Shown piece by piece: positions 1-64,000 of a DNA stretch of 64,000 nucleotides. The stretch is from positions 7,663 to 71,662 of the forward strand of contig CALXRS010000005.1 in assembly GCA_944390915.1 (NCBI GenBank). Direction: 5' to 3'. Each line of letters opens with the position of its first letter. Positions within the stretch are counted from its first letter, which is position 1. This stretch comes from an uncultured Alphaproteobacteria bacterium. Its GTDB lineage: Bacteria > Pseudomonadota > Alphaproteobacteria > RF32 > CAG-239. The notes beneath the pieces were generated by a model, which saw only the letters and a list, made by a program, of their open reading frames with translations, was not told where the DNA came from and searched no databases. The translations under genes and the position numbers were made by a program.

Positions 1-676
1 CGCTTTCCTCGCCGAGAACCAGTTTTTCGGCCTCGGCAACGGTCATTTTTCTGGTTTTGTATTTTTCGCCGAAAGGCTTGCCCAAAATGTCGCCCAAACT
101 TATCATGCCCATCTGCGCGCCGGGCATGCCGGGAATTTCCATTGTCGACATGGTGTTGGCGCCGGTATCGATAACGCTGATTTCTATTTCTCTTTCCGCC
201 AATGATCCCTCGCGCAGCATTTTGCGAAATTTCTGTTTGGTCTCATCGCCGGCGGAAGCGCCGACCAGAGCCTCCAAAATCCGTTCTTCGGCGGCAATTT
301 CCGCTTTTTGGCGCACTTCTTTGCGCATGGCCTCGCGGGTGTTGTTGACGGCAATGTCAAGCAAATCGCGGATAATCGATTCCACATCCCTGCCGACATA
401 GCCGATTTCGGTAAACTTGGTGGCTTCGACCTTGATAAACGGCGCTTTTGCCAGCCGCGCCAGCCGGCGGGAAATCTCCGTCTTGCCGACCCCCGTCGGC
501 CCTGCCATCAAAATATTTTTGGGCACAATCTCTTCGCGCAGATGTTCGGGCACCTGCATCCGCCGCCAACGGTTGCGCAGGGCGACCGCCACTGCCTTTT
601 TGGCCTCGTGTTGCCCGATAATAAAGCGATCGAGTTCGGAAACGATTTCCCGCGGGCTGAAATTTGTACTATTCAT
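1..676 (-). CDS. hslU: ATP-dependent protease ATPase subunit HslU (N-terminal part; 3' end lies outside the window)
   Basis: The minus-strand frame is open to the window edge. Its translation begins [39 protein letters not shown]...[15 protein letters not shown] (Walker A). The ATG at 676 overlaps the hslV stop by 8 nt. Confidence 0.95.
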
Positions 677-1202
677 TGGCCGTCACCTTTTCAATAATCA
701 GATTGTGGTTGGTATAAACGTCTATGTCGCCGGCAATGTTCATCGCCCGGCGCGCGATTTCTTCGGGCGACAGGCCGTCGATGTCATACAAAGCCTTGGC
801 CGCCGCCATGGCATAGTTGCCGCCCGAGCCGATGCCGATGATGCCGTCGTCGGGTTCCATCACCTCGCCGGTGCCGGAAATGACCAGCGACGTTTCTTTG
901 TCGGCAACAATCATGAAGGCCTGCAGCTGGCGCAGATATTTGTCCATCCGCCAGTCTTTGGCCAGTTCGACGGCGGCGCGCTTCAGCTGATAGGCATATT
1001 TTTCCAATTTGCCTTCCAGCCTTTCGATAAGCGTAATGCCGTCGGCGGCGGCGCCCGCAAAACCGGCAATGATTTTGCCGTTGCCGATACGCCGCACTTT
1101 AACCGACCTGGATTTGAAAATCACGGTTTCGCCGAGAGTCGCCTGACCGTCGCCGGCAATAACGACCTCCGAACCTTTGCGCACGCATAAAATGGTGGTC
1201 AT
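669..1202 (-). CDS. hslV: ATP-dependent protease subunit HslV
   Basis: 177 aa. [10 protein letters not shown]...GDGQATLG shows the N-terminal Thr protease signature. It sits immediately upstream of hslU. Confidence 0.95.
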
Positions 1203-1290
1203 GAAAAATCCTTATAAAAAAATTATTGCTACCCGTTATTATGTAGGAAAAAAGAATGCCGATTGCAAGTGTTCGGCCAACGAAGCGCCG

Positions 1291-2079
1291 TTACAACCCC
1301 GCGGCCTTTTGTATGGGAATCTCCGGAAACAGGCGCGCCGCCACTTCCGCCGCGCGGCGGTTGAGGCTGCTTACTTCAAACCGCCGGCTGCCGCCGCGGG
1401 TGAGCGCCGTTTCTATTTCCCCGTGGCGGTGGAGATAATCGGCCAGTTTTTCGGCCATCAGTTCGTCTTGGGAAACCACCTTGACCGACGGCAACGCCGC
1501 GCGGAAAAAATCTTTGACCAGCGGATAATGCGTGCAGCCGAGGATAAGACTGTCGCAACCGGCAAAAGAGGGCGCCAGCCGGCGGACTTCTTCTTCGGCG
1601 CGGACAAAATCGTTGTTTTCGATTGCCGGCACCAGCGCGGGCGCCGCCAGCTCGGTGATGCCGAGCCGCGGGTTCAGTTTGCACAGTTCGGCGCGGTAGA
1701 TGTGCGAACGCACCGTGGCGGTGGTGGCCACCACGCCGACTTTTTCGGCATTGTCCGCCGCCGCCACTTCCGCCGTCGGAATAACCACCCCCAGCACCTT
1801 AACCCCCGGCGCCTCGCAGGGCAAAAAACGCTGTTGGATGTAGCGCAGGGCAATCGACGTGGCGGTGTTGCAGGCAATGATAATCAACCGGCAGTCTCGG
1901 GAAATCATATAGCGCATGGCGGAAAGCGTGTAGCTCAGAATGCGGCCGGAGGTTTTCTCGCCGTAAGGCAAATGCCTGGAATCTCCAAAATAAAGATAAT
2001 CATATTCCGGCAGGGCGCGGATGAAAGCGCGGGTAATCACCAGCCCGCCGAGCCCGGAATCGAAAACGCCTATTTTCAT
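1291..2079 (-). CDS. murI: glutamate racemase
   Basis: 262 aa with the GVFDSGLGGL, IACNTA and GCTHYP motifs. ATG start at 2079. Confidence 0.93.
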   Translation of the reverse strand: MKIGVFDSGLGGLVITRAFIRALPEYDYLYFGDSRHLPYGEKTSGRILSYTLSAMRYMISRDCRLIIIACNTATSIALRYIQQRFLPCEAPGVKVLGVVIPTAEVAAADNAEKVGVVATTATVRSHIYRAELCKLNPRLGITELAAPALVPAIENNDFVRAEEEVRRLAPSFAGCDSLILGCTHYPLVKDFFRAALPSVKVVSQDELMAEKLADYLHRHGEIETALTRGGSRRFEVSSLNRRAAEVAARLFPEIPIQKAAGL

Positions 2080-2179
2080 TTTATATCCGCCGTGTTGTTT
2101 GTTTTTTTGTCTGCGGCCGAGTTTACCCTTTGCAAAAACATTCGTCCATCTTTTTTTGTGAGTTTTTTATTTTCGGCTA

Positions 2180-2208
2180 TTGCAAGCTTTAAAAAACTAC
2201 TATATAAT
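2180..2208 (+). promoter_or_regulatory. sigma70-like promoter TTGCAA-17-TATAAT with no downstream plus-strand ORF
   Basis: TTGCAA at 2180-2185, a 17-nt spacer, and TATAAT at 2203-2208. Confidence 0.4.
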
Positions 2209-2214
2209 TTATAT

Positions 2215-2301
2215 AAATTTTCTGCCATCCGAATAGTCTTGACCCCCAATCAACTACCGGCGGAAAATTTAGCGCTCTGCCTTGCCGCAGAGCGTTTTTT
2301 T
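2215..2301 (+). ncRNA. candidate small RNA of about 85 nt (promoter-to-terminator unit without an ORF)
   Basis: The interval between the promoter above and a GC-rich 8-bp hairpin (2273-2294, loop CTTGCC) followed by T7 (2295-2301). It contains no ATG. Confidence 0.3.
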
Positions 2302-2327
2302 GTATGAGGAGCAATTTTTGATAATGG

Positions 2328-2367
2328 GGAAAAACACCGATAACCGCCGGTTGTCCGGCGGTTATCG
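2328..2367 (-). terminator. Rho-independent terminator of the giant gene
   Basis: A 13-bp stem CGATAACCGCCGG/CCGGCGGTTATCG with loop TTGT. On the minus strand it is followed by TGTTTTTC, about 90 nt after the stop at 2456. Confidence 0.55.
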
Positions 2368-2455
2368 CAAGCAAAAAAGAAGGTTTGCGGCCGATTCTTA
2401 AACGATCGATTGTCTGGCGCCGTCAAGGAATCGATTGTTGCCGCGGACGAGGTTG

Positions 2456-5400
2456 TCATCTGCCCCTGGCACTTTTTATGGCCTCATTATACATTTGTTG
2501 GTTAACCTTGTGCTGAGCCTTGGCTTCCGCAATTTGGACTTTACTATCTTCTTTGACGGCCGTTTCGGCAACCTTGTCACCCTCTACGGCATCTAACGCT
2601 ATCTCCTTATCCGCATTTATTTGTTTTACATCATTCCGATATTCAGCAGTTTCCAATTGTCGTCCGTTTCTTAAAGCTTTTATTCTGGCTTGATCCTCCT
2701 GTCTTTGCAGTTGTTCAGTTTCTCTTTCCTCCTGTCTTTGCAGCCTTGCAGCCGCCTTTGCTGCTTTCTCGGTCTCTCTGTCATCCCGTTTTTGCTGTTG
2801 TTCAGCTTCCTTTACTTCATCCTGCAGAGCCTTGTCTTCGGCTTTTTTGTCTGCCTCGGCTTGGTCACGGGCATTCATTTCTTCGTTCTGAGTTTTTTGC
2901 AGCTCTCGCCTTTCTTCTCTGTGTTTTGCATTCAGTTCCCTGCGACTTGGCACGTCGTTCTCTTTTTCGCTCTCCAAATCGCCGTTTTCACCACGGGTCA
3001 GTCCCAATTTTTCCATATCCTGATTGTGGTTCTCCATAAAAGCTTTTTCGCCGTCGGTCAGTTCGCGATCTGCGCCGGCCAGAGAAGCGTATACAGCCTC
3101 GGCTTGGGAAATTGTACGCGCTATGTCCATGCTTTCTTTTGAGGATAAGCCCTCGTTGCCTTCTGCACCGCGTACGGCTTTCAGAATATCCGTATCAATT
3201 TTCACTTTCGGGTTGTTACCATATTCGATTTCGCCATTTTCGTCAATTTTATACGAAAGTTTGGTGCCGCCGCCTTTGATTGTGGTCATGTCGTCGGCAT
3301 CCATTTCGGTTCCCGTCACGCCTTCGTTACCGACATTCTGTTGTTCTTTGTAAGAGGTTTCGTAATCGTCTTTGCGCGTGAGGTTGCCGTCTTCGTCATA
3401 TTCAAAACCTTTGTCGTTCAGCTGTTGGATAAGGTCATCCCGCAGCTTGATTTCTTCTTCGCTCAGCGGGTGACCGTCGGCCTCCTGCATGTTCAAGGAT
3501 TTTATGTTGACATGGAGTTCATTAATCTTATGGGCTTCCCACTCCATGTTTCTTTCCAAATCTTCGCCCGTGCGGCCGGAAAAACGACCGTCAGCCGTTT
3601 CCCATTCTCCCGTTTCATGGTTCCATGTTGTGGGACCGTTAACTTCCAGATCATTTTTGGATATCAGCTCGCCCCCGTCTATAGCCTCCTGCATAGCCTG
3701 AGAAAAATAGTAGCGGCTGTCGTGCACTTCTTCCTGCGCCTGGGGTTCGGGGTGTTCCTGAGTCTGTTCCGCGCCCGTTTTCTCCGCGCCCGTTTGTTCC
3801 TGAGTCTGTTCCGCGCCCGTTTTCTCCGTGCCCGTTTGTTCCTGAGCCTGTTCCGCGCCCGTTTTCTCCGCGCCCGTTTGTTCCTGAGTCTGTTCCGCGC
3901 CCGTTTGCTCCTGCCCCGAAAGATTCGCCTGCGTTTGGCTTTCTGTGTCGCGCGTCAGGCCATATTTTTCCATATTTTGGTCGTGCGCTTCCATAAACCT
4001 TTTTTCGGGGTCCGTCAAATCACGGTTTTCGGCTTCTTTCTGCAGGTGTTTATAGATGGCTTCTTCTTGGGTCAGTTCGTTGGCTTTCATTACCTGACCG
4101 AAGCTGTCGCCGTCTTCTTCAAGGTTGGCGCTTTGGATGGCGTTAAGGATGTTTGTATCCATCTGAACCCGGCCATCGAGGACGGCCAATTGGTAACCTT
4201 CGCCCTCGCTAGATGCCGTGATTACGTAACGTCCGTTGAAGCCGTTTTCATTTATGGATACCGGTTCAATGCCGTCGGTGTTGGACAAATCTTGGTCGAC
4301 GATTTCACGTTTGGCGGCTTCCTCGACGGCAGACTGAAAGTCGTCCACTTCGCTGGTCGACCGTTGGTCGCCGTTAATTTCCGTAACCGTGTGCCTCAGC
4401 CCTTCATCGGTCATTTCGCTGCGGATGACGGTTGAGTTGCCTTCGCCCTGATTGACGGTAAATTCTCTGGCCGTCATATTGCCGTTTTCGTCATAGGTAT
4501 AGACAAGTTCCGCCGGCTTGCCGTTGATGGTGCCTTTACCGACTTCCTCATAACCGCCGCCTTCCAGTTCATGCCGCTCAAACTTTTCCGCTTCGGAATC
4601 CTGAGAAGAAGCCTCTTGGTCATTCGCCTCGGTTCTTCCGTCAGCCGTTTGCTCCTGAGTTTGCTCCGCGCCCGTTTGCTCCTGAGTCTGCTCCGCGCCC
4701 GTTTGCTCCTGAGTTTGCTCCGCGCCCGTTTGTTCCTGAGTCTGCTCCGTGCCCGTTTGCTCCTGAGTTTGCTCCGTGCCCGTTTGCATATCATTTAGGG
4801 AAGATGTCCGATCATCGGCAAAAGCCCTTGCTGTACTTGTTTGATCGGCTGCAAATTCGTCGGCATCCTGTCTGCGTGTTTCGGCAAATTCCTCGGCATC
4901 TCGTTGCATGTTATTCAGAACTTCTTCTCTCTCGGCCATGAAATCCTTAGCGGCAGCTTCTCTCTCGGCCATGAAATCCTTAGCGGCAGCCTCTCTCTCG
5001 GCCATGAAATCCTGAGCGGCAGCCTCTCTCTCAGCCATGAAATCCTGAGCGGCAGCCTCTCTCTCGGTCATGAAATCCTGAGCGTCAGCCTCTCTCTCGG
5101 CCATGAAATCCTGAGCGGCAGCCTCTCTCTCAGCCATGAAATCCTGAGCGTTAGCTTCCAGTTCGCCTGTAAATTCTTCCATTGTTTTATTATAATTGTC
5201 GAAAAATTCCCGCTCGCCGGGCGACAGCTCTTCGCCAGCTGCCAGCCTGTCTACCAGACCCTGATACACCCCTTGCTGAATTTCTTCCGGGGTAAGCGTT
5301 TGCGAATCGGTCAATTGATCGGGGTGGACAATGATGGAGCCGTCATCACCGACGGAATAGGCTGATGTATCCGGTGCTATTTCCGCCGTTACTTCCGGTG

Positions 5401-7468
5401 CTTCTTGCGTAACCGGCTCCTGAGTAACCGGCTCCTGGGTAATCGGCTCTTGCGTAACCGGCTCCTGAGTAACCGGCTCTTGGGTAACCGGCTCTTGGGT
5501 AACCGGCTCCTGAGTAACCGGCTCCCTGGTCGCGGTTTCCAGTTCCTGCGCGATCGGTTCCTGCGTCGGCGCCTCAATTTTTTGTTCGGCTTGCTCATGG
5601 CCGGTTATGCCCAGATTGTCAAAATACGAACCGTCGGCAATAGAGTTCAGGTCGTTATTGACCGCGCCAAGCATCAACCCTGCACCGGCAACTTCGGCAA
5701 GAACCGAACTTCCCTGTTTGTAAAAGTCTGTCCAGGCCTTTTTGTCCAGTCCTTTGGTGGCCCACAAGGTTTGGGCGGCTTTTTTGGTTCCCACGGCTTT
5801 GGCCTTCAGCCCCTCCCAATAGTCCTTCTGCATCACTTTTTGCGCGGTTTTGCCGAGGGCGTAAGCCTTACCGACGACCGGCAGCGACCGCCAGAAAATT
5901 GCCGAATGCGCTATCAGGGCGTTTCTGGTTGTTTTGTCGCGGAAAACGTCTTTGATGGAAACTTTGCCGACGGCGCGGTTCATGGCGCGTATCCGGTTAT
6001 ATTCTTCCTCGCTGACCGCCCGGGCGCCGGCTTTTTTCTGATATTCCTTAAAATTCAGGGTGCGGCGGACATCGGTGTGTTGGACGACGTTGTTAAACAT
6101 TTCTTCGCTCACCGGCGCCATTTCCGGACGATCTTTCTTTTTGTTGGCCTCGGATTTGGAGGCTACGTATTTTTTGTATTCGTCATACGACTTGCCGGCA
6201 AACATGCGCGCCGTTTCAAAATCTTCACGGTTGAACGAGTTTTTTTTCTGAAAATCTTTCAGTTTGTTGAATTCTTCTTCGCTGACATGGTTGGATCTGT
6301 GCTTGTCAAGATAGGAGGTATAATCGCCGTATGCCTGCACCTGGTCATAGTCATGCCGGTTGAGCTTGCTGTCTTTGTTTTGTTCCTGCCAGCGGTTGAA
6401 CCCAAATTCGGCCGCCTGATCTTTGTAGATTTCGCGAAAAGCGGCATAGTCCTTAAAACCCTGTACGTCGTTATAGATGGCGCGGGCGGAAAGAACGGAA
6501 CGATAGCCCATGTAAAGAGGGTTGCCGGCCAACATGTAGTTGGCTGCCAGTCCGAGCAGCGGATTGTTTTGTTCAAACTTCTGAATGCGATCCATAACCT
6601 TGCCCAGACTGTGCAGGTTTTCGCGGAGAGCCGCTTTGATGGAGCCGCGTTTTTCCATAAAGTCTGCAATCGGCTGCATGTTGGTATGCGCGGTTGTCTG
6701 TCGGGCAAGGCTTTTGATGTTTTCAAGCTTGGCGGCCGGTTCTTCCTTTTTGGGGCGGATGTCGAGCATTTTGAAAATATCTGCTTCGCTTTTGCCCTGG
6801 CTGACGGCCTCCTGAATGTCGGCTATGCGGGAAATATGTTTGTCGGCCTTGATTTTGTTGTAGTCATTGCCCGTCCACATGGCATAAACCGAGTTGTAAT
6901 ACTCGGTTTCGATACGGATGCGTTCGGCCTCGTGGGCTTCGCGCAGGTTGTCGAGGGTGATGGGTTCGTTGCCGGAGGCCAGACGGCGGCAGGCGCTCAT
7001 GTCCAAGGCGGCCTGCATGTCTTTGTTGTCGGTGTCGGCAACGCGGATGTCGGTTTTCTTCCATTCCGCGCTTTCCTGATATTTTACGCCTTCTTCGGAT
7101 TGGAGAAGTTCATAGGCTTCGTTAAAACGCCTCAGCTCTTCTTCGGGCGCGGGAGCATAAAAATCTTCCCAGTGATAGGGATCCGTCATCATGGCTTCTT
7201 CGGATTCGCTTGCGGGCGTCTTGTTGTCGGCGGCGGGAGCGGCCGAAGCTTCTTCCGTTTGGCCGGCGTTTGCTTCAACTTCGGCGGCGTTGCGGACGGC
7301 CGATTCTGCATGAAAACGTTCCACAAAACCGTTCAAAAAGCCGGATTCGGCACACATGTCGCTCAGCGATTTGCCCGCCCTGTCCGCGGCTGCGACCATG
7401 TCCGCATAAATTTCCGGCGCTTCCGTCTGAATTTGTTTTAAAATATCACCATAACCGTTATCAGCCAT
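2456..7468 (-). CDS. giant acidic repeat-containing protein, 1670 aa, family unknown
   Basis: An uninterrupted 5-kb ORF. ATG at 7468 with GGAGA 8 nt upstream. All tandem repeats are multiples of 3 nt and in frame. I saw no signal peptide and no recognisable catalytic motif. Confidence 0.85.
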   Translation of the reverse strand: MADNGYGDILKQIQTEAPEIYADMVAAADRAGKSLSDMCAESGFLNGFVERFHAESAVRNAAEVEANAGQTEEASAAPAADNKTPASESEEAMMTDPYHWEDFYAPAPEEELRRFNEAYELLQSEEGVKYQESAEWKKTDIRVADTDNKDMQAALDMSACRRLASGNEPITLDNLREAHEAERIRIETEYYNSVYAMWTGNDYNKIKADKHISRIADIQEAVSQGKSEADIFKMLDIRPKKEEPAAKLENIKSLARQTTAHTNMQPIADFMEKRGSIKAALRENLHSLGKVMDRIQKFEQNNPLLGLAANYMLAGNPLYMGYRSVLSARAIYNDVQGFKDYAAFREIYKDQAAEFGFNRWQEQNKDSKLNRHDYDQVQAYGDYTSYLDKHRSNHVSEEEFNKLKDFQKKNSFNREDFETARMFAGKSYDEYKKYVASKSEANKKKDRPEMAPVSEEMFNNVVQHTDVRRTLNFKEYQKKAGARAVSEEEYNRIRAMNRAVGKVSIKDVFRDKTTRNALIAHSAIFWRSLPVVGKAYALGKTAQKVMQKDYWEGLKAKAVGTKKAAQTLWATKGLDKKAWTDFYKQGSSVLAEVAGAGLMLGAVNNDLNSIADGSYFDNLGITGHEQAEQKIEAPTQEPIAQELETATREPVTQEPVTQEPVTQEPVTQEPVTQEPITQEPVTQEPVTQEAPEVTAEIAPDTSAYSVGDDGSIIVHPDQLTDSQTLTPEEIQQGVYQGLVDRLAAGEELSPGEREFFDNYNKTMEEFTGELEANAQDFMAEREAAAQDFMAEREADAQDFMTEREAAAQDFMAEREAAAQDFMAEREAAAKDFMAEREAAAKDFMAEREEVLNNMQRDAEEFAETRRQDADEFAADQTSTARAFADDRTSSLNDMQTGTEQTQEQTGTEQTQEQTGAEQTQEQTGAEQTQEQTGAEQTQEQTADGRTEANDQEASSQDSEAEKFERHELEGGGYEEVGKGTINGKPAELVYTYDENGNMTAREFTVNQGEGNSTVIRSEMTDEGLRHTVTEINGDQRSTSEVDDFQSAVEEAAKREIVDQDLSNTDGIEPVSINENGFNGRYVITASSEGEGYQLAVLDGRVQMDTNILNAIQSANLEEDGDSFGQVMKANELTQEEAIYKHLQKEAENRDLTDPEKRFMEAHDQNMEKYGLTRDTESQTQANLSGQEQTGAEQTQEQTGAEKTGAEQAQEQTGTEKTGAEQTQEQTGAEKTGAEQTQEHPEPQAQEEVHDSRYYFSQAMQEAIDGGELISKNDLEVNGPTTWNHETGEWETADGRFSGRTGEDLERNMEWEAHKINELHVNIKSLNMQEADGHPLSEEEIKLRDDLIQQLNDKGFEYDEDGNLTRKDDYETSYKEQQNVGNEGVTGTEMDADDMTTIKGGGTKLSYKIDENGEIEYGNNPKVKIDTDILKAVRGAEGNEGLSSKESMDIARTISQAEAVYASLAGADRELTDGEKAFMENHNQDMEKLGLTRGENGDLESEKENDVPSRRELNAKHREERRELQKTQNEEMNARDQAEADKKAEDKALQDEVKEAEQQQKRDDRETEKAAKAAARLQRQEERETEQLQRQEDQARIKALRNGRQLETAEYRNDVKQINADKEIALDAVEGDKVAETAVKEDSKVQIAEAKAQHKVNQQMYNEAIKSARGR
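3754..3921 (-). repeat. in-frame tandem repeat, 42-bp period, about 4 units (TGAEKTGAEQTQEQ)
   Basis: GTTCCTGAG recurs at 3754, 3796, 3838 and 3880. Confidence 0.95.
4645..4788 (-). repeat. in-frame tandem repeat, 27-bp period, about 5 units (TG[A/T]EQTQEQ)
   Basis: CCGTTTG recurs at 4645, 4672, 4699, 4726, 4753 and 4780. Confidence 0.95.
4926..5156 (-). repeat. in-frame tandem repeat, 33-bp period, 7 units (AEREAAAQDFM)
   Basis: G[G/A][C/T]CATGAAATCC recurs at 4934, 4967, 5000, 5033, 5066, 5099 and 5132. Confidence 0.95.
5404..5523 (-). repeat. in-frame tandem repeat, 15-bp period, 8 units (EPVTQ)
   Basis: CYTGNGTAAYCGGCT units are contiguous from 5404. A ninth, degenerate unit follows. 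Confidence 0.95.
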
Positions 7469-7501
7469 AATTGTTCTCCGTATAAAACATACCTAACTCA
7501 C

Positions 7502-7530
7502 ATATTACTATAAGCCACGTTCCGAGTCAA
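7502..7530 (-). promoter_or_regulatory. sigma70-like promoter of the giant gene (TTGACT-17-TAATAT)
   Basis: The minus strand reads TTGACTcggaacgtggcttatagTAATAT. The -10 element ends about 34 nt upstream of the ATG. Confidence 0.5.
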
Positions 7531-7624
7531 CGCAATTTTGTCATATAATGCTATATTTTGTCAAAAAAGGAGAAAGTCGGCGAACAGGCGTTTAAAGCCC
7601 GGAAAGCATAGGGCAAAACACTTT

Positions 7625-8728
7625 TTATATCTTGCCTTCGACATAAGCGTCGATGTATTTTTTTTCTATTTCCAGCAATTTTTCTGCGGAAGCGAGATCG
7701 ACATATTCATTGTCGCCGTGCGCATGGTCGCCGTTGACGCTGTGCATGATGATTGCCGCCCGATCGGCGAACATCCGCGCGTCCGTGCCGCCGCACATTT
7801 GGACGATTTTCAGCTCCTGCCCGAGCGTTTCTGCGGCAATTTTTCGATAAGCGGCAATTTCCGGACGGTTTGCGTCCATATAAACGCCGCAGCTTTGCAG
7901 CAGAATTTCATATTCGCAGCCAAAATCGTTGCAGGCTTTTTGCAAACGGGCTTTCAGTTCGTTTAAGGAAGTTTTTTCGGTTAAACGGAAATTGATCCGC
8001 GCTTCGGCTTCGGCCGGCACGACATTGTAGGTTGTCGGCGAGTTAAAAGCGGTTACGACCATTGTGTCCTGCCAGATGTTTTCCGGCTGCCTGCCGCCTT
8101 TTTCGTAGCGCTCAAAGCCCTGTTCCAAAGCGCGGATGCAGTCCGCCAGATGTGCCACCGCGTTCACACCCTCCCACGGGCGGGAACTGTGCGCATTTTC
8201 GCCTTTGGCCGTCAGGCGCACGCTGACCGGATGCTTGGCTTTGTCGCACAAAGTAAACAGATCGCCGGCGTCGGTGTCAAAAACGATTCGCGGACGAATG
8301 TCCGCATTTTTGACCAAAGCTTTAATGCCGTTGCTGGTTGTTTCTTCATCAGTGGTCAGCAGCACGCCGAAGCGGATATTTTTGTCTGCGGCATAGGCGA
8401 GCGCCGCGAGATTGACAACGACCGGCGTTTTCATGTCCAGCGCGCCGCGGGCGTACATTCGCCCGTTTTTTATCTGCGGTAAAAAAAGCTTTTCTTCCGC
8501 CGGAACCACGTCCAGATGACCGACGCATAAAATGTCAAAATCGAGTCCGTCGCAGTTGGCGGCAAGCAAAACCGGAGACGCCCCGTCAAAACAAAATTCA
8601 CGGATATTGGCGCCGGGGAAAAGCATTTTTTCTTTAACCGTGTCAAGCGCCCGGCGGATTTCGTTTTCTCTGCCGGAAACGCTGGCAATACGCACCAGCT
8701 CCGCTATGTTTTCAATAAGTTTTTCCAT
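7625..8728 (-). CDS. M20-family metallopeptidase (ArgE/DapE/acetylornithine deacetylase-like)
   Basis: GHLDVVPA, ARGALDMK and TTDEET motifs. I prefer the ATG at 8728 (AGAGGA upstream). The track ORF starts at a TTG at 8743. Confidence 0.85.
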   Translation of the reverse strand: MEKLIENIAELVRIASVSGRENEIRRALDTVKEKMLFPGANIREFCFDGASPVLLAANCDGLDFDILCVGHLDVVPAEEKLFLPQIKNGRMYARGALDMKTPVVVNLAALAYAADKNIRFGVLLTTDEETTSNGIKALVKNADIRPRIVFDTDAGDLFTLCDKAKHPVSVRLTAKGENAHSSRPWEGVNAVAHLADCIRALEQGFERYEKGGRQPENIWQDTMVVTAFNSPTTYNVVPAEAEARINFRLTEKTSLNELKARLQKACNDFGCEYEILLQSCGVYMDANRPEIAAYRKIAAETLGQELKIVQMCGGTDARMFADRAAIIMHSVNGDHAHGDNEYVDLASAEKLLEIEKKYIDAYVEGKI

Positions 8729-9443
8729 GCTTCCTCTGATCAAATACGGTCAGGAAAGTTTGTTTTAACTGCCGGCGACGATGTAGACATTCCAAAGCGT
8801 TGTCAATGGTCGTGTGGGCGATATGCACGTCGCTGATGCAAAACACCGTCTGTCCGTTTTGGCGCAGAATATGGTCAAAATCTTTGGTCTTGGCAAACGG
8901 CACAAACCCCAGTTTCCGATAAAAATCTTTAGCGCCCGTATTGTTGGCGTTATATTCGATAATCAGGCTTTCAAACCCCTGTTTTTTCAGCTCCGGCACG
9001 GTTTGTTGGAAGAGCAGGGTACCGAGACCGTGATGCTGGATTTGCGGGTCGAGATATATCTGGTTGACAATCAGCGTTTTGTCGTTTAAGGCCACGTCGC
9101 GGTCAAAGTTCACTTTGCGGCACCAGGCAAATTCAAACCCGTCGAGATATCCTTTTTCCACATCTGCCGCCTCATTATCGACCGGCCGCGTATAATATTC
9201 GGGCACGGCGGAATAGCGGATAAACCCGCGCGGTGTGTCGTTTGTGTGCAGTACGGCAACAAGCGATTGTTTGTCTTCGGCCATTTTCCACAATTTTTTG
9301 ATAAAATAGCCTCTGGTATAAAGAGCCATTTCCTCCGCCGATTTGTAATCGGCGGAAAGCTTGTTGTATGAACGCTGATAAGCTTCCGCCAGCGGCAGAA
9401 TCATACTCAGACGTTTTTCCAGATTGCGGATGGAAATTTTCAT
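8712..9443 (-). CDS. GNAT-family N-acetyltransferase
   Basis: Acetyl-CoA-binding-type motif QIYLDPQIQHHGLGTLLF...AKDFYRKLGF. ATG at 9443; the track ORF starts at a TTG at 9464. Confidence 0.75.
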   Translation of the reverse strand: MKISIRNLEKRLSMILPLAEAYQRSYNKLSADYKSAEEMALYTRGYFIKKLWKMAEDKQSLVAVLHTNDTPRGFIRYSAVPEYYTRPVDNEAADVEKGYLDGFEFAWCRKVNFDRDVALNDKTLIVNQIYLDPQIQHHGLGTLLFQQTVPELKKQGFESLIIEYNANNTGAKDFYRKLGFVPFAKTKDFDHILRQNGQTVFCISDVHIAHTTIDNALECLHRRRQLKQTFLTVFDQRKHGKTY

Positions 9444-9577
9444 CGGCTGCTCGTTTGTGCGCAAAGTTTAATTTTGTCGGAATTATATATAATTATTACC
9501 TCAAGTCAAATATAAAATAAAAAAGAATAGACCTTTGCCGCAATTAATGATAAAAGGCAAAAAAAGAGGTTTATTTG

Positions 9578-9979
9578 ATGAACACGGACGAACTTTTCGA
9601 AAATTTTGAACTGCTGGACGATTGGGAAGACAAATATCGTTATCTGATTGATTTGGGCGAAAAACTCCCGCCGCTCGAGGAAAAATACAAAAGCGACGAA
9701 TGGCTGGTCAGCGGATGTCAGTCGCAGGTGTGGCTGGTGCCGCAATATGCCGCGGACGGCAAAATAAATTTTGCCGGCGACAGCGATGCCATGATTGTCC
9801 GCGGTCTGCTGGCGGTGGTGCTGATGCTTTTGTCGGGCAAAACCGCGGCGGAAATTTCGGCTTTTGACGCCGAAAGCGCGCTTGCCCGTTTGGGGTTGGC
9901 GGAGCATCTGTCGCCCAGTCGGCGTAACGGGCTCGGCGCCATGCTGGCAAAAATCCGCTTTTATGCGGAACAGGTTTGA
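9578..9979 (+). CDS. sufE: cysteine desulfuration protein SufE
   Basis: SufE/Fe-S metabolism fold with the SGCQSQVW active-site Cys motif. AGAGG lies upstream of the ATG at 9578. Confidence 0.9.
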   Translation: MNTDELFENFELLDDWEDKYRYLIDLGEKLPPLEEKYKSDEWLVSGCQSQVWLVPQYAADGKINFAGDSDAMIVRGLLAVVLMLLSGKTAAEISAFDAESALARLGLAEHLSPSRRNGLGAMLAKIRFYAEQV

Positions 9980-10007
9980 AACAGATTTAATTTACCGGAG
10001 GCAGCCG

Positions 10008-11210
10008 ATGAACATCCATGAATATCAGGCCAAGCGGATTTTAAGCGGCAACGGTATCAAAATCCCCAAGGGGAAAATTGCCTATACCGCCGACGAAGCC
10101 CGCCGCGCCGCCAAAGCCGTTACCGCCCGCGGACCGTGGATGCTCAAGGCGCAAATTCAGTCCGGCGCCCGCGGCAGCGGTCGTTTTTTGGAAGCCAAAG
10201 CCGGTTCCCGCAGCGGCATCAGGATGGTTTCGAGTTTAAGAGATTTGGGCACGGAGGCGGAAGCCATGCTTGGTTCCACGCTGGTAACCCGGCAAACGGG
10301 ACCGCGCGGGAAACAGGTCAGCCGCCTTTATGTGGAGGCCTACACCAAAGTCGGTTTCACCTTTTACGCCGGCATGGCCATCGATCGCGTGCAGGCGGCT
10401 GTTACCCTGTTGCTGGCCAACACCCGCGACGACGATATCAACACGATAGCGGAATCCGCCCCCGGTCAGATATTGCGCCTGCCGATTGATCTTGTGACCG
10501 GGCCGACCCATGCCCAGACGGGGCGGGCGGCGGAGTTTCTGAAATTGCAGCCGCGCAGCTACGACAGTTTTTACGCTTTTTTGCGCGGGCTTTTCAAAAC
10601 GTTTATGGCCAACGATGCCCTGATGATAGAAATCAACCCGGCGGGGGTTATGAAGAACGGCGATATTATAGCGCTTGACGCCAAAATATCTTTGGACGAC
10701 AAAGCGCTTTTCCGCCATCCGGAACACGAGCGCCTGAAAGACGATGACGAAACGCCGCCGCGCGAGCTGAAAGCGGCCAAATACGGATTTACCTACCACG
10801 AATTCGGCGGCAGCATAGGCTGCATTGTCAACGGCGAGGGGCTGGCCATGGCCATGACCGACATGGTGCGCGACAGCGGCAGCGGCGTTGCCTGCTGGCT
10901 GAACGTCAAAGGCGGGGTGGATCGGGACAAAGTTGCCGCCGGCATCAAAATCATTGTGACCAACCCCCGGGTCGAAGGTATAGTTATCAACATTTTGGGC
11001 GGTTTTGTCCGTTGCGATCTGATAGCCGACGGCATTATTGACGCGGCCGCGGAAGTCGGAATGAACATTCCTCTGGTCGTGCGTTTTGAGGGCACCAACC
11101 GCGACGAGGCGGAAAGCATTTTGCAGCGCGCGGGTTTGCCGCTGGTGATGGCGCACAATACGGACGACGCCGTCAACAAAATTTTGCAGGCGGTAAGGGA
11201 GGGCGAATAA
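10008..11210 (+). CDS. sucC: succinyl-CoA synthetase beta-subunit-like protein (ATP-grasp), divergent
   Basis: MNIHEYQAKRIL..., INPA, NGEGLAMAT, ILGGFVRCDLIADGII. The start is the internal ATG at 10008 within the longer track ORF. The stop overlaps the sucD-like ATG (TAATG). Confidence 0.85.
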   Translation: MNIHEYQAKRILSGNGIKIPKGKIAYTADEARRAAKAVTARGPWMLKAQIQSGARGSGRFLEAKAGSRSGIRMVSSLRDLGTEAEAMLGSTLVTRQTGPRGKQVSRLYVEAYTKVGFTFYAGMAIDRVQAAVTLLLANTRDDDINTIAESAPGQILRLPIDLVTGPTHAQTGRAAEFLKLQPRSYDSFYAFLRGLFKTFMANDALMIEINPAGVMKNGDIIALDAKISLDDKALFRHPEHERLKDDDETPPRELKAAKYGFTYHEFGGSIGCIVNGEGLAMAMTDMVRDSGSGVACWLNVKGGVDRDKVAAGIKIIVTNPRVEGIVINILGGFVRCDLIADGIIDAAAEVGMNIPLVVRFEGTNRDEAESILQRAGLPLVMAHNTDDAVNKILQAVREGE

Positions 11211-12082
11211 TGTCTGTTCTGGCGGGAAAAAATACCAAAGTTCTGGTGCAGGGCATGACCGGTACGCAGGCTTCTTTCCATGTTCGCCGGTCGCTTGATT
11301 ACGGTACGGATATCGTGGCCGGCGTTACCCCGGGCAAAGGCGGCACGACACACCTCGGGCTGCCGGTTTTTAACACCGTTAAAGAAGCTGTGGCGGCAAC
11401 CGATGCCACGGCGTCGCTGATATTCGTGCCGGCCAGGTCGGTTAAATCGGCGGTGGCCGAAGCGGCCGGCGCGGGGCTGGAACTGGTGGTTTGCATTTCC
11501 GACAAAATCCCCGTGCGCGATATGCTGGAAGTGCGCAACATCTTAAAAAACGGCAAAACCAGACTGATAGGCCCGAACACGCCGGGGCTGATTACGCCGG
11601 GCGAAGCGCGGTTGGGAATTTTTCCGGAGAATATTCATACGCCCGGACAGGTGGGCGTGGTTTCCCGTTCGTCGACCCTGACCTACGAGGCGGTGCTGGA
11701 AACGCGGCGCGCCGGGCTCGGTCAGTCCACCGTTATCGGTTTGGGCGACGATCTTGTCATCGGCATGAATTTTGTGGATGTTTTGTCCGAATTTATGAAT
11801 GACGACAATACCAAAGCGGTGGTTATGATAGGGCAGATGGGCGGCAATTTTGAAGAACTTTGCGCCGAATGGTATGCCGCGTCGCCGGTCAAAAAGCCGG
11901 TGGTTTGCTTTGTGGCGGGCAATTCGCAGGCCTTCAGCGCCACCGTCGGCTATGCCGGGGACATTATCACCCGCGGTCGGATAACGGCCGAAGACAAAAA
12001 GAAAAAACTGGCGGCGGCCGGGATAATCGTTGTCGAACAGGTCAACCGTATCCACGAAGAATTGCAAAAACTGCGACTTTGA
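11210..12082 (+). CDS. sucD: succinyl-CoA synthetase alpha-subunit-like protein lacking the canonical phosphohistidine
   Basis: KNTKVLVQGMTGTQ...GVTPGKGGTTHLGLPVFNTVKEAV...SRSSTLTYE is collinear with SucD. The GHAGA motif reads GYAGD, with TAT at 11951-11953. Confidence 0.85.
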   Translation: MSVLAGKNTKVLVQGMTGTQASFHVRRSLDYGTDIVAGVTPGKGGTTHLGLPVFNTVKEAVAATDATASLIFVPARSVKSAVAEAAGAGLELVVCISDKIPVRDMLEVRNILKNGKTRLIGPNTPGLITPGEARLGIFPENIHTPGQVGVVSRSSTLTYEAVLETRRAGLGQSTVIGLGDDLVIGMNFVDVLSEFMNDDNTKAVVMIGQMGGNFEELCAEWYAASPVKKPVVCFVAGNSQAFSATVGYAGDIITRGRITAEDKKKKLAAAGIIVVEQVNRIHEELQKLRL

Positions 12083-12084
12083 CA

Positions 12085-12804
12085 ATGCTTGAAATTCTGT
12101 GGCAAAAACTGCTGGATAACATCTTGCCCCGCCGTTGCCGAAAATGCGGGCAACCGCTGTCAACCGACGGTGAATTGTGCGAAAGATGCTTAAACGAGCT
12201 CAATTTTATCTATCCGCCCTATTGTCGAAAATGCGGTTTTCCGCTGGAGGAAGAAACGTCGGGCAAGACGCTTTGCGCCGCCTGCCTGCAAAAGAAGCGT
12301 TCGCCTTTTCGTTTGAGCCGTTCCGCTTTGCGCTATGACGAAGCGTCCAAAAACCTCATTTTGGCATTCAAATTTATGGATAAGACGGAAAATGCCCGCC
12401 TGCTTGCCGCCATGCTCAATGTTGCCGGTCGCGATATTTTTGCCGCCGGGGCGGAAGTGATTGTACCGGTGCCGCTGCATTATACGCGCCTGCTTAAAAG
12501 AAAATACAACCAGTCGGCGCTGTTGGCGCGGGAGCTTGGCCGCTATACCGGTTTGCCGGTGGACTGCCGGTCGCTGGTTCGTCACAAAAGAACCCGCCCG
12601 CAGGTGGAGTTCTCGGGGCTTGAACGGATTAAAAACGTCAAAAATGCTTTTTCCGTAAAACATCCGGAAAATCTTGTCGGTCGGCGAGTGGTGTTGATAG
12701 ACGATGTATTTACCACCGGTTCCACCTTGAAAGAATGCGCTTTGGCGCTGAAAAAGGCGGGCGTCCGCTCGGTGGATACCTTAACCGTTGCCCGCGTGTG
12801 CTGA
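12085..12804 (+). CDS. comF: ComF-family protein (phosphoribosyltransferase domain)
   Basis: N-terminal Cys pairs CRKCGQPL...CERC...CRKCG and a C-terminal PRTase motif VVLIDDVFTTGST. ATG at 12085. Confidence 0.88.
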   Translation: MLEILWQKLLDNILPRRCRKCGQPLSTDGELCERCLNELNFIYPPYCRKCGFPLEEETSGKTLCAACLQKKRSPFRLSRSALRYDEASKNLILAFKFMDKTENARLLAAMLNVAGRDIFAAGAEVIVPVPLHYTRLLKRKYNQSALLARELGRYTGLPVDCRSLVRHKRTRPQVEFSGLERIKNVKNAFSVKHPENLVGRRVVLIDDVFTTGSTLKECALALKKAGVRSVDTLTVARVC

Positions 12805-12812
12805 TTTTTTCA

Positions 12813-12856
12813 TAAAAAAATCCCTTCCGTGCAGAATGCGGAAGGGAAAATTTTTG
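12813..12856. terminator. bidirectional terminator between comF and the rubredoxin gene
   Basis: A 9-bp stem TCCCTTCCG/CGGAAGGGA (12821-12847) flanked by an A-run and a T-run. Confidence 0.7.
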
Positions 12857-12994
12857 TCAGCGCAGTTCAAAAAAACTTTTGTCGACGCCGCAAACCGGAC
12901 ACACCCAGTCGTCGGGCAGTTCTTCAAACGGGGTTTCTCCGTCATAGACATATCCGCAGACGACGCAGACCCATTGTTTTCCTTCATCAGCCAT
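12857..12994 (-). CDS. rubredoxin
   Basis: 45 aa with CVVCGY...CPVCG (two CxxCG knuckles). AGGAGA lies 6 nt upstream of the ATG at 12994. Confidence 0.92.
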
Positions 12995-13505
12995 TTTTGT
13001 TCTCCTTTCGGTTAAGAATGTTGGGTAAAAATTTGAGCACTTTTTCCTTAAAAGAAGTGCGATAGTCAAAATAAGTGAGCGGTTCGCCCGCCGCCATGTT
13101 TTTGCCGTCGACCACTTCGGCGACAAACAGCGTGTTGCTCTCAAAACTCTGTTGGTTCAGCACCTTGCAGAAAAAGCATGCCAGACAGTTTTGCAAGCAG
13201 GGCAATCCGTTTTCCGTAACATGAGGCACTTCCTGCCATTTGTCGACGGTTCTGCTCGACTGAAAGCCGAAATCGGCAACCACGAACGGATCAACGTCTT
13301 GTCCCAGAACGGACAGGCTGAAACGGCCGCTTTGTTCAATCACGCTTTTGGTATAGCTGGTGTTGCGGCAGGAAAGGGCAATCACCGTCGGTTTGTCGGC
13401 AACCTGCATCACGGCGTCCACGGTGCAACCGACCGGTCGGCCGTTGTCATCGGCACCGAGAATATAAATGCCGTGGGTCAGTTTGAATAAAGCGTCGGTA
13501 TCCAT
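12987..13505 (-). CDS. flavin reductase-like (FMN-binding split-barrel) protein
   Basis: 172 aa, [35 protein letters not shown]... The stop overlaps the rubredoxin ATG by 8 nt. Confidence 0.8.
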
Positions 13506-13574
13506 TTTTTTCTCCCGAATATTGGTCTAATATAAACGCTGCCCCCGAAAAAAGCAAGCTCTGCCGTCCGGGCT

Positions 13575-13784
13575 TCAATAATGCGGCGGCGGCGTTTCTT
13601 CGCTTTGCGGCTTGACGGTTTCGTTTTTCAGCATTTCCGCCAGATACAGATTTTGTTTTGTCAGGCTTTCGATTTGTTTTCCCTGTTCTATGACCACCTG
13701 GTTCAGCTCGTCGATGGTTTTTTCCATGCAGGCGATGGCGGTTTCTATTTCAATCAGTCGTTCTTCCGAAATTTGCTCTTTCAT
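13575..13784 (-). CDS. slyX: SlyX-family protein
   Basis: A 69-aa coiled-coil protein, RLIEIETAIACMEKTIDELNQVVIEQGKQIESL, with SlyX-like size and pattern. Confidence 0.7.
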   Translation of the reverse strand: MKEQISEERLIEIETAIACMEKTIDELNQVVIEQGKQIESLTKQNLYLAEMLKNETVKPQSEETPPPHY

Positions 13785-13844
13785 AATTTTCCGTTCTGTT
13801 ATAAATTGGCGCCATAACTGTTAACATAAAATCGGGAGCGGCTG

Positions 13845-15101
13845 ATGTCAATTTTAATTAAGAATGTTTTGCACCATGGAAAAAAAACGGATGTTCTGAT
13901 AGAAAAGAACCGCTTTGCCAAAATTTCCCCGCGGCTGGAAGCTCCGGCCGACAAAGTCATCAACGGCGAAGGAAAGGCGATTGTTCCGGCTTTTTACAAC
14001 ACTCATTGCCATGCGGCCATGTCCATCCTCCGCGGGTACGGCGACGACAAGCCCCTGTTTGCCTGGCTCAGGGAAGACATCTGGCCGATAGAAGCCCGGT
14101 TGACGGCGGCGGACATTTATACGGCGAGCCGGCTCGCGGTTTTGGAGATGATAAAATCGGGCACGGTCTTTTTTGCCGATATGTATTTTTTTGCCGAAGA
14201 AACCATGCGCGCGGTGAAAGAAATGGGGATTCGCGCGGCTGTTTCGTTGGTGGAAATGGATATGTTCGACCCCGCGCAGACGACAGCCAAGATTGCCGCG
14301 ACAAAGGATTTTCTGGCGGCGGAAAATCCCTGTCCCGAACGCATTGTTAAAGGGCTTTCCTGCCATTCGGTATATACCGTTTCCGCCGAGTTGCTGGAAT
14401 ATGCTTCCCGCACGGCGGCGGACAACAATCTTTTTATGCAGATACATGTGAGCGAAACGGCGGCCGAAAATGCCGAATGTGTGGAAAAATACGGCGTTAC
14501 GCCGACGGCAAGGCTCGATTCGTTCGGACTGCTGACAAACAAAACCATGCTGGCGCACGCCGTGCATTTGTCGGCGGCGGATACGGAAACAATCCGCGCC
14601 CGCGGCAGTTTCCTTTCGCACAACCCCGTTTCCAACCTCAAGCTCAATTCCGGTTTATTTGCTTTTGCCGATTTATATGCCGCCATGCCCGACAAAATAA
14701 CCATCGGCACCGACGGCGCGTCTTCCAACAATAACCTCAGCATGATTGAGAGCGTTAAAACCGCTTCGCTTGCCGCCAAACTGCAGGCCGGGTCGGCGGT
14801 TGCCGGCAAGGCGGCGGAAGTGTACCGTGCTGCCACCGTCAACGGTGCGGCGGCTTTCGGGCTCGACGCCGGCGAAATCCGCGAAGGCGCGTTGGCCGAC
14901 TGCCTGTTGATAAATATGAATCATCCGTTCATGGTGCCGGCATACAATCTTGTTTCCGACCTGGTTTATGCCGCCGACAGCGCCTGCATAACGGACGTTA
15001 TCTGCGACGGGCGGCCGGTGATGGAAAACGGGCATGTCGACGGCGAGGAGGAAATTGTTGCCGACGCGCGGCAGCTGGCAGAAAAAATATTAAGTCTTTA
15101 A
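13845..15101 (+). CDS. amidohydrolase-family deaminase (MTA/SAH deaminase-like)
   Basis: 418 aa. NTHCHAAMS metal-binding motif, HVSET and GTDGASSNN are typical of the chlorohydrolase/MtaD group. Confidence 0.8.
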   Translation: MSILIKNVLHHGKKTDVLIEKNRFAKISPRLEAPADKVINGEGKAIVPAFYNTHCHAAMSILRGYGDDKPLFAWLREDIWPIEARLTAADIYTASRLAVLEMIKSGTVFFADMYFFAEETMRAVKEMGIRAAVSLVEMDMFDPAQTTAKIAATKDFLAAENPCPERIVKGLSCHSVYTVSAELLEYASRTAADNNLFMQIHVSETAAENAECVEKYGVTPTARLDSFGLLTNKTMLAHAVHLSAADTETIRARGSFLSHNPVSNLKLNSGLFAFADLYAAMPDKITIGTDGASSNNNLSMIESVKTASLAAKLQAGSAVAGKAAEVYRAATVNGAAAFGLDAGEIREGALADCLLINMNHPFMVPAYNLVSDLVYAADSACITDVICDGRPVMENGHVDGEEEIVADARQLAEKILSL

Positions 15102-15154
15102 ATTAATTAAATTTTGCCTTTGCCCCTTGAAAAAAGCGTATTCGTGAATATCTG

Positions 15155-15200
15155 CATATCCGGCGGGAGAAACTTCTGCCGGATATGTTAATTTTTTTTA
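15155..15200 (+). terminator. 10-bp hairpin plus T-run: terminator of the amidohydrolase gene and/or a structured cspA leader
   Basis: CATATCCGGC (15155-15164) pairs with GCCGGATATG (15178-15187), followed by TTAATTTTTTTTA. It ends 18 nt before the cspA ATG. Confidence 0.45.
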
Positions 15201-15217
15201 TAAGCAAAGGAACTAAG

Positions 15218-15430
15218 ATGCTGAACGGAACTGTAAAATGGTTTAACAACAAAAAAGGGTATGGGTTCATCAAAACACCGGAAAGCGAAAAAGACATTTT
15301 TGTGCATATTACGGCGGTGCAAAAGTCCGGTCTGGACAAAATAACCGAAGGACAGGAGCTTTCGTTCGAAATTATCCCCGATCGCGCGGGACGTCCCGAA
15401 GCGCATAATCTGAGTATTTTGAAACATTGA
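15218..15430 (+). CDS. cspA: cold-shock protein (CspA family)
   Basis: MLNGTVKWFNNKKGYGFI...DIFVHITAV carries the RNP1/RNP2 motifs. AAGG lies upstream of the ATG at 15218. Confidence 0.93.
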   Translation: MLNGTVKWFNNKKGYGFIKTPESEKDIFVHITAVQKSGLDKITEGQELSFEIIPDRAGRPEAHNLSILKH

Positions 15431-15463
15431 ATTTTGGTTGATTAATATTCTTTTTTCATTTAA

Positions 15464-15525
15464 GAACACTGGATGTTGTTTGTTTGCTTTGGAATGGGAA
15501 AACGGCGATGTTCAGTGTTTTTTTG
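15464..15525 (+). terminator. probable cspA terminator
   Basis: GAACACTG (15464-15471) pairs with CAGTGTT (15513-15519) and is followed by a T-run. The loop is large. Confidence 0.4.
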
Positions 15526-15560
15526 TTGGCTCTCGCCTTGTCGGCGGCGTAATCTTTATA

Positions 15561-15589
15561 TTGCCGAAAAGGGTAAAAACAGATATAAT
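15561..15589 (+). promoter_or_regulatory. sigma70-like promoter TTGCCG-17-TATAAT
   Basis: It sits 42 nt upstream of the ATG at 15631. Confidence 0.5.
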
Positions 15590-15630
15590 GATAACGGAAA
15601 AAATAAATTGAAACGAGGCGGGAGAGCAAA

Positions 15631-15969
15631 ATGAAAAAACAGAAAACATTGTTTGCGGCGTTGGCTTTTCTTTGCCTGAGTTTTACCGCGGCCGTTGCGC
15701 AAACCGTGACGACCACGACGACCACAACCACGGTCACAACGACGACCGCCGGCGGCCGAACGGTTGTGTCGACGACGGCGGATACCGCGCCTTCCGTTGT
15801 TTATGAAGACGAAAGCGAGCTCTATCACCGTCAGCCCGTCCGGCCGCAATATTATGACCGCCGTCTGGCGCCGCTTGTTGCCATCGGCGGCGGTGTTTTA
15901 CTTTACGATTACGGTTATCATCGCGGTTATCGGCACGGCCGCCGTCATCATCGCCGTCATCATTGGTAG
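15631..15969 (+). CDS. small exported protein with a poly-Thr tract and a His/Arg-rich C-terminus
   Basis: Signal peptide MKKQKTLFAALAFLCLSFTAAVA/QT, then VTTTTTTTTVTTTT, and C-terminus YHRGYRHGRRHHRRHHW. GGGAGAG lies upstream. Confidence 0.6.
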   Translation: MKKQKTLFAALAFLCLSFTAAVAQTVTTTTTTTTVTTTTAGGRTVVSTTADTAPSVVYEDESELYHRQPVRPQYYDRRLAPLVAIGGGVLLYDYGYHRGYRHGRRHHRRHHW

Positions 15970-16079
15970 CCGTGCCCGATCACAACATCGTACGATATAT
16001 GTCGGCGCCGTAATTGCAAGATTTTATTAAAATTTTCAGAGCCTGTTTTCCACCGCCGGCAATAAAAATTCCGTAAAAC

Positions 16080-16107
16080 TTGCCTTTGCCGCAATATCTT
16101 TTATAAT
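16080..16107 (+). promoter_or_regulatory. sigma70-like promoter TTGCCT-16-TATAAT
   Basis: Located upstream of the EF-hand gene; -10 element at 16102-16107. Confidence 0.4.
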
Positions 16108-16141
16108 AGCGGCAGTGATTAATCTAACGGGAGAATTATCC

Positions 16142-16972
16142 ATGAAAAAGACACTGTTGCGGGCTTTGCTTCCCCTGGTTGCCGCAAGCGCGGCGACGGC
16201 GGCCGAACCCGCTGCCGAAGAAATCGGCTTTGACGAATTCTTTACAAACGGCTTTGAGCAAACCGCGCCTCTAAGAGAAATGCTTTTTGACCTGAGCGAC
16301 GTCGACGGCAACAAAAAGCTTTCGACGCGCGAATTTCGCCAATCCATACAGGGAGCAACGCAGCAAACCGACACTTTTTCACCGGCAGAACAACAGCAAC
16401 TGCTTGATGAGATGATGAAAAAATTTGCCGCCGCCGACAGCGACAAAGACGGCTTTCTTAACCGCGAACAGGGCGACGCTCTTTTTGCCGAATATTTGAA
16501 ACAAAACGCCCGTCGGCAATTTGACAAGATGGACAGCAACAAAAACGGTTTTCTCTCTTTTGAAGAACAAATCGACTTTTCCCGTCGACGGATGGAAGCC
16601 TTTTCTTCCGAAAATCTGGATCAGAAACTGGAAGAACTGAATCTGCAGCTGGATAAAATGGCGGAAAATCCGGCCGCCGCGGCGAACCGCTTTTTGCAAA
16701 ACACGGTCAGAGAGCAAGCCGCCGAAGAATTTTTTATTATGGATACAGACCGCAATAATCTGTTGACCAAACAGGAATATATCGACTATACGCTCCGCGA
16801 GCAGCCGGAATTGTTTACCGGCAGCGTCGACGACAAAGACCTTGCCGGCGCCCTGTTTGACGAAATGGATCAAAACCATCGGGGATATTTGAACGAAAAA
16901 GAATATGTCGATGCTTCCGTACGCTCTGTAATTGAACCTATTTCGGATGAACTGATCGATACGGAAAATTGA
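16142..16972 (+). CDS. exported EF-hand calcium-binding protein (5 EF loops)
   Basis: Signal peptide MKKTLLRALLPLVAASAATAA. EF loops: DVDGNKKLSTRE, DSDKDGFLNREQ, DSNKNGFLSFEE, DTDRNNLLTKQE and DQNHRGYLNEKE. Confidence 0.8.
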   Translation: MKKTLLRALLPLVAASAATAAEPAAEEIGFDEFFTNGFEQTAPLREMLFDLSDVDGNKKLSTREFRQSIQGATQQTDTFSPAEQQQLLDEMMKKFAAADSDKDGFLNREQGDALFAEYLKQNARRQFDKMDSNKNGFLSFEEQIDFSRRRMEAFSSENLDQKLEELNLQLDKMAENPAAAANRFLQNTVREQAAEEFFIMDTDRNNLLTKQEYIDYTLREQPELFTGSVDDKDLAGALFDEMDQNHRGYLNEKEYVDASVRSVIEPISDELIDTEN

Positions 16973-16996
16973 AACAACCAACAGAAGGAGTATAAT

Positions 16997-17593
16997 ATGA
17001 AGAAACTTTTGCTTTTTGCCGCGGCCGGTCTTTGCTGCGCCGCCGGCGCCAACGCTCAGGACATCAATCTGCCCGAACCGCAGACAACCGGCGGCATGCC
17101 GTTGATGGAAGCCATTGCCGCGCGTCGCACCGTTCGCGCTTACAGCGAGCGTCCGCTGGCGCCGCAAACGGTGGCCGACCTGCTGTGGAGCGCCTGGGGC
17201 ATTTCTTCCGCCGACGGCAAAAGAACCGTGCCCACCGCCCGCAATCAGCAGGATATTGACGTCTACGCGGTCATGGCCGACGGCACTTATCTTTACGACG
17301 CCAAAAACAACCTGCTTAAACAGGTAACGACCGAAGACCTGCGTCCGCTGCTTGCCAAACAGGATTTTGTTTCAAGCGCGCCGCTGCATCTGCTTTTTGT
17401 TTCCGCCAATAAAAAATACGGCGGCATGCATGCCGGCTCCATGTATCAAAACGTCGGCTTGGCCTGCACGTCCATGGGGCTGGCCAATGTTGTGCGCGGC
17501 ATGATTGACAACGAACAGCTGAAGCAAAAACTTAATCTGCCCGAAGAGGAGGAAGTTATCATCAGCCAGACCATCGGCTATCCGGCGGAATAA
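16997..17593 (+). CDS. nitroreductase-family protein with an N-terminal signal peptide
   Basis: MKKLLLFAAAGLCCAAGANA/QD followed by the nitroreductase fold (RRTVRAYSERPL...). AGGAG lies 6 nt upstream of the ATG at 16997. Confidence 0.8.
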   Translation: MKKLLLFAAAGLCCAAGANAQDINLPEPQTTGGMPLMEAIAARRTVRAYSERPLAPQTVADLLWSAWGISSADGKRTVPTARNQQDIDVYAVMADGTYLYDAKNNLLKQVTTEDLRPLLAKQDFVSSAPLHLLFVSANKKYGGMHAGSMYQNVGLACTSMGLANVVRGMIDNEQLKQKLNLPEEEEVIISQTIGYPAE

Positions 17594-17603
17594 CCGACCA
17601 CGC

Positions 17604-17644
17604 AAAAACAACCGGCTTTTTGAAAAAAAGCCGGTTGTTTTTTT
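17604..17644. terminator. bidirectional Rho-independent terminator
   Basis: A 13-bp stem CAACCGGCTTTTT/AAAAAGCCGGTTG flanked by an A-run and a T-run, between convergent genes. Confidence 0.8.
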
Positions 17645-17659
17645 GCCCCGCGGCACGGT

Positions 17660-18271
17660 TTATTTATCGGCGAGAATGAGTTTCAGACTTTCAAAATTGA
17701 GCCCGAGTTTGCGGTTGTCCGCTCCATAGCCGAGGCTCTGCGGAGAGGCGGCGCCATCGATTTTGAAAGTAAGGGTAACCACGTCGTTTGAGCGCAGATA
17801 TTTTCTGGCGATTTTAACGGTTGTCGAAGGTTTTTTGCGCCCGTACAAAAAATCCCATTCGGCAAGCTTTTTCTCGCCGCGAAAAACCTGCACCGACACC
17901 CGGTTGTTTTTTTGGTTAAGATAAGGGTTGACTTCAAAATCGAGAATAACGCCGGCAGTGATTTCCGGCATGGTCAGCCGCAGTTCCGCGGTGTTGCCCA
18001 CGCTCCAGATGCCGCCCGCGCCATAGTCGGCCGTCCCCAGAAAATCAAAATACTCCGAATTGCCGGAAAAGTTATAAGTCATGAAATATACAACGGGCGC
18101 GGGAGCTTTTTTCTGCCGGAAAACGCGCTCTTCGGTAAGCGAAAAACTGCGCTCCGCAAACAGGTAGTAGTCGGCATAATAACGGCAGATGCCGGGGCTT
18201 AAAATGCAATAGTTCACTCCGTAAAAAACGATTGCCAGCAGCAACACCAGTAAAATCTTTATTTTGGCCAT
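17660..18271 (-). CDS. hypothetical membrane-anchored protein
   Basis: 203 aa with an N-terminal hydrophobic anchor MAKIKILLVLLLAIVFYGV. No motif recognised. Confidence 0.55.
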   Translation of the reverse strand: MAKIKILLVLLLAIVFYGVNYCILSPGICRYYADYYLFAERSFSLTEERVFRQKKAPAPVVYFMTYNFSGNSEYFDFLGTADYGAGGIWSVGNTAELRLTMPEITAGVILDFEVNPYLNQKNNRVSVQVFRGEKKLAEWDFLYGRKKPSTTVKIARKYLRSNDVVTLTFKIDGAASPQSLGYGADNRKLGLNFESLKLILADK

Positions 18272-18383
18272 GGATTCCCCGTCACAATGGTTGTCTTGGT
18301 ATAATTATAACCAAATTATCGAACAAAGCCAACAACAACGACAACACCGCCGGCATTCTTCACATTTCTGTAACTAAAGCCGA

Positions 18384-20297
18384 CTAACCGTCGTCTTTTT
18401 TATCGCCGCCGTGCAGTTTCAGGTTGCGCAAAAACTGCGCTTCTATCTTCAGATACTGATCAAGCAGCCAGCGCGAACGGGAAAGCAGCGCCAGAGTGAG
18501 AAACAGCAAAACAAACGTGACTTTCGGATTTTCGGTCAAAAACTGATGAACCACGGTGATGATGAAAAACGAAAGCAACAGCAGCCGAAAACTGGTCATG
18601 ACGACAAGCGGCAGACGGTTGGCCTTTTTAGCTCGCCACAGCTGGTAATATATTTTGGCCACGGCGGCGTTGGAAATAAGAAAGGTTTTGAAAATTTCCA
18701 TATTTCCCGCCGGAGCATTTTCCGCCTCCGGCAATTCTTCGGATGTCTGCGCGGCCGCGACCGGCTCTTTGTTTTTTTTGCCTTTGCCGATTGACCAAAA
18801 GCCGAACCGACCGGCAAACACGCCGACAAAAGAATTAAGAAACGAGGGCAGAACAATCTCCCAGCCGATTAACGCTTTCAGGAAAGGCGACATCAGAGCG
18901 AAAGTGAGCAAAGTCATAAAAAGGCGGCACGGAATATCCGGCAGCACCGGCCGCAGATACGGTCGGATAAAATGAGCCGAAAAACCGACGATGGCAAACA
19001 AAATTACCGACAGCAGCGACAAACGGATAACATAGTTCTTAAACAAAACGCCCCACAGACGATCTTCCGAACGGGTGGAAACAGGCGTGCTCTTGCACAG
19101 ATAGCGATTCCAGGAATCGGGGATTTTCTTTTTTATCAACCGGTAGGCCGGTTCGGCCGAACGTATCATCAGCGGCGTCAAAAAAGTGGTAATGACGGAA
19201 ACAGCGACAATCACCGGATAGACCTGCGCGTTCAGCACCCCCAGACTCATACCCAAAGCGGCGATAATAAAGGCAAATTCGCCGACCTGCGCCAATGAAA
19301 AAGAGCACAAAACGGACGTTTGCAAAGTTTGTCCGGAAACCGCAAAACCAAAACAGGAAAAACAGACCTTGCCGACAACGACAATCAGCGTAACCGCGGC
19401 TATCGGTCCGGCATAGGCGGCAAACATGAGCGGATTGACCAGCATGCCGACGGAAACGAAAAAAACCGCGCCGAAAAAGTCTTTCAACGGTCGGGTTATG
19501 TTTTCGATACGGTGCACGCATTCCGTTTCCGACAGGACGGAACCGGTCAGAAACGCCCCGAGCGCGGCCGAAAAGCCGCAGGCCGTGGCCAGCCAAACCA
19601 TACCGAAACACATGCCGACGGTTATTATCAGGAGCATTTCGTCGCTTAAAAAAGACGCCAATTTTTTCAATAGCGTCGGCACAACATATATGCCGATAAC
19701 AAAACTGAGCACCAAAAACGCCAGCAGGCGGAAAGTGCTAGCGGCAAGCTCCGCACCGTTTATGCTTTGCCCCAAAGCAACCATCGGCAACAGCACCAAC
19801 AGCAAAATCCCCACCAGATCTTCTATCACCAACACCCCGAACACCAGATCCGTAAACCGCTGCTGTTTGACGTTCAGGTCGTCAAAGGCCTTGATGATGA
19901 TGGTGGTGGACGACATGGAAATCATCGACCCCAGGAAAAAGCTGTCCATGGCCGACCAACCGAGCAGAAGCCCCGTGTAGTAGCCCAGAAACAACATGAA
20001 CAGAATATTGGCGGTGGCGGTCATCGTTGCCGCCTTGCCGACATTTAGCATCTTTTTGAAGCTGAATTCGAGCCCCAAACCGAAAAGCAGGAAAATCACC
20101 CCGATATCCGCCCACAGACGCAGATTTTCACGATCGCTGACGGTGGGCAGCAGGTCGAAATACGGCCCGGCGAAAATGCCCGCCAAAACATAGCCGAGCA
20201 CAATCGGCTGCTTTAACTTTTTACATATCAGCGTGGTAATGCCGGCATAAATGGAAATCAGCGTCAAATCCACAATCAGCGCATGTATGGTATGCAT
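18384..20297 (-). CDS. cation:proton antiporter (CPA2/Kef-type) with an extra C-terminal membrane domain
   Basis: 637 aa. The N-terminal ~390 aa resembles a Na+/H+ exchanger (GYVLAGIFAGP...GLEFS). The C-terminal ~240 aa adds further hydrophobic helices instead of an RCK/KTN domain. Confidence 0.8.
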   Translation of the reverse strand: MHTIHALIVDLTLISIYAGITTLICKKLKQPIVLGYVLAGIFAGPYFDLLPTVSDRENLRLWADIGVIFLLFGLGLEFSFKKMLNVGKAATMTATANILFMLFLGYYTGLLLGWSAMDSFFLGSMISMSSTTIIIKAFDDLNVKQQRFTDLVFGVLVIEDLVGILLLVLLPMVALGQSINGAELAASTFRLLAFLVLSFVIGIYVVPTLLKKLASFLSDEMLLIITVGMCFGMVWLATACGFSAALGAFLTGSVLSETECVHRIENITRPLKDFFGAVFFVSVGMLVNPLMFAAYAGPIAAVTLIVVVGKVCFSCFGFAVSGQTLQTSVLCSFSLAQVGEFAFIIAALGMSLGVLNAQVYPVIVAVSVITTFLTPLMIRSAEPAYRLIKKKIPDSWNRYLCKSTPVSTRSEDRLWGVLFKNYVIRLSLLSVILFAIVGFSAHFIRPYLRPVLPDIPCRLFMTLLTFALMSPFLKALIGWEIVLPSFLNSFVGVFAGRFGFWSIGKGKKNKEPVAAAQTSEELPEAENAPAGNMEIFKTFLISNAAVAKIYYQLWRAKKANRLPLVVMTSFRLLLLSFFIITVVHQFLTENPKVTFVLLFLTLALLSRSRWLLDQYLKIEAQFLRNLKLHGGDKKDDG

Positions 20298-20419
20298 TTA
20301 TTTTTCCCGAAAAACAATTATGAAACACTTTTTTTCAATATAAGCGTTTTTTATTTAATTTCAGTTAACCGGAAAAAATGAGCTTTCAAAACATGCCGTC
20401 GAAAAAACATGAGAAGTTT

Positions 20420-20605
20420 TCAGGCTGTTTTGGCCGCGGCCACGTTCAGGCGCGCCTGCTGTTTGCGATATTGGCTGAAAAGAAACAAATTGCAGGCAAT
20501 GGCGGCGCCGCGAAGAACCAAACGTCGCTCGTCATCGTGGATGGTTTCGTCGAGCATTGCAAAATATTCGGCCAATTCTTTCGTATCGGTGAATTTTAAT
20601 GACAT
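20420..20605 (-). CDS. hypothetical 61-aa protein
   Basis: ATG at 20605 with a strong GGAGGG 5 nt upstream. No homology recognised. Confidence 0.45.
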   Translation of the reverse strand: MSLKFTDTKELAEYFAMLDETIHDDERRLVLRGAAIACNLFLFSQYRKQQARLNVAAAKTA

Positions 20606-20802
20606 GATGCCCTCCGTTTTTTTGTTTGATAACTCATAATAACATGTTTTTTGAGCAAATTTTATGACGTTTTTATGACATCGGCGTCTTGTCGCCGGCG
20701 GCGGGCGTATTTGTCTTATTTTTGTAATTGAACATTAAAACAATTTGGTTTAGTTTGTGAAAACGGGATTAAAAATTTTTTTTGAATAACGGGAAAAACA
20801 TT

Positions 20803-21663
20803 ATGACAAAAGTCACCTGGAAACCGGGAACGATGGAATATCCGCTGCCGCCCGTCATGGTCAGCTGCGGAAGCATGGACAAACCAAACGTGATGACGGC
20901 CGCCTGGACCGGCATCGTCAGCAGCGAGCCGCCGATGACTTATGTTTCCATCAGGCCTTCCCGCTATTCCAACGAAATTATCCGCCAGAGCGGGGAATTT
21001 GTCATCAACCTGACAACCCTGCCGCTTATTACCGCCGCCGATTTCTGCGGCGTCAAATCCGGTCGGGACATTGACAAATTCAAGGAGATGAACCTGACCG
21101 CCATGCCCTGCGCAAAGGTTTCCTGCCCGCAGATTGCCGAAAGTCCTGTTTCCCTTGAATGCAAGGTGGTCAACATTGCCAACTACGGCAGCCACGATAT
21201 GTTTTTGGCCGAAATCGTCGCCGTTGACGTCGACGACAAATATCTCGATCAGGACGGCAAACTGTGGCTGGAAAAAGCCGGGCTCATTGCCTATGCGCAC
21301 AACTACTATTATACTTTGGGCAGAAACGTGGGCTTTTTCGGGTTTTCCGTCTGCCGCAGCGCGCTCAAAGCCCGCGAAAGAATGAAAAACGTGGTGGTGG
21401 AAGTGCGGGAATCCAAAGTCTCCCTGCCGGCGACAGGTAACAAATTTGCCCGCAAAAAATGGAATGCCGGAAACGGCGGCGGCAAAAAACGCGGCGGAAA
21501 ATTCAGCCATGGACGCGACAAGTTTGAAAAAAACCGGCAAATACATTTTGACGATTCCGCCTCCGGTAAGGGCAAAAAAAAGAACGATGCGAAGCGCCCG
21601 TCTGCGGAAAATAACTTTAACCGTCGTCCGCGGCCGGTGATGGCCAAAAAACGCGGTGCCTGA
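20803..21663 (+). CDS. flavin reductase-like protein with a ~100-aa Lys/Arg/Gly-rich C-terminal tail
   Basis: The N-terminal ~185 aa has the flavin reductase fold (YPLPPVMVSCG...VMTAAWTG). The tail reads KFARKKWNAGNGGGKKRGGKFSHGRDKFEKN...RRPRPVMAKKRGA. I prefer the ATG at 20803 over the TTG at 20782. Confidence 0.8.
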   Translation: MTKVTWKPGTMEYPLPPVMVSCGSMDKPNVMTAAWTGIVSSEPPMTYVSIRPSRYSNEIIRQSGEFVINLTTLPLITAADFCGVKSGRDIDKFKEMNLTAMPCAKVSCPQIAESPVSLECKVVNIANYGSHDMFLAEIVAVDVDDKYLDQDGKLWLEKAGLIAYAHNYYYTLGRNVGFFGFSVCRSALKARERMKNVVVEVRESKVSLPATGNKFARKKWNAGNGGGKKRGGKFSHGRDKFEKNRQIHFDDSASGKGKKKNDAKRPSAENNFNRRPRPVMAKKRGA

Positions 21664-21712
21664 TTTTGCCTGCGGCCGGCAAAACCGCACCGCCGGCGGC
21701 CGAAAAAAATTT

Positions 21713-23074
21713 TTAAGCGTACGGATTGCCCGTTTTGCGTACGGTTATGCGGATGGGCACGCCGCCGAAATCGAAAGTGTCGCGCAAACTGTTTACCAGA
21801 TATCGCAGATAACTGTCCGGCAGCCCTTCGGGATTGCTGGAAAAAATGAAAAATGACGGCGGTCTGGTTTTGGCTTGAGTAATATAGCGCAGCTTAATCC
21901 GTCTTTTGTTTTTGCCGAGCGGCGGCGGATAGTCGGCGGTAACGTCGGCAAACCACTGGTTCAGCGGCGCGGTAGGCACCCGGCTGTTCCATTGGCGGTA
22001 TATTTTTAAGACGGCAGCCATCAACTTGTCGAGCCCTTCGCCTTTTAAGGCGGAAATGGTGACGGTCGGTATGCCCTCTGCCTGCGTAAGCGAAGTTTTA
22101 AGCCGATATTTTAAGCGATCGATAGCCTCTTTTTTGTCGGCGATGTCCCATTTGTTGACGGCTATCACCAAAGCCCGGCCTTCGTCCAATACTTTTGAAG
22201 CGATGGTCAGATCCTGTTTGTCCAGCACGGCGTCGGCGTCCAATACCAGTACGGCGACTTGCGCCATGTTAACGGCCTGCAACGACGAGGCGGCGGACAT
22301 TTTTTCAAGCGAATCTCCCACCTTGGATTGTTTCCGCAGTCCGGCCGTGTCCACCAGCCGGAATTTTTGCCCTTTCCATTCCCAGTCGGAGGCAATGGCA
22401 TCGCGGGTTACGCCCGCTTCGGGGCCGGTCAGCATCCGTTCGTCTTTGAGCAGGGCATTAATGAGGGTCGATTTGCCGACGTTCGGACGGCCGACAATGG
22501 CAACCTGTATTGTTTTGTTTCCGGGGGCTTCGCCATCGTCTTCTTGTTCTTCTTGTTCTTCTTGTTCTTTTGGAGCCTGCCGGACGTCAAGTTCTTTCAG
22601 GGCGTCGTAAAGATCGGCCAGCCCGAGACCGTGTTCCGCGGAAAAAGGTATCGGTTCGCCAAGCCCCAGCTTGTAGGCTTCAAAACGTCCGTTTTCCTGT
22701 TCTTTGCCTTCGCATTTATTGGCCAACAGCACAACCGGTTTGCCTGCCCGCCGCAAAATGTCTGCAAAATGCTCGTCATAGGGCTGCACGCCCGCGCGCG
22801 CGTCATAAAGAAACAGACAGGCGTCGGCGTCCTCGATGGCTCTTTGCGTCTGCAGCCACATCCTTGCTTCCAGGTTGTCTTCGTTGCTGTATTCGTAGCC
22901 GGCCGTATCGATAACCGTCAGTTCAAGGTCGTTCAGCCGCGCGGAAGCTTCCCGCCGATCGCGGGTTACGCCCGGTTTGTCGTGAACAATGGCCAGCTTG
23001 CGGCCGACCAGCCGGTTGAACAGAGTCGATTTGCCGACGTTTGGTCTTCCGATAATGGCAATTTTAAGCGGCAT
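21713..23074 (-). CDS. der: ribosome-associated GTPase Der (EngA)
   Basis: Two GTPase domains (GRPNVGKSTLFN and GRPNVGKSTLIN) plus a KH-like C-terminus. Confidence 0.95.
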   Translation of the reverse strand: MPLKIAIIGRPNVGKSTLFNRLVGRKLAIVHDKPGVTRDRREASARLNDLELTVIDTAGYEYSNEDNLEARMWLQTQRAIEDADACLFLYDARAGVQPYDEHFADILRRAGKPVVLLANKCEGKEQENGRFEAYKLGLGEPIPFSAEHGLGLADLYDALKELDVRQAPKEQEEQEEQEDDGEAPGNKTIQVAIVGRPNVGKSTLINALLKDERMLTGPEAGVTRDAIASDWEWKGQKFRLVDTAGLRKQSKVGDSLEKMSAASSLQAVNMAQVAVLVLDADAVLDKQDLTIASKVLDEGRALVIAVNKWDIADKKEAIDRLKYRLKTSLTQAEGIPTVTISALKGEGLDKLMAAVLKIYRQWNSRVPTAPLNQWFADVTADYPPPLGKNKRRIKLRYITQAKTRPPSFFIFSSNPEGLPDSYLRYLVNSLRDTFDFGGVPIRITVRKTGNPYA

Positions 23075-23088
23075 GCCTTTCTCCCGAA

Positions 23089-24414
23089 TTACTGATAGGC
23101 GATAATTTCCGCATCGCGGGTGGTAATGACAACTTGTTTGTCGGCGACCACCGGCGGCAGGGACGAACCGTCGTCAATTTCGATATAACCGAGAATTTTT
23201 CCGGTATAGGGCGAAACGTAAAAAGTGTAGCCGTTGGCGGTGTTGACCAAGAGCCTGTTGCCGATGAGCAGAGGTCCCGCATAAGTTACGCCGACCTGGT
23301 CGGAAACGTTGTTGCCGGCAGGAATTTTCGTATCCCAGATAATTTTTCCGCTGTCGGCTTCAATGGCCATCAGGCGGGCATCGTCAGCCAGCACGAACAG
23401 ATATTTGCCGGCCAGCCAGGGCAGATTGGCGGAGCTTATTCGTCGTTCCCAAATTCGCTGCCCGCTGCGCAGGTCGATGGCCACCAGCAAATTATTGCTG
23501 CCGGCGGCATAAACGACGTTTTCGCCGATGACCGGCGCCGCCAGAATGGTATTTATATCTGCCAACAGATTTGTTCTTGTCGTCGAAACCAGATAATCGT
23601 TCCATAGGGGGGAACCAGTGCTTGCCTTAAAAGCGCGAAGTTCGCCGTTGGAAAAACCGGCAATCAGGACGTCGTCGGCTTCGCTGTAGGCGGGCGCCGC
23701 CCCGCCGACTTTGGTCGTTTCTTCCGCGGCGGCGGTATAGCGCCAGATTTCGCTGCCGTCGTAAGCGTTAAGGGCAAACAGGGAATTGTCGAGAGCCTGA
23801 ACAAAGACTTTGCCGCTGCCTACGGTCGGCGCCATCCGGATGGGCGAGTTCAGAAAATATTCCCATTTAACTTTTCCGTCTGCGGGGCTTATGGCAAATA
23901 CGCCGCCGAAACCGGTGGTAGCAAAGAGCGTGCCGTCATGCCAGGCCAGTCCGGCTCCTTTCAACGATATTTCTTTGTCTTCGCGCAACCTTGGTTTTAA
24001 GCGTTGGCGCCACAGGCGCTTGCCGTCTTTTTGGCTGAAAGCGCTGACCATGGCGTCGGCGTCGATCGTGAAAACGGTATTTTCGGCAATGACCGGTGCG
24101 GCAATCAGATAATCGCGGGCGGAAGCGCCTTTGCCGAAACTTTTATGCCATACTTGTCGAAGATTTTCGTTGCCGGCGGGATGTTTGATGTTATGCGCGG
24201 CGTTGCCTCCCGTTTGGGTCCATTCGCCGTTGGTCGTCGGGGCGGGGAGCGTGATGGTGATATCGCCCGCCGAATAATCCGCGGCAATGATTTCCCTTGT
24301 GCTTAAAACGGGTATTCTTTCCCCGTCGAGAACAAGTTTTTCCTTGTCAAACAAACCGCAGCCGGCCAAAACGGAACAACAGGCGGCGGCAACGAAAAAT
24401 TTGTACAATTTCAT
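23089..24414 (-). CDS. bamB: outer-membrane protein assembly factor BamB (PQQ-like beta-propeller lipoprotein)
   Basis: Lipobox LAGCG, repeated beta-propeller blades, and the conserved position between the yfgM-like gene and der. Confidence 0.85.
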   Translation of the reverse strand: MKLYKFFVAAACCSVLAGCGLFDKEKLVLDGERIPVLSTREIIAADYSAGDITITLPAPTTNGEWTQTGGNAAHNIKHPAGNENLRQVWHKSFGKGASARDYLIAAPVIAENTVFTIDADAMVSAFSQKDGKRLWRQRLKPRLREDKEISLKGAGLAWHDGTLFATTGFGGVFAISPADGKVKWEYFLNSPIRMAPTVGSGKVFVQALDNSLFALNAYDGSEIWRYTAAAEETTKVGGAAPAYSEADDVLIAGFSNGELRAFKASTGSPLWNDYLVSTTRTNLLADINTILAAPVIGENVVYAAGSNNLLVAIDLRSGQRIWERRISSANLPWLAGKYLFVLADDARLMAIEADSGKIIWDTKIPAGNNVSDQVGVTYAGPLLIGNRLLVNTANGYTFYVSPYTGKILGYIEIDDGSSLPPVVADKQVVITTRDAEIIAYQ

Positions 24415-24429
24415 GCCTTACTCCGTGTC

Positions 24430-25104
24430 TTATTCCTGCGGCAGCACGGCCATCATGTCGCGAATGCGGGCTTTGACGGTTTCCGCGGTCTGTCCGTTTT
24501 CCAAAATCAGGTTGTAATACCGTTTTGCTTCGTCGATTTTTCCGTCGCGCAGATTAGCCAGCGCCAACATTTCCTGCGCGCTTGCCTGCCAGCTGTTGTC
24601 GTTGTTGTCGGCAATTTCCGCAAGCAGTTGTTCAATTTCCGCAATCGGGGCGTTTTCCAGTTTATAGGAGGCCAGCTTCAGAATAACCGTGTCGCGCAGA
24701 TGAGGATTAAACGACTTATCGTTAATAATTTCTTCCATCAGGGCAAAAGCCTCATCATTTTTCTTTTGTCCGAGCAGAATATTGGCCTGTTGCATTTTTG
24801 CCAGTTCCGAAAAAATACCGTAATCCCTGCCGGAAATATAACCGAAAGTTTCCATGCTTTCGTCTGTTTTTCCCTGATTCTGCAAGCTTAGGGCATAGGC
24901 ATAGGAATCGGACCATTGCTGCAGCCGGTGCCGATACCATGCCTTGATGCTTTCATAACTGACGGCGGCGGTAAGGGCGGCCACAACCAAAATAATGATG
25001 TATAGGCCGTATTTGTCCCACATTTTTTTCAAAGATTCGTTTTTTAAGTCTTCGTTGACTTCTTTAATAAAGGCTTCCTGTGCGCCGGTATCCAGTTCTC
25101 TCAT
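24430..25104 (-). CDS. YfgM-like TPR membrane protein
   Basis: An N-terminal single TM helix (LYIIILVVAALTAAV) followed by TPR-like helices. Located upstream of bamB. Confidence 0.7.
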   Translation of the reverse strand: MRELDTGAQEAFIKEVNEDLKNESLKKMWDKYGLYIIILVVAALTAAVSYESIKAWYRHRLQQWSDSYAYALSLQNQGKTDESMETFGYISGRDYGIFSELAKMQQANILLGQKKNDEAFALMEEIINDKSFNPHLRDTVILKLASYKLENAPIAEIEQLLAEIADNNDNSWQASAQEMLALANLRDGKIDEAKRYYNLILENGQTAETVKARIRDMMAVLPQE

Positions 25105-25186
25105 TATTTCCTTCTTTCATCGTTGGTTTTCGGTTAATTCGTTATATTAAGCAAATAGTTTGCTTTGGCAACAGAAATATTTGCCG

Positions 25187-26359
25187 TTAATGCAACATCA
25201 GATAAATAATAAAATCGCGTGTCCACTGCAGGGCTTCCACCGGCACCGAGCGACCGAAAGCAAGCATGTCGGTGTCGGTAATGACGGCCAGATAATAGCG
25301 GTCTGCCGCCGGATCGTATACCACGCGGATGTCGCGGATGCGGTCGAGCGGGGCATATTTCTTGCGGGAGACAAAAAGGATTTTGTGAACCAAAATCACT
25401 CGTCCGTCTTTGATGACGATTTTGTCTTTCTTAAACATCAGGCCGATGAAAAAGACGGCCAAGGCCACGGCGAGCGTAAAAAACAGACCTGTTTGGAGAG
25501 CCGAGCCGACAAGGCGGGAAATTTGCTCGTAGTTGAGGGCGGCAATTGCCAGCAGCAAGAGATAAAACCCCAGCCAGAACACGCCGAGCAGGCTGAAAAT
25601 GCTCCAGAATATGCGTTGCGGCTTAATAATCGTGCGATCCGATTTTTTTATGAGAACGATTTCTTCGGGGGGGGGCGGCGTATTTTCGTAAACCGCCAAC
25701 ATGTCTTTGTCGGCCAGATATTCTTTGAGGTTTTTATCGAGCTCGGCCGGTTCTTTTATGTTTGCGCCTTCGTCGGTATCGAGGATGGTCGGCATGCCGA
25801 GACGTCTGGCGTAGTAATACCATATTTGATAAATGCCTGTGCCGTCGGTGGAAATATAAAGCGGAATTGTTTTTTGCGGATCGCGGTGTTCGAGTTCCAC
25901 AATATATTTGTTTTTGTTTAAGATGCCGAACTGGAAAAATTCCACCCGCAGGCGCACGCCGTTGTAGTTGCGCAAAAACTCGCGGAACAGTTCGTTTTCG
26001 CCGAACACGCCGCGAAGATCAACGGAAAATGTTTTGCCGTTGAAAAATATTTTTTTGTAACGGATATAAGAAACGACGGCGCCGATAATAATGCCGAGCC
26101 CGAGGATGATAAAAGCCGTATCCACGGCCGTATGGCTGAAAAGCGGCGGGCGAATGTCGGGATCGAGTTCATAGCCCAGACTTTCCGGATCGTACATGCC
26201 GCCGGCAAGCTCCGCCAGACCGATGACGGCCATCAAAAAACCGAGCACAATCCCTGGCATAACCACTTTAAGCGGCATCCGGTCGTCCTGTTTGGCGGGA
26301 ACTTCGTCCAGTTTTAGCTGATAATCGTAACTCAAATGCTTGGGAAGTTTTTTTCTCAT
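25187..26359 (-). CDS. hypothetical multi-pass membrane protein
   Basis: 390 aa with several hydrophobic helices. GGAGGA lies upstream of the ATG at 26359. No motif recognised. Confidence 0.6.
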   Translation of the reverse strand: MRKKLPKHLSYDYQLKLDEVPAKQDDRMPLKVVMPGIVLGFLMAVIGLAELAGGMYDPESLGYELDPDIRPPLFSHTAVDTAFIILGLGIIIGAVVSYIRYKKIFFNGKTFSVDLRGVFGENELFREFLRNYNGVRLRVEFFQFGILNKNKYIVELEHRDPQKTIPLYISTDGTGIYQIWYYYARRLGMPTILDTDEGANIKEPAELDKNLKEYLADKDMLAVYENTPPPPEEIVLIKKSDRTIIKPQRIFWSIFSLLGVFWLGFYLLLLAIAALNYEQISRLVGSALQTGLFFTLAVALAVFFIGLMFKKDKIVIKDGRVILVHKILFVSRKKYAPLDRIRDIRVVYDPAADRYYLAVITDTDMLAFGRSVPVEALQWTRDFIIYLMLH

Positions 26360-26520
26360 TTCCTCCGTCCTCGTTATTTTCCGTTAACTTTTGCCCAATG
26401 TTAGCCCATATTTATTAAATAATCATCTTTTTTTTATGAAATATAACGAACTTTTATCATATTTTAACCAATGGCGTATTATGTTTGCCCCATAACGCCG
26501 GTAGATTGGGGGAAAACGTA

Positions 26521-27654
26521 ATGGATTGCGGCTTGTGCGGCGGATGCTCTCTGCGGCATCTTGATGAAGAAAGTTACCGGAGGCAAAAAACCTTGCTGGT
26601 AAAAAAAACGCTGCAATCCATTACCCGGCAGAATTTTCTTTTTTCCGAACCTGTCTTTGTTGCCGATGGTTGCCGCCGGCGGGCAAGTTTTGCCTTTCGC
26701 CGGCAAAAGGGACAAACGACGTTTGGCTTTAACGCTTTTCACAGTGATAAAATCGTAGATCTGGACGTTTGTCCGCAGCTGACACCGGGCATCAACCGCG
26801 CGTTGCCGCTGTTGCGTTCCCTGCTGGAAGATTTGTGCCGCTCGCCGATGACGATAAGGGAAAAACGCAAAATCCGAACATGTTACATCGACAAAGGCGA
26901 CCTTTGGGTAACCGAAGCCGACAACGGGCTCGACGTGGTGCTGGAATATGCTTTGCCGCCCGATCTGGCGCAGCGGGAAATTATTTTTGAACATCTGCAT
27001 GCCGCCGAAAACGTTATCCGTGTTTCTCATCGTCCGTCGGCAACCGCGGCGGCGGAAACAATCATCGAAAAAACGCCGCCGTTTATCAAAGCCGGCAGTC
27101 GTGTCATTCATATTCCGCCGGCGGCATTTTTGCAGCCCTCGCGCGAAGGACAGGAGGCGTTAACCGCTTTGGTGCGGAAATATGTCGGCACCAAAGCGGA
27201 GAACGTCGCCGATTTGTTTTGCGGCTGCGGCACGTTTTCGTTTCCGCTGGCGGAAACCGCGGGGAGAAAGGTTTTTGCCGTCGATTCGGCCGTGCCGCTT
27301 CTGTCGGCGCTGCAAAAATCGGCCGACCGGCAAATGGTTGCCAATGTGGAAAGCGCTGTTCGCAATTTGTTTAAGCAGCCGCTGACGGCGGCGGAACTCA
27401 AAAAATTTTCGACCGTAGTGCTCGATCCGCCGCGCGCCGGCGCCAAAGAGCAGGTGCGGACGTTGGCGGCGGCTCCCGCGGGCGGGCGCCCGTCGCGGGC
27501 GGTTGTTGTTTCCTGCAATCCGGCAAGCTTCGTCCGCGATGCAAATATTTTGCAGGACGGCGGTTATGTTTTGCGCGAAGTAACGATGGTCGATCAGTTT
27601 GTGCGCACACCGCATGCCGAGCTTGTCGCCCTGTTTGCGGAAGATGTTCAATAA
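26521..27654 (+). CDS. class I SAM-dependent RNA (uracil-5) methyltransferase, RumA/TrmA-like
   Basis: Fe-S Cys cluster CGLCGGCSLRHL, SAM motif DLFCGCGTFS, and C-terminal DPPRAG. ATG at 26521 with GGGGGA upstream. Confidence 0.8.
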   Translation: MDCGLCGGCSLRHLDEESYRRQKTLLVKKTLQSITRQNFLFSEPVFVADGCRRRASFAFRRQKGQTTFGFNAFHSDKIVDLDVCPQLTPGINRALPLLRSLLEDLCRSPMTIREKRKIRTCYIDKGDLWVTEADNGLDVVLEYALPPDLAQREIIFEHLHAAENVIRVSHRPSATAAAETIIEKTPPFIKAGSRVIHIPPAAFLQPSREGQEALTALVRKYVGTKAENVADLFCGCGTFSFPLAETAGRKVFAVDSAVPLLSALQKSADRQMVANVESAVRNLFKQPLTAAELKKFSTVVLDPPRAGAKEQVRTLAAAPAGGRPSRAVVVSCNPASFVRDANILQDGGYVLREVTMVDQFVRTPHAELVALFAEDVQ

Positions 27655-27666
27655 CTAAACAGGTTA

Positions 27667-27695
27667 TTTACAAATAACGCATATTTCTTTATAGT
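27667..27695 (+). promoter_or_regulatory. promoter TTTACA-17-TATAGT overlapped by the 7-2-7 palindrome GTTATTTacAAATAAC (27663-27678)
   Basis: It sits about 37 nt upstream of the lipoprotein-tkt operon start (27732). Confidence 0.4.
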
Positions 27696-27731
27696 CGCCT
27701 TATTACGAAATCAGCAACAAAGGAAAATCCG

Positions 27732-28238
27732 ATGTCAAAAAAAGTTTTTTTGCTGGCGGCGATGATGGCTTTGGCCTCCTGTTCCACGGGAGATGAACCC
27801 TTTGTCCGCCATTGTCCGAACGTGCAGATTGTGCCCGAGTTCAGCCGTCTGACGCTGATGGCCGGCAAAGTTCCCGAAGCCCGGGTTGAACTTATCGGCT
27901 ACGAAGGCTATTGCCGCACCGGTCCGCGCGGCGAAACATTGGCCGTCGTGGCGCCGATTTTTGAAGTTTCGCGATTGGTGAAAAAATCCGATAAGGTTGT
28001 CCGCTTCCGCTACTATACCGATACCGGCTCGGGGCGGGAAGTTATCGGCAAAAAGGCCTATTCGGCCAGTGTGCCGGCAGTCGAAATCGGCAAAAAAATC
28101 ATGCATCAGGGCGATTATGCGGAAGTGCGCATTCCCGCCGGTCGTCCGGGCTATCCGATAAAAATGGGGCTGGTTCTGAGCAATGCCGAATACCGTTATA
28201 ACCGTACGCACAATTGGCAAATGGGAGGAATGAGATGA
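27732..28238 (+). CDS. lipoprotein, function unknown
   Basis: Lipobox LASCST. 168 aa. The stop overlaps the tkt start (ATGATGA). Confidence 0.7.
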   Translation: MSKKVFLLAAMMALASCSTGDEPFVRHCPNVQIVPEFSRLTLMAGKVPEARVELIGYEGYCRTGPRGETLAVVAPIFEVSRLVKKSDKVVRFRYYTDTGSGREVIGKKAYSASVPAVEIGKKIMHQGDYAEVRIPAGRPGYPIKMGLVLSNAEYRYNRTHNWQMGGMR

Positions 28239-30214
28239 TGACCGAAGACAACCGACTTGCAACCCGCATGGCCGACGCGATTCGTTTTTTGGCGGCCGAC
28301 GCCATCAACCGATCCAAATCCGGCCACCCCGGCATGCCGCTCGGCATGGCGGACGTTGCCACCGTTTTGTTTACGCGTTTTTTGAAATATAATCCGGAAG
28401 ATCCGTGCTGGTTTGACCGCGATCGTTTTGTGCTTTCCGCCGGGCACGGCTCCATGTTGCTCTATTCGCTGCTTTACCTGACGGGCTACAAAGATATTTC
28501 CCTTGACGATATTAAAAATTTCCGCCAGCTCGGCGCCAAAACGGCCGGACATCCGGAATATGGTCACCTGGCCGGGGTGGAAATGACTACCGGTCCGCTG
28601 GGACAGGGGATTGCCTCGGCCGTCGGTATGGCCATGGCGGAAAGGCATTTGAACGCCCGTTTCGGCGACGATCTGTGCAATCATTACACTTATGTCATTG
28701 CCGGCGACGGCTGCCTGATGGAGGGCATTTCCGAAGAGGCGATTTCTTTGGCCGGCCACTGGCGGCTCAACAAACTGATTGTTTTGTGGGACGACAACAA
28801 CATTACCATTGACGGCACGGTGGACAAAGCCAGTTCGGTGGATCAGAGCAAACGTTTTGAGGCTGCCGGCTGGCGTGTTTTGCATGTCGACGGGCATGAT
28901 CGGGAAGCCGTGGCCGCCGCGCTCGCGGAAGCGCAGAGATCGGATCGGCCGGTTCTGATTGCCTGCAAAACGGTTATCGGCCGCGGGGCGCCGTCCAAAG
29001 AAGGCACCAGTTCCTGCCACGGTTCGCCGCTCGGGGAAGAAGAGCGGGCGGCCATGGCCGAAAGGTTGAATTGGCCGTATGCGGCGTTTGAGGTTCCCGC
29101 CGATGTTTTGGCTGCCTGGCGCGCCGCCGGTCGCCGTTCGCAGGCCGAATACGAAGCCTGGTGCCGCCGCGCCGCGTCCGCCGGTGAAAAATTTGCCGAC
29201 GCCGTTTGCGGCAAATTGCCGAAAAATTGGGACAAGGCTTTGAATGTGCTGAAAAACACGGCTATTAAAGAACAGACCAAAGCAGCCACCCGCAAAGCCT
29301 CGCAAATGTGTCTGGAACAGATTGTGCCGCATCTGCCTGCCGTTATCGGCGGTTCCGCCGATCTGGCCGCTTCCAACCTCACGTTTGTCAAAGGCATGAA
29401 GACCATCACCGCCGACGACTATTCGGGCAACAATCTGATGTACGGCATCCGCGAACATGCCATGGGAGCGATTATGAACGGTTTGGCGCTCCATGGCGGC
29501 GTGATTCCGTACGGCGGCACGTTTTTTGTGTTTTCCGACTATGTGCGGCCGTCGATTCGTTTGGCAGCGCTGATGGGCATCCGCGTCATCTATGTCCTCA
29601 CGCACGATTCGATAGGCGTGGGCGAAGACGGACCGACCCACCAGCCGGTTGAGCATTTGGCTTCTTTCCGCGCCATGCCCGGGGTGCTGATGTTCCGTCC
29701 CTGCGATGTGGTGGAAACGGCCGAAGCCTGGCAAATTGCCCTGACGACGGAAAATATGCCGAGCCTGTTGGCTCTCAGCCGCCAAAATCTGCCGCTGCTG
29801 CGTGTTTCCGCGCGGCAAAATCTGACGGCCAGAGGCGGCTATGTGATTTCCGATGCGGCCAAAGGCCGCCGCCGTCAGGCCACGATTATCGCCACCGGTT
29901 CGGAAGTGTCGCTGGCGGTGGAAGCGCAGACCATGTTGCGGGCGGAGGGAATAGAAACGGCGGTTGTTTCCATGCCCTGCACCGAGTTGTTTGACCGCCA
30001 GGACGAAAAATACCGCCGTCGGGTGCTTGGCCGGGCGCCGCGGATCGTCGTTGAGGCCGCCGCCAAATTCGGCTGGGAAAAATATCTCGGCGGCAAAGGA
30101 GAGATTATCGGCATGGACGGTTTCGGCGCGTCCGGACCGGCGGGCGAGCTCTATCGGCATTTCGGCATTACGGCCGAAGCGGTGGCGGCAGCGGTTAAAA
30201 AATATTGTCGATAA
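28235..30214 (+). CDS. tkt: transketolase
   Basis: SGHPGMPLGMADVA and GDGCLMEGIS (TPP-binding) motifs. GGGAGGA lies 6 nt upstream of the ATG at 28235. Confidence 0.96.
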   Translation: MMTEDNRLATRMADAIRFLAADAINRSKSGHPGMPLGMADVATVLFTRFLKYNPEDPCWFDRDRFVLSAGHGSMLLYSLLYLTGYKDISLDDIKNFRQLGAKTAGHPEYGHLAGVEMTTGPLGQGIASAVGMAMAERHLNARFGDDLCNHYTYVIAGDGCLMEGISEEAISLAGHWRLNKLIVLWDDNNITIDGTVDKASSVDQSKRFEAAGWRVLHVDGHDREAVAAALAEAQRSDRPVLIACKTVIGRGAPSKEGTSSCHGSPLGEEERAAMAERLNWPYAAFEVPADVLAAWRAAGRRSQAEYEAWCRRAASAGEKFADAVCGKLPKNWDKALNVLKNTAIKEQTKAATRKASQMCLEQIVPHLPAVIGGSADLAASNLTFVKGMKTITADDYSGNNLMYGIREHAMGAIMNGLALHGGVIPYGGTFFVFSDYVRPSIRLAALMGIRVIYVLTHDSIGVGEDGPTHQPVEHLASFRAMPGVLMFRPCDVVETAEAWQIALTTENMPSLLALSRQNLPLLRVSARQNLTARGGYVISDAAKGRRRQATIIATGSEVSLAVEAQTMLRAEGIETAVVSMPCTELFDRQDEKYRRRVLGRAPRIVVEAAAKFGWEKYLGGKGEIIGMDGFGASGPAGELYRHFGITAEAVAAAVKKYCR

Positions 30215-30219
30215 GAAGG

Positions 30220-30245
30220 GAAGGGGCTTTTGCCCCTTTTCTTTA
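30220..30245 (+). terminator. terminator after tkt
   Basis: AGGGGC-TTTT-GCCCCT followed by a T-run. Confidence 0.6.
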
Positions 30246-30283
30246 ATTTTACGGGAAGAATATCCCCCGGCGGCAGAAAAAAC

Positions 30284-30311
30284 TTGCAAAAAAGCGGCGC
30301 CCGACTATACT
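30284..30311 (+). promoter_or_regulatory. promoter TTGCAA-16-TATACT for fba
   Basis: The -10 element ends 50 nt upstream of the ATG at 30361. Confidence 0.45.
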
Positions 30312-30360
30312 TTGATAAAAATTTTAAGGTTTAACCAAATTTTATTTTAAGGAGAAAATC

Positions 30361-31410
30361 ATGCCTTTAGTAACAATGCGTCAGATTTTGGACCACGCGG
30401 CGGAAAACAGCTACGGCGTTCCGGCTTTCAACATCAACGACATGGAACAGGTTATCGCCGTGTTGCAGGCGGCCAGAAAAGTCAACGCGCCGGTAATTTT
30501 GCAAACTTCGACCGGTGCCCGCAAATTTGCCGGTGATCCGATGATTCGCCATATGGTTGCCGCCGGTATCGAGATGTTCCCCGAACTGCCGATCTGCATC
30601 CATCAGGATCACGGTTCTTCGGTAGACATCTGCCAGTCGGCGATTGTGAACGGTTATTCTTCGGTGATGATGGACGGCTCTCTGGAGGCCGACGGCAAAA
30701 CCCCGTCCTCTTTCGAATACAATGTCCGCGTAACCAAAGAAGTGGTGGCCCGCGCTCATGCCGTCGGCGCCTCCGTGGAAGGCGAACTGGGGGTTATCGG
30801 CTCGCTTGAAACCGGCAAAGGCGACAAAGAAGACGGCCACGGCGCCGAAGGCGTGATTGATAAAAAGCGTTTGGTAACCGATCCGGACGAGGCCGCCCGT
30901 TTTGTTGAAGAAACGCATTTGGACGCTTTGGCGGTTGCGGTCGGCACCTCGCATGGCGCCTACAAATTTACCCGCAAACCGACGGGCGATATTTTGGCCA
31001 TCGACGTGATTGAAAAAATCCATGCCAAACTGCCGAACACGCATATGGTGATGCACGGTTCTTCTTCCGTTCCGCAAGAGCTGCAGGACTTAATCAACGC
31101 CTATGGCGGCGCCATTCCGCAAACGTTCGGCGTGCCGGTGGAAGAAATTGTTCGCGGCATCAGGTCCGGCGTGCGCAAAGTGAACGTTGATACCGACTGC
31201 CGTATGGCCATTACCGGCGCCATCCGCAAACTGTTTGCCGAAAACCCGAAAGAATTTGATCCGCGCAAATATTTGAAACCGGCGATTGAGGAAATGCAGA
31301 AAGTTTGCGAAGCCCGTTACGTTGCTTTCGGCGCGGCGGGACATGCCGACAAAATCAAAGTCATCCCGATGTCTGAGATGGCTAAAAAATATGCCGCGGG
31401 GCAGCTCTGA
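30361..31410 (+). CDS. fba: class II fructose-bisphosphate aldolase (CbbA/Calvin-cycle subtype)
   Basis: VPAFNIN, IHQDHG, GELG and MHGSSS motifs. 349 aa. Confidence 0.94.
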   Translation: MPLVTMRQILDHAAENSYGVPAFNINDMEQVIAVLQAARKVNAPVILQTSTGARKFAGDPMIRHMVAAGIEMFPELPICIHQDHGSSVDICQSAIVNGYSSVMMDGSLEADGKTPSSFEYNVRVTKEVVARAHAVGASVEGELGVIGSLETGKGDKEDGHGAEGVIDKKRLVTDPDEAARFVEETHLDALAVAVGTSHGAYKFTRKPTGDILAIDVIEKIHAKLPNTHMVMHGSSSVPQELQDLINAYGGAIPQTFGVPVEEIVRGIRSGVRKVNVDTDCRMAITGAIRKLFAENPKEFDPRKYLKPAIEEMQKVCEARYVAFGAAGHADKIKVIPMSEMAKKYAAGQL

Positions 31411-31431
31411 TCGGCTTTTCCGCGCGACCGC

Positions 31432-31470
31432 AAAACTCCCCCGTTTTGAAAGAAACGGGGGAGTTTATGT
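31432..31470 (+). terminator. terminator after fba
   Basis: AAACTCCCCCGTTT/AAACGGGGGAGTTT, a 14-bp stem. Confidence 0.75.
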
Positions 31471-31649
31471 TTGAAAGAATTTGAAAAAAAGGGAATTTAT
31501 GTATGCCGTCGGTTTTTTGGGATAACGGATGTAAAACTTCATGAAGTCGATGTTTGTATCTTTGGTTACGCGGCTTAAAATTGTCATTTTTTATTATCCT
31601 TAAATTTTTTTCCGTGCTATAAGGCAAAAAAAGAAAGGCCGAAATCACA

Positions 31650-33236
31650 ATGCTTGTTATCAGCAATTTCAAGCGGCCGCTGGCGGAAAACGAAGAGCTT
31701 TTGCCGGCAAGGCTTGCCGATTATCTCAAAACCCCCGTCGGGGATGTCCGAATCCTGAAAAAAGCGGTGGACGCCCGCAGCCGCACGCAGGTTTGGCTGG
31801 TGTATACGCTTGCTTTCGCCGTTGCCGACGAACAGGCTCTGCTTGCGCGCGCCCTGCCGTTTGTGGCGCCGTATACGCCGTTGCCGGAACTGTTGTTGCC
31901 GAAAGTAAGCAACATGCCGCGGCCGTTGGTGGTCGGCAGCGGCCCGGCGGGAATGTTCGCGGCGTTGGTGTTGGCGCGTGCCGGCGCCCGGCCGATTGTG
32001 CTGGAACGCGGCCGGCCGGTTGAAAAACGGCAGCGCGATGTGGAAAGTTTCTGGCGAGGCGGGCGGCTCAATCCCGAATCGAACGTGCAGTTCGGCGAAG
32101 GCGGCGCCGGCACGTTTTCCGACGGCAAACTGATGACGGGTATAAAAAAAGACGCCGCGACCGCCATGGTTTTTAACGAATTTGTCAAGGCCGGCGCGCC
32201 GGCAGAGATTTTGTGGCTGGCCAAGCCTCATCTCGGTACGGACAAGCTGGTGGACATTGTCCGCAACATCCGGACGGAAATCGTTTCTCTCGGCGGTGAG
32301 TATCGTTTTGAAAACAGGTTGGACGATTTGCTGGCAATCGACGGCCGTCTGCGCGCCATCAAGGTTCTTAATGCCGGCAACGGGGTTTATGAAGAACCGG
32401 TCGCCGACGTTGTTCTCGCTTTGGGGCACAGCGCGCGCGATACTTTTGAAATGCTTTACCGCCGCGGGGTGCCACTGATGCCGAAAGCTTTTTCCGTCGG
32501 CGTGCGCATTGAGCATCCGCAAAGCCTGATAGATCGCGCGGTCTATCACGATTTTGCCAGTCATCCGCGGCTTGGCGCCGCCGACTATAAGTTGGCGGTA
32601 CATCTGCCGAACGGACGTTCGGCCTACAGTTTTTGCATGTGTCCGGGCGGTGTGGTGGTGCCGGCCGCCTCGGAAGAGGGGCGGGTGGTAACCAACGGCA
32701 TGAGCTGTTATGCCCGCGACGGAGGCAATGCCAACGCGGCGTTGCTGGTGGGGGCGGAGCCGGCGGATTTCGGCGGCAGCCATCCGCTGCAGGGCATGTA
32801 TTGGCAGCGGGAGCTGGAAGAAAAAGCTTTTGTTGCCGGCGGTAGAAATTATGCCGCGCCGGCGCAAAGGGTGGAAGATTTTCTGCAAAACCGTCCGTCG
32901 ATAAAGGCCGGCGAAGTTGTTCCGAGCTATGCCCGAGGCGTGGCCTGGGACAATCTGTCCGTCGTGTTGCCGTCGTTTGCGGTCGATACACTGCGGCTGG
33001 CGTTGGCGGAAATGGATAAGAAACTGCACGGTTTTAATTTTCCCGACGCCGTTTTGACGGGGACGGAAACACGCAGCTCATCGCCGATTCGCCTGTTGCG
33101 GGGCGAAGATATGCAAAGTCCGCTTGCCGGGCTCTATCCGGCGGGCGAGGGTGCGGGCTATGCCGGCGGTATTGTTTCCGCCGCGGCCGACGGTATTCGT
33201 TCGGCGCTGGCCGTTTTGCAAAAATATGCCGGCTGA
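31650..33236 (+). CDS. FAD-dependent oxidoreductase (COG2509-like)
   Basis: Dinucleotide fold VVGSGPAGMFAALVLARAG, and C-terminal GLYPAGEGAGYAGGI. Confidence 0.8.
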   Translation: MLVISNFKRPLAENEELLPARLADYLKTPVGDVRILKKAVDARSRTQVWLVYTLAFAVADEQALLARALPFVAPYTPLPELLLPKVSNMPRPLVVGSGPAGMFAALVLARAGARPIVLERGRPVEKRQRDVESFWRGGRLNPESNVQFGEGGAGTFSDGKLMTGIKKDAATAMVFNEFVKAGAPAEILWLAKPHLGTDKLVDIVRNIRTEIVSLGGEYRFENRLDDLLAIDGRLRAIKVLNAGNGVYEEPVADVVLALGHSARDTFEMLYRRGVPLMPKAFSVGVRIEHPQSLIDRAVYHDFASHPRLGAADYKLAVHLPNGRSAYSFCMCPGGVVVPAASEEGRVVTNGMSCYARDGGNANAALLVGAEPADFGGSHPLQGMYWQRELEEKAFVAGGRNYAAPAQRVEDFLQNRPSIKAGEVVPSYARGVAWDNLSVVLPSFAVDTLRLALAEMDKKLHGFNFPDAVLTGTETRSSSPIRLLRGEDMQSPLAGLYPAGEGAGYAGGIVSAAADGIRSALAVLQKYAG

Positions 33237-33277
33237 AAAGGTTTGAACGGACGGATAAAACGGAAAAACAAAAGAAA

Positions 33278-33306
33278 AAGGCGGCAGGTTTTGCCGCCTT
33301 CCCTTT
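33278..33306 (+). terminator. terminator after the FAD oxidoreductase gene
   Basis: AAGGCGGCA/TGCCGCCTT hairpin. Confidence 0.6.
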
Positions 33307-33447
33307 AGTCCCTAAAACTTTAGTTATTTGGAGTGCCTGATTTGTTTAGGGATAAAATGTTATTGTTTCTTATTTTTGTCCTATTTTGACATTTTTTGCT
33401 TTATTTGTCAAATAATAAATCCGCACTCCCGTTGCAGAAAAGTTTTG

Positions 33448-33966
33448 TCATTTGTTATCTTTATGTTTTTCCCGACAAATTTTTTCGTGCTCAATATCGG
33501 CCAGAAAATCTTCCAGCTCCTGCTCGTGCTCGAGTTCGTCGTGGAGAATTTTGCGGGCGATTTCGAAAGTTTCGTAGTCTTTGCCGTGGCAGAGGTCGCA
33601 AATTTGCCGGTAGCGATGCACGGCGCAGCGTTCGGAGGCAAGATTTTGCTCCAGCAGAGCGACGGTGCAGGGGTTTTGGGGCGGCAGATAACGGCAGCCG
33701 GCGTGTTTTTCCCAGTCGGCCGGCGAGATAAGCGGCGTGCCCTGCAGTTGGATAATCCTTGCCGCGAGCATTTCGGCATGTTCCAGTTCTTCGTCGGCAT
33801 GTTCGGCAAATTCGGCCTCGACGGCGGTGCGCATCGCTCCCGTCGCCAATTTGGCGCCGAGCCAATATTGATAGTAAGCCAGCCATTCTTCGGCATAAGC
33901 TTCGTTTAACAGTTCAAGCAGCTTATTATAATCAAGTTCACAGATTTCAACGGCGGTTTTTCCCAT
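33448..33966 (-). CDS. ferritin-like di-iron protein (Dps-like/bacterioferritin-related), Cys-rich
   Basis: EEWLAYYQYW, EELEHAEMLAARI and DELEHEQELEDFL ferritin-like ligand helices. ATG at 33966. Confidence 0.8.
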   Translation of the reverse strand: MGKTAVEICELDYNKLLELLNEAYAEEWLAYYQYWLGAKLATGAMRTAVEAEFAEHADEELEHAEMLAARIIQLQGTPLISPADWEKHAGCRYLPPQNPCTVALLEQNLASERCAVHRYRQICDLCHGKDYETFEIARKILHDELEHEQELEDFLADIEHEKICREKHKDNK

Positions 33967-34096
33967 TTTGTTTCTCCTTAAATTGATAAAAAACAATCGG
34001 TCTTCGCAGGATAGATAATTGCCGTTAAAGAAAAATCAACCAGTCGGCGGTTATAATCGGCGGCATAAAAGCACAACAGCATGAAGGAAACAGACA

Positions 34097-34732
34097 ATGG
34101 TTTTGATAGCTCCGAGCCTGCTTGCCGCCGATTTCGGGCGGCTGGCGCTGGAGGCGGCGGCGGTGGCAGATGCCGGCGCCGACTGGCTGCATCTGGATAT
34201 TATGGACGGGCATTATGTGCCCAACCTGACTTTCGGGCCGGCGGCGGTAAAATGCCTGCGGCGGGAAAGCAAACTGTTTTTTGACGTCCATCTGATGGTG
34301 GACAATCCCGACCGGATGGTGCCGTGGTTTGCCGAGGCAGGGGCGGATCTCATCACCGTACATGCCGAGACCTGTGCGCATCTTGATCGCACGTTGCAAA
34401 GCATCCGCGCGCTTGGCAAAAAAGCCGGCGTGTCGCTTAATCCGGCGACACCCGAAAGCGTGTTGGAATATGTTAAAGACAAACTTGACCTGGTGCTGGT
34501 GATGACGGTGAATCCCGGCTTCGGCGGGCAGAAATTTATTCCCTCACAACTGGAAAAAATAAGCAAAATCAAAAAAATGTTTGCCGACAGAGAGGTTTTT
34601 GTCGAGGTTGACGGCGGCATTACCCCGGAAACGGCGCCGCTGTGCCAAGAAGCCGGCGCCGACGTGCTGGTGGCGGGCAGCGCCGTCTTTGGCGGCGGCA
34701 ATTATGTTGCAAATATTGCCGCCTTGCGCTAA
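34097..34732 (+). CDS. rpe: ribulose-phosphate 3-epimerase
   Basis: IAPSLLAADF, HLDIMDGHYVPN and MTVNPGFGGQKF motifs. Confidence 0.95.
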   Translation: MVLIAPSLLAADFGRLALEAAAVADAGADWLHLDIMDGHYVPNLTFGPAAVKCLRRESKLFFDVHLMVDNPDRMVPWFAEAGADLITVHAETCAHLDRTLQSIRALGKKAGVSLNPATPESVLEYVKDKLDLVLVMTVNPGFGGQKFIPSQLEKISKIKKMFADREVFVEVDGGITPETAPLCQEAGADVLVAGSAVFGGGNYVANIAALR

Positions 34733-34766
34733 AATTTATGAAAACGGAAAACGGAGGAAAAACGGC

Positions 34767-35480
34767 ATGGCTCTGGTATTGGTGGTGGAAGACGAAGAAG
34801 CTTTGGCTTTGCTCTTGAAATACAACCTTGAAAAAGAGGGTTTTGAAGTGGCGTTGGAGTCTTCGGGCAACAAGGCTTTGGCGGCGGTGGAAAAATATTG
34901 TCCGTCGGTTATTTTGCTCGACTGGATGCTGCCCGAGCTTTCGGGAGTGGAAATCTGTAAAATGATACGCAACAAACCGGACATTAAAGACATTCCGATT
35001 ATCATGCTGACCGCCAAAGGCGAAGAGGAAGACAAAATCAAAGGCCTGTCGGCCGGTGCGGACGACTATGTGACCAAGCCTTTTTCGGTGCCGGAATTAA
35101 TGGCCAGGGTAAAGACCAACCTGCGCCGCGCGCCCGAACTGCTGCCGCAAAAAGAACTGGTGTTTGAAGATATCCGGATGGATCTGGCGGAGAAAAAAGT
35201 TTTTCGCGGCGACAAATATATTCACCTGGGGCCGACCGAGTTCCGTCTGTTGAAAATGTTGATGGAAACGCCGGGCAAGGTTTTCTCGCGCGAGTTTTTG
35301 CTCAAAAACGTGTGGGGCAACAATATTTATGTGGAATCGCGCACCGTCGACGTGCATATCCGCCGGCTGCGCAAATCGCTTAACGAATACGGCCCCGACT
35401 ATATCCGCACGGTGCGGGCGACGGGGTATGCCATCGACAACCATGCCCATGTCGACGGGGCGGAAGAAAGCGAAAAATAA
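34767..35480 (+). CDS. OmpR/PhoB-family response regulator
   Basis: A receiver domain (VLVVEDEE...ILLDWMLP...LTAK) plus a winged-helix domain (VDVHIRRLRK). No adjacent histidine kinase. Confidence 0.88.
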   Translation: MALVLVVEDEEALALLLKYNLEKEGFEVALESSGNKALAAVEKYCPSVILLDWMLPELSGVEICKMIRNKPDIKDIPIIMLTAKGEEEDKIKGLSAGADDYVTKPFSVPELMARVKTNLRRAPELLPQKELVFEDIRMDLAEKKVFRGDKYIHLGPTEFRLLKMLMETPGKVFSREFLLKNVWGNNIYVESRTVDVHIRRLRKSLNEYGPDYIRTVRATGYAIDNHAHVDGAEESEK

Positions 35481-35588
35481 ATTTTCCCGTGTTTTTGCGG
35501 CGTTGTGCGCCGGATAACGAAAGCCCTTGCGCCGAGCAAGGTTTTGCGGCATGATAGACGGCAAAGTTTATGATGAGGAAAATAAAAA

Positions 35589-36713
35589 ATGAGCCTGAAA
35601 TTCGAACTTCTCGCACAAGACGGAAAAGCCCGCCGCGGTCGGCTTTATACCAGGCACGGCGTTGTCAACACGCCGGCGTTCATGCCGGTCGGCACCTGCG
35701 CCACGGTCAAGGCCATGATGCCGGAATCGGTGGCGGCAACGGGGGCGGAGATTTTGCTCGGCAATACCTACCATCTGATGCTGCGCCCCGGCGCCGATCT
35801 GGTGGAAAAAATGGGCGGATTGCACAAATTTATGAATTGGCCAAAGCCGATTTTGACCGATTCCGGCGGTTTTCAGGTGATGAGTCTGACCGGCCTGCGC
35901 CGCCTGAGCGAAGAGGGGGTCGAGTTCAGCTCGCACGTGGACGGCAAAAAATATTTTCTTTCGCCCGAAGAATCGATGAAAATTCAGCACAAACTTGATT
36001 CCAACATCACCATGTGTCTGGACGAATGCGTCAAACTGCCGGCGCCCTACGATACGGTTAAAAAATCGGTGGAAATGTCCATGCGCTGGGCAAAAAGAAG
36101 CAAAGATGCTTTTGTCGACCGTGACGGATACGGCATATTCGGTATTCAACAGGGCGGAGATTATCGCGATTTGCGCGCTTTTTCGGCGGAAAAACTGAAA
36201 GAAATCGGTTTTGACGGCTACGCTATCGGCGGGTTGGCCGTCGGCGAGGGGCAGGAAAAAATGTTTGAGGTGCTGGATTATGCGCCCGGCATGCTGCCGG
36301 AAGACAAACCCCGCTATCTGATGGGTGTGGGACGACCGGACGATATTGTCGGCGCGGTTTTAAGAGGCGTGGATATGTTCGATTGCGTGATGCCGACGCG
36401 CTCCGGCCGCACGGCGCAGGCCTTTACCCGTTTCGGGACAATCAATATCCGCAACGCCCGCCATCGGGAAGATCCCAGGCCTTTGGAAGAAGGTTGCGAC
36501 TGTCCGCTGTGCACGCATTACAGCCGCGCTTATCTGCACCATCTGCAAAAAGCAAACGAAATTTTGGCGGTGATGTTGCTTACCTGGCACAACATCCGTT
36601 ATTATCAGCGGTTGACGGCCGGCTTGCGGCAGGCGATAGAAAACGGCAAACTGGCGGAATTTGCCGCGGATTTTTATACCTGTCTGAACAGGGGCGATAT
36701 AGAGGAGATGTGA
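35589..36713 (+). CDS. tgt: tRNA-guanine transglycosylase (queuine tRNA-ribosyltransferase)
   Basis: [28 protein letters not shown] and the zinc site CDCPLC...H. Confidence 0.95.
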
Positions 36714-36715
36714 GC

Positions 36716-37633
36716 ATGGAAGAAGAAAAAAAACAAAAAGCGAAAAACCTCAGGGTCTGCGTTTCGGGCGGGCATTGCGACGGCAAAGATCCCGCTTATG
36801 TGGAAGAATGTTATAAGCTCGGGGTAAAAATTGCCAAAATGGGGTTTCGGCTCGACTACGGTTTTTCCAATTCCGGCGTGATGGGAGCGGTGGCACGCGG
36901 CGTGCTCGACAACTGGCAGGAGCGAAAAGACAAATATTACGACAACATCACCCCGATTGTCGGCGTAACCACCCGCGAATATTACGAACTCTACGAAAAA
37001 GACGATATTTTGAAACAGATCAGCGAAGTGGTGGTGGAAGATACGCTCGAAAACCGCAAGATAAAACTACTGGAGGCCGATATTGTCGTGTTTGCCCCCG
37101 GCGGGGTGGGTACGCTTGACGAGCTGGCTTATGACTGCGTGGCCATGCAGGACGGTTTTTTGAAAACCAAACCTTTTATCATGTATAACATCAACGGCTT
37201 TTTTTATCATATTCTGGAATATCTGAAAGAACTTGCTGCAAGCGGGTTTGCGTTGAGGGTGCCGTTTATCGTGGTGGACGACAGCGAAGAGCTGGAAACG
37301 GCTTTCCGTTTGCTAAGGATGCGCTACAACGACTGCGCCGACGCCGCGGAAGCCTACGCCAACGCCCGCCAGCTGGCTTATGAGCTGCCGTATTTTCTGA
37401 AAAAGAAAACCGACAGCAGCGTGCATGTGGAAGACATTTGGGCGGAAATGAAAAAAATTGAGGCTGCCGGCAGCAAAGAACAAAAACAGGTTTTGGCAAA
37501 CGAAATCGAGCAGGCCTATCTGGAAAAGGAAATTGAACGGATGTATGATCGGCTGGCCAAAACCGGTCGCGATACGGCCATCGTCAGCGACAAACTGACC
37601 CGCCTGAAACAAAGGAAGAAAAAATGGAAGTAA
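36716..37633 (+). CDS. LOG-family (TIGR00730) protein with a ~120-aa helical C-terminal extension
   Basis: PGGVGTLDEL motif. The ATG at 36716 is 3 nt after the tgt stop. The 3' end overlaps the next gene by 10 nt. Confidence 0.75.
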   Translation: MEEEKKQKAKNLRVCVSGGHCDGKDPAYVEECYKLGVKIAKMGFRLDYGFSNSGVMGAVARGVLDNWQERKDKYYDNITPIVGVTTREYYELYEKDDILKQISEVVVEDTLENRKIKLLEADIVVFAPGGVGTLDELAYDCVAMQDGFLKTKPFIMYNINGFFYHILEYLKELAASGFALRVPFIVVDDSEELETAFRLLRMRYNDCADAAEAYANARQLAYELPYFLKKKTDSSVHVEDIWAEMKKIEAAGSKEQKQVLANEIEQAYLEKEIERMYDRLAKTGRDTAIVSDKLTRLKQRKKKWK

Positions 37634-39399
37634 AGACTATTCCCGCTTCCGTCTGGTGTTTTTTATGGCGCTATTTTTCACGGCAGAAAACGTTGTTTTT
37701 TGCCCAGCTGTCGGCGATTTTGGCGGGGGAACTGCTGGTGCGGCTGTCGCTTTATTTTGCCGCGGAAATCGTTGAAGTGATCGCCGGTACGGCGGCGCGC
37801 GGCGAGATGCTGGAACAGGCCCTGCGGCTGGCGGTGATTGCCTCTGCCCTGCTGCTTGCCAAAAGCCTGTTGCAAAACACAATCTGTTTTTTGGAGGCGC
37901 GGTTTATGCCGGCCGTACTGGCCAACGTGGCCAAAGATCTGTTTTCCTACGCCCATCAGCATTCGACGGCTTTTTTTGCCGAAGAAATGGCCGGTAATAT
38001 TTCCGGCAAGGCAAAAACCATTATCGACAGCATTTATCCGATTTATTATATCCTGATATGGGGTTTTCTGGCGCCTTTGGCTGCCACGCTGATAACAATC
38101 GGTTTTGTGCTGAAGATTGATGCGACGCTGGCCGCGGTGCTGTTTATGCTTAATCTGCTGGTGGTGTTTGTTATCTATCGTCTAAGCCGGCGTATGGTGC
38201 CCTATTCGGAAAAACGGGCGCAAAAAATGTCGGAGGCAAACGGCGTGTTGGTGGACAGCATTACCAATGCGGGGGCGGTCAAAAATTTTGCCAATTACCG
38301 TTTTGAGCGCAAACATTATTTTCGTTCGATGAAGGCGGCCGCCGCGGCCGATCGGGCGGAATCGCTGAAACTCGGCAAAATATTTATATGGCAGAACCTT
38401 TTTCGGGCGCTGGTGCAAATTGTGTTTTATGCTTTGCCGGTGTGGTTTTGGTATCAGGGCAAAATTTCGGTGGCGGATTTTGTGCTGATGCAGTCGCTGA
38501 TTGCCGTTTTGAGCAACACGTTCGGCATGCTGTCGCTCAATTTTATGCAGTTTTTTAAGGTTTACGGGGGCATTCGCGACGGGTTGCGGCTGCTTTCCCG
38601 CCCGTGCGAGGTAAAAGATATTGACGGCGCGGTAAAACTGGTTGTTAAGAGCGGACGGGTGGAGTTTAGGAACATAAACTATCACTATAAGGGCGCGGCC
38701 TTTTTGTTTGAAAATTTTAATCTGACCGTCGAGGGAGGCGAAAAGGTCGGTTTGGTCGGGCGTTCGGGGTCGGGCAAATCGAGTCTGGTTAAGCTGCTGA
38801 TGCGCTATTATGACATCCAACGGGGAGAAATTGCCGTTGACGGGCAGGACATCGCCCGGGTCACTCAGGAAAGTCTGCGCCGGCAGATTGCGCTGATTCC
38901 GCAGGAACCGGGGTTGTTTAACCGCAGCATTATCGAAAATATCCGTTACGGGCGGCCGCAGGCCACGGATGAAGAAGTTTTTGACGCCGCCCGCAAAGCC
39001 TGTCTTCACGACTTTATTCTCCGCCTGCCGGAAGGCTACGGGACAAAAGTCGGCGAATGCGGGGTCATGCTTTCCGGCGGCGAACGGCAGCGGATTGCCA
39101 TTGCGCGGGCCATTTTGAAAAATGCGCCGATTTTGATTTTGGACGAGGCAACCTCGGCGCTTGACAGCGAAAGCGAAAAATATATTCAGGAATCGCTTGC
39201 CAATCTGATGGAGGGAAAAACCGTCATTGCCATTGCCCACCGGCTTTCCACCCTGCGAGAGATGGATCGGCTGGTGGTGCTAGACCGCGGGCAAATCGTC
39301 GAGCAGGGGGCGCACGCCGCGTTGCTCCGGCAAAACGGTCCTTATCGTAAATTTTATGCCCTGCAGTCCGGGGGCTTTATTGAGGAGGAAGAAAAATAG
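37624..39399 (+). CDS. ABC exporter, fused permease/ATPase (MsbA-like)
   Basis: A 6-TM N-terminal half, Walker A GRSGSGKSS, signature LSGGERQR and Walker B ILILDEATS. Confidence 0.9.
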   Translation: MEVKTIPASVWCFLWRYFSRQKTLFFAQLSAILAGELLVRLSLYFAAEIVEVIAGTAARGEMLEQALRLAVIASALLLAKSLLQNTICFLEARFMPAVLANVAKDLFSYAHQHSTAFFAEEMAGNISGKAKTIIDSIYPIYYILIWGFLAPLAATLITIGFVLKIDATLAAVLFMLNLLVVFVIYRLSRRMVPYSEKRAQKMSEANGVLVDSITNAGAVKNFANYRFERKHYFRSMKAAAAADRAESLKLGKIFIWQNLFRALVQIVFYALPVWFWYQGKISVADFVLMQSLIAVLSNTFGMLSLNFMQFFKVYGGIRDGLRLLSRPCEVKDIDGAVKLVVKSGRVEFRNINYHYKGAAFLFENFNLTVEGGEKVGLVGRSGSGKSSLVKLLMRYYDIQRGEIAVDGQDIARVTQESLRRQIALIPQEPGLFNRSIIENIRYGRPQATDEEVFDAARKACLHDFILRLPEGYGTKVGECGVMLSGGERQRIAIARAILKNAPILILDEATSALDSESEKYIQESLANLMEGKTVIAIAHRLSTLREMDRLVVLDRGQIVEQGAHAALLRQNGPYRKFYALQSGGFIEEEEK

Positions 39400-40628
39400 T
39401 GCTCAAAGCCGTCTGGTCATTTTTCTTTTTGTCGGCTTTTGCGGCGGGGGTGTGGCAGACGGCCATGGGCAACGGCGCCGTGTGGAGCGAAATGGTTGAT
39501 GCCCTGTTTTCGTCCGCCAAGTCGGCTTTTTCCATAGCGCTCGGTTTAACCGGCGTGCTCTGTCTGTGGCTCGGACTGTTAAAAATTGCCGAAAATTCGG
39601 GTGTGACGGCTGTTTTGGCGCGTTGGCTGCGACCGTTTTTTGCCAAAATCATGCCCGGTGTTCCGGCCGGTTCGCCGGCGCTTGGCTCCATGGTGATGAA
39701 TATTGCCGCCAATGTTTTGGGGCTGGACAACGCGGCCACGCCGATGGGGCTGAAAGCCATGGAACAGCTGCAGGAGCATAATCCGCGAAAAGATACGGCC
39801 TCGGATGCCGAAATTATGTTCATGGTGATAAATTCTTCTTCGGTTACATTGATACCGATAACCATTCTGATGTATCGGGCGGAGCTTGGCAGCAGCAATC
39901 CGGCTGCCGTGTTTGTACCGATTCTGATAGCCACTTCGATGTCGACGCTTACGGGTTTTTTAGCGGTGGCGGCGGTGCAGAGGCTCAATATTTTCAACCG
40001 TACGGTTTTGGGCGGCCTGGCGGCAATGTTGTTGGTTGTCGGTGGGCTGGCATGGGGCTTTATGCAGTTGGCGCCGGCGCAGCGGACAGCGGTTTCGGCC
40101 GCCGCCGGCAACGGTATTTTGTTTTTTCTGGCGGCTTTTTTTATTTTTTGGGGACTGATAAAAAAACGCGACGTATACGAAGACTTTATCGACGGCGCCA
40201 AAGAAGGCTTTAAGGTGGCGGTAACGATTATTCCCTATCTGGTGGCCATGCTGACTGCCATTGCCGTTTTTCGCGCTTCGGGAATGTTTGACCTGCTGTT
40301 GACGGGGCTTGAAAATATGTTTGTGCTTTTGGGCGTGGACACGGGCTTTGTTCCCGCTTTGCCGACGGCGTTGATGAAACCTCTTTCCGGCAGCGGGGCG
40401 CGGGCAATGATGATAGAAGCCATGCAGACATACGGCGCGGACAGTTTTGCCGGTTTTGTCGCCTCGGTGGTGCAGGGGTCGACGGAAACGACTTTTTACG
40501 TGCTGGCGGTCTATTTCGGCGCGGTTAAAGTGGTTAAAACGCGCTCGGCGCTGCCCTGCGCTCTGCTTGCCGATCTGGCGGGCATTATTACGGCCGTTGT
40601 TGTCAGTTATTACTTTTTTGAAAGCTAA
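39399..40628 (+). CDS. nucleoside-recognition (Gate) domain membrane protein, fused SpmA-like and SpmB-like halves
   Basis: 409 aa. The GTG start overlaps the ABC stop (TAGTG). The sequence has two homologous membrane halves. Confidence 0.75.
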   Translation: MLKAVWSFFFLSAFAAGVWQTAMGNGAVWSEMVDALFSSAKSAFSIALGLTGVLCLWLGLLKIAENSGVTAVLARWLRPFFAKIMPGVPAGSPALGSMVMNIAANVLGLDNAATPMGLKAMEQLQEHNPRKDTASDAEIMFMVINSSSVTLIPITILMYRAELGSSNPAAVFVPILIATSMSTLTGFLAVAAVQRLNIFNRTVLGGLAAMLLVVGGLAWGFMQLAPAQRTAVSAAAGNGILFFLAAFFIFWGLIKKRDVYEDFIDGAKEGFKVAVTIIPYLVAMLTAIAVFRASGMFDLLLTGLENMFVLLGVDTGFVPALPTALMKPLSGSGARAMMIEAMQTYGADSFAGFVASVVQGSTETTFYVLAVYFGAVKVVKTRSALPCALLADLAGIITAVVVSYYFFES

Positions 40629-40631
40629 AAA
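40091..40631 (+). repeat. copy 1 of a 541-bp direct duplication (3' half of spmAB)
   Basis: Hand alignment with 42211-42751 at a constant offset of 2120 nt gives 17 mismatches and no indels. Confidence 0.95.
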
Positions 40632-40647
40632 TCATCGATTTTGAAAC

Positions 40648-40684
40648 ACCCCTCAAATTGTTGATGAGCAACGGTTTGAGGGGT
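40648..40684. terminator. hairpin between convergent spmAB and the orphan gene
   Basis: ACCCCTCAAA/TTTGAGGGGT, a 10-bp stem with a 17-nt loop. Confidence 0.45.
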
Positions 40685-40701
40685 ATGAAAAACATCTGTT
40701 T

Positions 40702-41664
40702 TTATTCGTTGCCGTAGTCTTTTGTCATTTTCAGGGACGGAGTCTGCGTTGTCCGGGGTATCTGCCGTTCTTCCTCTTTCGGAGCTTCCGTCGTTTCTTT
40801 GTTTGTTTCCAGATTCTGTCGTGCCCGTTTAAGCGAGGAAGTAGTTCTGTTCTCCGGATTCAGCTGCTGATAGCCGCTTTGTTCCAGACGATTGTAAAAG
40901 TCTGCCTGAAATTTTTTAATGTCTTTGGTCGACTGAGTTGCTTTGGTTTCTTCATAACAACGTTTAAGGATTTCCTGAAATTCCGGTGTGTCAAGAAGCT
41001 CTTTTTGCTTCAGAGCCTGAGCGGTAATTTCTTCCAAAAGGCCGTTATCGCCGCTGGCCTTTGCCGACTCAGCCATATTAAATAAAGTATTTTGACGAAC
41101 GGATTCTATCTCTTCTTTGGGGTTGTACGCTTTTCCGCCGCCGATTACCGGACCTATTCTGTAGCCGTTAATATAGGCCTCTATATGGTAGCTTCTTCTC
41201 CCTTCTGTCCCTAAGACATCGGTTGCGGGCAGGTTGTCTTTGTTGTTGTACAGCCTGTCTTTGAATGTAACACTTCCGTTTCTGTGGGTGTGTGTTTTGA
41301 GCGTGTAACAATTTCCTATTTCAGAAACGGTACATCCTCCGTTGTGATGGTGTTCCGTCATTTTACAAAGCTTTCCGTTTTTATAGTCTTTTATAACCAA
41401 CGTTCCGTCTTTGTCATAATAGCTTTCTTTTTGGATAACGTCGTCGGCATAGGTTTTTGTCAATTTTTCGACACCTTGTTCTGAAAAGAAGGTTTGAGTG
41501 CCGTCTTTGATCAGTTTTTTCCCGTCTTTTTTATATTCCGTTGTTTCTTTGACGGAAAAATCGGGGTAATAATCGGTTATGGTTATTTTACCGTCTTTGT
41601 TTTGGCTTTTTTCTGATTGTGGCAGCATTCCCAAAAATTTGCGTATTTTGTTGTTGCGATTCAT
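40702..41664 (-). CDS. hypothetical protein (320 aa), beta-rich N-terminal half and helical, charged C-terminal half
   Basis: ATG at 41664 with GGGAGA 6 nt upstream; the track ORF starts at a TTG at 41697. Visibly more AT-rich than its neighbours. Contains YD-like/MORN-like motifs (SYYDKDGTLVIKDYKNGKL). Confidence 0.65.
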   Translation of the reverse strand: MNRNNKIRKFLGMLPQSEKSQNKDGKITITDYYPDFSVKETTEYKKDGKKLIKDGTQTFFSEQGVEKLTKTYADDVIQKESYYDKDGTLVIKDYKNGKLCKMTEHHHNGGCTVSEIGNCYTLKTHTHRNGSVTFKDRLYNNKDNLPATDVLGTEGRRSYHIEAYINGYRIGPVIGGGKAYNPKEEIESVRQNTLFNMAESAKASGDNGLLEEITAQALKQKELLDTPEFQEILKRCYEETKATQSTKDIKKFQADFYNRLEQSGYQQLNPENRTTSSLKRARQNLETNKETTEAPKEEERQIPRTTQTPSLKMTKDYGNE

Positions 41665-41727
41665 GGCGGTTCTCCCGGAAATTCTTATATAATCCAATTA
41701 TGTGGCAAATTTTGTCAAAAAGCAAGT

Positions 41728-41770
41728 TTTTTTTGCAAAAAAAGCCCGGAACGACCGGGCTTTGCATTTT
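41728..41770 (-). terminator. Rho-independent terminator retained behind the pfk remnant
   Basis: AAAGCCCGG/CCGGGCTTT stem (41741-41763), followed on the minus strand by T7. Confidence 0.65.
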
Positions 41771-41800
41771 ATATATGTTTTTACTGTTGTGGCTGTTCTG

Positions 41801-42211
41801 TTACAACTCTTCGCCGACATACATGCCGATTGCGCGAGCCGCTTTGACGTAGTCGCTGTTGACGTTGAGCAGGGTGGTGCCTTCTCTGACAACCTCATCA
41901 ATATCAAAGTCGCTGATTTTGCTGTTTTTCCACACGACCATCCGGTTGGTTTTGCCTTCTTCCAACAGCTGGACGGCACGGGCGCCGAACATTGTTGCCA
42001 AAATGCGGTCGGTGGCAGCCGGATCGCCGGAACGTTGGGTGTGGCCGAGCGTGGTAACACGGGTCTGAAATTCTTTGCAGCGTTTGTTGATTTCCGTGCT
42101 CAGATAATGACCGATGCCGCCGTAAACCGTTTCGCCTATTTTGTTGGTGGCGGCAGCAACATGTTGTCCGTCTTCGCGTTTGACGCCTTCGGAAACGACA
42201 ATCAGCGCATG
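41801..42211 (-). pseudogene. pfk: 3' fragment (about 137 codons) of a 6-phosphofructokinase gene
   Basis: The minus-frame translation reads ...NHALIVVSEGVKREDGQHV...TRVTTLGHTQRSGDPAATDRILATMFGARAVQLLEEG...*. This matches the PFK C-terminal half (TVLGHxQRGG region). The 5' two-thirds are missing, and the break coincides with the duplication junction. Confidence 0.75.
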
Positions 42212-42748
42212 GTTGCGGCCGCCGCCGGCAACGGTATTTTGTTTTTTCTGGCGGCTTTTTTTATTTTTTGGGGACTGATAAAAAAACGTGACGTGTACGA
42301 AGATTTTATCGACGGTGCCAAAGAAGGCTTTAAGGTGGCGGTAACGATTATTCCCTATCTGGTGGCCATGCTGACTGCTATTGCCGTTTTTCGCGCTTCG
42401 GGAATGTTTGACCTGCTGTTGACGGGGCTGGAAAATATGTTTGTGCTTTTGGGCGTGGACACGGGCTTTGTTCCCGCTTTGCCGACGGCGTTGATGAAAC
42501 CTCTTTCCGGCAGCGGCGCGCGGGCAATGATGATAGAAGCCATGCAGACATACGGCGCGGACAGTTTTGCCGGTTTTGTTGCCTCGGTGGTGCAGGGGTC
42601 GACGGAAACGACTTTTTATGTGCTGGCGGTCTATTTCGGCGCGGTTAAGGTGGTCAAAACGCGCTCGGCGCTGCCCTGCGCTCTGCTTGCCGATCTGGCG
42701 GGCATTACCGCCGCCGTTGTTGTCAGTTATTACTTTTTTGAAAGCTGA
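42209..42748 (+). CDS. stand-alone SpmB-like membrane protein (179 aa), duplicate of the C-terminal half of spmAB
   Basis: The ATG at 42209 lies exactly at the duplication boundary. It differs from copy 1 at only 3 amino-acid positions. The track ORF 41702-42748 extends it through antisense pfk sequence. Confidence 0.55.
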   Translation: MVAAAAGNGILFFLAAFFIFWGLIKKRDVYEDFIDGAKEGFKVAVTIIPYLVAMLTAIAVFRASGMFDLLLTGLENMFVLLGVDTGFVPALPTALMKPLSGSGARAMMIEAMQTYGADSFAGFVASVVQGSTETTFYVLAVYFGAVKVVKTRSALPCALLADLAGITAAVVVSYYFFES

Positions 42749-42751
42749 AAA
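42211..42751 (+). repeat. copy 2 of the 541-bp direct duplication
   Basis: See copy 1. Homology ends within a few nt after the stop codon (TAA in copy 1, TGA in copy 2). Confidence 0.95.
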
Positions 42752-42808
42752 AGTACGGTAAACGAAAGATTCGTTTGAGAAAAGCCTTGCGCGAAGAATC
42801 GGAAAATA

Positions 42809-43540
42809 TCAGATCTTCCGCCAGCGGATGCGGATTTTTGCCAGTTCGCGGTTGTCGCTGTCGGCATAAATGCCGTGTGTTGTCACAAGCCCGTCGATTT
42901 GCGTGCGGATGACGGCGTTTTCGCCGAACAGGCCTTCTTTCTTAAAGGCGATTTCCAAAGCCTGCGGTACATGTTCCAGCCGGAAATCGGCAGGCACGGC
43001 CTCCGTTGCCCATAATGGATAAACGGCATTGTTGACATGATGGTTGACGTCTATGTCGTCATAGCGGATTTTGAAAACTTCGCGGCAGTCTTCGCGCTCG
43101 GGGTCGGGCAGTCGGGCAAAATCCGTTTCCAACGCACGTTCCGGAATAACATGGTATTCCGGTAAGTTATCGCGCAGGCAGACGGGCCGTTTTCTGGCAA
43201 AATCTATCAACACCCATTGGCTGGAGGCGCGGATAATCTCTTTTCCCTCTTCGTCGCGGATAATAAAATCACGCACGGCGCCAAGCTTTTTTTCCACCGC
43301 CGGCCACGACTGCACGGTAATATTTTCGTGCCAAGCGGGCAGGCGGTTTATTTCTATCTGATAGTTTGAACCCACCCAGGCCAGTCCGTGCGCCTGACAA
43401 TGTTCAATTCCCACGCCGATGTTCGAGGCATGGCTGTCGGCCGTATCCTGAAAAATATTCATCAGCGTCAACAGGCGCAAAGTCCCGCTGCGATCGCATT
43501 CATAACTTTTAATATGATAGGCGCAGGTTATTTTATCCAT
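42809..43540 (-). CDS. acyl-ACP thioesterase (FatA/B-like)
   Basis: Double hot-dog pattern: YECDRSGTLRLLTLMNIFQDTA...GLAWVGSNYQIEI...WVLIDFARKRP. ATG at 43540 with GAGG upstream. Confidence 0.8.
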   Translation of the reverse strand: MDKITCAYHIKSYECDRSGTLRLLTLMNIFQDTADSHASNIGVGIEHCQAHGLAWVGSNYQIEINRLPAWHENITVQSWPAVEKKLGAVRDFIIRDEEGKEIIRASSQWVLIDFARKRPVCLRDNLPEYHVIPERALETDFARLPDPEREDCREVFKIRYDDIDVNHHVNNAVYPLWATEAVPADFRLEHVPQALEIAFKKEGLFGENAVIRTQIDGLVTTHGIYADSDNRELAKIRIRWRKI

Positions 43541-43566
43541 AATCAACCTCGGTTATCCTAAAAAAA

Positions 43567-44244
43567 TCAATCCCGCAGGGAAAGTCTGATTTCTTCCTTT
43601 TCTTCCTCTCCGTCGCCCCACAACAAGCGGCTCAGCCAGTTACGTTCTTTCTTCGGTTCGACTCGCACGTCCGCCGAAGCATAAAGGGTGGTATAGGTCT
43701 GGTGACCTTTTTTCACCGTGTCAAGTTCTGCCAACAACCGTTTGCGATAGGCCTTTGCCTTTGCCGGCCGGCGCGAATGATAGTCGGTTGCCGCCTGCAT
43801 CCAGTCCTGTCGACGATCATAAAGCCGTTTCAGAAAACGGGCGGCATAGGCCACGTTCTTTTCGGGGTCGAAAGCGTCTTCCAGACTGGCAAACTCTTTG
43901 CCGTGGAAATACATGTTTATCTGCATGCAACCGACGTCAAAATTTTTGATGCCGCGTTTTTGCAATGCCTTTGCCGCGGCCACGGCCGCTTCTTTGGTTT
44001 TGTAATAATGACCTTTTCCGCGCACGTTGATTGTCCACGGCCAAGCCATTTTCTGCTGCGCAAATTTATTCCATTTGCCGGTTTCCACCGTGGAGATGGA
44101 GGTCAGCAGATATTCTTTAATCTGATATTTTTCTTCCGCCTTGGTCGTAGCATCCATACAGATAAAACCGTCATCAACGGCCTTTATCTGCTCTGCACCC
44201 GCCGTTGCCGGCAGAAGGAGCATCAGCAATATAAGAAAAAACAT
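43567..44244 (-). CDS. lytic transglycosylase-domain protein (exported)
   Basis: Signal peptide MFFLILLMLLLPATAGA, plus VETGKWN...WPWTINV...DVGCMQINMYFHG. ATG at 44244. Confidence 0.75.
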   Translation of the reverse strand: MFFLILLMLLLPATAGAEQIKAVDDGFICMDATTKAEEKYQIKEYLLTSISTVETGKWNKFAQQKMAWPWTINVRGKGHYYKTKEAAVAAAKALQKRGIKNFDVGCMQINMYFHGKEFASLEDAFDPEKNVAYAARFLKRLYDRRQDWMQAATDYHSRRPAKAKAYRKRLLAELDTVKKGHQTYTTLYASADVRVEPKKERNWLSRLLWGDGEEEKEEIRLSLRD

Positions 44245-44431
44245 TAAAAAATTGATACTTCCAGCAGTATCCCTCTGTTTCCCCGGACTGCCACGAACAT
44301 CCCTCAGGCCGGTGGCCGATTTCAGTTCGCTTAAAGGCAAAACAATAAGCAAATAAATCCGGAGGCAGTTTATACATTACGGCTTTTTTCAAGCCCCATT
44401 GCACTCACAAAACAGGGGGTTTATAGCACAT

Positions 44432-45316
44432 TTATTTCTTAAAATCCAGTAAAAAATTTCCCAGGTCGACGATGGCGGCGCAGATGTCCGAGCTAACATA
44501 TTGAAAATTTTGTATTTTTTTATACACAGGCTCGTCTTCGTACAGACTGCGGTTAATTTCCATTTGCAGGGTGTAGATGCTTTTGCGCGGTTGGCAATAG
44601 TTGAAGCTGATATGGGCGCCGGAATAGGGGCAGTCGAGGCTGACATTGTATTTTTGCTGCAGCCGCTGCATGAAAAATTCGTACATTTCGGCGGGACAGC
44701 TTTGTTCGAACAAAGTGCCGAGACAAAAGTCTATTTGCCGGTTGTCCTGCATGATGTTGCAGATTTTTGACGGCATGGAATGGCAGTCGAGCACCAGGCA
44801 GAACCCGAACCTTGCGACCGTACGGTCAATCAGTTTCTGCAAATGCGCGTGATAGGGCATATATATTTTTTTAATGCGCTCGCAGGCTTCTTTATAATTC
44901 AGAAGACCGTCGTAAATGTTTTTGCGGGCGGCGGTAATGCGGTGGAAAAGCCCCAGCCCGACGCGGCTGCGTTTGTTGTTAAGGGCGGCTTCCGTCTGCG
45001 GGTAGTTGTAAAACATGGCCGGATCGACCTCGATAGAGTCGCGGTTGACGTCGATGAATGCCCGTCCGATGTTAAGCGACAGCATCGGTATGCCCAGATC
45101 GGAGGCGTCCGCGACCAGCTCGTCGACAAAGGGGTCTTCGTTGCTGCGCAGCTCGTCGACGGAAACACAGACATGCTCCAGAAACTCCGGCGGAAACACC
45201 TGCCCGCTGTGCGGCACGGAAAGCACCAACGGATAGCGCGGATCTTTGGTGTTGCGCTCGCTTAAAATGTCAAGCTTTGAATAGTCAACCTTAAAATCAA
45301 TTTTTTTATCTGTCAT
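44432..45316 (-). CDS. N-formylglutamate amidohydrolase-family protein
   Basis: LSVPHSG, DVNRD and LDCHSMPS motifs. ATG at 45316. Confidence 0.8.
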   Translation of the reverse strand: MTDKKIDFKVDYSKLDILSERNTKDPRYPLVLSVPHSGQVFPPEFLEHVCVSVDELRSNEDPFVDELVADASDLGIPMLSLNIGRAFIDVNRDSIEVDPAMFYNYPQTEAALNNKRSRVGLGLFHRITAARKNIYDGLLNYKEACERIKKIYMPYHAHLQKLIDRTVARFGFCLVLDCHSMPSKICNIMQDNRQIDFCLGTLFEQSCPAEMYEFFMQRLQQKYNVSLDCPYSGAHISFNYCQPRKSIYTLQMEINRSLYEDEPVYKKIQNFQYVSSDICAAIVDLGNFLLDFKK

Positions 45317-45493
45317 GGCTGCTCCGAACTTTTTTGCAATATCATGATAATAACAAAAGATTAACTTTTTGATAACAAAATATCCCGTTGCCGTCGGGCT
45401 CTCCAAAAGGCAAAAGACAAATTTTTTGGCGTTCGCTTAAAAAAACACTTGCCAAATGATATTAAATAAGTTAAACAGATAGCCGTTGACAAC

Positions 45494-45569
45494 GGGTGTG
45501 TAGCTCAGCGGTATGAGCACTACGTTGACATCGTAGGGGGCACAGGTTCGATCCCTGTCACACCCACCA
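45494..45569 (+). tRNA. tRNA-Val (anticodon GAC), CCA encoded
   Basis: Cloverleaf folded by hand: acceptor GGGTGTG/CACACCC, D arm GCTC/GAGC, anticodon arm CTACG-TTGACAT-CGTAG, T arm ACAGG-TTCGATC-CCTGT, discriminator A plus CCA. Confidence 0.93.
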
Positions 45570-45576
45570 TTTTGTT

Positions 45577-45610
45577 AAGAGCGGTCGGCTTTTGCCGGCC
45601 GCTCTTTTGC
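45577..45610 (+). terminator. terminator after tRNA-Val
   Basis: A 13-bp stem AAGAGCGGTCGGC/GCCGGCCGCTCTT followed by TTTT. Confidence 0.75.
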
Positions 45611-45697
45611 GTTTGGGAGGAGCCGGATAATAAAAAAAACGTTTTCGGGCAAAATGCCCGAAAACGTTTTTTGGTGCTGTCTTTTTTTCCGGATTGT

Positions 45698-45943
45698 TCA
45701 GGCGGCCGTTTTGCGCCGGTTGAAGGAAACGGAAGTGCGGAAAAAACCGCTGACAAAACCCAAAAAGGCGCCTATCTGCCACATTTTGAACCCGCTGATG
45801 CCGATGGCGGCAAGGATTCCCAATATGGTTTTGCCGAAAAACCAGCCGACTACCCAGCCGATAAAAGTTCCCATTAAAGTGCTTAAAAGAACGCCCAAAA
45901 AAAGCATGACTGCCGTAAGCAGCGCATAAATCAGTTTTTCCAT
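45698..45943 (-). CDS. small membrane protein (81 aa, 2-3 TM)
   Basis: Highly hydrophobic: LLTAVMLFLGVLLSTLMGTFIGWVVGWFFG. ATG at 45943. Confidence 0.55.
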   Translation of the reverse strand: MEKLIYALLTAVMLFLGVLLSTLMGTFIGWVVGWFFGKTILGILAAIGISGFKMWQIGAFLGFVSGFFRTSVSFNRRKTAA

Positions 45944-46054
45944 ACAATTTTAATTTAATTAATAATCCGTAATAACGGCGCCATTATAAGCCTGCGGGTC
46001 GTTTTTGTCAACCGATGTCGCCCGTCCGCGGATTGTCGGTTTTGCATGCCGGGG

Positions 46055-47380
46055 CTATGGTTGTTGCGGGCGGATGGCGTTTACCGTTTGTCGGATAAAA
46101 TTCTGATAGGTTTTGTTGCTGTCGATAATTTCCTGCGCGTGGCGGTCGGTTTCCGAGCACAGCACCGGCAGGGTGATTTCGTCGTTCAGGAATTTGCGGG
46201 CGACGGCTTCGTCAAAGTTTTCCACTTTTTCCTGTTTGTACTGGCGGACAATCAATTCGATAATGGCCGGTTTTAAGGCCATGAACTCGCTCATGATGCT
46301 TTCGTCCATCACTTTTTCCAGCTTGATGCGGAAGAATGTCCAGGCCTGCTCCATGGTCAGTCCGTAGGGCTGCAGCCGTTCGTTGATGATTTTTATTTCG
46401 GGCGCGAAATATTTGGCGTAAACCTTGGGGAAGTTTGTCATTTCATAGCCCTGTTTACGGCAAAAATCGGGGTATCCTTCCATCATCCGGTAGGTGCTGC
46501 CGAGAGCAAGCCCCAGATTTTCGTCGTTTTGTTCCGCAGGCATGCGGAGAAACAGTAGCCCGAGGTTAAGCGCCAGCCCGAGCAGAACGACGGCGATTTC
46601 CGCCTTGCCGACAAAAGCGGGCATCTCCAGTTTGCGGTTGCTTTTGCGGTCGTGAAAGTTAATGCGTTTCTGCACGGCGGCAAGCAGAAACAGCCCGACA
46701 ATCCAGGCTGCCAGATAGCCTGCCCACAACAAAGGCAAAAAATTTTGCGCGCCCGTCCACAGCAGGGGGACGACGCCGAGCGCCGCCTGCAACGGCAGCA
46801 AAACGGCATAGCCGCCGGCAAATGCGGTAAAATGTTTGCCTTCGGTTTTGCTTCGGTTCAGGTTGAGGCGGATTATTTTCATCAGCGGCCAGACAAAAAA
46901 GATGCCGAACACAATCCCCTGCCAGAAGGGGCGTATTTCTTCGTCGCGGGCGTCTTTGCGCACCGCCTGCCAGTTTTTGTACAGCCAGTAGAACTCAAAC
47001 AGCCCGCCGCTCAAAAAGGCTGCCGCCGCCAGTTGCCGCGTCGGCAGCTGATAGAAAATGACCGGTCGGCTGTAGTTGACGTTTTGGTTGCGGGCGATAA
47101 AGTTTTTGATATGTTGCAGTCGGAGCCTGTCGGCAATGAAGGCGCAAACCGTCCGCATGACGAGCAAAACCGCCGCCGCGGCCGTCCAGCTGCCGAAAGC
47201 GATGAGCGTGGTTGCCGCCAGTGCCGTGCCGAGCGCAAACCATCCGGCAAACCAGGCGTACATGCCTTTTGCCAGAAAGTAAAAAGAGTTGAAAACAAAA
47301 GCGTATGCCGAAAAACGCCGCGGCGCCGAAGCGTCTTTAAGTTCTTTCTGATAAACGGATAATTTTGTTTCTGTATGCAT
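46055..47380 (-). CDS. hypothetical membrane protein with a soluble C-terminal domain
   Basis: Several TM helices followed by a ~150-aa soluble tail. I prefer the ATG at 47380 over the TTG at 47428. Confidence 0.6.
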   Translation of the reverse strand: MHTETKLSVYQKELKDASAPRRFSAYAFVFNSFYFLAKGMYAWFAGWFALGTALAATTLIAFGSWTAAAAVLLVMRTVCAFIADRLRLQHIKNFIARNQNVNYSRPVIFYQLPTRQLAAAAFLSGGLFEFYWLYKNWQAVRKDARDEEIRPFWQGIVFGIFFVWPLMKIIRLNLNRSKTEGKHFTAFAGGYAVLLPLQAALGVVPLLWTGAQNFLPLLWAGYLAAWIVGLFLLAAVQKRINFHDRKSNRKLEMPAFVGKAEIAVVLLGLALNLGLLFLRMPAEQNDENLGLALGSTYRMMEGYPDFCRKQGYEMTNFPKVYAKYFAPEIKIINERLQPYGLTMEQAWTFFRIKLEKVMDESIMSEFMALKPAIIELIVRQYKQEKVENFDEAVARKFLNDEITLPVLCSETDRHAQEIIDSNKTYQNFIRQTVNAIRPQQP

Positions 47381-47523
47381 GGCGCCCCTCTTGTGGTCAA
47401 GGTTAACCGTTTTAGGCGTTCGGGTCAAGCGGATAAATTATTTTGTTGGCAACGAAAAATCTTGATAATAAAACAACTTCCCGCTACAGTCGGATAAAAC
47501 GGAAAACATCGGGACAAGATTAA

Positions 47524-48909
47524 ATGAACAGGAAGTTAAAATATATATTGTTTGCGGCGGTATTTGCCGGCGGCTACTGCAGCCTGTCGCTGGAACTGGC
47601 GGTCATGCGTCAGCTGAGCGGTTTTGTCGGTTCGACGGCGGTCACCGCGTCCGTTATCATCGGCGTCATTTTGGCTTTTATGTCTTTCGGCTACTGGCGC
47701 GGGTCGGTGGTTTCCGTGCGCAAAAACCGTCTTCGCCGGCATCTTGCTCCCGATTTTATCCTGATTGCCCTGATGACGGCGTTTGCCTCCTCTTACATAT
47801 TGATAGACGTATATTTTATGGCGATGAACGCTGTCGGTATCCGTTCCAACGTGGCGCAGACTTTTGTTTACTCGTTTGCCTTTTTGTCTTTTGCGCCTTA
47901 TCTGTTCGGCAAAATCACGGCCGTTCTCAGCCGCTACCTCTACCGTTTTGACCGCAACAACGCGGGGCGCATCATGGCGGTGGATACCATCGGTTCGGTG
48001 CTCGGTTCGCTTTTGACCACGCTGGTGATTATGCCCTTTGTCGGCGTTAATCACACGGTTATGCTGATTACGGCGATAGCGTTGTTTGCCGCCTGTCTGC
48101 TCGGCAGCCGCGACTATGCCGCCATGGCGGTTATTTTGCTGATGGTGTTTTTGCTCAACCGCGATTCGCTGTTGGCCGACATTTATCATATTGTCGAAAA
48201 CAACGCCGTTTCGACCATTGCCATAGAAGAAACCGACGACGGCCGCTCAAAAATCATGTTTATGAACGGCGGCGGCGCCTCCAAAGTTTCCGAAGACAGG
48301 GAACTTCGTTTCGGTTACGTTCGTTTTGTCGAGGACAATTTTATCTCTTTTTTGCCGACGTCGGGCAAGCCTAAAAAAATTCTGATAATCGGCGCCGGCG
48401 GTTTTACCATGGGGCAATATGACGATTTTAACGACTATACCTATATAGACGTCGACGCTTCCCTAAAAGAAGTGTCTGAAAAATATTTTTTGCCGGAACC
48501 CCTCGGCGATAATAAAAAATTTGTGGTGGCCGATGCCAACCAGTTCTTAAAGGAAAACGACGTGCAATATGATCTGGTGGTGCTCGACACCTATTCCAGT
48601 CAGCGGATTATTCCGCTCGACCTGGTAACGGCGGAATATTTTGCCCGTGTGCGGCGGGCGGTGGCGCCGTCGGGCATGGTGGTTATGAACATAGTGGCGT
48701 CGCCGCCCTTTTCGTCGCCGTTGTCGCAAAAGCTGGACAACACGATTCGCAGCGTGTTTACGGGCTTTTTGCAACGGCAGGTCATCGGTCGTTTCGACGC
48801 CTGGTGCCGCAGCGACTGCCCGCTTCGCAACCTGATGTATGTGTGGTACAATCTGCCGGAAGAAAACGCCGTCTATACCATCAACAAAAATTCGGCTTTT
48901 TACGACTGA
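47524..48909 (+). CDS. membrane-bound spermidine-synthase-like protein (N-terminal multi-TM domain plus aminopropyltransferase/methyltransferase fold)
   Basis: ILIIGAGGFTMG and DLVVLDTYS Rossmann motifs follow about 7 hydrophobic helices. Confidence 0.65.
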   Translation: MNRKLKYILFAAVFAGGYCSLSLELAVMRQLSGFVGSTAVTASVIIGVILAFMSFGYWRGSVVSVRKNRLRRHLAPDFILIALMTAFASSYILIDVYFMAMNAVGIRSNVAQTFVYSFAFLSFAPYLFGKITAVLSRYLYRFDRNNAGRIMAVDTIGSVLGSLLTTLVIMPFVGVNHTVMLITAIALFAACLLGSRDYAAMAVILLMVFLLNRDSLLADIYHIVENNAVSTIAIEETDDGRSKIMFMNGGGASKVSEDRELRFGYVRFVEDNFISFLPTSGKPKKILIIGAGGFTMGQYDDFNDYTYIDVDASLKEVSEKYFLPEPLGDNKKFVVADANQFLKENDVQYDLVVLDTYSSQRIIPLDLVTAEYFARVRRAVAPSGMVVMNIVASPPFSSPLSQKLDNTIRSVFTGFLQRQVIGRFDAWCRSDCPLRNLMYVWYNLPEENAVYTINKNSAFYD

Positions 48910-48915
48910 AAAAGA

Positions 48916-48944
48916 TTGACGTCCGCCGGTTGCCCGTGTAAATA
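48916..48944 (+). promoter_or_regulatory. promoter TTGACG-17-TAAATA for marC
   Basis: Coordinates read directly. It lies 43 nt upstream of the ATG at 48987. Confidence 0.45.
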
Positions 48945-48986
48945 GGGGCATCGGTATGATTTAACGTTTTTTTCAGGAAGGGTAAA

Positions 48987-49595
48987 ATGTTTTCCGAATT
49001 TAGTTTTCGTCAGTTTATAAGCGCGTTTGTGGTGTTGTTTGCGGTTATCGACATTGTGGGGTCGGTGCCGGTTATTCTGAAATTGAAAAAAAACGGCAAA
49101 AAGATAAGCGCCGGCAAAGTTGCCTTTTGGTCTTTTCTGATGTTTATCGCTTTCTTTTATATCGGCGAATTTTTTCTCAACCTGTTTAAGCTCGACATGT
49201 CGTCGTTTGCCATTGCCGGTTCGCTGATTATCTTTATCATGGCGCTCGAGATGATTTTGGATATAGAAATTTTCCGCGAAGGCCCCGACACGCCGAAAGA
49301 TTCGGTTTTCGTGCCGCTGGTTTTTCCGCTGATAGCCGGCGCCGGTGCGTTGACCACGCTGCTGACGATTCGCGCGCAGTTTGCCGATATCAACGTGCTG
49401 TTGGCCATTGTCGCCAACATGATCGTGGTTTATCTCGTCATCCGGCTGGCAAAGCTGATAGAAAAGAAACTGGGGCCGAGTTTCATCTATATGCTGCAGA
49501 AGTTTTTCGGTATCATTCTGCTCGCCATTTCGGTTAAGCTGTTTATTACCAACATTACCGTTCTGATAGAGCAGATTACCCGCACGGCGGCATAA
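48987..49595 (+). CDS. marC: MarC-family (UPF0056) integral membrane protein
   Basis: 202 aa, 6 TM, FISAFVVLFAVIDIVGSVPV N-terminal motif. Confidence 0.8.
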   Translation: MFSEFSFRQFISAFVVLFAVIDIVGSVPVILKLKKNGKKISAGKVAFWSFLMFIAFFYIGEFFLNLFKLDMSSFAIAGSLIIFIMALEMILDIEIFREGPDTPKDSVFVPLVFPLIAGAGALTTLLTIRAQFADINVLLAIVANMIVVYLVIRLAKLIEKKLGPSFIYMLQKFFGIILLAISVKLFITNITVLIEQITRTAA

Positions 49596-49692
49596 TTTCG
49601 TTCCGGGGGTTTGCGCTTTTGCCAATCGGGGCTTGATATTTTTCCGTTTAGAGCCTAAATTTTAAGGAAGATTAAGAAAGGCTTGGTGCAAA

Positions 49693-50145
49693 ATGCAGGA
49701 CAATCTGCCCGAATTGAGAGATATTCATCTGCCGGCGGAAGATATTTCCGTTTTTCCGTTGGCGTATGGCTGGTGGGTTTTGGCGGCCGCCGTCATCATA
49801 CTGGTTCTGGTTATCCGGCTGCTCCGTCTGTTGTGGCGCAAAAGCCGCCGGCGCTATGCTTTGCGCCTGCTGGACAACGCCCGCCGGCCGGAGCTTTCGT
49901 CGGCGGTGAAAATGTCGGAAATTCTGCGGCGGATATGCGTGTACAAATATCCGGCGGCGGCGGCGCTTTTCGGCAAAGACTGGCTCGATTTTCTGAACAA
50001 CCGCGCCAAAAGCAAAATCTCCGGCCGGGCGGCGCAGCTGCTGCTTGACGCCCCTTACATCGGTGCCGATTCAAAAGTCTACGGGCGCGAAGAAATAGAC
50101 GCGCTGTATCTGTTTTGCCGCGACTGGATAGGAGAAAATTTATGA
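49693..50145 (+). CDS. DUF4381-like membrane protein (first gene of the Bat cluster)
   Basis: ELRDIHLP...WW followed by a single TM helix and RRRYALRLL. The stop overlaps the batA ATG (ATGA). Confidence 0.65.
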   Translation: MQDNLPELRDIHLPAEDISVFPLAYGWWVLAAAVIILVLVIRLLRLLWRKSRRRYALRLLDNARRPELSSAVKMSEILRRICVYKYPAAAALFGKDWLDFLNNRAKSKISGRAAQLLLDAPYIGADSKVYGREEIDALYLFCRDWIGENL

Positions 50146-51167
50146 TTCGTTTTGCTTATCCGTTGCTGTTTCTGCTGTTGCTGTTGCCGTTTGTCGTCCG
50201 CCGTTTTTTGCCGCCGGTGCGCGGGCTGCACGGCGACGCCCTGCGTGTGCCTTTTTTGGATGATCTGGCCGGTATAAAAAGCCGCGCCGGCCGCGGGCAG
50301 AGCCTGGCCGCCGACAACGCCGCGGCCGCCAACCGCAGGGGACTGTGGCTGATGTCTTTGCTGTGGCTGTTGCTGGTAACCGCCGCCGCCCGTCCGCAAT
50401 GGCTCGGCGAGCCGGTGCAGATAAAAAATTACGGGCGGGACATTATGCTGGTTTTGGATATATCCACCTCCATGCGGGAGCCGGATTTTTCTTTGAACCG
50501 GCGACGGATAGACCGGTTGACGGCGGTTAAGCTTACGGCCGACGAATTTATCAGACGCCGCCCGAACGACCGGTTCGGACTGGTGTTGTTTGGCACAAGG
50601 GCATATCTGCAGGCGCCGATAACCTTTGACCGGCAGTCCGTGCGCGATATTTTGCGGGCAATGGACGCGGGTATGGCCGGCAACTCCACTTCCATCGGCG
50701 ACGCTCTGGGGCTGGCGCTGAAAAATCTGCGCGAAGAAAATTTGCCGGCAACCGATACTCCCAAAGACAAAATTATCATTTTGCTGACCGACGGCGAAAA
50801 CAACGACGGCAGTTTGAGCATGGCGCAGGCCGTCAACCTTGCCCAAAATGAAAAAGTGAAGGTCTATACCGTCGGCGTCGGTTCCGAAAACGCTTTTACC
50901 GATTCGCTGTTCGGTATCCGTCTGTCGGCGGGCAACGGCATTGACTAAGAGGGGTTGAAACAATTGGCGGCGGCCACCGAGGGCACCTATTTCCGCGCCG
51001 GCGACACGGCGGGACTGCAAAAAATTTATGATGCGATTGACCGTTTGGAGCCGAGCGCCGACGAAGATCAATATGTGCGCGAGGCCAAAGACGTGTTTTA
51101 CTGGCCGTTGACGGCGGCGCTGCTGACGGCGCTGGCGGCCGTGTGGCTGAAAAGGAGGGGAGCCTGA
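50142..51167 (+). pseudogene. batA: batA (VWA-domain aerotolerance protein) interrupted by an in-frame TAA at 50946-50948
   Basis: N-terminal TM helix and MIDAS motif DISTSM. The reading frame continues unchanged after the stop (ID*EGLKQLAAATEGTYFRAGD...) into the conserved C-terminus and the C-terminal TM helix. Confidence 0.75.
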
Positions 51168-52942
51168 TGGAAGCTTTTTGGGCAGATTTTCATTTTTTGC
51201 GGCCGTGGTGGCTGCTGGCGGCCGTGCTGCCGGTTGTCGGCTGCTGGCGTTTTTTGTCGGGGCTGAAAAACGTTTCCGCCTGGGAGGCCGTTTGCGACCG
51301 CAATTTGCTCGATTTTTTGCTGATAAAGGGATCTTCGCGTCAACGCCGACTGGTGGCGGGAATGTTGCTTTTCGGACTGCTGGGGGCGGTTGTCGCTCTG
51401 GCTGGGCCGAGCTGGCGCAAGCGTGAAATTCCGGTTTTTGCGCCGGAAAACCCGGTAATGTTTTTGCTGAACATGTCGTCGGATATGAACCAAACGGACG
51501 TAACGCCGAACCGTTTGGCGCGGGCAAAATATGCGTTGGCCGATTTGCTGAAATCCGTTTCGGGAGCAGAAAGCGGGCTTGTCGTTTATACCGATGAGCC
51601 GTTTTTAATCAGTCCGCTGACGGCCGACGGCAAAGTGATAGAAAACCTGTTGCCGGCCGTGGTGCCGGACATTATGCCGGAAAACGGCGACCGCCTGCAT
51701 CGGGCGCTGGATTATGCCGTCCGGCGTTTTGTCGACGCCGGTTTTAAGAAAGGCAGCATTGTCGTGCTGGCGGCCGATGCCGGACAGGATTTTAATCTGG
51801 CGATGATATCCGCCGCCGCGGCCCGTGCCAAAGGTTACCGCGTCAATGTCGTCGACGCCGGAGCAAAAGGTTCGGAAAAGCTGAAGATGATTGCCGACAG
51901 GGGCGGGGGCGTTTATGCCGGCGTTTTGTCCGGCCTGTCGCGGCTGGCGGCGGCTTTGTCCGTTGACGACGGCGGCGGGCTGAAGGAAAGTCAAAACGAA
52001 CGCGAAATATGGGAAGACGCCGGCTATTGGCTGCTGTTTATTCCGCTCGTCTGCGCCCTGTTTTTTTTCCGCCGCGGCATTTTTGTGTGGGTTTTGGCTT
52101 TTGGCCTCGGCGGCGCTCTGCCGGCGGAAGCGGGCTTTTTCTTAAACGACAATCAGGAAGGCCTGCGGGCTTTTCGCAACAACGATTTCACGACGGCGGC
52201 GCAAAAATTTGAACTGCCGGCGTGGAAAGCTTCTTCCTACTACCGTTCCGGCGATTTTGACAAGGCGTACGAGTATTTTTCCGGCAGCGACGCCGAAAGC
52301 CTCTATAATCAGGGAAACGCGTTGGCCAAAAGCGGCAAGCTTGAAGAGGCAATCAGAAAATACGAGGAGGTGTTGGCCAAAGAGCCGGGACACGAAGATG
52401 CCGAATTTAATCTGGAATACATAAAACGGCAACAGCAGCAACAACAGCAGCAACAGTCCGCCGGCGGCGGAGAAAACGACCGGAAAAACGACCGGAACCA
52501 ATCCGCGGACGGCAGCGACAACCGGTCGGGCAAAAGCGATAATAACAACGACAACGGCAACAACGAGCAGCAGGCGGTGGACGACAACCGCCCCGAACAG
52601 CAATCTCCTTCCGGCGGCAAGGGCGAGGAAGAAGACAAAAATCAGCAACAGCCTCAGGAGGCGGAATCTGCAGACGATAAGCAGGATAATGCTCAAAACG
52701 ACGGCGACGGGCAACGGCAAACGCCTTCGCCGCAGGAAAAACAAAATGAAAGCGAGCGGCAGGCCGAAGCTCAGGCGGTTGAAAACGAAGGCCAAACCGG
52801 CGACGGCGAAAAAGGCTACAGCGAAGCCGCCCAAGCGCGGGAGCAGCAGTTTCGCGACATTCCCGAAGACGCCGGCGGTTTGTTGCGGGCGTTTATCCGC
52901 AAAGAATATATGAAAAATCGGTATAAGGACGAGGGACTATGA
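51167..52942 (+). CDS. BatB/BatC-like fusion: VWA domain plus TPR repeats plus a Q/N/D/E-rich tail
   Basis: TM helices, a VWA region, TPR (YYRSGDFDKAYEYF...YNQGNALAKSGKLEEAIRKYEEVL) and a poly-Q acidic tail. The ATG overlaps the preceding stop (TGATG). Confidence 0.8.
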   Translation: MEAFWADFHFLRPWWLLAAVLPVVGCWRFLSGLKNVSAWEAVCDRNLLDFLLIKGSSRQRRLVAGMLLFGLLGAVVALAGPSWRKREIPVFAPENPVMFLLNMSSDMNQTDVTPNRLARAKYALADLLKSVSGAESGLVVYTDEPFLISPLTADGKVIENLLPAVVPDIMPENGDRLHRALDYAVRRFVDAGFKKGSIVVLAADAGQDFNLAMISAAAARAKGYRVNVVDAGAKGSEKLKMIADRGGGVYAGVLSGLSRLAAALSVDDGGGLKESQNEREIWEDAGYWLLFIPLVCALFFFRRGIFVWVLAFGLGGALPAEAGFFLNDNQEGLRAFRNNDFTTAAQKFELPAWKASSYYRSGDFDKAYEYFSGSDAESLYNQGNALAKSGKLEEAIRKYEEVLAKEPGHEDAEFNLEYIKRQQQQQQQQQSAGGGENDRKNDRNQSADGSDNRSGKSDNNNDNGNNEQQAVDDNRPEQQSPSGGKGEEEDKNQQQPQEAESADDKQDNAQNDGDGQRQTPSPQEKQNESERQAEAQAVENEGQTGDGEKGYSEAAQAREQQFRDIPEDAGGLLRAFIRKEYMKNRYKDEGL

Positions 52943-54699
52943 AAAAAGGGATATTATTCTTTGTCATCAGCTTAATGCTGGCTGTGCCGGCCAGAGCCGA
53001 CACGCTCACCGCCAAGCTCAACCGCAATCCGGTGCCGGCGGGAGAAACTTTTGTTTTGTCGTTGGAATACGCCGGTGATCCGGGCACGGCACAGCCGGAT
53101 TTGTCGGCTTTGGAAAAAGATTTCAAGGTTTATATGGTTTCCAGTTCCTACAAGGGCGTCTACCGCAACGGGCAGATGAGCAAAACCTACGTCTGGAGCA
53201 TCAGCATGGCGGCGGAGCAGACCGGCGAGTATACCATTCCCCCGCTGTCGGTTAACAACGTGCGCAGCCAGCCCCTTGTTCTGAAAGTGGTGGAAGCTTC
53301 CGAACTGCCGGCGGCGGACGAGCCGCGGGGACCGGTGTTTTCGGTAACCCGCAGCATTGACAACCCGCATCCTTTCGTGCAGCAGCAGCTTAACTACAGT
53401 TTCACCATCACCACCGACGCTGCCCTGCAGGGCAACGCGCCGCAGTTTCTGGCGGAAAATCCGGACGACTGGATTATCCGTGTGCTGGGCGATCCGCAGA
53501 TTTCCACCAGAATGAAAGACGGGGCGGAAATGCGCGACATTACGTTCAACTATGCGCTGTTTCCGCAAAGAAGCGGCAAGCTGGTGATTCCCGAAGTGCG
53601 CTTCAGCGGCTATTATGTGGATTCGGAAAGCCGCGGGCACAATGCCATGCAGGGACTTCTCGGTGCGTTCGGCGGCTTGCGCGACCCCGGTTTCGGGCTG
53701 GAGATGTTCGGCCGCCGGGTTCCGGTAAGCTTGAAAGCCCGTCCGATAAGCATTGAAGTCGGCAAAATTCCCGCCGCCAACAACGGCAGCTGGTGGCTGC
53801 CGGCCAAAAACGCCGTCATCACCTCCGACTGGCAGGAAAAAACGCCCGTTTTCAAAAGCGGGGAGGCCGTCAGCCGGGAGATTTATCTGCGGGTAACCGG
53901 GGTTATAGATTCGCAGCTGCCGGAGATACGTTTTGCTGATATTCCGGGGATGAAACAATATCCCGAAAAACCGGAAGTGAAAAGTATGATTGAAAACGGC
54001 GACGTGGTGTCGCTGATGACCGTTAAAAACGTATATATTCCCGAAAAAAGCGGCCGCTACACCATTCCCGAAACGGCGGTTGTCTGGTATGACGTTGAAA
54101 ACAACCGGATGGAAAAAGCCGTGCTGCCGGCCATGACCGTTGAAGTTGCTCCCGGTGCGGCAACAGTCCCGACGGAAAGCGCGCCGCCGTCAACGGCGCC
54201 TGCGGCAACCTCCGCCGCGGCACCGGCAAATGCCGCCGCGGCAACAAACCTGCCCGCCGGCAACCTGCTGTGGTATATCCTGGCCGCTTTTGCCGGCGGC
54301 ATCACGGTCAGCCTGACCGCGGTATTTCTCATCCTGCGCCGCTTTTTGCCGGCGGCGGGCAAAAAGCCGGAAGCCAAAGCGCCGGCCGCCGAACCGGTAA
54401 GCGTGGGCAAGGCCGTCCGCAACAACGATCTGCGCGCCGTGCGCGATAATGTTATCGCCTGGGCGGAAAAATCTTTTCCGGAGCAAAAAGTGCGCAATCT
54501 GGACGATGTTGTCGGGCTTGTGGCCGATACGGATTTTGCCGCCGAACTGCAAAAACTGCAAACGGCGCTCTATTCCGGCCGTACGGCAGATTTTGACGCG
54601 GCGCGGTTTATGGATATTTTTGCCCGCGTCGGCAAACGGCAGAAAAAGAAAAAAGCCAAAGAAAAAGACGGCCCGTTATTGCCGCGGCTGTATAAGTAG
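52939..54699 (+). CDS. batD: BatD-like oxygen-tolerance protein
   Basis: A signal peptide, a long beta-rich ectodomain, and a C-terminal TM helix LLWYILAAFAGGITVSLTAVFLIL. The ATGA overlaps batB/C. Confidence 0.8.
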   Translation: MKKGILFFVISLMLAVPARADTLTAKLNRNPVPAGETFVLSLEYAGDPGTAQPDLSALEKDFKVYMVSSSYKGVYRNGQMSKTYVWSISMAAEQTGEYTIPPLSVNNVRSQPLVLKVVEASELPAADEPRGPVFSVTRSIDNPHPFVQQQLNYSFTITTDAALQGNAPQFLAENPDDWIIRVLGDPQISTRMKDGAEMRDITFNYALFPQRSGKLVIPEVRFSGYYVDSESRGHNAMQGLLGAFGGLRDPGFGLEMFGRRVPVSLKARPISIEVGKIPAANNGSWWLPAKNAVITSDWQEKTPVFKSGEAVSREIYLRVTGVIDSQLPEIRFADIPGMKQYPEKPEVKSMIENGDVVSLMTVKNVYIPEKSGRYTIPETAVVWYDVENNRMEKAVLPAMTVEVAPGAATVPTESAPPSTAPAATSAAAPANAAAATNLPAGNLLWYILAAFAGGITVSLTAVFLILRRFLPAAGKKPEAKAPAAEPVSVGKAVRNNDLRAVRDNVIAWAEKSFPEQKVRNLDDVVGLVADTDFAAELQKLQTALYSGRTADFDAARFMDIFARVGKRQKKKKAKEKDGPLLPRLYK

Positions 54700-54723
54700 A
54701 CGGTTTGTATAAGCGACAAAAAC

Positions 54724-54760
54724 AAAGCGGCCGGTTATTCCGGCCGCTTTGTCCGTTTTT
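54724..54760. terminator. bidirectional terminator between batD and the ABC exporter gene
   Basis: An 11-bp stem AAAGCGGCCGG/CCGGCCGCTTT, loop TTATT, then GTCCGTTTTT. Confidence 0.7.
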
Positions 54761-54778
54761 ATGCTTTGCGGGCAAAAA

Positions 54779-56563
54779 TCAGTTTTTGAACTGCGCGTTA
54801 TAAAGCCCGCGGTAAGCGCCGTTTTCAATTTGCATCAACTCATCATGAGAGCCGGTTTCAACAATTTCCCCGTTGTTGAGAACCACGATGAGGTCGGCGT
54901 TTTGGATAGTGGACAGGCGGTGGGCAATGACAAATACGGTTCTGTCCCGCATCAGGTTGTCGATGGCTTTTTGCACCACGGCTTCCGAGCGGTTGTCGAG
55001 GGCGGAGGTTGCCTCGTCCAAAATAACGATCGGTGCATTTTTTATCAGCGCGCGGGCAATGGCCAGCCGTTGGCGTTGTCCGCCGGAAAGGGCGGAACCG
55101 CGTTCGCCGATGTCGGTATCAAGACCTTTTTCCTGTTCGCGGACAAAATCGTCGAGATAGGCCATTTTCAGGGCGTTGTATATTTCCTCGTCGGTGGCGT
55201 CCGGACGCCCGAGCAGGATATTGTCGCGGATGGTGCCCGAAAACAGAAAATTATCCTGAAAAACAATGGCGATATTGTCGCGCAGAGATTTCAACGAATA
55301 GTCGCGAACGTCGATGCCGTCAATGGTGATATTGCCGTCTTTAACGTCGTAAAAACGGGGCAACAGGTTAACGATGGTCGTTTTGCCGCCGCCGGAGTTG
55401 CCGACCAGGGCAATGGTGCTGCCGGCTTTGACTTTGAGGCAGATGTCTTTCAGGACGGGCGTATTTTCGACATATTCAAAGTCAACATGCTCAAAGCGGA
55501 TTTCTTTGTTAACCGCGCTCAGTTCGCGGGCGTTTTCCTTATCGGCAATATCGGGCGTCAGGTTCAAAACGTCGGTAATGCGCTCAATGGCCAAAAACGA
55601 AATCTGCACGTTGTTGAAATTTTTGCCGATTCCCTTAATCGGGGTATAGAGCATGATAAGCGCGGTGATAAACGAAACAAAATTGCCCGACGTGATGGTG
55701 CCGTTGACGATAAGATAGCTGCCGAACCCGATGACCGCGCCGACGCCGACGGACACGACCACGTGCATCAGCGGTGTCATCCAACCGGTTTTTTTCACCA
55801 TTTTCATGGTCAGCTTGAACAGTTTGCACAAAATCTCATTGCATTGCAGGTACATTTTTTCCTGCAAATTGTAGGAAGCGATGGTTTTGCTGCCGGCATG
55901 ACATTCGTTGTAGTGGGTAAGAATGCCCGACGAGCGAGCAATGGTGCTTTTTATCAGGTCTTTGATCCGTCGTCTGACCTGGGTCAGCGGCAGCAGGGCG
56001 CACAGCAAAACGACGATGGCGATAATCGACAGCTGCCAGGAGTTATAGATAAGAACGGCGATAAGCGATACGGAAGAGAAAAAGCGGGACACAAAAAGCT
56101 TGAGGTTGTCGAGCAGTCCGAGGCAGGCGATGTCGGCGTCGGTGGCAAAGCGCTGAATAATCGTGCCGGAGGCGTTTTGGTCAAAAAACGCCGGCTCAAA
56201 GCTCATCATTTTTCTGAATAGCGCGCGTTTGAGGTCGTGGTTGATGCGCGTGCCGACCCAGGTGTTGAGATAGATGGCGGCATAGTTGAGCAGTCCCTGT
56301 ACGGTCGTAAAAGCAACAATCAGCAGCGGAATATAAATCGGCGAGGCCATGTCTTTGTCCACCAGCACATGATCCATATAGGGTTTGAGCGAAAAGGCAA
56401 TAACCGAGTCGAGCGCGCCGACGGGAATGCAGATAAGCACGGCCAGAAGCGCCCGCACCCAGTAGGGTTTGACAAAAGGCCACATTTGCCGGTAATGGTC
56501 GGTAAATTTAAGTTTTTTTGAGCTTTCGGGGTCGGGACTGAGCGTGTGGTTTTTGACGGACAT
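54779..56563 (-). CDS. ABC exporter, fused permease/ATPase (MsbA family)
   Basis: Walker A GNSGGGKTT, signature LSGGQRQR, Walker B IVILDEATS. 594 aa. Confidence 0.9.
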   Translation of the reverse strand: MSVKNHTLSPDPESSKKLKFTDHYRQMWPFVKPYWVRALLAVLICIPVGALDSVIAFSLKPYMDHVLVDKDMASPIYIPLLIVAFTTVQGLLNYAAIYLNTWVGTRINHDLKRALFRKMMSFEPAFFDQNASGTIIQRFATDADIACLGLLDNLKLFVSRFFSSVSLIAVLIYNSWQLSIIAIVVLLCALLPLTQVRRRIKDLIKSTIARSSGILTHYNECHAGSKTIASYNLQEKMYLQCNEILCKLFKLTMKMVKKTGWMTPLMHVVVSVGVGAVIGFGSYLIVNGTITSGNFVSFITALIMLYTPIKGIGKNFNNVQISFLAIERITDVLNLTPDIADKENARELSAVNKEIRFEHVDFEYVENTPVLKDICLKVKAGSTIALVGNSGGGKTTIVNLLPRFYDVKDGNITIDGIDVRDYSLKSLRDNIAIVFQDNFLFSGTIRDNILLGRPDATDEEIYNALKMAYLDDFVREQEKGLDTDIGERGSALSGGQRQRLAIARALIKNAPIVILDEATSALDNRSEAVVQKAIDNLMRDRTVFVIAHRLSTIQNADLIVVLNNGEIVETGSHDELMQIENGAYRGLYNAQFKN

Positions 56564-56573
56564 GGGGTAATTC

Positions 56574-57092
56574 CTAAATTATTTTCAAAAATTTCAAAAT
56601 GACGAAAATCACGCCGGCTTCAAAAATCATCATCAGCCAGAAAAAGGTCTGATAGCTTCTTTTTTTCGATTTGTGATGAAAGATTTTCTGTCCCAGAAGC
56701 GCGCCGGCCCAACCGCCCAGAAATTCCAGCGTATGCAGGTTGCTTTCGGGCACGCGCCAGTTGCCTTTGCGGGCGGCATGCTTGTCCACCCCGTAGGCGA
56801 CAAACGTAACGAAGTTGATAAAAACAAGATGCAGCACCAAAACCAGCAGCAGCGTTTTCGGGTGAAAAGGGGTTACCGTGAACAGGTTGTTTTCGATATA
56901 GTAGGCGGCCAGCACCACCAGCCCCAGATGCAGCATGTAAAAATTGTTTTTCCTGAGCGGCGCGGCAAGCAGCAGCAGACCGATGAGGATAACGGCGGAA
57001 GTCAAAACCATGGTTGTTAAAATCTTTGTTGTGGATGTTTGAGTTTTTCCGAATATAAAACAGAAAAAAAATAAAAGCAATAAAACAGTCAA
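56574..57092 (-). CDS. DUF1294-domain membrane protein
   Basis: FVAYGVDKHAARKGNWRVPESNLHTLEFLGGWAGALLGQKIFHHKSKK. The track start is a TTG at 57092. The alternative ATG at 57011 would give 145 aa. Confidence 0.7.
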   Translation of the reverse strand: MTVLLLLFFFCFIFGKTQTSTTKILTTMVLTSAVILIGLLLLAAPLRKNNFYMLHLGLVVLAAYYIENNLFTVTPFHPKTLLLVLVLHLVFINFVTFVAYGVDKHAARKGNWRVPESNLHTLEFLGGWAGALLGQKIFHHKSKKRSYQTFFWLMMIFEAGVIFVILKFLKII

Positions 57093-57215
57093 AAAAACGA
57101 CCGGCGTTCCGCGGCGTAAAATAAAAAACGGAGGAGATGAAAAAATTGATTGAGAAAATAATAAAAGTCGCTTATACTTTGCCTGAAATTGGTTTTACGA
57201 GAAAGGCTAAAATTA

Positions 57216-57770
57216 ATGAAAAAAATGCTTGTTATTCTGGCAGTCGGCGCTTTGGCGGGCTGCTCGGCGTGGCAAAACACCGTTTCTTTTTTCGGCGATC
57301 GGCCGGCCGAAGCGGAACAACCGCGGCCGCGTCTGGTTGTGGACACGCCCTACGGGCTGAGCAATCTTTATGAAGAAACGTCGGCGCCGCAGCTTTATTC
57401 GGTGGTGGCCGCCAGGGTAACCAACAAAATGCTTGATCAGACAACCGAGATTTATGAACGGGCGTTGCCGCCCAAGCTTTATATCATGCAGATAAAAAAG
57501 GCGGGCGTCGAACATATTCCCGACGGCTTTTTCTATTCGCGGCAGGTCACCAAGGAAATTATCGAAGGTTCAAAGACTTTTGTTCCGGTCAACACGCGTG
57601 AGGAGGCCGATTATGTTTTGGATATTGTCGTCAGCCGCCTGAATGTTAAAAATGTTCCGGGAACCGTGCTGCAATATAAAATGACCATGTTTGACAAAGG
57701 TAATAATGAGGTCGGCAGCTGGACGGAAGCCATCCGTCAGGTGCAAAACGATGACAGAAGTTGGTGGTAA
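57216..57770 (+). CDS. lipoprotein (LpoB/CsgG-fold-like, tentative)
   Basis: Lipobox LAGCSAW. 184 aa. ATG at 57216. Confidence 0.6.
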   Translation: MKKMLVILAVGALAGCSAWQNTVSFFGDRPAEAEQPRPRLVVDTPYGLSNLYEETSAPQLYSVVAARVTNKMLDQTTEIYERALPPKLYIMQIKKAGVEHIPDGFFYSRQVTKEIIEGSKTFVPVNTREEADYVLDIVVSRLNVKNVPGTVLQYKMTMFDKGNNEVGSWTEAIRQVQNDDRSWW

Positions 57771-59085
57771 ATTGAAAACAGGGTTATTGATAGCATCGGT
57801 GGCTGTGCTGGGGGCGTTGGCTTTTTCCGCGCGCACGGCGGATATCGTCAAAATCAAGGGCGAAGCCTGCGAAAAATTTGTACCCGGTCAATCAAAATCG
57901 AGCATTCGCGTTCGTGTGACCGACAAGGCCAGCTACAAGGCCGTCAGTCAGATAGAAAACCTGGCCGACGTGCGCTCGCGCATGCTGGAACACGATTTTA
58001 ACGTGATTGTTTACAATCTGGTGGACAACTATATGCGCGATTTGATGGTGCGCACGACCAGTCAGAACGAAGAAGAACTCTGCGTGAAGGTAACGGGCGC
58101 CATTCCGGTTGCCGATATTGAATCGGTGGTTGCCAACTATTCGCCGGATACGCCGGCGCCGGAATATGATTTTAAGGAAGCGGCCGGCGTTGAGGAAGAA
58201 GTGATTACCGAAGAAGACGAATGGGCTGTGTTCCCCGAGGCCGAACCGGCAGCCGACGTTCTTTATGACGGCGACGAAGAACCGGCGGCGGAAGAAGAAA
58301 ATTTGCCTGAGGCAGAAACGGAAGAAGAAGCGGAAACGGTTTATGCGCCCGCCGAAGATGAACAGGCAGCCTCCGACAATGCCGTCGTCTATACCGGCAG
58401 CTTGTCCGTAGCCGAGACCGAGGCGGTCGCGGAAGACAAAACCGAAGAAGCCGCTTTGGCCGAAGATGAAGAATTGGTTGAAGATGAAGAATTTACCGAA
58501 GATATAGAGATAACCCTGCCGGCAACGGTCGACGAACGGGCGACAACCCGCTCCGACATTGTTGCGGAAAATGAACCGGAGGAAACGGCGGAAACAGCCG
58601 CTTTGCCCGCCTCAAACGTTGCGGCGGCAGCGGCGGAGCCGGCCGATGTCCGAACAACGGCGGATGTCTATGTGGGGCCGGTGTCGTTTAACAACAATAC
58701 CCATTCGACAAAATCGTCGCAGGTCTTAAAAGACATGTTTGCCGACACTGAGGGCTATCGACTTGTTTCTGCGCCGGAACAGGCGGCTTACGTCTTGTTG
58801 CCGAAAGTTTTGAAAGCCAAAGTGGACGCGCTCAATTCGCAGACCAAACGCATTCAGATGGTGGTGGCTCTGGAGCTCAAAATCAATGCCTCCGCAGTCT
58901 CTTTTTCCGAACATCAGAACCGGTTTGTGCTGTTTGAAAGCGGCAAAAACGAGCAGGACATCGCTCAGCAGCTGTTGCACAAATTATTGCGCAAGGCCGG
59001 CCGCAAGCTGTTTTCGCGGATAGAGCAGGCGGAAGAAAAACGACGCTCGCAGGTGCGGACGGAGATGATTACGCCGACGCGTTAA
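57751..59085 (+). CDS. exported protein with a long acidic (E/A/D) linker
   Basis: Signal peptide KLKTGLLIASVAVLGALAFSA. The central ~150 aa is E/A/T/D-rich. The ATG at 57751 overlaps the upstream gene by 20 nt. Confidence 0.6.
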   Translation: MTEVGGKLKTGLLIASVAVLGALAFSARTADIVKIKGEACEKFVPGQSKSSIRVRVTDKASYKAVSQIENLADVRSRMLEHDFNVIVYNLVDNYMRDLMVRTTSQNEEELCVKVTGAIPVADIESVVANYSPDTPAPEYDFKEAAGVEEEVITEEDEWAVFPEAEPAADVLYDGDEEPAAEEENLPEAETEEEAETVYAPAEDEQAASDNAVVYTGSLSVAETEAVAEDKTEEAALAEDEELVEDEEFTEDIEITLPATVDERATTRSDIVAENEPEETAETAALPASNVAAAAAEPADVRTTADVYVGPVSFNNNTHSTKSSQVLKDMFADTEGYRLVSAPEQAAYVLLPKVLKAKVDALNSQTKRIQMVVALELKINASAVSFSEHQNRFVLFESGKNEQDIAQQLLHKLLRKAGRKLFSRIEQAEEKRRSQVRTEMITPTR

Positions 59086-59124
59086 ATTGATAGACGTTTC
59101 GGTGCGGCACGAACTTTGCTTCTA

Positions 59125-59162
59125 AAAAAGGACGTTAAACATTTGTTTATCGTCCTTTTTGT
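59125..59162. terminator. hairpin terminator between convergent genes
   Basis: AAAAGGACG/CGTCCTTTT stem with a 16-nt loop. Confidence 0.5.
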
Positions 59163-59224
59163 AGTCCGAAAAAAACTTTGTTTCGATTTTACGCGGGAGC
59201 CCTGTCGTTTGGGTTTAAGGGCTG

Positions 59225-59992
59225 TCAGAAAGGCGGATGATCTTTAATATTCAGACAGTTGAAAGACAGGTTGTAAATCCGCTTGGCATTGGCTGTCAGA
59301 AAATAGCCGTCGATTCGCGTTTCAAGGAGCGTGCGATATTTTTTGAGCTCCAGATTATAATTGCTGAAATAAAGGACGATTTCCAAATCGGTAAAACCGC
59401 GGTCGGTGTAGATGTTGTAGTCGTAGGCGCAAATTTCCTTGCCGAAGGTTTCGGCCACAATCCGTTGTATGTTCTTAAAATGCTCTTCATAATCTTTCAG
59501 AGTATAAGTTTCAGCAAATTGTCCGAGAGCCTGATAGAGCGGTTCGGCGGGGGCGGCGGTAATTATTTTGTTGAGCAACGGGATGCTGCCGGTCATCAAC
59601 GCAAATTTTATCATCTCAAGCGGAAAGGCGCGGATATTTTCCTTGAGATTTTCAAACCGCGGTTTAATCAGCAGCATGGCCATTTCGAGCAGGCCGAGAT
59701 TCAGCAGGTCGTCAAGATACATTTTTTCGAACAAAGGCGAGATGTTACCGCCCATCTCCCACACGCGGGCAGCGACCGCCCGCGCCCGTTGCTCGCGGGA
59801 ATTAAGAATTTCCAAATGCACCTGCAAAATGAGCAGTTCGACGTTTTCGCGGTACTGCATCAGCATTTTATCGACGGTTGCGCCGGTTTTCATGATTTCG
59901 GTGATATTGTTGCAATGCAGATTTTGTACCTGTTGATAAAGATTGTCGATTTGCTGCCGGACAATGTTTTGCATGGAATAATCAACGCCCAT
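59225..59992 (-). CDS. hypothetical cytoplasmic protein (255 aa)
   Basis: ATG at 59992. Helical composition, no motif recognised. Confidence 0.55.
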   Translation of the reverse strand: MGVDYSMQNIVRQQIDNLYQQVQNLHCNNITEIMKTGATVDKMLMQYRENVELLILQVHLEILNSREQRARAVAARVWEMGGNISPLFEKMYLDDLLNLGLLEMAMLLIKPRFENLKENIRAFPLEMIKFALMTGSIPLLNKIITAAPAEPLYQALGQFAETYTLKDYEEHFKNIQRIVAETFGKEICAYDYNIYTDRGFTDLEIVLYFSNYNLELKKYRTLLETRIDGYFLTANAKRIYNLSFNCLNIKDHPPF

Positions 59993-60111
59993 TTTTTCCC
60001 CTTTCGGTTAATTCACTACTTTTCATCATAACCGATAATTTGCAAATAAGGAATACGAAAAAAACAATTTTGCAGTCATTTTCAAAAACTGTTTGCGCGC
60101 CGCGGCAAAGG

Positions 60112-60141
60112 TTGACAAAAATGCTGCAAAAGAGATATAAT
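60112..60141 (+). promoter_or_regulatory. promoter TTGACA-18-TATAAT
   Basis: Consensus hexamers, 33 nt upstream of the ATG at 60174. Confidence 0.55.
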
Positions 60142-60173
60142 GAACGAAACGAAAAACATTATTTACAAATTAT

Positions 60174-60467
60174 ATGACCATAGAAAAATTGTTGAAAACT
60201 CTGGAAGATTTTTCACCGGAGTTGTTTTTGGGCAGCGAAACGCACGAGGTTTATCATCTGGCCGATCCGTGGCTGTCGTTTTACGATGCGGACGCGGTAT
60301 ATGTTGCTGCCGACTGCCCGCTGGCAACCGACGGTTTCAAAAATGCCGGTACGGTTATTGTCAGCGAAGATCTGCTTTCTTTCGTATCGCCGTTTACGCT
60401 CAACGTGATTGTGGCGGAACCATGCGATATGGAGGGGATTAAAGAGCGTCTGGAACAGGTGCTGTAA
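60174..60467 (+). CDS. hypothetical 97-aa protein
   Basis: Located downstream of a consensus promoter and upstream of comEC. No motif recognised. Confidence 0.5.
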   Translation: MTIEKLLKTLEDFSPELFLGSETHEVYHLADPWLSFYDADAVYVAADCPLATDGFKNAGTVIVSEDLLSFVSPFTLNVIVAEPCDMEGIKERLEQVL

Positions 60468-60572
60468 AAAAAAGTTTAAAGTGTCAAACAAAAAAAGTTT
60501 GGCACTTTTTCTTTTTTGAGGCAAAATTTTTTTTGAAGGAAGAAAAACAGCAAAATCGGAAGGAATGGTTTT

Positions 60573-62522
60573 TTGCCGACAAAACAGACATCGGTTTTGG
60601 TTACGGAACGCGGCCGCGGTTTTTTGTGGTGGCCGGTCTTTTTCGGGCTGGGCATCGGCATATATTTTCTGTTGCCTGCCGAGCCTTCGCCGGTTGTTAT
60701 CGGCACGCTTTTGCCGGTTTTGACGCTGTTGTTGTTTTTGTTTCGCCGTCGTCCGGTCGTTCGCGGAGCGCTGTGGCTGTTGTGGCTGGTGGCGGCGGGT
60801 TTTGCGGATATGGAACTGCAGACGTTTTTGCTTATGCCGGAAGAACCGACCAAAGCCGAGCGCAAACTTTATATTTCCGGACGGATAGATGTGATAGATA
60901 CCAATTACAACGGCCGTCAACGGATTTTGCTGTCGTCGATGAAAGATTTTGACGACAACCCGCTGCCCGGACGTTACCGGCTGACGCTTATCCACCGGAA
61001 CAACAATTTTAACGCGGGGGACTGCGTGGAACTGATAGGCGTTGTTTCGCCGTTGTTCAAGCCGAGTGTGGCCGGCGGTTACCAGTCGAACCGCAATCTT
61101 TATTTTGCCGGCATCAACGGTTCGGGCTACATTCCGAGCGAGGTGCTGAAGCTTGACTGCCCCGCCGGCGGCAGGCGATTCGGCGACCGGGTGGCAAAAC
61201 TGAGAGATGACATTGCCCGCCGGATACACCGTGTTCTGCCGCCCGACGAAGCTTCGGTTGCGGTCGCGCTCATTGCCGGAGATCAAACGGGCATAAGTCG
61301 GCGCCTGATAGAAGCGTATCGCGATTCCGGTCTGGCGCATTTTCTTTCCATTTCCGGCGTGCATATGAGCATGCTGGCGGGGTTGATGTTTTTTCTGGTG
61401 CGGGCGGGCATGGCTCTGGCGGCGCCGCTGGCACTGAGGTTCAACTCCAAAAAGACGGCGGCATTCCTGTCCATTTTGGTCAGCGCGGCCTATTTGCTGT
61501 TGTCGGGCATGCCGGTGCCGGCGGTGAGGGCTTTTTTGATGACTTTGGTGGTGCTGCTGGCGGTGTTGTTTGAACGCGAGGCCGTTTCCGTGCGCACGCT
61601 GGCTTTGTCGGCCCTGATTGTTTTGATTATCGAGCCGGCCGCGCTGGTCGGGGCCAGCTTTCAGATGTCTTATGCCGCGGTTATCGCTCTGGTTGCCTTT
61701 TACGAAAAATTTGCCGGTCGTCTCAACCGCTTTTTGACCGCCGCCGACGTTTCTCTGCCGCGGCGGATTATGCGCGGGCTGGCGGTTTACCTAATCGGTG
61801 TGTTGGCGGCCGATTTGGTGGCGTCGCTGGCAACATTGCCGTTTGCGGTTTTCCATTTTAACCGGGTTGCGCTTTGCACCAGCCTGACCAATTTACTTTC
61901 CGGTCCGGTTATTGCTTTTATCATCATGCCCTTTGTGCTGGTTTCGCTTTTGGCTTTTCCTTTCGGGTTGGAGTTTGTGCCGCTGAAAATTGTCGGTTTC
62001 GGGGTGAAAATTGTCAACGATCTGACCCTGTGGGTGGCGTCTTTGCCCTATGCCGCGACGAGTGTTCTTTCCATGCCGCTATGGGGCTTGTTGCTGATTG
62101 TGGCAGGCGGTTTACTTCTGTGCCTGTTGCGCAGCCGCCTGCGTTTGTGGGGAGCGGCGGCGATTGTGCTCGGCGCTTTGAGCCTGCTTGGCGTAAAACG
62201 TCCGGAAGTGATAGTTGATGCCGAAATCAAGACCGTTGCCGTGCTCGATTCTCAAAGCAAAAGCTATTACTTTTTGCCGCGTCCCGACCGTTGGAACAAA
62301 CAAAACTGGCTGAGCAAATTTGCCGCCGCGGAAACGAAAGACAAACCGCAAAACTCCCTGTGGCCGGCACGGATAAAAATCAAACAGGGAAAAAGCATCT
62401 TTGTCGACGGCCGAGAATTTGACGTGCGCTCCGCCGGCGGCACGGCTTTTTATGACAATAACGGCAAAATTACGGCCAAAACGGTGCGTGCCTATACCGG
62501 CCGCCGACCGTGGAACATGTAA
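60573..62522 (+). CDS. comEC: ComEC/Rec2-family DNA internalisation channel (no C-terminal beta-lactamase-fold domain)
   Basis: Multi-TM protein with the competence-domain motif SGLAHFLSISGVHMSMLAG. TTG start at 60573 with GGAAGGA upstream. Confidence 0.85.
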   Translation: MPTKQTSVLVTERGRGFLWWPVFFGLGIGIYFLLPAEPSPVVIGTLLPVLTLLLFLFRRRPVVRGALWLLWLVAAGFADMELQTFLLMPEEPTKAERKLYISGRIDVIDTNYNGRQRILLSSMKDFDDNPLPGRYRLTLIHRNNNFNAGDCVELIGVVSPLFKPSVAGGYQSNRNLYFAGINGSGYIPSEVLKLDCPAGGRRFGDRVAKLRDDIARRIHRVLPPDEASVAVALIAGDQTGISRRLIEAYRDSGLAHFLSISGVHMSMLAGLMFFLVRAGMALAAPLALRFNSKKTAAFLSILVSAAYLLLSGMPVPAVRAFLMTLVVLLAVLFEREAVSVRTLALSALIVLIIEPAALVGASFQMSYAAVIALVAFYEKFAGRLNRFLTAADVSLPRRIMRGLAVYLIGVLAADLVASLATLPFAVFHFNRVALCTSLTNLLSGPVIAFIIMPFVLVSLLAFPFGLEFVPLKIVGFGVKIVNDLTLWVASLPYAATSVLSMPLWGLLLIVAGGLLLCLLRSRLRLWGAAAIVLGALSLLGVKRPEVIVDAEIKTVAVLDSQSKSYYFLPRPDRWNKQNWLSKFAAAETKDKPQNSLWPARIKIKQGKSIFVDGREFDVRSAGGTAFYDNNGKITAKTVRAYTGRRPWNM

Positions 62523-62696
62523 TTCAGGTTTTTCAACATGATGTTGACGAGCTGAAATAAATATGTTTTCGCCCCGCGCGGAATATGCGGAAAAAACGGC
62601 GGACATGATTTAATATATTGTCTTTTGTCAAAAATATGCTATTCTGATAACCAATAAACCAAATTCTTTACTTAAATTATTATTCATCAAAAATTT

Positions 62697-62981
62697 ATGG
62701 TTATGACATGGGAGTACATTTTGTTGGCCGGCGTTGGTGCCGTTGTCGGATCGCTTTTTATAGCGGAAGCGGAAAAAGTGAATCTGGGATGCTTTTTCCC
62801 GACGTTGGGTTTTGCTTTCATTATCGGTGCCATTTACTGCATCTGGCAGGCTTTTGCTAATTCCCTGCTATACGGTTTTTTGGCCCTGGTCGTTGCGATA
62901 GTGGGAATGATTGCCGTCGGCCTTTTTGCAAGGTTTACGGAAAACGTGGGACCGCGTGACGACGGTTTTATGAATCTGTAA
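62697..62981 (+). CDS. small membrane protein, tandem paralogue 1 (94 aa)
   Basis: 2-3 TM helices. It shares the WQAFANS motif and overall layout with paralogue 2. An alternative ATG lies at 62703. Confidence 0.6.
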   Translation: MVMTWEYILLAGVGAVVGSLFIAEAEKVNLGCFFPTLGFAFIIGAIYCIWQAFANSLLYGFLALVVAIVGMIAVGLFARFTENVGPRDDGFMNL

Positions 62982-63000
62982 CGCCATTATCAAATTTTAT

Positions 63001-63081
63001 CTGTTTTCCCCTGCCGGTTTTTGCCGACCGGGGATTTTTTTTGCCCGCCGGCAAAAGGAAAATCTTTTTGACTTTTGCGGC
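63001..63081 (+). repeat. conserved terminator/promoter cassette, copy A
   Basis: CTGTTTTCCCCTGCCGGTTTTTGCCGACCGGGGATTTTTTTTGCCCGCCGGCAAAAGGAAAATCTTTTTGACTTTTGCGGC is nearly identical to copies B and C. It includes TTGACT (63068-63073). Confidence 0.85.
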
Positions 63082-63157
63082 CGAAAGGATTACCTTAATA
63101 ACGTATACGAAAAATTTTTTTAACTACTTTTATAATTTTCGATAAAATACAAAACAT

Positions 63158-63442
63158 ATGGAATGGATTTTTGTTGTTATGTCCGGTATCGGTATTCTGA
63201 TTACCGGCGTTTGCTTTGCCTTTGACAAAAGATGCAATTCGTCTTGCCCGCCGTCGCAAGAAGGAACGGAAAGCATGTCCTCGTTTCTTTTTGCGGTTGT
63301 TGCCGGTTTTTCGCTTTTCGGAGCGGCGGCAGGTCTGTGGCAGGCATTTGCAAATTCGGTTGCAAACGGCTTGTTGGCTCTTTCGGCGGCGGTTGTTGCC
63401 GGTATTGTCGGCTGTTTCCTCAGGCGTATGATTACATATTAG
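63158..63442 (+). CDS. small membrane protein, tandem paralogue 2 (94 aa)
   Basis: MEWIFVVMSGIGILI...AAVVAGIVGCFLRRMITY. Confidence 0.65.
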   Translation: MEWIFVVMSGIGILITGVCFAFDKRCNSSCPPSQEGTESMSSFLFAVVAGFSLFGAAAGLWQAFANSVANGLLALSAAVVAGIVGCFLRRMITY

Positions 63443-63535
63443 CCCGTATCCTGTTTTTTATTCCCCCGCCGGTTTTTGCCGACCGGGGATTTTTTTGCCC
63501 GCCGGCAAAAGGAAAATCTTTTTGACTTTTGCGGC
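63384..63535 (+). repeat. conserved gene-3'-end/terminator/promoter cassette, copy B
   Basis: Near-identical to 63838-63952. It contains two hairpins with T-runs, then TTGACT-17-TATCTT (63522-63550). Confidence 0.85.
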
Positions 63536-63611
63536 AAAAAAAGCTATCTTACGGTATATTCAAAAATTTTTTTAACCATATTTATATTGTTTACTGAAAA
63601 AAACAACCACT

Positions 63612-63896
63612 ATGGAATGGAGATTTATTATTATTTCCGGCGTCGGCATTTTGATAGCCTGTATCTGCGGCGCCCTGTCCGAAAGGATGAAATTTGCGCA
63701 CCCGCTCCCGCAAACGGAAGCCGAAGCCATGCCTGAAACAATTTTTTCATGCCTGGCGTTGTTTGCTTTTATTTTTGCGGTGTTAAGCATTGTCAATGCG
63801 TTTGCGGCTGCTTTTGTCAGCGGTTTATATGCTTTGGCGGCGGCGGTTGTTGCCGGTGTTATCGGCTGTTTCCTCAGGCGTATGATTACATATTAG
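63612..63896 (+). CDS. small membrane protein, tandem paralogue 3 (94 aa)
   Basis: MEWRFIIISGVGILI...AAVVAGVIGCFLRRMITY. Confidence 0.65.
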   Translation: MEWRFIIISGVGILIACICGALSERMKFAHPLPQTEAEAMPETIFSCLALFAFIFAVLSIVNAFAAAFVSGLYALAAAVVAGVIGCFLRRMITY

Positions 63897-63952
63897 CCCG
63901 TATCCTGTTTTTTATTCCCCCGCCGGTTTTTGCCGACCGGGGATTTTTTTTG
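63838..63952 (+). repeat. conserved gene-3'-end/terminator cassette, copy C
   Basis: Identical to copy B through GGGGATTTTTTT, then diverges. Confidence 0.85.
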
Positions 63953-64000
63953 CGTCATAACAAGAGCGGCAGCCTAAAAAATCTGTTCCCGCGTTTTGTT

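Follow-up and report, generated by a model that had tools for sequence, protein, structure and literature searches.

A conserved giant acidic protein of uncultured gut Alphaproteobacteria and its possible place in the cell envelope

The giant gene and its transcription signals

The window analysed here is a stretch of 64,000 nucleotides (64 kb) from an uncultured Alphaproteobacteria bacterium. It carries a complete coding sequence for a giant protein at 2456..7468 on the minus strand, the strand of all features of this gene and its flanks described below. The frame encodes 1670 aa plus stop and is supported by the open reading frame list, the orthologs and dN/dS. It is single and unbroken from an ATG at 7468, as a first-pass annotation of the window had read it. 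The protein is acidic (pI 4.58), with E 13.4%, A 11.6%, Q 7.4%, D 7.2%, T 6.6% and two Cys residues, and the region beyond aa 600 has a pI of 4.30. No second family copy was found within the 64-kb window, and a metagenome scan for more copies of the giant gene from the source species found none either.

A core promoter, TTGACT-17-TAATAT (7502..7530), was identified by consensus scan and ortholog alignment; the promoter scan recovered it at the very position proposed earlier (7530-7502). When 10 orthologous upstream regions are aligned, neither the -35 TTGACT nor the -10 TAnnnT varies, and both stand at a fixed distance to the ATG. Directly 5' of the -35 lie two direct TGACAAAA boxes, 20 bp apart (7536..7563), the second of which is invariant in the upstream-region alignment. 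The paired motif is unique within the window (1 found vs 0 expected) and occurs once per locus in the 12 related loci having it; where the start codon is mapped (10 of the 12 loci, and additionally L020), the pair lies ~70-100 nt 5' of the giant-gene ATG. It is either a regulator site or a set of tandem -35-like elements. We rejected TGACAAAA as a regulon motif, since several single boxes elsewhere occupy the -35 position in canonical promoter-like sites; the pairing alone is specific to the giant gene. Control through a CtrA box (TTAA-N7-TTAA) was dropped as an idea, as the upstream regions contain no conserved box.

The ribosome binding site GGAGA (7475..7479) is present as first annotated, with a spacing to the ATG of 6 nt rather than 8, and CGGAG is kept in most orthologs in the upstream alignment. 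On the 3' side, scanning and folding energy both identify an intrinsic terminator (2328..2367) with a 13-bp stem, a 4-nt loop and a U-run. Its hairpin (2367-2338; 9/13 bp GC) is followed by GUGUUUUUCC and has an energy of -25.3 kcal/mol (z = -5.05 vs shuffles), in agreement with the hairpin and T-run noted previously. Together, the phylogenetically conserved promoter and the strong terminator bear out the claim that the gene forms its own transcription unit.

Architecture of the giant protein

The N-domain (~600 aa) is all-alpha and near-neutral overall, and strongly basic in its last ~200 aa (pI 9.7-10.1 for aa 401-600). It begins with conserved helices and no signal peptide at aa 1-60 (7289..7468; alignment, with AF2 helices at aa 7-69), followed by a variable acidic linker at aa 61-95 (7184..7288; low conservation, pLDDT <50). 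A conserved all-alpha core common to distant relatives, delimited by profile search and a 20-member alignment, then spans aa 96-300 (6569..7183). Its invariant residues in that alignment are R114, E182, R185, E189, Y190, N263, D293 and E299, and AF2 block means are mostly 68-92 across aa 110-260, with 56 at aa 201-210. The AF2 model of the N-domain as a whole is poor (pLDDT 57.5). Neither a signal peptide, nor a lipobox, nor a twin-arginine motif was found; the first 30 aa have a net charge of -4, and no 15-residue stretch of the first 70 aa exceeds a KD of 0.71, so the earlier report that signal peptide and lipobox are absent holds.

The N-domain also contains three conserved hydrophobic segments, H1 to H3. 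H1 (aa 303-325, core 304-322; 6494..6562) includes P317 and is followed by GYRSVLSARAIYND, the most conserved block of the giant protein. A basic helical insert, recognised from alignments, pI and AF2, separates H1 from H2 (aa 326-515; 5924..6493). Close orthologs have this insert, and distant relatives retain ~50 aa of it. Its AF2 block means are mostly 72-86 across aa 340-490, falling to 64-69 at aa 341-350 and past 460. H2 (aa 517-540, core 517-535; 5849..5920) has the pattern FxRSLPVVGxxYA with an invariant R527 and P530, and H3 (aa 585-603; 5660..5716) is a Gly/Ala-rich segment around G595 and a putative N-in/C-out span. P317, P530 and G595 are invariant in the 20-member alignment. The three segments have KD values of 0.76-1.21 in the giant protein (H3 reaching 1.21) and up to 1.6 in relatives. 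The first-pass annotation had seen no clear TM helix; it was right in that the hydrophobicity is only moderate, and it missed that three conserved Gly/Ala-rich segments exist.

The surroundings of these segments differ. Across H3 the net charge switches from +3 to +8 over the preceding 40 aa to -1 to -10 over the next 40 aa in 15/15 relatives examined, while the flanks of H1 and H2 are non-negative and mostly basic on both sides in the 15 relatives examined. H3 of close orthologs contains a conserved Glu; in distant relatives H3 is more TM-like (e.g. AAMVGGVVSLGLGAYGAHA and TIAATAAGVVFAAGMASSL), with KD up to 1.59.

After H3 the family plan continues with ~1000 aa of very acidic beads-on-a-string and ends in a short basic tail, so that the full order is all-alpha N-domain, H1 and H2 (both Pro-kinked), H3, acidic region, tail. 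Distant relatives share the same layout. In the acidic region, a beta-domain and 1-4 module copies are strung together by variable linkers of low complexity. All repeat arrays listed in the first reading are present: an EP[VI]TQ x8 linker (15-nt unit; 5405..5524, aa 649-688; repeat scan and sequence), an AEREAAAQDFM 11-mer x7 (33-nt unit, 95% DNA identity; 4904..5134, aa 779-855), a TG[AT]EQTQEQ x5 linker (27-nt unit; 4649..4783, aa 896-940) and a 14-aa (42-nt) repeat linker of ~3.8 copies (3753..3911; TRF and sequence). The tandem-repeat linkers, like the AEREAAAQDFM array, are limited to the source species; the EP[VI]TQ array is not conserved in orthologs and sits where relatives have 'domain X'.

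What had been described as a duplicated ~75-aa module is instead a ~120-aa alpha/beta module in four copies, one partial and one divergent. Copy 1 (aa 687-771; 5156..5410; module HMM E = 1.1e-20) is the partial one and comprises the helical half. Copy 2 (aa 1070-1187; 3908..4261; E = 1.3e-31) is followed by the divergent copy 3 (aa 1256-1372; 3353..3703; E = 3.8e-07), which is mostly gapped in orthologs, and by copy 4 (aa 1394-1510; 2939..3289; E = 2.5e-32). The AF2 model of copy 4 (pLDDT 85.7, pTM 0.74) has three strands, three helices and a terminal beta-hairpin. Between copies 1 and 2, the beta-rich domain B (aa 970-1048; 4325..4561; domain HMM E = 5.7e-35) occurs in all close orthologs reaching that far.

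Two YD-like motifs are present, LVYTYDENGNMT at nt 4472-4507 and FEYDEDGNLT at nt 3377-3406; the first belongs to domain B and the second to the terminal hairpin of the module, in copy 3. The first-pass annotation had called them YD-repeat-like, which is accurate insofar as YTYDENG and FEYDEDG resemble the single YD hairpins of RHS/YD proteins. They are, however, two isolated beta-hairpins below the family thresholds (RHS_repeat 15.1 < 22 bits in Pfam; YD_repeat_2x 13.9 < 15.8 bits in NCBIfam), with no RHS core (no regex match to P....DP.GL or DP.GL in the 1670 aa) and no shell-forming array, and we rejected an RHS/YD array.

The protein closes with a charged tail at aa 1511-1660 (2489..2938), in which E, K, R, Q, D and A make up 73% of residues and Pro is absent. 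This putative coiled coil is not central to the function of the family, because it is limited to the source species and absent from all orthologs. The net-basic C-terminus (aa 1656-1670; 2459..2503), which ends SARGR, follows the pattern of family C-termini: the last 15 aa have a net charge of +1 to +4 in 22/22 full-length members, usually with a [KR]-G-[RG] motif.

Family distribution and the search for known relatives

The gene had been called an orphan, a label that does not survive a wider search. An exhaustive profile search of 1.84 billion representative proteins gave 31 relatives (representative clusters), and a family gene is present in 11 species genomes, all from uncultured gut Alphaproteobacteria. 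Six other species have intact orthologs of 1444-1700 aa, close orthologs are syntenic, and purifying selection is evident from dN/dS values of 0.08-0.12 for the N-domain and 0.19-0.28 for the C-region. Neither the C-terminal region nor the module profile gave any match in word-indexed searches; the collection searched in this way seemingly lacks the full-length proteins, as contigs end within the repeats. An ORF 3' of the distant relative P0019 was ruled out as a tandem paralog.

In nine loci the giant gene lies 5' of murI-hslV, either adjacent or with one or two genes between, and it occupies the same slot in L019. The upstream neighbour is an S66 LD-carboxypeptidase in relatives and an M20 peptidase in the window, with murI downstream; in the window, the terminator separates the giant gene from murI. 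No family member was found on viral contigs or plasmids.

Another assembly of the source species (L020) is collinear with window positions 8414-3788 at 99.7% identity and without gaps, and therefore reproduces the repeat copy numbers. L020 carries a CAA-to-TAA change at codon 629. Across assemblies, disruptions in L001, L002-4, L009, L013 and L020 amount to five independent truncating lesions, one of them common to three samples. Truncating alleles fall at codons 100, ~619, 629 and 1063. The L001 and L020 lesions are probably errors, because the former lies inside a tandem repeat and the latter among 11 clustered mismatches at 3.4x coverage. For the L002-4 frameshift, phase variation through slippage in a homopolymer was rejected, because the deletion is outside any repeat tract. 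The giant gene is a real, expressed-looking and selectively maintained chromosomal gene of an uncultured gut Alphaproteobacteria lineage.

Searches of Pfam, NCBIfam, PHROGs and PADLOC with the full protein returned nothing above threshold, with only three sub-threshold, unrelated matches in NCBIfam at E <= 1, and Pfam searches with seven distant relatives were equally negative. Against PDB sequences, the full protein, the N-domain profile and the module profile gave only noise (E >= 0.001, low-complexity, or E > 1). Foldseek found no neighbour for the module model (best E 0.12 in PDB and 0.6 in BFVD, TM <0.35); for the N-domain the best E was 3, a meaningless result given the poor query model. 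The earlier statement that the protein fits no characterised family was correct: it founds a family without detectable relative among characterised families or solved folds. We also found nothing about the giant protein in the literature on the lineage.

Topology and possible functions

It is plausible, and we propose tentatively from these sequence features, that the giant protein is an N-in/C-out inner-membrane protein whose acidic beads-on-a-string region extends into the periplasm as a scaffold or tether. The N-terminal domain would stay cytoplasmic and lie against the inner membrane via H1 and H2, and H3 would form the single membrane crossing. The acidic modular region would then act as a long flexible scaffold or tether in the periplasm, where its modules may attach to peptidoglycan, to an outer-membrane component or to another protein, coupling this envelope partner to whatever the conserved cytoplasmic domain contacts. 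Expression would come from the gene's own conserved sigma-70-type promoter, with the two TGACAAAA boxes ahead of it, and end at its own terminator.

Under the positive-inside rule, the charge switch at H3 predicts this orientation, and through the proton-motive-force effect acidic segments are readily translocated. Just past H3, the distant relatives P0019 and P0020 have DxDxDGxxDxxD loops (DRDGDGIPDYKD x3) and a sub-threshold Excalibur Ca-binding match; motifs of both types are typical of extracytoplasmic proteins. A BamB gene in the window indicates a diderm envelope. The compact module fold, as modelled, repeated on flexible linkers would fit a multivalent binding scaffold. An envelope role also agrees with the peptidoglycan-gene neighbours murI and LD-carboxypeptidase; this is weak evidence, because a terminator precedes murI and the upstream neighbour varies.

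Several observations sit less easily with an envelope location. H1-H3 are less hydrophobic than a classical TM helix requires (KD ~1.6), and H3 of close orthologs carries its Glu. The charge switch may be no more than the point where a basic domain gives way to an acidic one in a soluble protein, and the argument from Ca loops concerns two distant relatives with motifs below Pfam thresholds.

The proposed layout recalls several known systems. Like TolA and TonB, the protein would combine an N-in inner-membrane anchor, a long charged low-complexity spacer and a C-terminal binding domain across the periplasm, and the Glu-Pro/Lys-Pro repeats of TonB are comparable to EPVTQ x8. However, in TolA and TonB the TM helix falls in the first ~35 residues and hardly any of the protein is cytoplasmic, whereas the first hydrophobic segment here begins only at aa 304; TolA_C and TonB_C have no Pfam or NCBIfam match in the giant protein, and no TolQR/ExbBD partners were found. 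DamX and FtsN (SPOR proteins) and MapZ share the predicted topology of a cytoplasmic domain, one TM, a linker and a wall-binding module. The giant protein differs from them in having no SPOR, LysM or MapZ domain and no Foldseek neighbour for its module, in being 3-10x larger and in carrying multiple modules.

A cytoplasmic, membrane-peripheral hub or scaffold of the HubP/FimV or PopZ kind is possible but doubtful. In that case the helices of H1-H3 would be amphipathic or buried and would at most hold the protein against the cytoplasmic side of the membrane, the acidic, repeat-rich modular region would recruit client proteins in the cytoplasm, and the RG/RGG-like basic tail would serve self-association or binding of nucleic acid or acidic partners. 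The sub-threshold hydrophobicity of segments with conserved charges (R527, and the Glu in H3 of close orthologs) is consistent with this, as are the absence of a signal peptide, linkers that vary while modules are kept, a conserved basic tail with RGRGGYGD-like sequences, and extreme acidity with disorder-type residues (pI 4.3 past aa 600) as in known polar hubs. HubP, FimV and TspA, polar landmarks of Gammaproteobacteria, are likewise very large, very acidic and membrane-anchored (a predicted trait in the giant protein), and their imperfect tandem repeats, varying in number between species, form a long flexible multivalent scaffold. HubP and FimV, however, have an N-terminal signal, a periplasmic LysM, a TM helix, a cytoplasmic acidic region and a FimV C-terminal domain. 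In the giant protein, LysM has no match at E <= 1 in Pfam, NCBIfam finds no FimV C-terminal domain, there is no N-terminal signal, the conserved domain is N-terminal and ~600 aa long, and the predicted orientation is reversed, placing the acidic region outside. A cytoplasmic hub is further opposed by the switch of charge at H3, seen in all relatives examined and expected of a true span under the positive-inside rule, by the clearly more hydrophobic, Gly-zipper-like H3 of distant relatives, by the TSP3- or Excalibur-like Ca loops after H3 in P0019 and P0020, and by the lack of homology to FimV, HubP or PopZ.

Export by a system outside the window, as a surface or secreted protein (an adhesin, a matrix protein or one facing host or phage), is improbable. 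This reading would take the variable repeats and recurrent truncations as signs of diversifying or fluctuating selection, and it draws on a protein that is acidic, Cys-poor and repeat-laden, on linker repeats that vary by species (EPVTQ here, NDSIVAQ in L001, a 15-mer in L011), on the five independent lesions with one shared by three samples, and on a host-associated lineage. The net-basic C-terminus is also a feature of VirB/D4-type T4SS substrates. The usual marks of export are nonetheless missing from the 1670 aa, beyond the signal peptide, lipobox and RHS core: the RTX nonapeptide GGxGxDxUx and the LapG TAAG motif have no regex match, HemolysinCabind has no Pfam match, and there is no LPXTG/sortase signal or PEP-CTERM. 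No secretion genes adjoin the giant gene among those scanned. Two ABC exporters lie 30-50 kb off (37624-39399 and 54779-56563), and none of the 20 larger ORFs scanned in the 64-kb window was identified as an MFP or TolC partner. Its strongly conserved 600-aa N-domain, which contains hydrophobic segments, sets the giant protein apart from known secretion substrates, and the syntenic core-genome context among housekeeping genes and the absence from viral contigs and plasmids point the same way. The secreted effector suggested by the first-pass annotation thus has no positive evidence; a surface or matrix protein or a scaffold, its other suggestions, are possible, and the evidence favours a membrane-anchored scaffold.

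That the gene is decaying or dispensable, or its long frame a functionless assembly artefact, is close to refuted: the disruptions listed above and the proneness of repeat regions to assembly error are outweighed by a 5-kb ORF unbroken here and in six other species, dN/dS far <1 in all regions, a conserved promoter, RBS and terminator, a collinear and gap-free independent assembly, and the probable erroneous nature of the L001 and L020 lesions.

The membrane-anchored scaffold could be taken one step further, although we consider this step unlikely: the family may be an undescribed class of envelope protein of gut Alphaproteobacteria, with a cytoplasmic domain, one span and an acidic, multivalent, periplasmic or surface-reaching tether of a new alpha/beta fold, the exposed part of which is under fluctuating selection by phage or host. 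Such selection would explain both why repeats have expanded in a species-specific way and why truncating alleles recur in natural populations.

Uncultured gut Alphaproteobacteria are common in human and mouse gut communities, and to our knowledge almost nothing is known of their cell biology. The giant gene is among the largest of this lineage. Purifying selection acts on this conserved gene, which has a conserved promoter to itself, lies next to cell-wall genes and encodes no domain that can be placed. Its newness lies in the protein family and the domain fold rather than in a demonstrated mechanism, and the module would represent a new fold family. The natural truncated alleles could serve directly as contrasts in metagenomic association studies. 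Should the topology model hold, the giant protein would be a new link between cytoplasm and envelope in a diderm bacterium.

Transcription signals of the giant gene

The giant gene is a single uninterrupted minus-strand ORF (2456..7468) that starts with ATG and encodes 1670 aa, and the ORF list of the window confirms the gene call of the first-pass annotation. The protein has a pI of 4.58, contains only two Cys and is enriched in E (13.4%), A, Q, D and T. The proposal that it forms its own transcription unit is likewise supported. On the minus strand, a consensus scan recovered the proposed TTGACT-17-TAATAT promoter at 7530-7502, and the proposed terminator at 2367-2328 is present as a 13-bp GC-rich hairpin and U-run (folding energy -25.3 kcal/mol, z = -5.05). 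The RBS GGAGA is also present, although 6 nt before the ATG and not 8 nt as first given. Orthologous upstream regions can be aligned although the proteins are just ~45-50% identical, and the alignment keeps paired boxes, -35, -10 and RBS in a fixed register to the ATG; TTGACT is invariant, followed 17 nt downstream by the -10 TAnnnT, and the RBS is kept as CGGAG.

The paired boxes, conserved across orthologs, are two TGACAAAA motifs ~20 bp apart at 7536-7563, upstream of the -35. The pair was observed once in the window (0 expected) and once per locus in 12 related loci. It lies ~70-100 nt upstream of the giant-gene ATG in the 10 of these 12 loci with a mapped start codon, as well as in L020, another assembly of the window's species. 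Single TGACAAAA boxes (also given as TTGACAAAA) are ~4-fold enriched in the window, and several form the -35 of canonical promoter-like sites (e.g. 46003, 60113). Counted this way, the giant gene has three -35-like boxes in tandem; they are either a site for a regulator or a stack of promoter elements. The enrichment of single TTGACAAAA boxes, often as the -35, suggests that the -35 of this lineage is extended and A-rich.

Family, distribution and domain plan

The giant protein had been described as an orphan, but this does not hold. A word-indexed search with its N-terminal 632 aa gave nine unnamed metagenomic relatives (44-50% identity) and one 100% fragment, and only 31 proteins were recovered when 1.84 billion representatives were searched exhaustively with a HMMER profile. 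Among these, a distant tier (P0014-P0032) shares profile positions ~160-340 and the same overall layout. Of the species-representative genomes scanned, 11 carry the gene, and intact orthologs (1444-1700 aa) occur in six genomes. All 11 carriers are uncultured gut Alphaproteobacteria ('Azospirillum sp. 51_20', MGYG-HGUT, UMGS and mouse MGBC MAGs), a group we take to be the GTDB order RF32. No family member was found in the viral contigs and plasmids searched. In pairwise comparisons the N-domain has a dN/dS of 0.08-0.12 and the remainder one of 0.19-0.28. The 602-aa Lys- and Asp-rich ORF adjoining the distant member P0019 (L016:7106-8911) has a single TM-like segment at the C-terminal end, lacks a Pfam match and was ruled out as a family member by HMM.

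In nine loci, as in the window, murI-hslV lies downstream of the giant gene, either next to it or separated by 1-2 genes; the upstream neighbour is not constant (S66 LD-carboxypeptidase in relatives vs M20 peptidase in the window). The window is ordinary chromosome, carrying Der, BamB, transketolase, BatA-D-like genes and ComEC. The VWA/TPR protein and subsequent BatD-like protein at 51143-54699 resemble a BatA-D aerotolerance-type cluster, which is odd in a gut alphaproteobacterium. ARAGORN predicts a 97-nt tRNA-Ser(GGA) at 47556-47652, inside the 5' end of a 461-aa ORF (47524..48909, plus strand); one of the two is probably spurious. Three further ORFs without a Pfam match at E <= 1e-5 (20716-21690, 25187-26359 and 46055-47428; 324, 390 and 457 aa) may be additional lineage-specific genes or wrong-strand ORF calls.

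We derived the protein's anatomy from conservation mapping, internal comparison and iterative HMMs over the family. Conserved helices (aa 1-60), a variable acidic linker (aa 61-95) and a conserved helical core (aa 96-300) are followed by the hydrophobic segment H1 (aa 303-325), a basic helical insert that is short in distant relatives (aa 326-515), H2 (aa 517-540), a Lys-rich stretch (aa 541-584) and H3 (aa 585-603). The region after aa 603 is acidic (pI 4.3) and comprises, in order, an EPVTQ linker, a partial module 1, an 11-mer array, a 9-mer array, the beta-rich domain B (aa 970-1048), module 2, a 14-mer array, a divergent module 3, module 4, a 150-aa E/K/R/Q/D/A tail and a basic end.

Both protein and DNA show the repeat arrays noted earlier, with eight copies of EP[VI]TQ, seven of AEREAAAQDFM, five of TG[AT]EQTQEQ and ~3.8 of a 14-aa unit. 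By conservation mapping, these linkers and the charged tail are restricted to this species; the linker repeats of relatives are unlike them (NDSIVAQ in locus L001, a 15-mer in L011). The AEREAAAQDFM array (4904-5134), also of this species only, is an exact 11-residue (hendecad) repeat, a periodicity that occurs in amphipathic lipid-binding helices of apolipoproteins, perilipins and synuclein. Relatives also have a 'domain X' of ~100 aa after H3 that is missing from the window protein. In P0019 (aa 834) and P0020 (aa 571, 655 and 744), thrombospondin-type-3-like DxDxDGxxDxxD loops of calcium-binding type precede each domain X copy; the window protein has neither. Despite the acidic body, the last 15 residues are net-positive in 22/22 full-length members. 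Most C-termini carry a [KR]-G-[RG] motif (KRGREYGC, RRGRGGYGD, TRGRDRD, ARGGR), and the window protein (tail 2459-2503) ends in SARGR even with 150 extra residues before its end. This basic tail could act as a signal for sorting, as a peptide for partner binding or as an RGG-like element.

No characterised family could be assigned, as the first-pass annotation had anticipated: Pfam, NCBIfam, PHROGs and PADLOC gave nothing above cut-off, sequence and profile searches of the PDB gave no match, and seven distant relatives also had none above cut-off. AF2 gives an all-alpha N-domain whose overall confidence is low (pLDDT 57.5); across aa 110-260 and 340-490, most block means lie at about 70-90. 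Foldseek with this model was uninformative. The module, a ~120-aa alpha/beta unit (consensus gf.g.Y.i.ed..g ... A..it..eavYqDLq.R.anGE.Ls.aE.kFm..ye..lek.GL.r..nG..v), occurs in 1-4 copies in most full-length members, and its HMM found no copy in the distant members P0019, P0020, P0021 and P0032. Its AF2 model is confident (pLDDT 85.7, pTM 0.74), with three strands, three helices and a terminal hairpin. Foldseek found no credible neighbour in the PDB (best E 0.12, TM below 0.3) or BFVD (best E 0.6), and judged against these two databases the modelled module is a new fold. Both YD-like motifs are where they had been placed and belong to domain B and the module's terminal beta-hairpin. They score below RHS/YD thresholds, and no RHS core motif was found in the giant protein.

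Truncations among assemblies

Loci L002, L003 and L004, from three samples, share an identical 1-nt deletion (CCGTATACG to CCGTA-ACG; L002:6140-6180, L003 and L004 vs L007:13180-13200) that creates a TAA after codon 1062, cutting the ortholog to 1062 aa in three independent metagenome assemblies. The L007 MAG is near-identical to them (97.5-99.5% protein identity) yet intact (1473 aa). The deletion does not fall in a homopolymer, so the truncation allele looks genuine and in circulation. Other lesions are a TAA at codon 100 (L009), an indel just after H3 (L013), a truncated repeat unit (L001) and a CAA-to-TAA change at codon 629 (L020). L020 is 99.7% identical to the window without gaps, and 11 of the 14 differences fall within 75 nt (window 5513-5586, L020:2829-2902) where the EPVTQ array begins, including the codon 629 stop. 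This cluster reflects either misassembly at low coverage (3.4x) or a small tract that is hypervariable or undergoes gene conversion; assembly error probably explains both the L001 and the L020 lesion. Together with purifying selection on intact copies, the lesions suggest that the C-terminal part is at times not needed or is selected against.

Membrane topology and possible role

H1-H3 are Gly/Ala-rich and conserved in position across the family. H1 and H2 have an invariant central Pro (P317 and P530), and G595 is invariant in H3. No relative has acidic flanks at H1 or H2, and nearly all have basic ones on either side; at H3, the charge inverts in 15/15 relatives examined (+3 to +8 before, -1 to -10 after). 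Under the positive-inside rule, this pattern predicts two cytoplasm-side hairpins, then one N-in/C-out span. Immediately behind H3, two distant relatives carry DxDxDGxxDxxD loops, with a sub-threshold Excalibur match; such motifs are known mainly from extracytoplasmic proteins. Given the charge inversion, the positive-inside pattern and these loops, we tentatively favour an inner-membrane protein whose N-domain would stay cytoplasmic and whose acidic modular region would act as a periplasmic tether or scaffold. The main rival, a less likely cytoplasmic HubP/PopZ-like hub, would fit the moderate, sub-threshold hydrophobicity of H1-H3 (KD 0.76-1.21 in the window protein, up to 1.6 in distant relatives). 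A secreted or surface protein would account for the population-level variation of the gene, but is unlikely, as there is no positive evidence for secretion and, in line with the first-pass annotation, no signal peptide or lipobox, nor a twin-arginine motif.

Thus, of the earlier interpretation, an unplaceable protein that is probably a scaffold stands, whereas the orphan status does not, and no evidence supports a secreted effector. We infer the inner-membrane mechanism from sequence features, and the adjoining peptidoglycan genes hint weakly at a role in the envelope. By the databases searched, the giant protein is the founding case of a new, lineage-restricted protein family.

Follow-up and report, generated by a model that had tools for sequence, protein, structure and literature searches.

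A second, 5'-truncated spmB copy in an uncultured gut alphaproteobacterium as the probable scar of microhomology-mediated illegitimate recombination

Our analysis suggests that a 541-bp direct repeat of the spmAB gene is probably the scar of microhomology-mediated illegitimate recombination, which joined two chromosome arrangements of one uncultured gut alphaproteobacterial species. The repeat lies in the window, the 64,000-nucleotide stretch of DNA analysed here. This reading draws on what was observed: the anatomy of the junction, the alternative arrangements of the locus, the recovery of the structure from independent samples, polymorphisms shared between strains and a deletion derivative. 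The arrangement in the window is most likely an ordinary structural variant of one strain lineage.

The repeat search and base-by-base comparison reproduced the repeat described in the initial annotation: copy 1 (40091–40631, plus strand) and copy 2 (42211–42751, plus strand) are offset by 2120 nt throughout and align over 541 bp with 17, mostly synonymous, mismatches and no indels, and outside both repeat ends identity is at background level. Copy 1 comprises the SpmB-like 3' half of the intact spmAB gene and 3 nt past its stop codon, and copy 2 is a 5'-truncated spmAB fragment covering the SpmB-like half, probably a relic. The stop of the upstream ABC transporter gene overlaps the start of the intact gene (39399–40628, plus strand), whose 409-aa product carries two Gate/nucleoside-recognition domains and is 100% identical in contig L001. 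Eleven of the 17 mismatches are isolated, synonymous third-position changes (40169, 40175, 40184, 40196, 40259, 40310, 40397, 40460, 40499, 40529 and 40535). The others are a first-position change from TCG to GCG (Ser to Ala) at 40095/42215, a 4-nt cluster at 40588–40592 that converts IIT to ITA, and the change at 40627 of the TAA stop of copy 1 to TGA in copy 2. Outside the pfk-derived start described below, the two proteins differ by two residues only.

Several familiar sources of repeats were rejected. The right flanks part at once past 40631/42751, into the orphan gene and the thioesterase gene, respectively, and a simple tandem duplication was dismissed because the sequence after copy 2 does not repeat the sequence after copy 1. 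A transposon target-site duplication does not fit, as 541 bp is far too long and neither a transposase nor a terminal repeat accompanies the repeat. A diversity-generating cassette for copy-to-copy exchange was discarded given the difference of two residues only, and a Neisseria-type silent cassette or uptake sequence was discarded since the DUS is absent from the window and the host is an alphaproteobacterium.

The left edge of copy 2 coincides with the junction J2 (42211–42224). Identity to pfk, in antisense, extends to 42224 and identity to spmB begins at 42211, so that the two overlap in the 14-nt microhomology GGTTGCGGCCGCCG, which copy 1 matches at 13 of 14 positions. When all 14-mer pairs of the whole pfk and the whole spmAB were compared, the GGTTGCGGCCGCCG site was the single best near-match and the only pair with at most one mismatch. 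Unrelated sequences meet at J2 in a short microhomology. The pfk remnant ends in what are also the first 14 nt of copy 2, and pfk is therefore the source of the mismatch at 40095/42215. The ATG at 42209 likewise belongs to pfk, where it reads in antisense as a His codon (CAT). The Ser-to-Ala change listed previously thus exists as a mismatch, but it is not a change in spmB. Similarly, the ATG at which the initial annotation placed the boundary of an exact copy of the SpmB-like half is present; however, because the boundary bases are pfk-derived, this edge is a recombination joint and not the edge of a gene-exact copy.

The pfk remnant (41801–42224, minus strand) retains the 3'-terminal approximately 140 codons of an ATP-dependent 6-phosphofructokinase gene and lacks approximately 225 N-terminal codons; it is devoid of a start codon, and the sole ORF left is one of 66 aa. 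A GC-rich hairpin (41741–41763) with A and T runs on both sides is the predicted intrinsic terminator of pfk on the minus strand, and it would also hinder plus-strand read-through toward copy 2. The low-GC orphan accessory gene (40702–41697, minus strand) is a 331-aa ORF, given as 320 aa in public assemblies; like the 818-aa and 408-aa island genes, it had no Pfam or NCBIfam match above threshold, and no known family was matched. To the right of copy 2 lies an acyl-ACP thioesterase gene (42809–43546, minus strand), the ancestral right-hand neighbour of spmAB. An exact-protein look-up with the maximal ORFs of the orphan gene (331 aa), the thioesterase gene (245 aa) and copy 2 (179 aa) found none on record, and matches were obtained after the start codons were switched to those of public gene callers.

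Comparison with relatives revealed four arrangements and bore out the earlier proposal that the interval between the copies marks a rearrangement or insertion. In the ancestral A-type, the order TGT-LOG-ABC-spmAB is followed directly by thioesterase-SLT-FGase; the synteny from spmAB onward occurs in distant relatives (L053, L056 and L062), A-type contigs share only 62–64% SpmAB identity, and no A-type strain of the window's own species was recovered. The B-type, which is common in this species, reads ABC-spmAB-orphan-pfk-rpsU with pfk intact and was found in at least five contigs of the species, including L001 and L093–L096; the intact 360-aa pfk was seen in L001, L093 and L095, and a second spmB copy is absent from B-type strains. 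The window represents the W-type, which consists of the left part of the B-type to a point inside pfk and the right part of the A-type from inside spmB. The 10.6 kb of the window that lead up to the joint align colinearly with B-type contigs, at about 98% identity; in L001, this colinearity covers 31645–42224 and then runs into the intact pfk. The left flank of the window is ancestral too, as in L005 and L006, and L001 is derived on both sides. Finally, the V-type of sister strains (L090, L091 and L092) lacks a further 642 bp (42013–42654), the deletion being bounded by imperfect 14-nt microhomologies (CAAAAyGCGsTCGG). Of copy 2, these contigs keep the final 97 bp alone, with copy-2-type states, and the adjoining pfk is of the W-type haplotype.

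An assembly artefact, through mis-assembly of the repeat or a chimera of two strains present together, would fit a source that is evidently metagenome-assembled, from a species of diverse strains, and short de Bruijn contigs (L084 and L087) that end at the repeat (42717/40597). We nevertheless regard such an artefact as extremely improbable, since independent assemblies of other samples span the hybrid, in agreement with the initial annotation. Contig L082 spans the W-type structure over 8.1 kb at 99.99% and L083 over 3 kb at 99.9%, each from a different sample. These contigs run from the 3' part of copy 1 through the orphan gene, the pfk remnant, the junction and copy 2 into the thioesterase gene. 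W-type contigs differ from the window by 0–3 nt over 3–8 kb, and such agreement between different samples and studies argues against an artefact, as do the joint, which shares only 14 nt and is thus shorter than assembler k-mer sizes, and the 17 sites at which the copies are unlike. The three differences of copy 2 in L083 all equal copy-1 states. The two copies seem to exchange sequence; the pattern in L083 and L086 could instead be due to assembler phase switching within the repeat.

We propose that a B-type DNA segment entered an A-type cell, the direction and route being our reading of the arrangements. The segment would have recombined homologously at the left and illegitimately at the GGTTGCGGCCGCCG microhomology at the right, that is, by homology-facilitated illegitimate recombination (HFIR). 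An equivalent route would be a 2120-bp circle closed at the microhomology and integrated by a single crossover in spmB. Either event would yield intact spmAB (copy 1), the orphan gene, the dead 3' fragment of pfk and the 5'-truncated spmB fragment (copy 2). The A-type recipient of the window's species is inferred, as the A-type is known from relatives alone.

An intragenomic origin would not require this recipient. In such a scheme, a single MMBIR-like template switch during replication in an A-type ancestor would have carried a copy of the orphan gene and pfk remnant from their native locus to the border between spmAB and the thioesterase gene, re-copying 541 bp of spmB; the B-type would have arisen later by homologous recombination between the insert and the native pfk locus, and copy 2 would still be a relic. 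The microhomology at the junction is in keeping with this scheme, as are the flanks, which are both ancestral in the window and both derived in L001. However, copies born in this way would have started without differences, and their 3% allele-like divergence would then require later recombinational replacement. Furthermore, the related pfk locus in L097 has neither the orphan gene nor spmAB beside pfk, and the predicted reciprocal B-type locus was not seen, the thioesterase gene in L085 adjoining an unrelated gene. We therefore consider an intragenomic origin rather unlikely. No intact pfk assignable to a W-type genome was found: the search with the fragment recovered fragments alone, and what the full-length search and the cluster listing yielded were B-type contexts and L097. 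A simple inversion as the origin of the B-type was rejected, because the thioesterase-adjacent gene X in L085 is not the nitroreductase that follows pfk in L097.

Under recombination between two arrangements, the divergence of the copies would have arisen while both sat in intact genes of different strains, and later exchange among copies and strains would have reshuffled the allelic differences. The initial annotation had read the synonymous excess as the mark of purifying selection that has acted on the two copies ever since their divergence. The excess itself is clear: with only unambiguous spmB-derived codons considered, the Nei-Gojobori comparison of copy 1 with copy 2 gave Sd = 13, Nd = 2 and an omega of 0.047. 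In contrast to that interpretation, the dead pfk remnant shows an equal excess when compared with intact pfk (27 synonymous and 4 non-synonymous changes, Sd = 27, Nd = 4, omega = 0.037), and 13 of 16 copy-2 states, the TGA stop included, recur in the intact full-length spmAB of L091, L090 or L001. With such states present elsewhere in intact genes, most of the differences are inherited allelic variation and did not arise in place. The 3%, mostly synonymous, difference thus appears to be mostly allelic divergence from intact genes in different strains. In addition, W-type contigs this nearly identical (0–3 nt) are too recent for either selection or decay to have become visible.

These results bear on whether copy 2 could be a stand-alone spmB paralogue that is expressed, functions and is under purifying selection, in effect a new gene split off from spmAB, with its start codon supplied by the pfk antisense. 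Copy 2 has an intact frame with an in-frame ATG (42209–42748, plus strand), whose 179-aa product is a complete SpmB-size module and aligns end to end with 173–181-aa homologues at 58–67% identity; many homologues of copy 2 are named SpmB by JGI and NCBI. The frame is also open upstream as far as the GTG at 41702, through the antisense of the pfk remnant, and public gene calls give 328-aa and 348-aa versions of the ORF. The low omega between the copies and the occurrence of the W-type arrangement in at least three samples would likewise suit a functional paralogue. We find this reading unlikely, as the omega of the dead remnant is comparably low, the copy-2 states are alleles of intact genes elsewhere, and the microhomology joint produced both the ATG and the boundary by chance. 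An intact frame carries no information on function when the W-type contigs are nearly identical, and the W-type lineage is too young for visible decay of copy 2.

Expression signals and retention point in the same direction. Consensus scans, which weak or atypical signals may escape, found no sigma-70-like promoter on the plus strand at 41764–42208 and no Shine-Dalgarno sequence before 42209, and the terminator hairpin lies upstream. Copy 2 is not retained across related strains, since 42013–42654 is gone in the V-type and the B-type has no second copy. The earlier view that copy 2 is probably expressed rather than debris is thus not upheld. We also consider it quite unlikely that copy 2 is a newborn stand-alone spmB, a natural gene fission with an ATG from the pfk-antisense His codon, a cryptic promoter in the antisense pfk remnant and gene conversion with its parent. 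On sequence grounds, copy 2 is most likely a non-functional, presumably unexpressed relic, and the 642-bp deletion in sister strains shows that it is undergoing loss.

Our study illustrates that low dN/dS between duplicates within a genome is not proof of selection on both, as such copies may be alleles that diverged in intact genes of different strains and were then united by recombination. The adjoining dead pfk fragment provided an internal control for the synonymous excess. The locus offers a clean natural microhomology joint in an uncultured human-gut alphaproteobacterium, with the parental B-type, the hybrid window and the decayed V-type derivative all recovered from public metagenomes. 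It may be of interest to work on recombination and structural variants in populations of gut bacteria, and it represents no new kind of system.

The proteins resemble those of B. subtilis spmA/spmB in that both halves carry PF07670 Gate domains and copy 2 has the size of SpmB, which is 178 aa in B. subtilis (PMC3533761). PF07670 matched two stretches of the 409-aa protein at 64.9 bits, against a cut-off of 29.6, and copy 2 alone at 34.8 bits; NCBIfam gave only a weak, sub-threshold match for copy 2. In Bacillus, no biochemical activity is known for these spore maturation proteins (PMC3533761). Unlike in B. subtilis, the halves are fused in the intact gene and the host is a non-sporulating alphaproteobacterium, which makes a sporulation role implausible for the SpmAB and SpmB-like proteins.

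The structure also resembles Campbell-type single-crossover integration, as a 541-bp direct duplication, with one copy complete and one 5'-truncated, flanks 1579 bp of inserted DNA. However, no vector, plasmid or integrase is present, and the integrating molecule would be a microhomology-closed 2120-bp chromosomal circle. HFIR combines one homologous anchor with a joint at a 3–10-bp microhomology, and such joints are known from Acinetobacter baylyi, Streptococcus pneumoniae and Pseudomonas stutzeri (PMC6382021). The window differs in its microhomology of 14 nt (13/14), which is longer than the 3–10 bp typical of experimental HFIR, and in its donor and recipient, which apparently belong to one species with different gene orders, so that part of the "foreign" DNA is a second version of a gene already in the recipient. 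In common with HFIR, one side of the new segment follows a homologous arrangement colinearly over kilobases, the other side joins unrelated sequences at a short GC-rich microhomology, and the outcome is a net insertion of DNA from a foreign context.

A repeat search of the window returned a direct repeat with a start-to-start spacing of 2120 nt, and base-by-base comparison bore out the initial annotation's account of it: copy 1 (40091-40631) and copy 2 (42211-42751) differ by 17 mismatches and no indels. At the 2120-nt offset, identity was 87-100% per 30-nt block within 40091-40631 and at background (~25-40%) outside. Isolated third-position synonymous changes account for 11 of the 17 mismatches. 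Of the rest, given from copy 1 to copy 2, one is a T-to-G change at 40095, four cluster at 40588-40592 and turn Ile-Ile-Thr into Ile-Thr-Ala, and one converts the TAA stop codon to TGA. Copy 1 forms the 3' portion of spmAB (39399-40628), an ORF of 409 aa with two Pfam Gate domains; copy 2 on its own keeps one such domain. The copy 2 product can be aligned end to end with SpmB-like proteins of 173-181 aa, and many of its homologues are labelled "spore maturation protein SpmB" by their sources; the B. subtilis spmB product has 178 aa and no known activity (PMC3533761). The GTG start of intact spmAB at 39399 overlaps the stop of the ABC transporter gene, which itself starts inside the end of the LOG-like gene (37624-37633). 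These overlaps of a few bases suggest that TGT-LOG-ABC-SpmAB is an operon with translational coupling, conserved across the group.

The public contig L001, which encodes an identical SpmAB protein, is colinear with the window over 31645-42224 at ~98% identity, and beyond the point matching 42224 runs into an intact 360-aa 6-phosphofructokinase gene (pfk), followed by rpsU, mdh, acpP, and fabF. Identity to pfk extends up to 42224 and identity to spmB begins at 42211, with the overlap reading GGTTGCGGCCGCCG, where copy 1 has GGTTTCGGCCGCCG. The mismatch 40095/42215, listed in the initial annotation as Ser to Ala, is therefore a pfk base. The start codon at 42209, ATG, also comes from pfk, where it is antisense to a His codon (CAT; CAC in L001). 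Among all 14-mer pairs of whole pfk against whole spmAB in this orientation, the junction pair was the only one with at most one mismatch. Copy 2 therefore begins, on its left, at an illegitimate joint guided by microhomology. That joint's position in the Ala-rich linker, between the SpmA-like half and the SpmB-like half, simply follows from where this GC-rich match happened to occur.

Comparison with relatives places the two sides of the joint in different arrangements. In the distant relatives L053, L056, and L062 (A-type), TGT-LOG-ABC-SpmAB is directly followed by thioesterase, SLT, and FGase genes on the opposite strand, the same genes that lie on the right-hand side of the window; this arrangement is ancestral. 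The window's left flank is also kept in the nearest species (L005, L006). The order spmAB-orphan-intact pfk (B-type) occurs in L001, L095, and L096, and also in L093 and L094, which have a further island of 4.4 kb at that spot. The window (W-type) is B-type left of the joint and A-type right of it. L001 departs from the window left of 31645 (L001 1-1713), next to a glycerol-3-phosphate dehydrogenase gene. Between its response-regulator and TGT genes (L001 5553-6104) it also carries ~550 bp, including a 133-aa gene, that are missing from the window (35485-35502). More than one rearrangement therefore sets B-type genomes apart. L085 (sample BRZ_RD) parts from the window at 42797 in a further arrangement, with the thioesterase gene followed by an unrelated convergent gene ending in ...NGWFVFIE, not spmB sequence (L085 1509-1808). 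A related strain, L097, has a pfk locus without the orphan and without spmAB (599-1648, 94.6% identity; rpsU-70aa-pfk-nitroreductase); an internal 26-bp deletion shifts the frame of its pfk, called as 317 aa, which is either a pseudogene or an assembly error.

The W-type structure is not an artefact, since independent assemblies span it: L082 (sample BRZ_KP, 8100 bp) has one mismatch to window 40320-48419, and L083 (sample ONAT22-1, 3064 bp) has three to 40915-43978. The rearrangement is real and common to a young strain lineage. Three contigs of another study (L090-L092, V-type) are colinear over 31802-52706 but for 42013-42654, a deletion joined at an imperfect 14-nt microhomology that takes half of the pfk remnant and all of copy 2 except its last 97 bp. 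The residual copy 2 has the copy-2-type states (Ile-Thr-Ala, TGA, and G at 590), and the pfk sequence beside the deletion has the window's haplotype at 41983-42007; the V-type is thus most simply explained by descent from a W-type ancestor. These strains can dispense with copy 2. Logan contigs of two runs in a single study share end points: L086 and L087 both end at 41933 inside the pfk remnant, while L084 stops at 42717 and L087 at 40597, equivalent positions in the two copies. The shared ends suggest graph branches from co-occurring strains or from the repeat.

The initial annotation took the synonymous excess as purifying selection on both copies, a reading that our substitution counts (Nei-Gojobori) do not sustain for copy 2. 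Copy 1 against copy 2 gave Sd=13 and Nd=2 (omega 0.047), and copy 1 against the L001 allele Sd=17 and Nd=0. The pfk remnant, which is unable to encode a working enzyme, gave the same signature against intact L001 pfk (Sd=27, Nd=4, omega 0.037), so the signature predates truncation. In the variable-site table, 13 of 16 copy-2 states are present in intact full-length spmAB of other strains; the sole spmAB of L091 is copy-2-type at 13 sites, TGA stop included, and that of L090 is a mosaic. The copies thus differ by alleles that already stood in a functional gene, not by changes acquired in place. Over 3-8 kb, W-type contigs show 0-3 nt differences from the window. In so young a lineage neither decay nor selection could yet be detected, and the intactness of the copy 2 frame is therefore uninformative. 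The proposed expression of copy 2 likewise found no support: consensus scans, which may miss weak expression signals, found no sigma-70-like site on the + strand from the pfk terminator hairpin (41741-41763) up to 42209, and no Shine-Dalgarno motif in the 20 nt before the ATG at 42209.

The three differences of L083 all lie within copy 2, at the consecutive diagnostic sites 42379, 42430, and 42517, where it carries the copy-1 base. The orphan-adjacent copy in L086 is copy-2-type through 40592, yet has the copy-1 stop codon. Either the copies have undergone gene conversion with each other or the assembler switched phase inside the repeat.

Between the copies lies a minus-strand orphan ORF of 331 aa (40702-41697), with no family match above threshold in Pfam or NCBIfam, a GC content of 37-44% against 50-56% for its neighbours, and tblastn matches only in contigs of the window's species. 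The window comes from an uncultured alphaproteobacterium of the gut, in a group whose deposits are named "Azospirillum sp. 51_20" or "CAG:495". The species is absent from GTDB representatives, where the best SpmAB match is 83%. The island at the orphan spot in L093 and L094 (L093 12279-16310) carries 818-aa and 408-aa genes that matched no Pfam or NCBIfam family. The region after spmAB has the look of an accessory hotspot that varies between strains. After the orphan, on the minus strand, comes the 3' end of a gene for an ATP-dependent phosphofructokinase, whose full-length homologue was identified as well. The frame of this remnant has no start (longest startable ORF, 66 aa), and no intact pfk was found within the 64-kb window. 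The haplotype at the 3' end of the remnant (41801-41900) and in the adjoining intergenic sequence (41698-41800) is unique to W-type contigs and differs from all B-type and V-type contigs by ~11% and ~8%, respectively, whereas the neighbouring orphan gene differs by only ~1%; 41698-41900 looks like a small patch imported from a more divergent lineage.

The best supported route to the window's arrangement is a single illegitimate crossover with homologous exchange on the left. One microhomology-mediated crossover would have joined a B-type molecule, within pfk, to an A-type molecule, within spmB, and the homologous exchange would have accompanied it; the same geometry would result if a 2120-bp circle, closed at the microhomology, integrated by a single crossover. 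A template-switch insertion within one genome, with the B-type derived later, is a viable alternative, since neither an A-type strain of the species nor any complete genome was among the sequences compared. Both routes make copy 2 a by-product of the joint; the locus is an ordinary structural variant, and copy 2 probably a gene relic. The case is of value as a cautionary example, and as a tidy natural microhomology joint with its parent arrangement and decay product. The crossover with left-side exchange would be a case of homology-facilitated illegitimate recombination, a process defined in Acinetobacter, pneumococcus, and P. stutzeri (PMC6382021).

Follow-up and report, generated by a model that had tools for sequence, protein, structure and literature searches.

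The window analysed here, a stretch of 64,000 nucleotides from an uncultured gut alphaproteobacterium, contains at its right end three adjacent genes for small membrane proteins, here designated P1, P2 and P3. As stated in the initial annotation, three open reading frames of 94 codons each are located on the plus strand at positions 62697-62981, 63158-63442 and 63612-63896, with a spacing of 461 and 454 nucleotides, respectively. Translation of P1, however, most likely starts at the ATG at position 62703 (MTWEY...) rather than at 62697, because codon 1 of the longer frame reads ACG in most other strains; for the same reason, conservation does not extend to the MVM double start seen in the window. 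The P1 gene (62703..62981) would consequently encode 92 amino acids, whereas the proposed length of 94 amino acids applies to P2 (63158..63442) and P3 (63612..63896). Comparison by phmmer within the local ORF set (E = 1e-22 for P2 versus P3 and 2e-6 for P1 versus P2) bears out the suggestion of a small paralogous family in tandem cassettes, and the WQAFANS motif ascribed to P1 forms a W-Q-A-F-A-N-S turn common to all three proteins.

Between comEC and prfC, two convergent core genes, lies a small variable island of which the three genes make up the right-hand portion. It is flanked on the left by comEC/rec2 (60573..62522, plus strand; Pfam Competence, 4e-59), which is not a member of the P family. 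On the right, the last 35 nucleotides of the window correspond to sequence that in related contigs adjoins the stop codon of prfC. The array stops at the window edge because the convergent prfC gene comes next, and the supposition that further copies lie beyond this edge fails for the strain under study; it is correct for other strains, in which a fourth paralogue, P4, occupies that place. The neighbours of the array are comEC, prfC, tig and, in other strains, a gene for a cytoplasmic-looking protein of 434 amino acids. None of these neighbours contains a toxin or exporter domain, and the gene tables of the 20-kb loci list neither toxin, secretion, export or phage genes nor a recombinase. The GC3 of the island ranges from 0.40 to 0.54 as compared to 0.66-0.70 in the flanks, a modest gap. 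Moreover, the island is a hot spot of diversity, since nucleotide diversity amounts to 0.07-0.08 in P1, P4 and the 3'-end of comEC versus 0-0.02 in the flanks. An Rfam scan of the whole window yielded a single tRNA at positions 45494-45566 and no match inside the cassettes.

Upstream of each gene we observed a promoter-like site on the plus strand. The sites of P2 (63068..63096, TTGACT-17-TACCTT) and P3 (63522..63550, TTGACT-17-TATCTT) are those described initially, and a homologous site precedes P1 (62618..62645, TTGTCT-16-TATTCT), just downstream of the boundary at which the gene for the 434-amino-acid protein is present or absent. The -10 elements TACCTT, TATCTT and TATTCT are weak, and the promoters, terminators and starts given here are consensus matches. 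An ECF-type promoter was considered on reading the sequence and rejected, since all three cassettes have TTGaCT-16/17-TAnnnT in common but not EcfG-like GGAAC-N16-CGTT or RpoE-like motifs. The putative leaders of P1 (62652..62702, plus strand, ~52 nucleotides, 19% GC), P2 (63104..63157, plus strand, ~54 nucleotides, 15% GC) and P3 (63558..63611, plus strand, ~54 nucleotides, 19% GC) are A/U-rich, about 53 nucleotides in length, and have folding energies within the range of shuffled controls. Among four strains the P2 leader contains 0 variable sites, whereas the remainder of the spacer is variable. As had been noted, none of the three genes has an obvious Shine-Dalgarno (SD) sequence. The genome otherwise makes frequent use of SD sites, and most long ORFs of the window possess one of the GGAG type, but P1-P3 and all homologues in sister species have none.

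Downstream of the genes, putative terminators are located on the plus strand at 63008..63042 (a G+C hairpin plus T8), at 63463..63496 (the hairpin copy after P2) and at 63917..63951, the last of which is followed by the sequence abutting the 3'-end of the convergent prfC gene just past the window. Exactly three copies of the hairpin CCGGTTTTTGCCGACCGGGGATTTTT are found in the 64 kb, one behind each ORF, where chance would give 0; given this restriction to the cassettes within the 64 kb, we discarded the notion of a genome-wide REP-like element. A second small hairpin or palindrome (TTTTGCC-CGCC-GGCAAAA) is found on the plus strand at 63039..63056, for which other strains have an alternative allele (GCAAAA to CAGCGG), and again at 63493..63510. 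Terminator, second hairpin and -35 region together make up a direct-repeat module with a left copy at 63014..63081 and a right copy at 63469..63535 (both plus strand). Two hairpins followed by a TTGACT promoter had been reported after the second and third paralogue. The second hairpin and the promoter module are indeed located 3' of P2, as well as of P1, and hence 5' of P2 and P3, but P3 is followed by the first hairpin only. These features suggest that each ORF may form an autonomous unit with its own sigma-70-type promoter, a leader that is A/U-rich and unstructured, and an intrinsic terminator. With this layout, the cassettes would be transcribed independently, and translation would initiate on the A/U-rich leader in an SD-independent manner.

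All three proteins are predicted by AlphaFold2 (AF2) and hydropathy to be bundles of three transmembrane helices, which specifies the earlier count of two to three hydrophobic helices. The AF2 model of P3 (mean pLDDT 80.5) consists of three helices, predicted at residues 3-29, 36-66 and 68-93, and P1 ends in a conserved tail, GPxDDGFMNL. Because lysine and arginine residues cluster in loop 1 and at the C-terminus, P1-P3 probably span the inner membrane with three helices, the N-terminus lying outside and the C-terminus inside. In this orientation the conserved WQAFANS turn would face the periplasm, and the segment in which P2 and P3 diverge would lie in the cytoplasmic loop and the second helix.

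P1, P2 and P3 are genuine genes, all of which are under purifying selection. Thus, the ORFs possess the coding signature in relatives on which the initial annotation had made their reality depend. Between strains, P1 alleles differ with a pS of 0.16-0.32 and a pN of 0.03-0.06 (pN/pS ~0.15), and a pN/pS of ~0.2 was obtained for P4. In P2, three of three substitutions in the coding sequence are silent, as opposed to 18 variable sites in the adjacent spacer. Across nine strains P3 shows five synonymous and no non-synonymous substitutions, an outcome with a probability of about (66/282)^5 = 7e-4 under random placement. The P3 protein is invariant across all long contigs examined, and recurs unchanged in 95 indexed blocks of the collection. 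In addition, orthologues of P1 are present in two sister species. One assembly (L007) contains a deletion of one nucleotide within P3, reflecting either a pseudogene or an assembly error.

In agreement with the description of a heavily diverged centre, P2 and P3 are only 47% identical over codons 18-62. Since both site classes are saturated in this part (pS 0.66, pN 0.50), its dN/dS is uninformative. Diversifying selection, which had been put forward for the centre, is supported neither by these values nor by the alleles of P1, P3 and P4, which are under purifying selection. Near-identity from codon ~76 was found as described, with 95% identity and a pS of 0 in the last 19 codons (76-94), yet it extends for ~55 rather than ~90 nucleotides past the stop codon. 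Conversely, the first ~15 codons had been regarded as nearly identical, but the first 17 codons show merely 75% nucleotide identity and a pS of 0.49. Gene conversion at the ends had been suggested as the alternative to diversifying selection. The 5'-end is not homogenised, whereas a pS of 0 and an identical terminator next to a saturated centre support homogenisation of the 3'-end of P2 and P3, terminator included, through gene conversion or recombination.

The differences between strains concern whole cassettes. We observed the arrangements comEC-434-P1-P3(-P4)-prfC, comEC-P1-P3-prfC, comEC-P1-P2-P3-prfC, and 434-P1-P2. P3 is apparently present in all strains, P2 is carried by few strains only, and P4 and the gene for the 434-amino-acid protein, both absent from the window, are carried by other strains. 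The P2 unit comprises exactly 454 nucleotides and is bounded by the 68-nucleotide direct repeat, and in strain L081, which is of the P1-P3 type, the spacer is a clean chimera of the two spacers of the window. The array may therefore expand and contract when the repeated terminator-promoter modules undergo unequal homologous recombination, the 68-nucleotide module being where a crossover would add or remove P2. The chimeric spacer and the boundaries of the P2 unit are what supports such a change in array length.

The P family is lineage-specific; beyond this locus in three sister species, no relatives were detectable. In an exhaustive HMM scan, 1.84 billion representative proteins yielded six matches, all from this lineage with the exception of one spurious protein of 1758 amino acids. 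Relatives from three related species were the only ones, and they lie in the comEC-prfC gap or beside prfC. Synteny of the P1-type genes extends across these three species, and the C-terminal motif is kept; the proteins of the sister species are 23-27% identical with the motifs retained, while the flanking DNA and the terminators are unrelated. In several sister species the comEC-prfC gap is empty. Searches of Pfam, NCBIfam, PADLOC and PHROGs with P1-P4 gave nothing significant, the best sub-threshold matches being DUF4282, which misses its cut-off at E = 0.046, and a PHROG of unknown function (E = 0.02). The same holds true for the PDB sequence profile (best E = 1.7), and Foldseek with the P3 model retrieved generic helical matches only (best E = 0.78 in PDB and 0.65 in BFVD). 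Likewise, zero matches were obtained by tblastn against plasmids and phages, by scanning JGI metagenomes with the terminator pattern and with P1, and by scanning IMG/VR with P3. A second family of small proteins in sister species, termed Q-type, was tested as a relative and rejected (hhalign probability 0.1%). Similarly, the 434-amino-acid neighbour gave no clue to function. Its model is confident (pLDDT 90.7) but matches no PDB fold (best E = 0.06), all of its homologue clusters (24/24) are unnamed, its best family match is phrog_34070, a PHROG of unknown function (E = 8.9e-5), and its Pfam match is below the cut-off.

The explanation that best accounts for these data overall, and to which we assign an even chance, is that of paralogues in a variable island that are expressed from autonomous cassettes and may serve a protective role. 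Taken separately, the last component, i.e. that the P proteins are immunity- or exclusion-like membrane proteins, is a tentative proposal by analogy. Just as the immunity protein MceB neutralises microcin E492, the proteins would act in the inner membrane against an agent that targets membranes, for instance a pore-forming toxin or a phage, and render it harmless, with individual paralogues or alleles directed at different variants of it. We count in favour of this idea the diversity of P1, P4 and the 3'-end of comEC, the presence or absence of cassettes and the low GC3 of the island. It is also consistent with several divergent paralogues, each with its own predicted expression unit, with a size and predicted topology equal to those of MceB, and with the similar orphan immunity arrays known from gut bacteria. 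On the other hand, the neighbourhood contains no gene for a toxin, for secretion or export, or of phage origin. An orphan immunity gene would normally have a homologue beside a toxin, and none was found among 15 billion proteins. Moreover, the alleles are under purifying and not diversifying selection, and the invariance of P3 and the synteny of P1-type genes in three species look like a resident cellular function.

A possibility that we likewise regard with reserve is that the P proteins are resident small membrane proteins without any role in conflict, namely accessory subunits, modulators or stress proteins of an inner-membrane complex. The differences in copy number would then be near-neutral products of repeat recombination, and the adjacency to comEC would be incidental, because the gap between convergent genes tolerates insertions. 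The sameness of the P3 protein in every strain, the chromosomal place and C-terminal motif kept by P1-type orthologues in three species, and purifying selection throughout all suit resident proteins, as does the failure to find genes of conflict systems nearby. However, such a role leaves unexplained why pS reaches 0.3-0.4 in P1 and P4 versus 0.03-0.08 in the flanks, as well as the presence or absence of P2 and P4 and the low GC3. Moreover, the empty comEC-prfC gap of several sister species indicates that the function is dispensable in the lineage. Among families of small stress proteins, GlsB/YeaQ/YmgE (PF04226) comprises proteins of ~80 amino acids with three Gly/Ala-rich transmembrane helices, often in several paralogues. 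The tail of P4, GIAGMIAGGVIGYLWG, is superficially similar, but PF04226 was unmatched even at E <= 10 when seven members of the P family were scanned against Pfam.

We consider it improbable that the P proteins permeabilise the membrane of their own cell, as type I toxins or holins do, being kept at a low level by poor initiation and perhaps by an undetected RNA. Class I holins are proteins of ~95-110 amino acids with three transmembrane helices, a format into which the P proteins fit. The LDR layout consists of direct repeats of a few hundred nucleotides, in each of which a promoter and a terminator enclose a long leader and a small hydrophobic ORF. The P cassettes are tandem repeats of the same composition and, with long leaders that have no accessible ribosome binding site, resemble the Ldr, Ibs and Zor loci. 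In fact, ZorO was discovered by using the tandem duplication of small hydrophobic ORFs as a search criterion (PMC8309996). However, membrane type I toxins are generally shorter than 60 amino acids and contain a single alpha-helical transmembrane domain (PMC8309996), whereas P1-P3 comprise 92-94 amino acids and three predicted helices. Furthermore, the Ldr/Rdl, Ibs/Sib and Zor/Orz tandem repeats are controlled by antisense RNAs and have structured 5'-UTRs. In contrast, the P leaders are unstructured, so that nothing sequesters the start, and they contain no SD sequence to be sequestered. On the minus strand, a consensus scan, which may overlook an RNA, revealed no promoter-like or terminator-like site shared by the cassettes from which an antisense RNA could be made. 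With regard to holins, the locus has no prophage, endolysin, spanin or other lysis context, searches of PHROGs, phages and IMG/VR remained without a match, and P2 and P3 lack the highly charged C-terminal domain.

Finally, a repeated intergenic hairpin element with chance ORFs, in which only the terminator-like repeat is functional, would agree with the non-coding location of the best-conserved inter-cassette nucleotides (terminator, second hairpin and -35 region) and with ORFs devoid of SD sequences and database homologues, but is refuted by the codon-level tests (exclusively silent substitutions in P2 and P3 next to more variable spacers, and pN/pS of 0.15-0.2 in P1 and P4) and is hardly conceivable. 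P1-type proteins that persist in sister species despite unrelated flanks and terminators, and the confinement of the hairpin to these cassettes within the 64 kb, also speak against it.

Returning to a protective role, its most far-reaching version, which we deem unlikely, would be a recombinase-free cassette system of membrane immunity or exclusion proteins and hence a new immunity class. The terminator-promoter module would double as a homology patch at which strains gain, lose and swap units, each strain thereby assembling an individual repertoire to counter toxins or phages that target the membrane. If a protective role holds true, the locus would give a first insight into how the uncultured gut Alphaproteobacteria, a poorly known group, defend themselves against other bacteria or phages. 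It would also imply that immunity-type arrays need no integrase for their assembly and reshuffling, and that ordinary homologous recombination at a terminator-promoter repeat can suffice. Irrespective of function, it is a clean natural example of the lineage-specific expansion of a small membrane protein family, of the homogenisation of a 3'-end with its terminator, and, as judged from the leaders, of presumed SD-less translation in an otherwise SD-using genome. At present, the locus represents a well-documented orphan gene family and not a breakthrough.

Among known systems, the AID and rAID-1 arrays of gut Bacteroidales consist of co-directional small genes with repetitive intergenic sequences and a G+C content below the genome average, and vary between strains (bioRxiv 10.1101/471110). 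The rAID-1 arrays contain a XerD-like recombinase at their 5'-end, reside on mobile elements and encode homologues of known T6SS immunity genes. In contrast, the P array has comEC upstream, no recombinase and at most four genes, which are not homologous to known immunity genes, and its repeat is a terminator-promoter module that is not attC-like. Nevertheless, it shares with rAID-1 the presence of at least two co-directional genes with repetitive intergenic sequences and a low, if only modestly reduced, G+C content. The second comparison concerns MceB, the immunity protein of microcin E492, an integral membrane protein of 95 amino acids with three hydrophobic domains (PMC8021565). P1-P3 lack sequence or profile similarity to this protein; Pfam, NCBIfam, PADLOC, PHROGs and PDB place none of them in a described immunity family, and the array, to whose locus the family is confined, adjoins no structural, maturation or exporter gene of a microcin. 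However, with 92-94 amino acids and three predicted transmembrane helices, the P proteins are within the size range of MceB-like proteins (~70-100 amino acids, 2-4 transmembrane helices), and they resemble the MceB type further in being variable between strains and in their predicted expression apart from any enzyme function.

At the right end of the window, three forward-strand ORFs of 94 codons each, P1 (62697-62981), P2 (63158-63442) and P3 (63612-63896), lie downstream of comEC/rec2 (60573-62522; Pfam Competence, 4e-59) and are spaced by 461 nt (P1 to P2) and 454 nt (P2 to P3), as described in the initial annotation. Since codon 1 of P1 is ACG in most other strains and MTWEY parallels the MEW of P2 and P3, translation of P1 probably starts at the ATG at 62703 (MTWEY..., 92 aa). 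The initial annotation had left room for ORFs lacking a coding signature in relatives; comparison with gut-metagenome contigs harboring the same locus (comEC approximately 97.5% identical) revealed such a signature. All five substitutions in P3 among nine strains are synonymous (chance under random placement ~(66/282)^5 = 7e-4), and the three between-strain substitutions in P2 are likewise silent, the adjoining spacer containing 18 variable sites. P1 alleles differ with a pS of 0.16-0.32 and a pN of 0.03-0.06, and P4, a fourth paralogue found in other strains, shows a pN/pS of ~0.2. P1, P2 and P3 are genuine genes. One metagenome assembly lacks a single nucleotide in codon 38 of P3 (L007:1468-1776, protein P0003), yielding a frameshifted 92-aa product; the gene is a pseudogene there, or the assembly is in error.

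The hairpin CCGGTTTTTGCCGACCGGGGATTTTT is located 3′ of each ORF and nowhere else in the 64 kb (0 expected by chance). The P1-P2 and P2-P3 spacers have in common a module of ~94 nt comprising the terminator, a second small hairpin (TTTTGCC-CGCC-GGCAAAA; 63039-63056 and 63493-63510) and TTGACT-17-TA[C/T]CTT. Thus, two hairpins and a promoter, previously assigned to every copy, follow P1 and P2, but only the first hairpin is present downstream of P3. The predicted promoters of the three cassettes combine a good -35 element (TTGACT or TTGTCT) with a TAnnnT -10 element across a spacer of 16-17 nt; that of P1 (TTGTCT-16-TATTCT, 62618-62645) is homologous to those of P2 and P3. P4 has its own putative near-consensus promoter (TTGACA-17-TATCAT) and a predicted terminator differing from that of P1-P3. 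The leaders (~52-54 nt, GC 15-19%) fold no better than shuffled controls and, in line with the initial annotation, contain no SD, whereas an SD-like motif, in many cases a canonical GGAG, lies close to a start in 28 of the window's 37 long ORFs. Among strains, the second hairpin occurs as two alleles, GCCCGCCGGCAAAAGG and GTCCGCCGCAGCGGGG, both of which, by eye, can still fold into a small G+C hairpin. As a similar palindrome, TTTTG-N-CAAAA, lies within each promoter spacer, these elements could represent operator sites rather than terminator parts. At gathering threshold, Rfam identified nothing in the window beyond one tRNA (45494-45566).

All three proteins are homologues (identity 47% between P2 and P3, 23-35% between P1 and these two), and P1 carries the W-Q-A-F-A-N-S turn of P2 and P3, as noted before. 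AlphaFold2, supplied with a 7-sequence family alignment, predicts three helices (3-29, 36-66 and 68-93; mean pLDDT 80.5), in agreement with the hydropathy profile. From the Lys/Arg clusters of loop 1 and the C-terminus we infer an N-out/C-in topology, which would place the conserved turn at the periplasmic face and the divergent segment of P2/P3 in the cytoplasmic loop and TM2. The loop region of P2 and P3 contains a 13-aa insert relative to P1.

Judged by its ComEC relatives, the window groups with uncultured gut Alphaproteobacteria filed under names such as 'Azospirillum sp. 51_20' or 'Proteobacteria bacterium CAG:495'; ComEC identity to the nearest reference species is 64%. The genes comEC and prfC are convergent, and the intervening gap differs among species: it is empty in some (L012, L015, L016), contains only a ~440-aa hydrophilic ORF in others (L010, L011) and contains this ORF together with small hydrophobic ORFs in a few (L014/L078, L019). 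Within the species we observed comEC-434aa-P1-P3-prfC, comEC-434aa-P1-P3-P4-prfC, comEC-P1-P3-prfC (L081), comEC-P1-P2-P3-prfC (the window) and 434aa-P1-P2 (L082). Between-strain copy-number polymorphism in a small-membrane-protein cassette array is hereby documented. P3 is apparently present in all strains with an invariant protein. The final 35 nt of the window match the sequence abutting the prfC stop codon in related contigs; hence the further copies considered possible beyond the edge do not exist in this strain. P4 (80 aa, GC 38%; L001:10418-10660, also L003, L004, L006 and L007), a more distant paralogue present in some strains, lies between P3 and prfC; its allele in L006 is deep (pS 0.40). 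The gene for the hydrophilic 434-aa protein (L001:8117-9421), which most strains and many sister species carry between comEC and P1, is absent from the window, where its position would be 62522-62612, and from L081; both carry an identical 90-nt replacement. All 24 homologue clusters of this protein are unnamed, its confident AF2 model (pLDDT 90.7) resembles no fold in the PDB (best E = 0.06), and the motif FIxxLxAxGNxCL[TS], occurring twice, suggests an internal duplication. A second strain-variable site lies ~4 kb from the array, downstream of tig, where some strains carry and others lack an autotransporter gene of very large size (1482-1713 aa; L001:14905-20046 / L005:14519-18967).

The P1-P3 spacer of L081 is chimeric, its left part corresponding to the P1-P2 spacer and its right part to the P2-P3 spacer of the window, with the switch point inside the shared module (63014-81 / 63469-535, including a 46-nt exact run). 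This indicates that P2 is one exact 454-nt unit between direct repeats, as is characteristic of deletion or unequal homologous recombination. The earlier proposal of near-identical P2/P3 ends, possibly with gene conversion at both, holds for the 3′ end (codons 76-94 95%, the next ~55 nt 100% identical) but not for the first 17 codons (75% nucleotide identity). Because codons 76-94 show a pS of 0 and the terminator is identical beside a saturated centre (pS 0.66, pN 0.50), the 3′ end must have been recently converted or recombined onto old paralogues; its identity is not evidence of selection on the protein ends. Nucleotide diversity (π) is 0-0.02 in the flanks, 0.005-0.013 in the P3 cassette, 0.013-0.064 in the 434-aa gene and 0.07-0.08 in both P1 and P4. 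The last ~150 nt of comEC (~62390-62522 = L001:7799-7948) show a spike of 0.077 vs ~0.01 in the remaining gene; recombination tracts of the island between comEC and prfC may extend into this end. GC3 is 0.40-0.54 in island genes vs 0.66-0.70 in comEC/prfC.

A family HMM retrieved six matches from 1.84 billion representative proteins, five being P1-, P2- or P3-type proteins of the window lineage and the sixth, a 1758-aa protein, spurious; word-indexed searches agreed. The array proteins had no significant match in Pfam, NCBIfam, PADLOC or PHROGs, among PDB sequences, by Foldseek against PDB and BFVD, or in plasmids, phages, IMG/VR and JGI metagenomes. The family is lineage-restricted and lies outside every described family. 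Two sister species encode P1-type proteins in flanking DNA unrelated to that of the window, retaining KVNLGCFF and the C-terminal GPxDDGFMNL; all relatives in sister species lack an SD. A Q-type gene (L078:6290-6547; L074:2134-2445) 10-42 nt 3′ of the P1-type gene, likewise without SD, encodes a three-TM protein of 85-103 aa starting MG[TP]DII...; its relationship to the P-family was rejected (hhalign probability 0.1%). The two genes form a predicted bicistron without internal terminator, which argues that equipping each gene with its own promoter and terminator is an elaboration specific to the window species.

The anatomy and evolutionary mechanism of the array are well supported. As to function, we tentatively propose immunity- or exclusion-like proteins acting inside the inner membrane, in view of the locus being a hot spot of diversity in which entire cassettes are present or absent, the GC3 below that of the flanks and the several divergent paralogues with predicted autonomous expression. 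Against such a protective role, no toxin, exporter, secretion or phage genes were found near the locus, no family member adjoins a toxin in the databases searched, the alleles are under purifying selection, and P3 apparently occurs throughout the species in invariant form. Resident small membrane proteins without a part in conflict, e.g. accessory or stress proteins, are an about equally likely alternative. Self-acting toxin- or holin-like proteins are improbable: membrane type I toxins have <60 aa and one TM helix (PMC8309996), a consensus scan of the cassettes found no antisense signals, the leaders are unstructured and a phage context is absent. A non-coding repeat with chance ORFs is refuted by the codon-level strain data and the conservation of P1-type proteins in sister species.

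The protective role also draws on two known systems. The microcin E492 immunity protein MceB (95 aa, three hydrophobic domains; PMC8021565) matches the predicted P1-P3 proteins in size and topology, and the orphan immunity gene arrays of gut Bacteroidales feature repetitive intergenic sequences and skewed G+C (bioRxiv 10.1101/471110), as does the array described here. MAGs commonly encode orphan small membrane proteins; the cassette architecture and recombination module are unusually clear in this case, and the array resembles in kind immunity arrays and tandem loci of small hydrophobic genes described previously.
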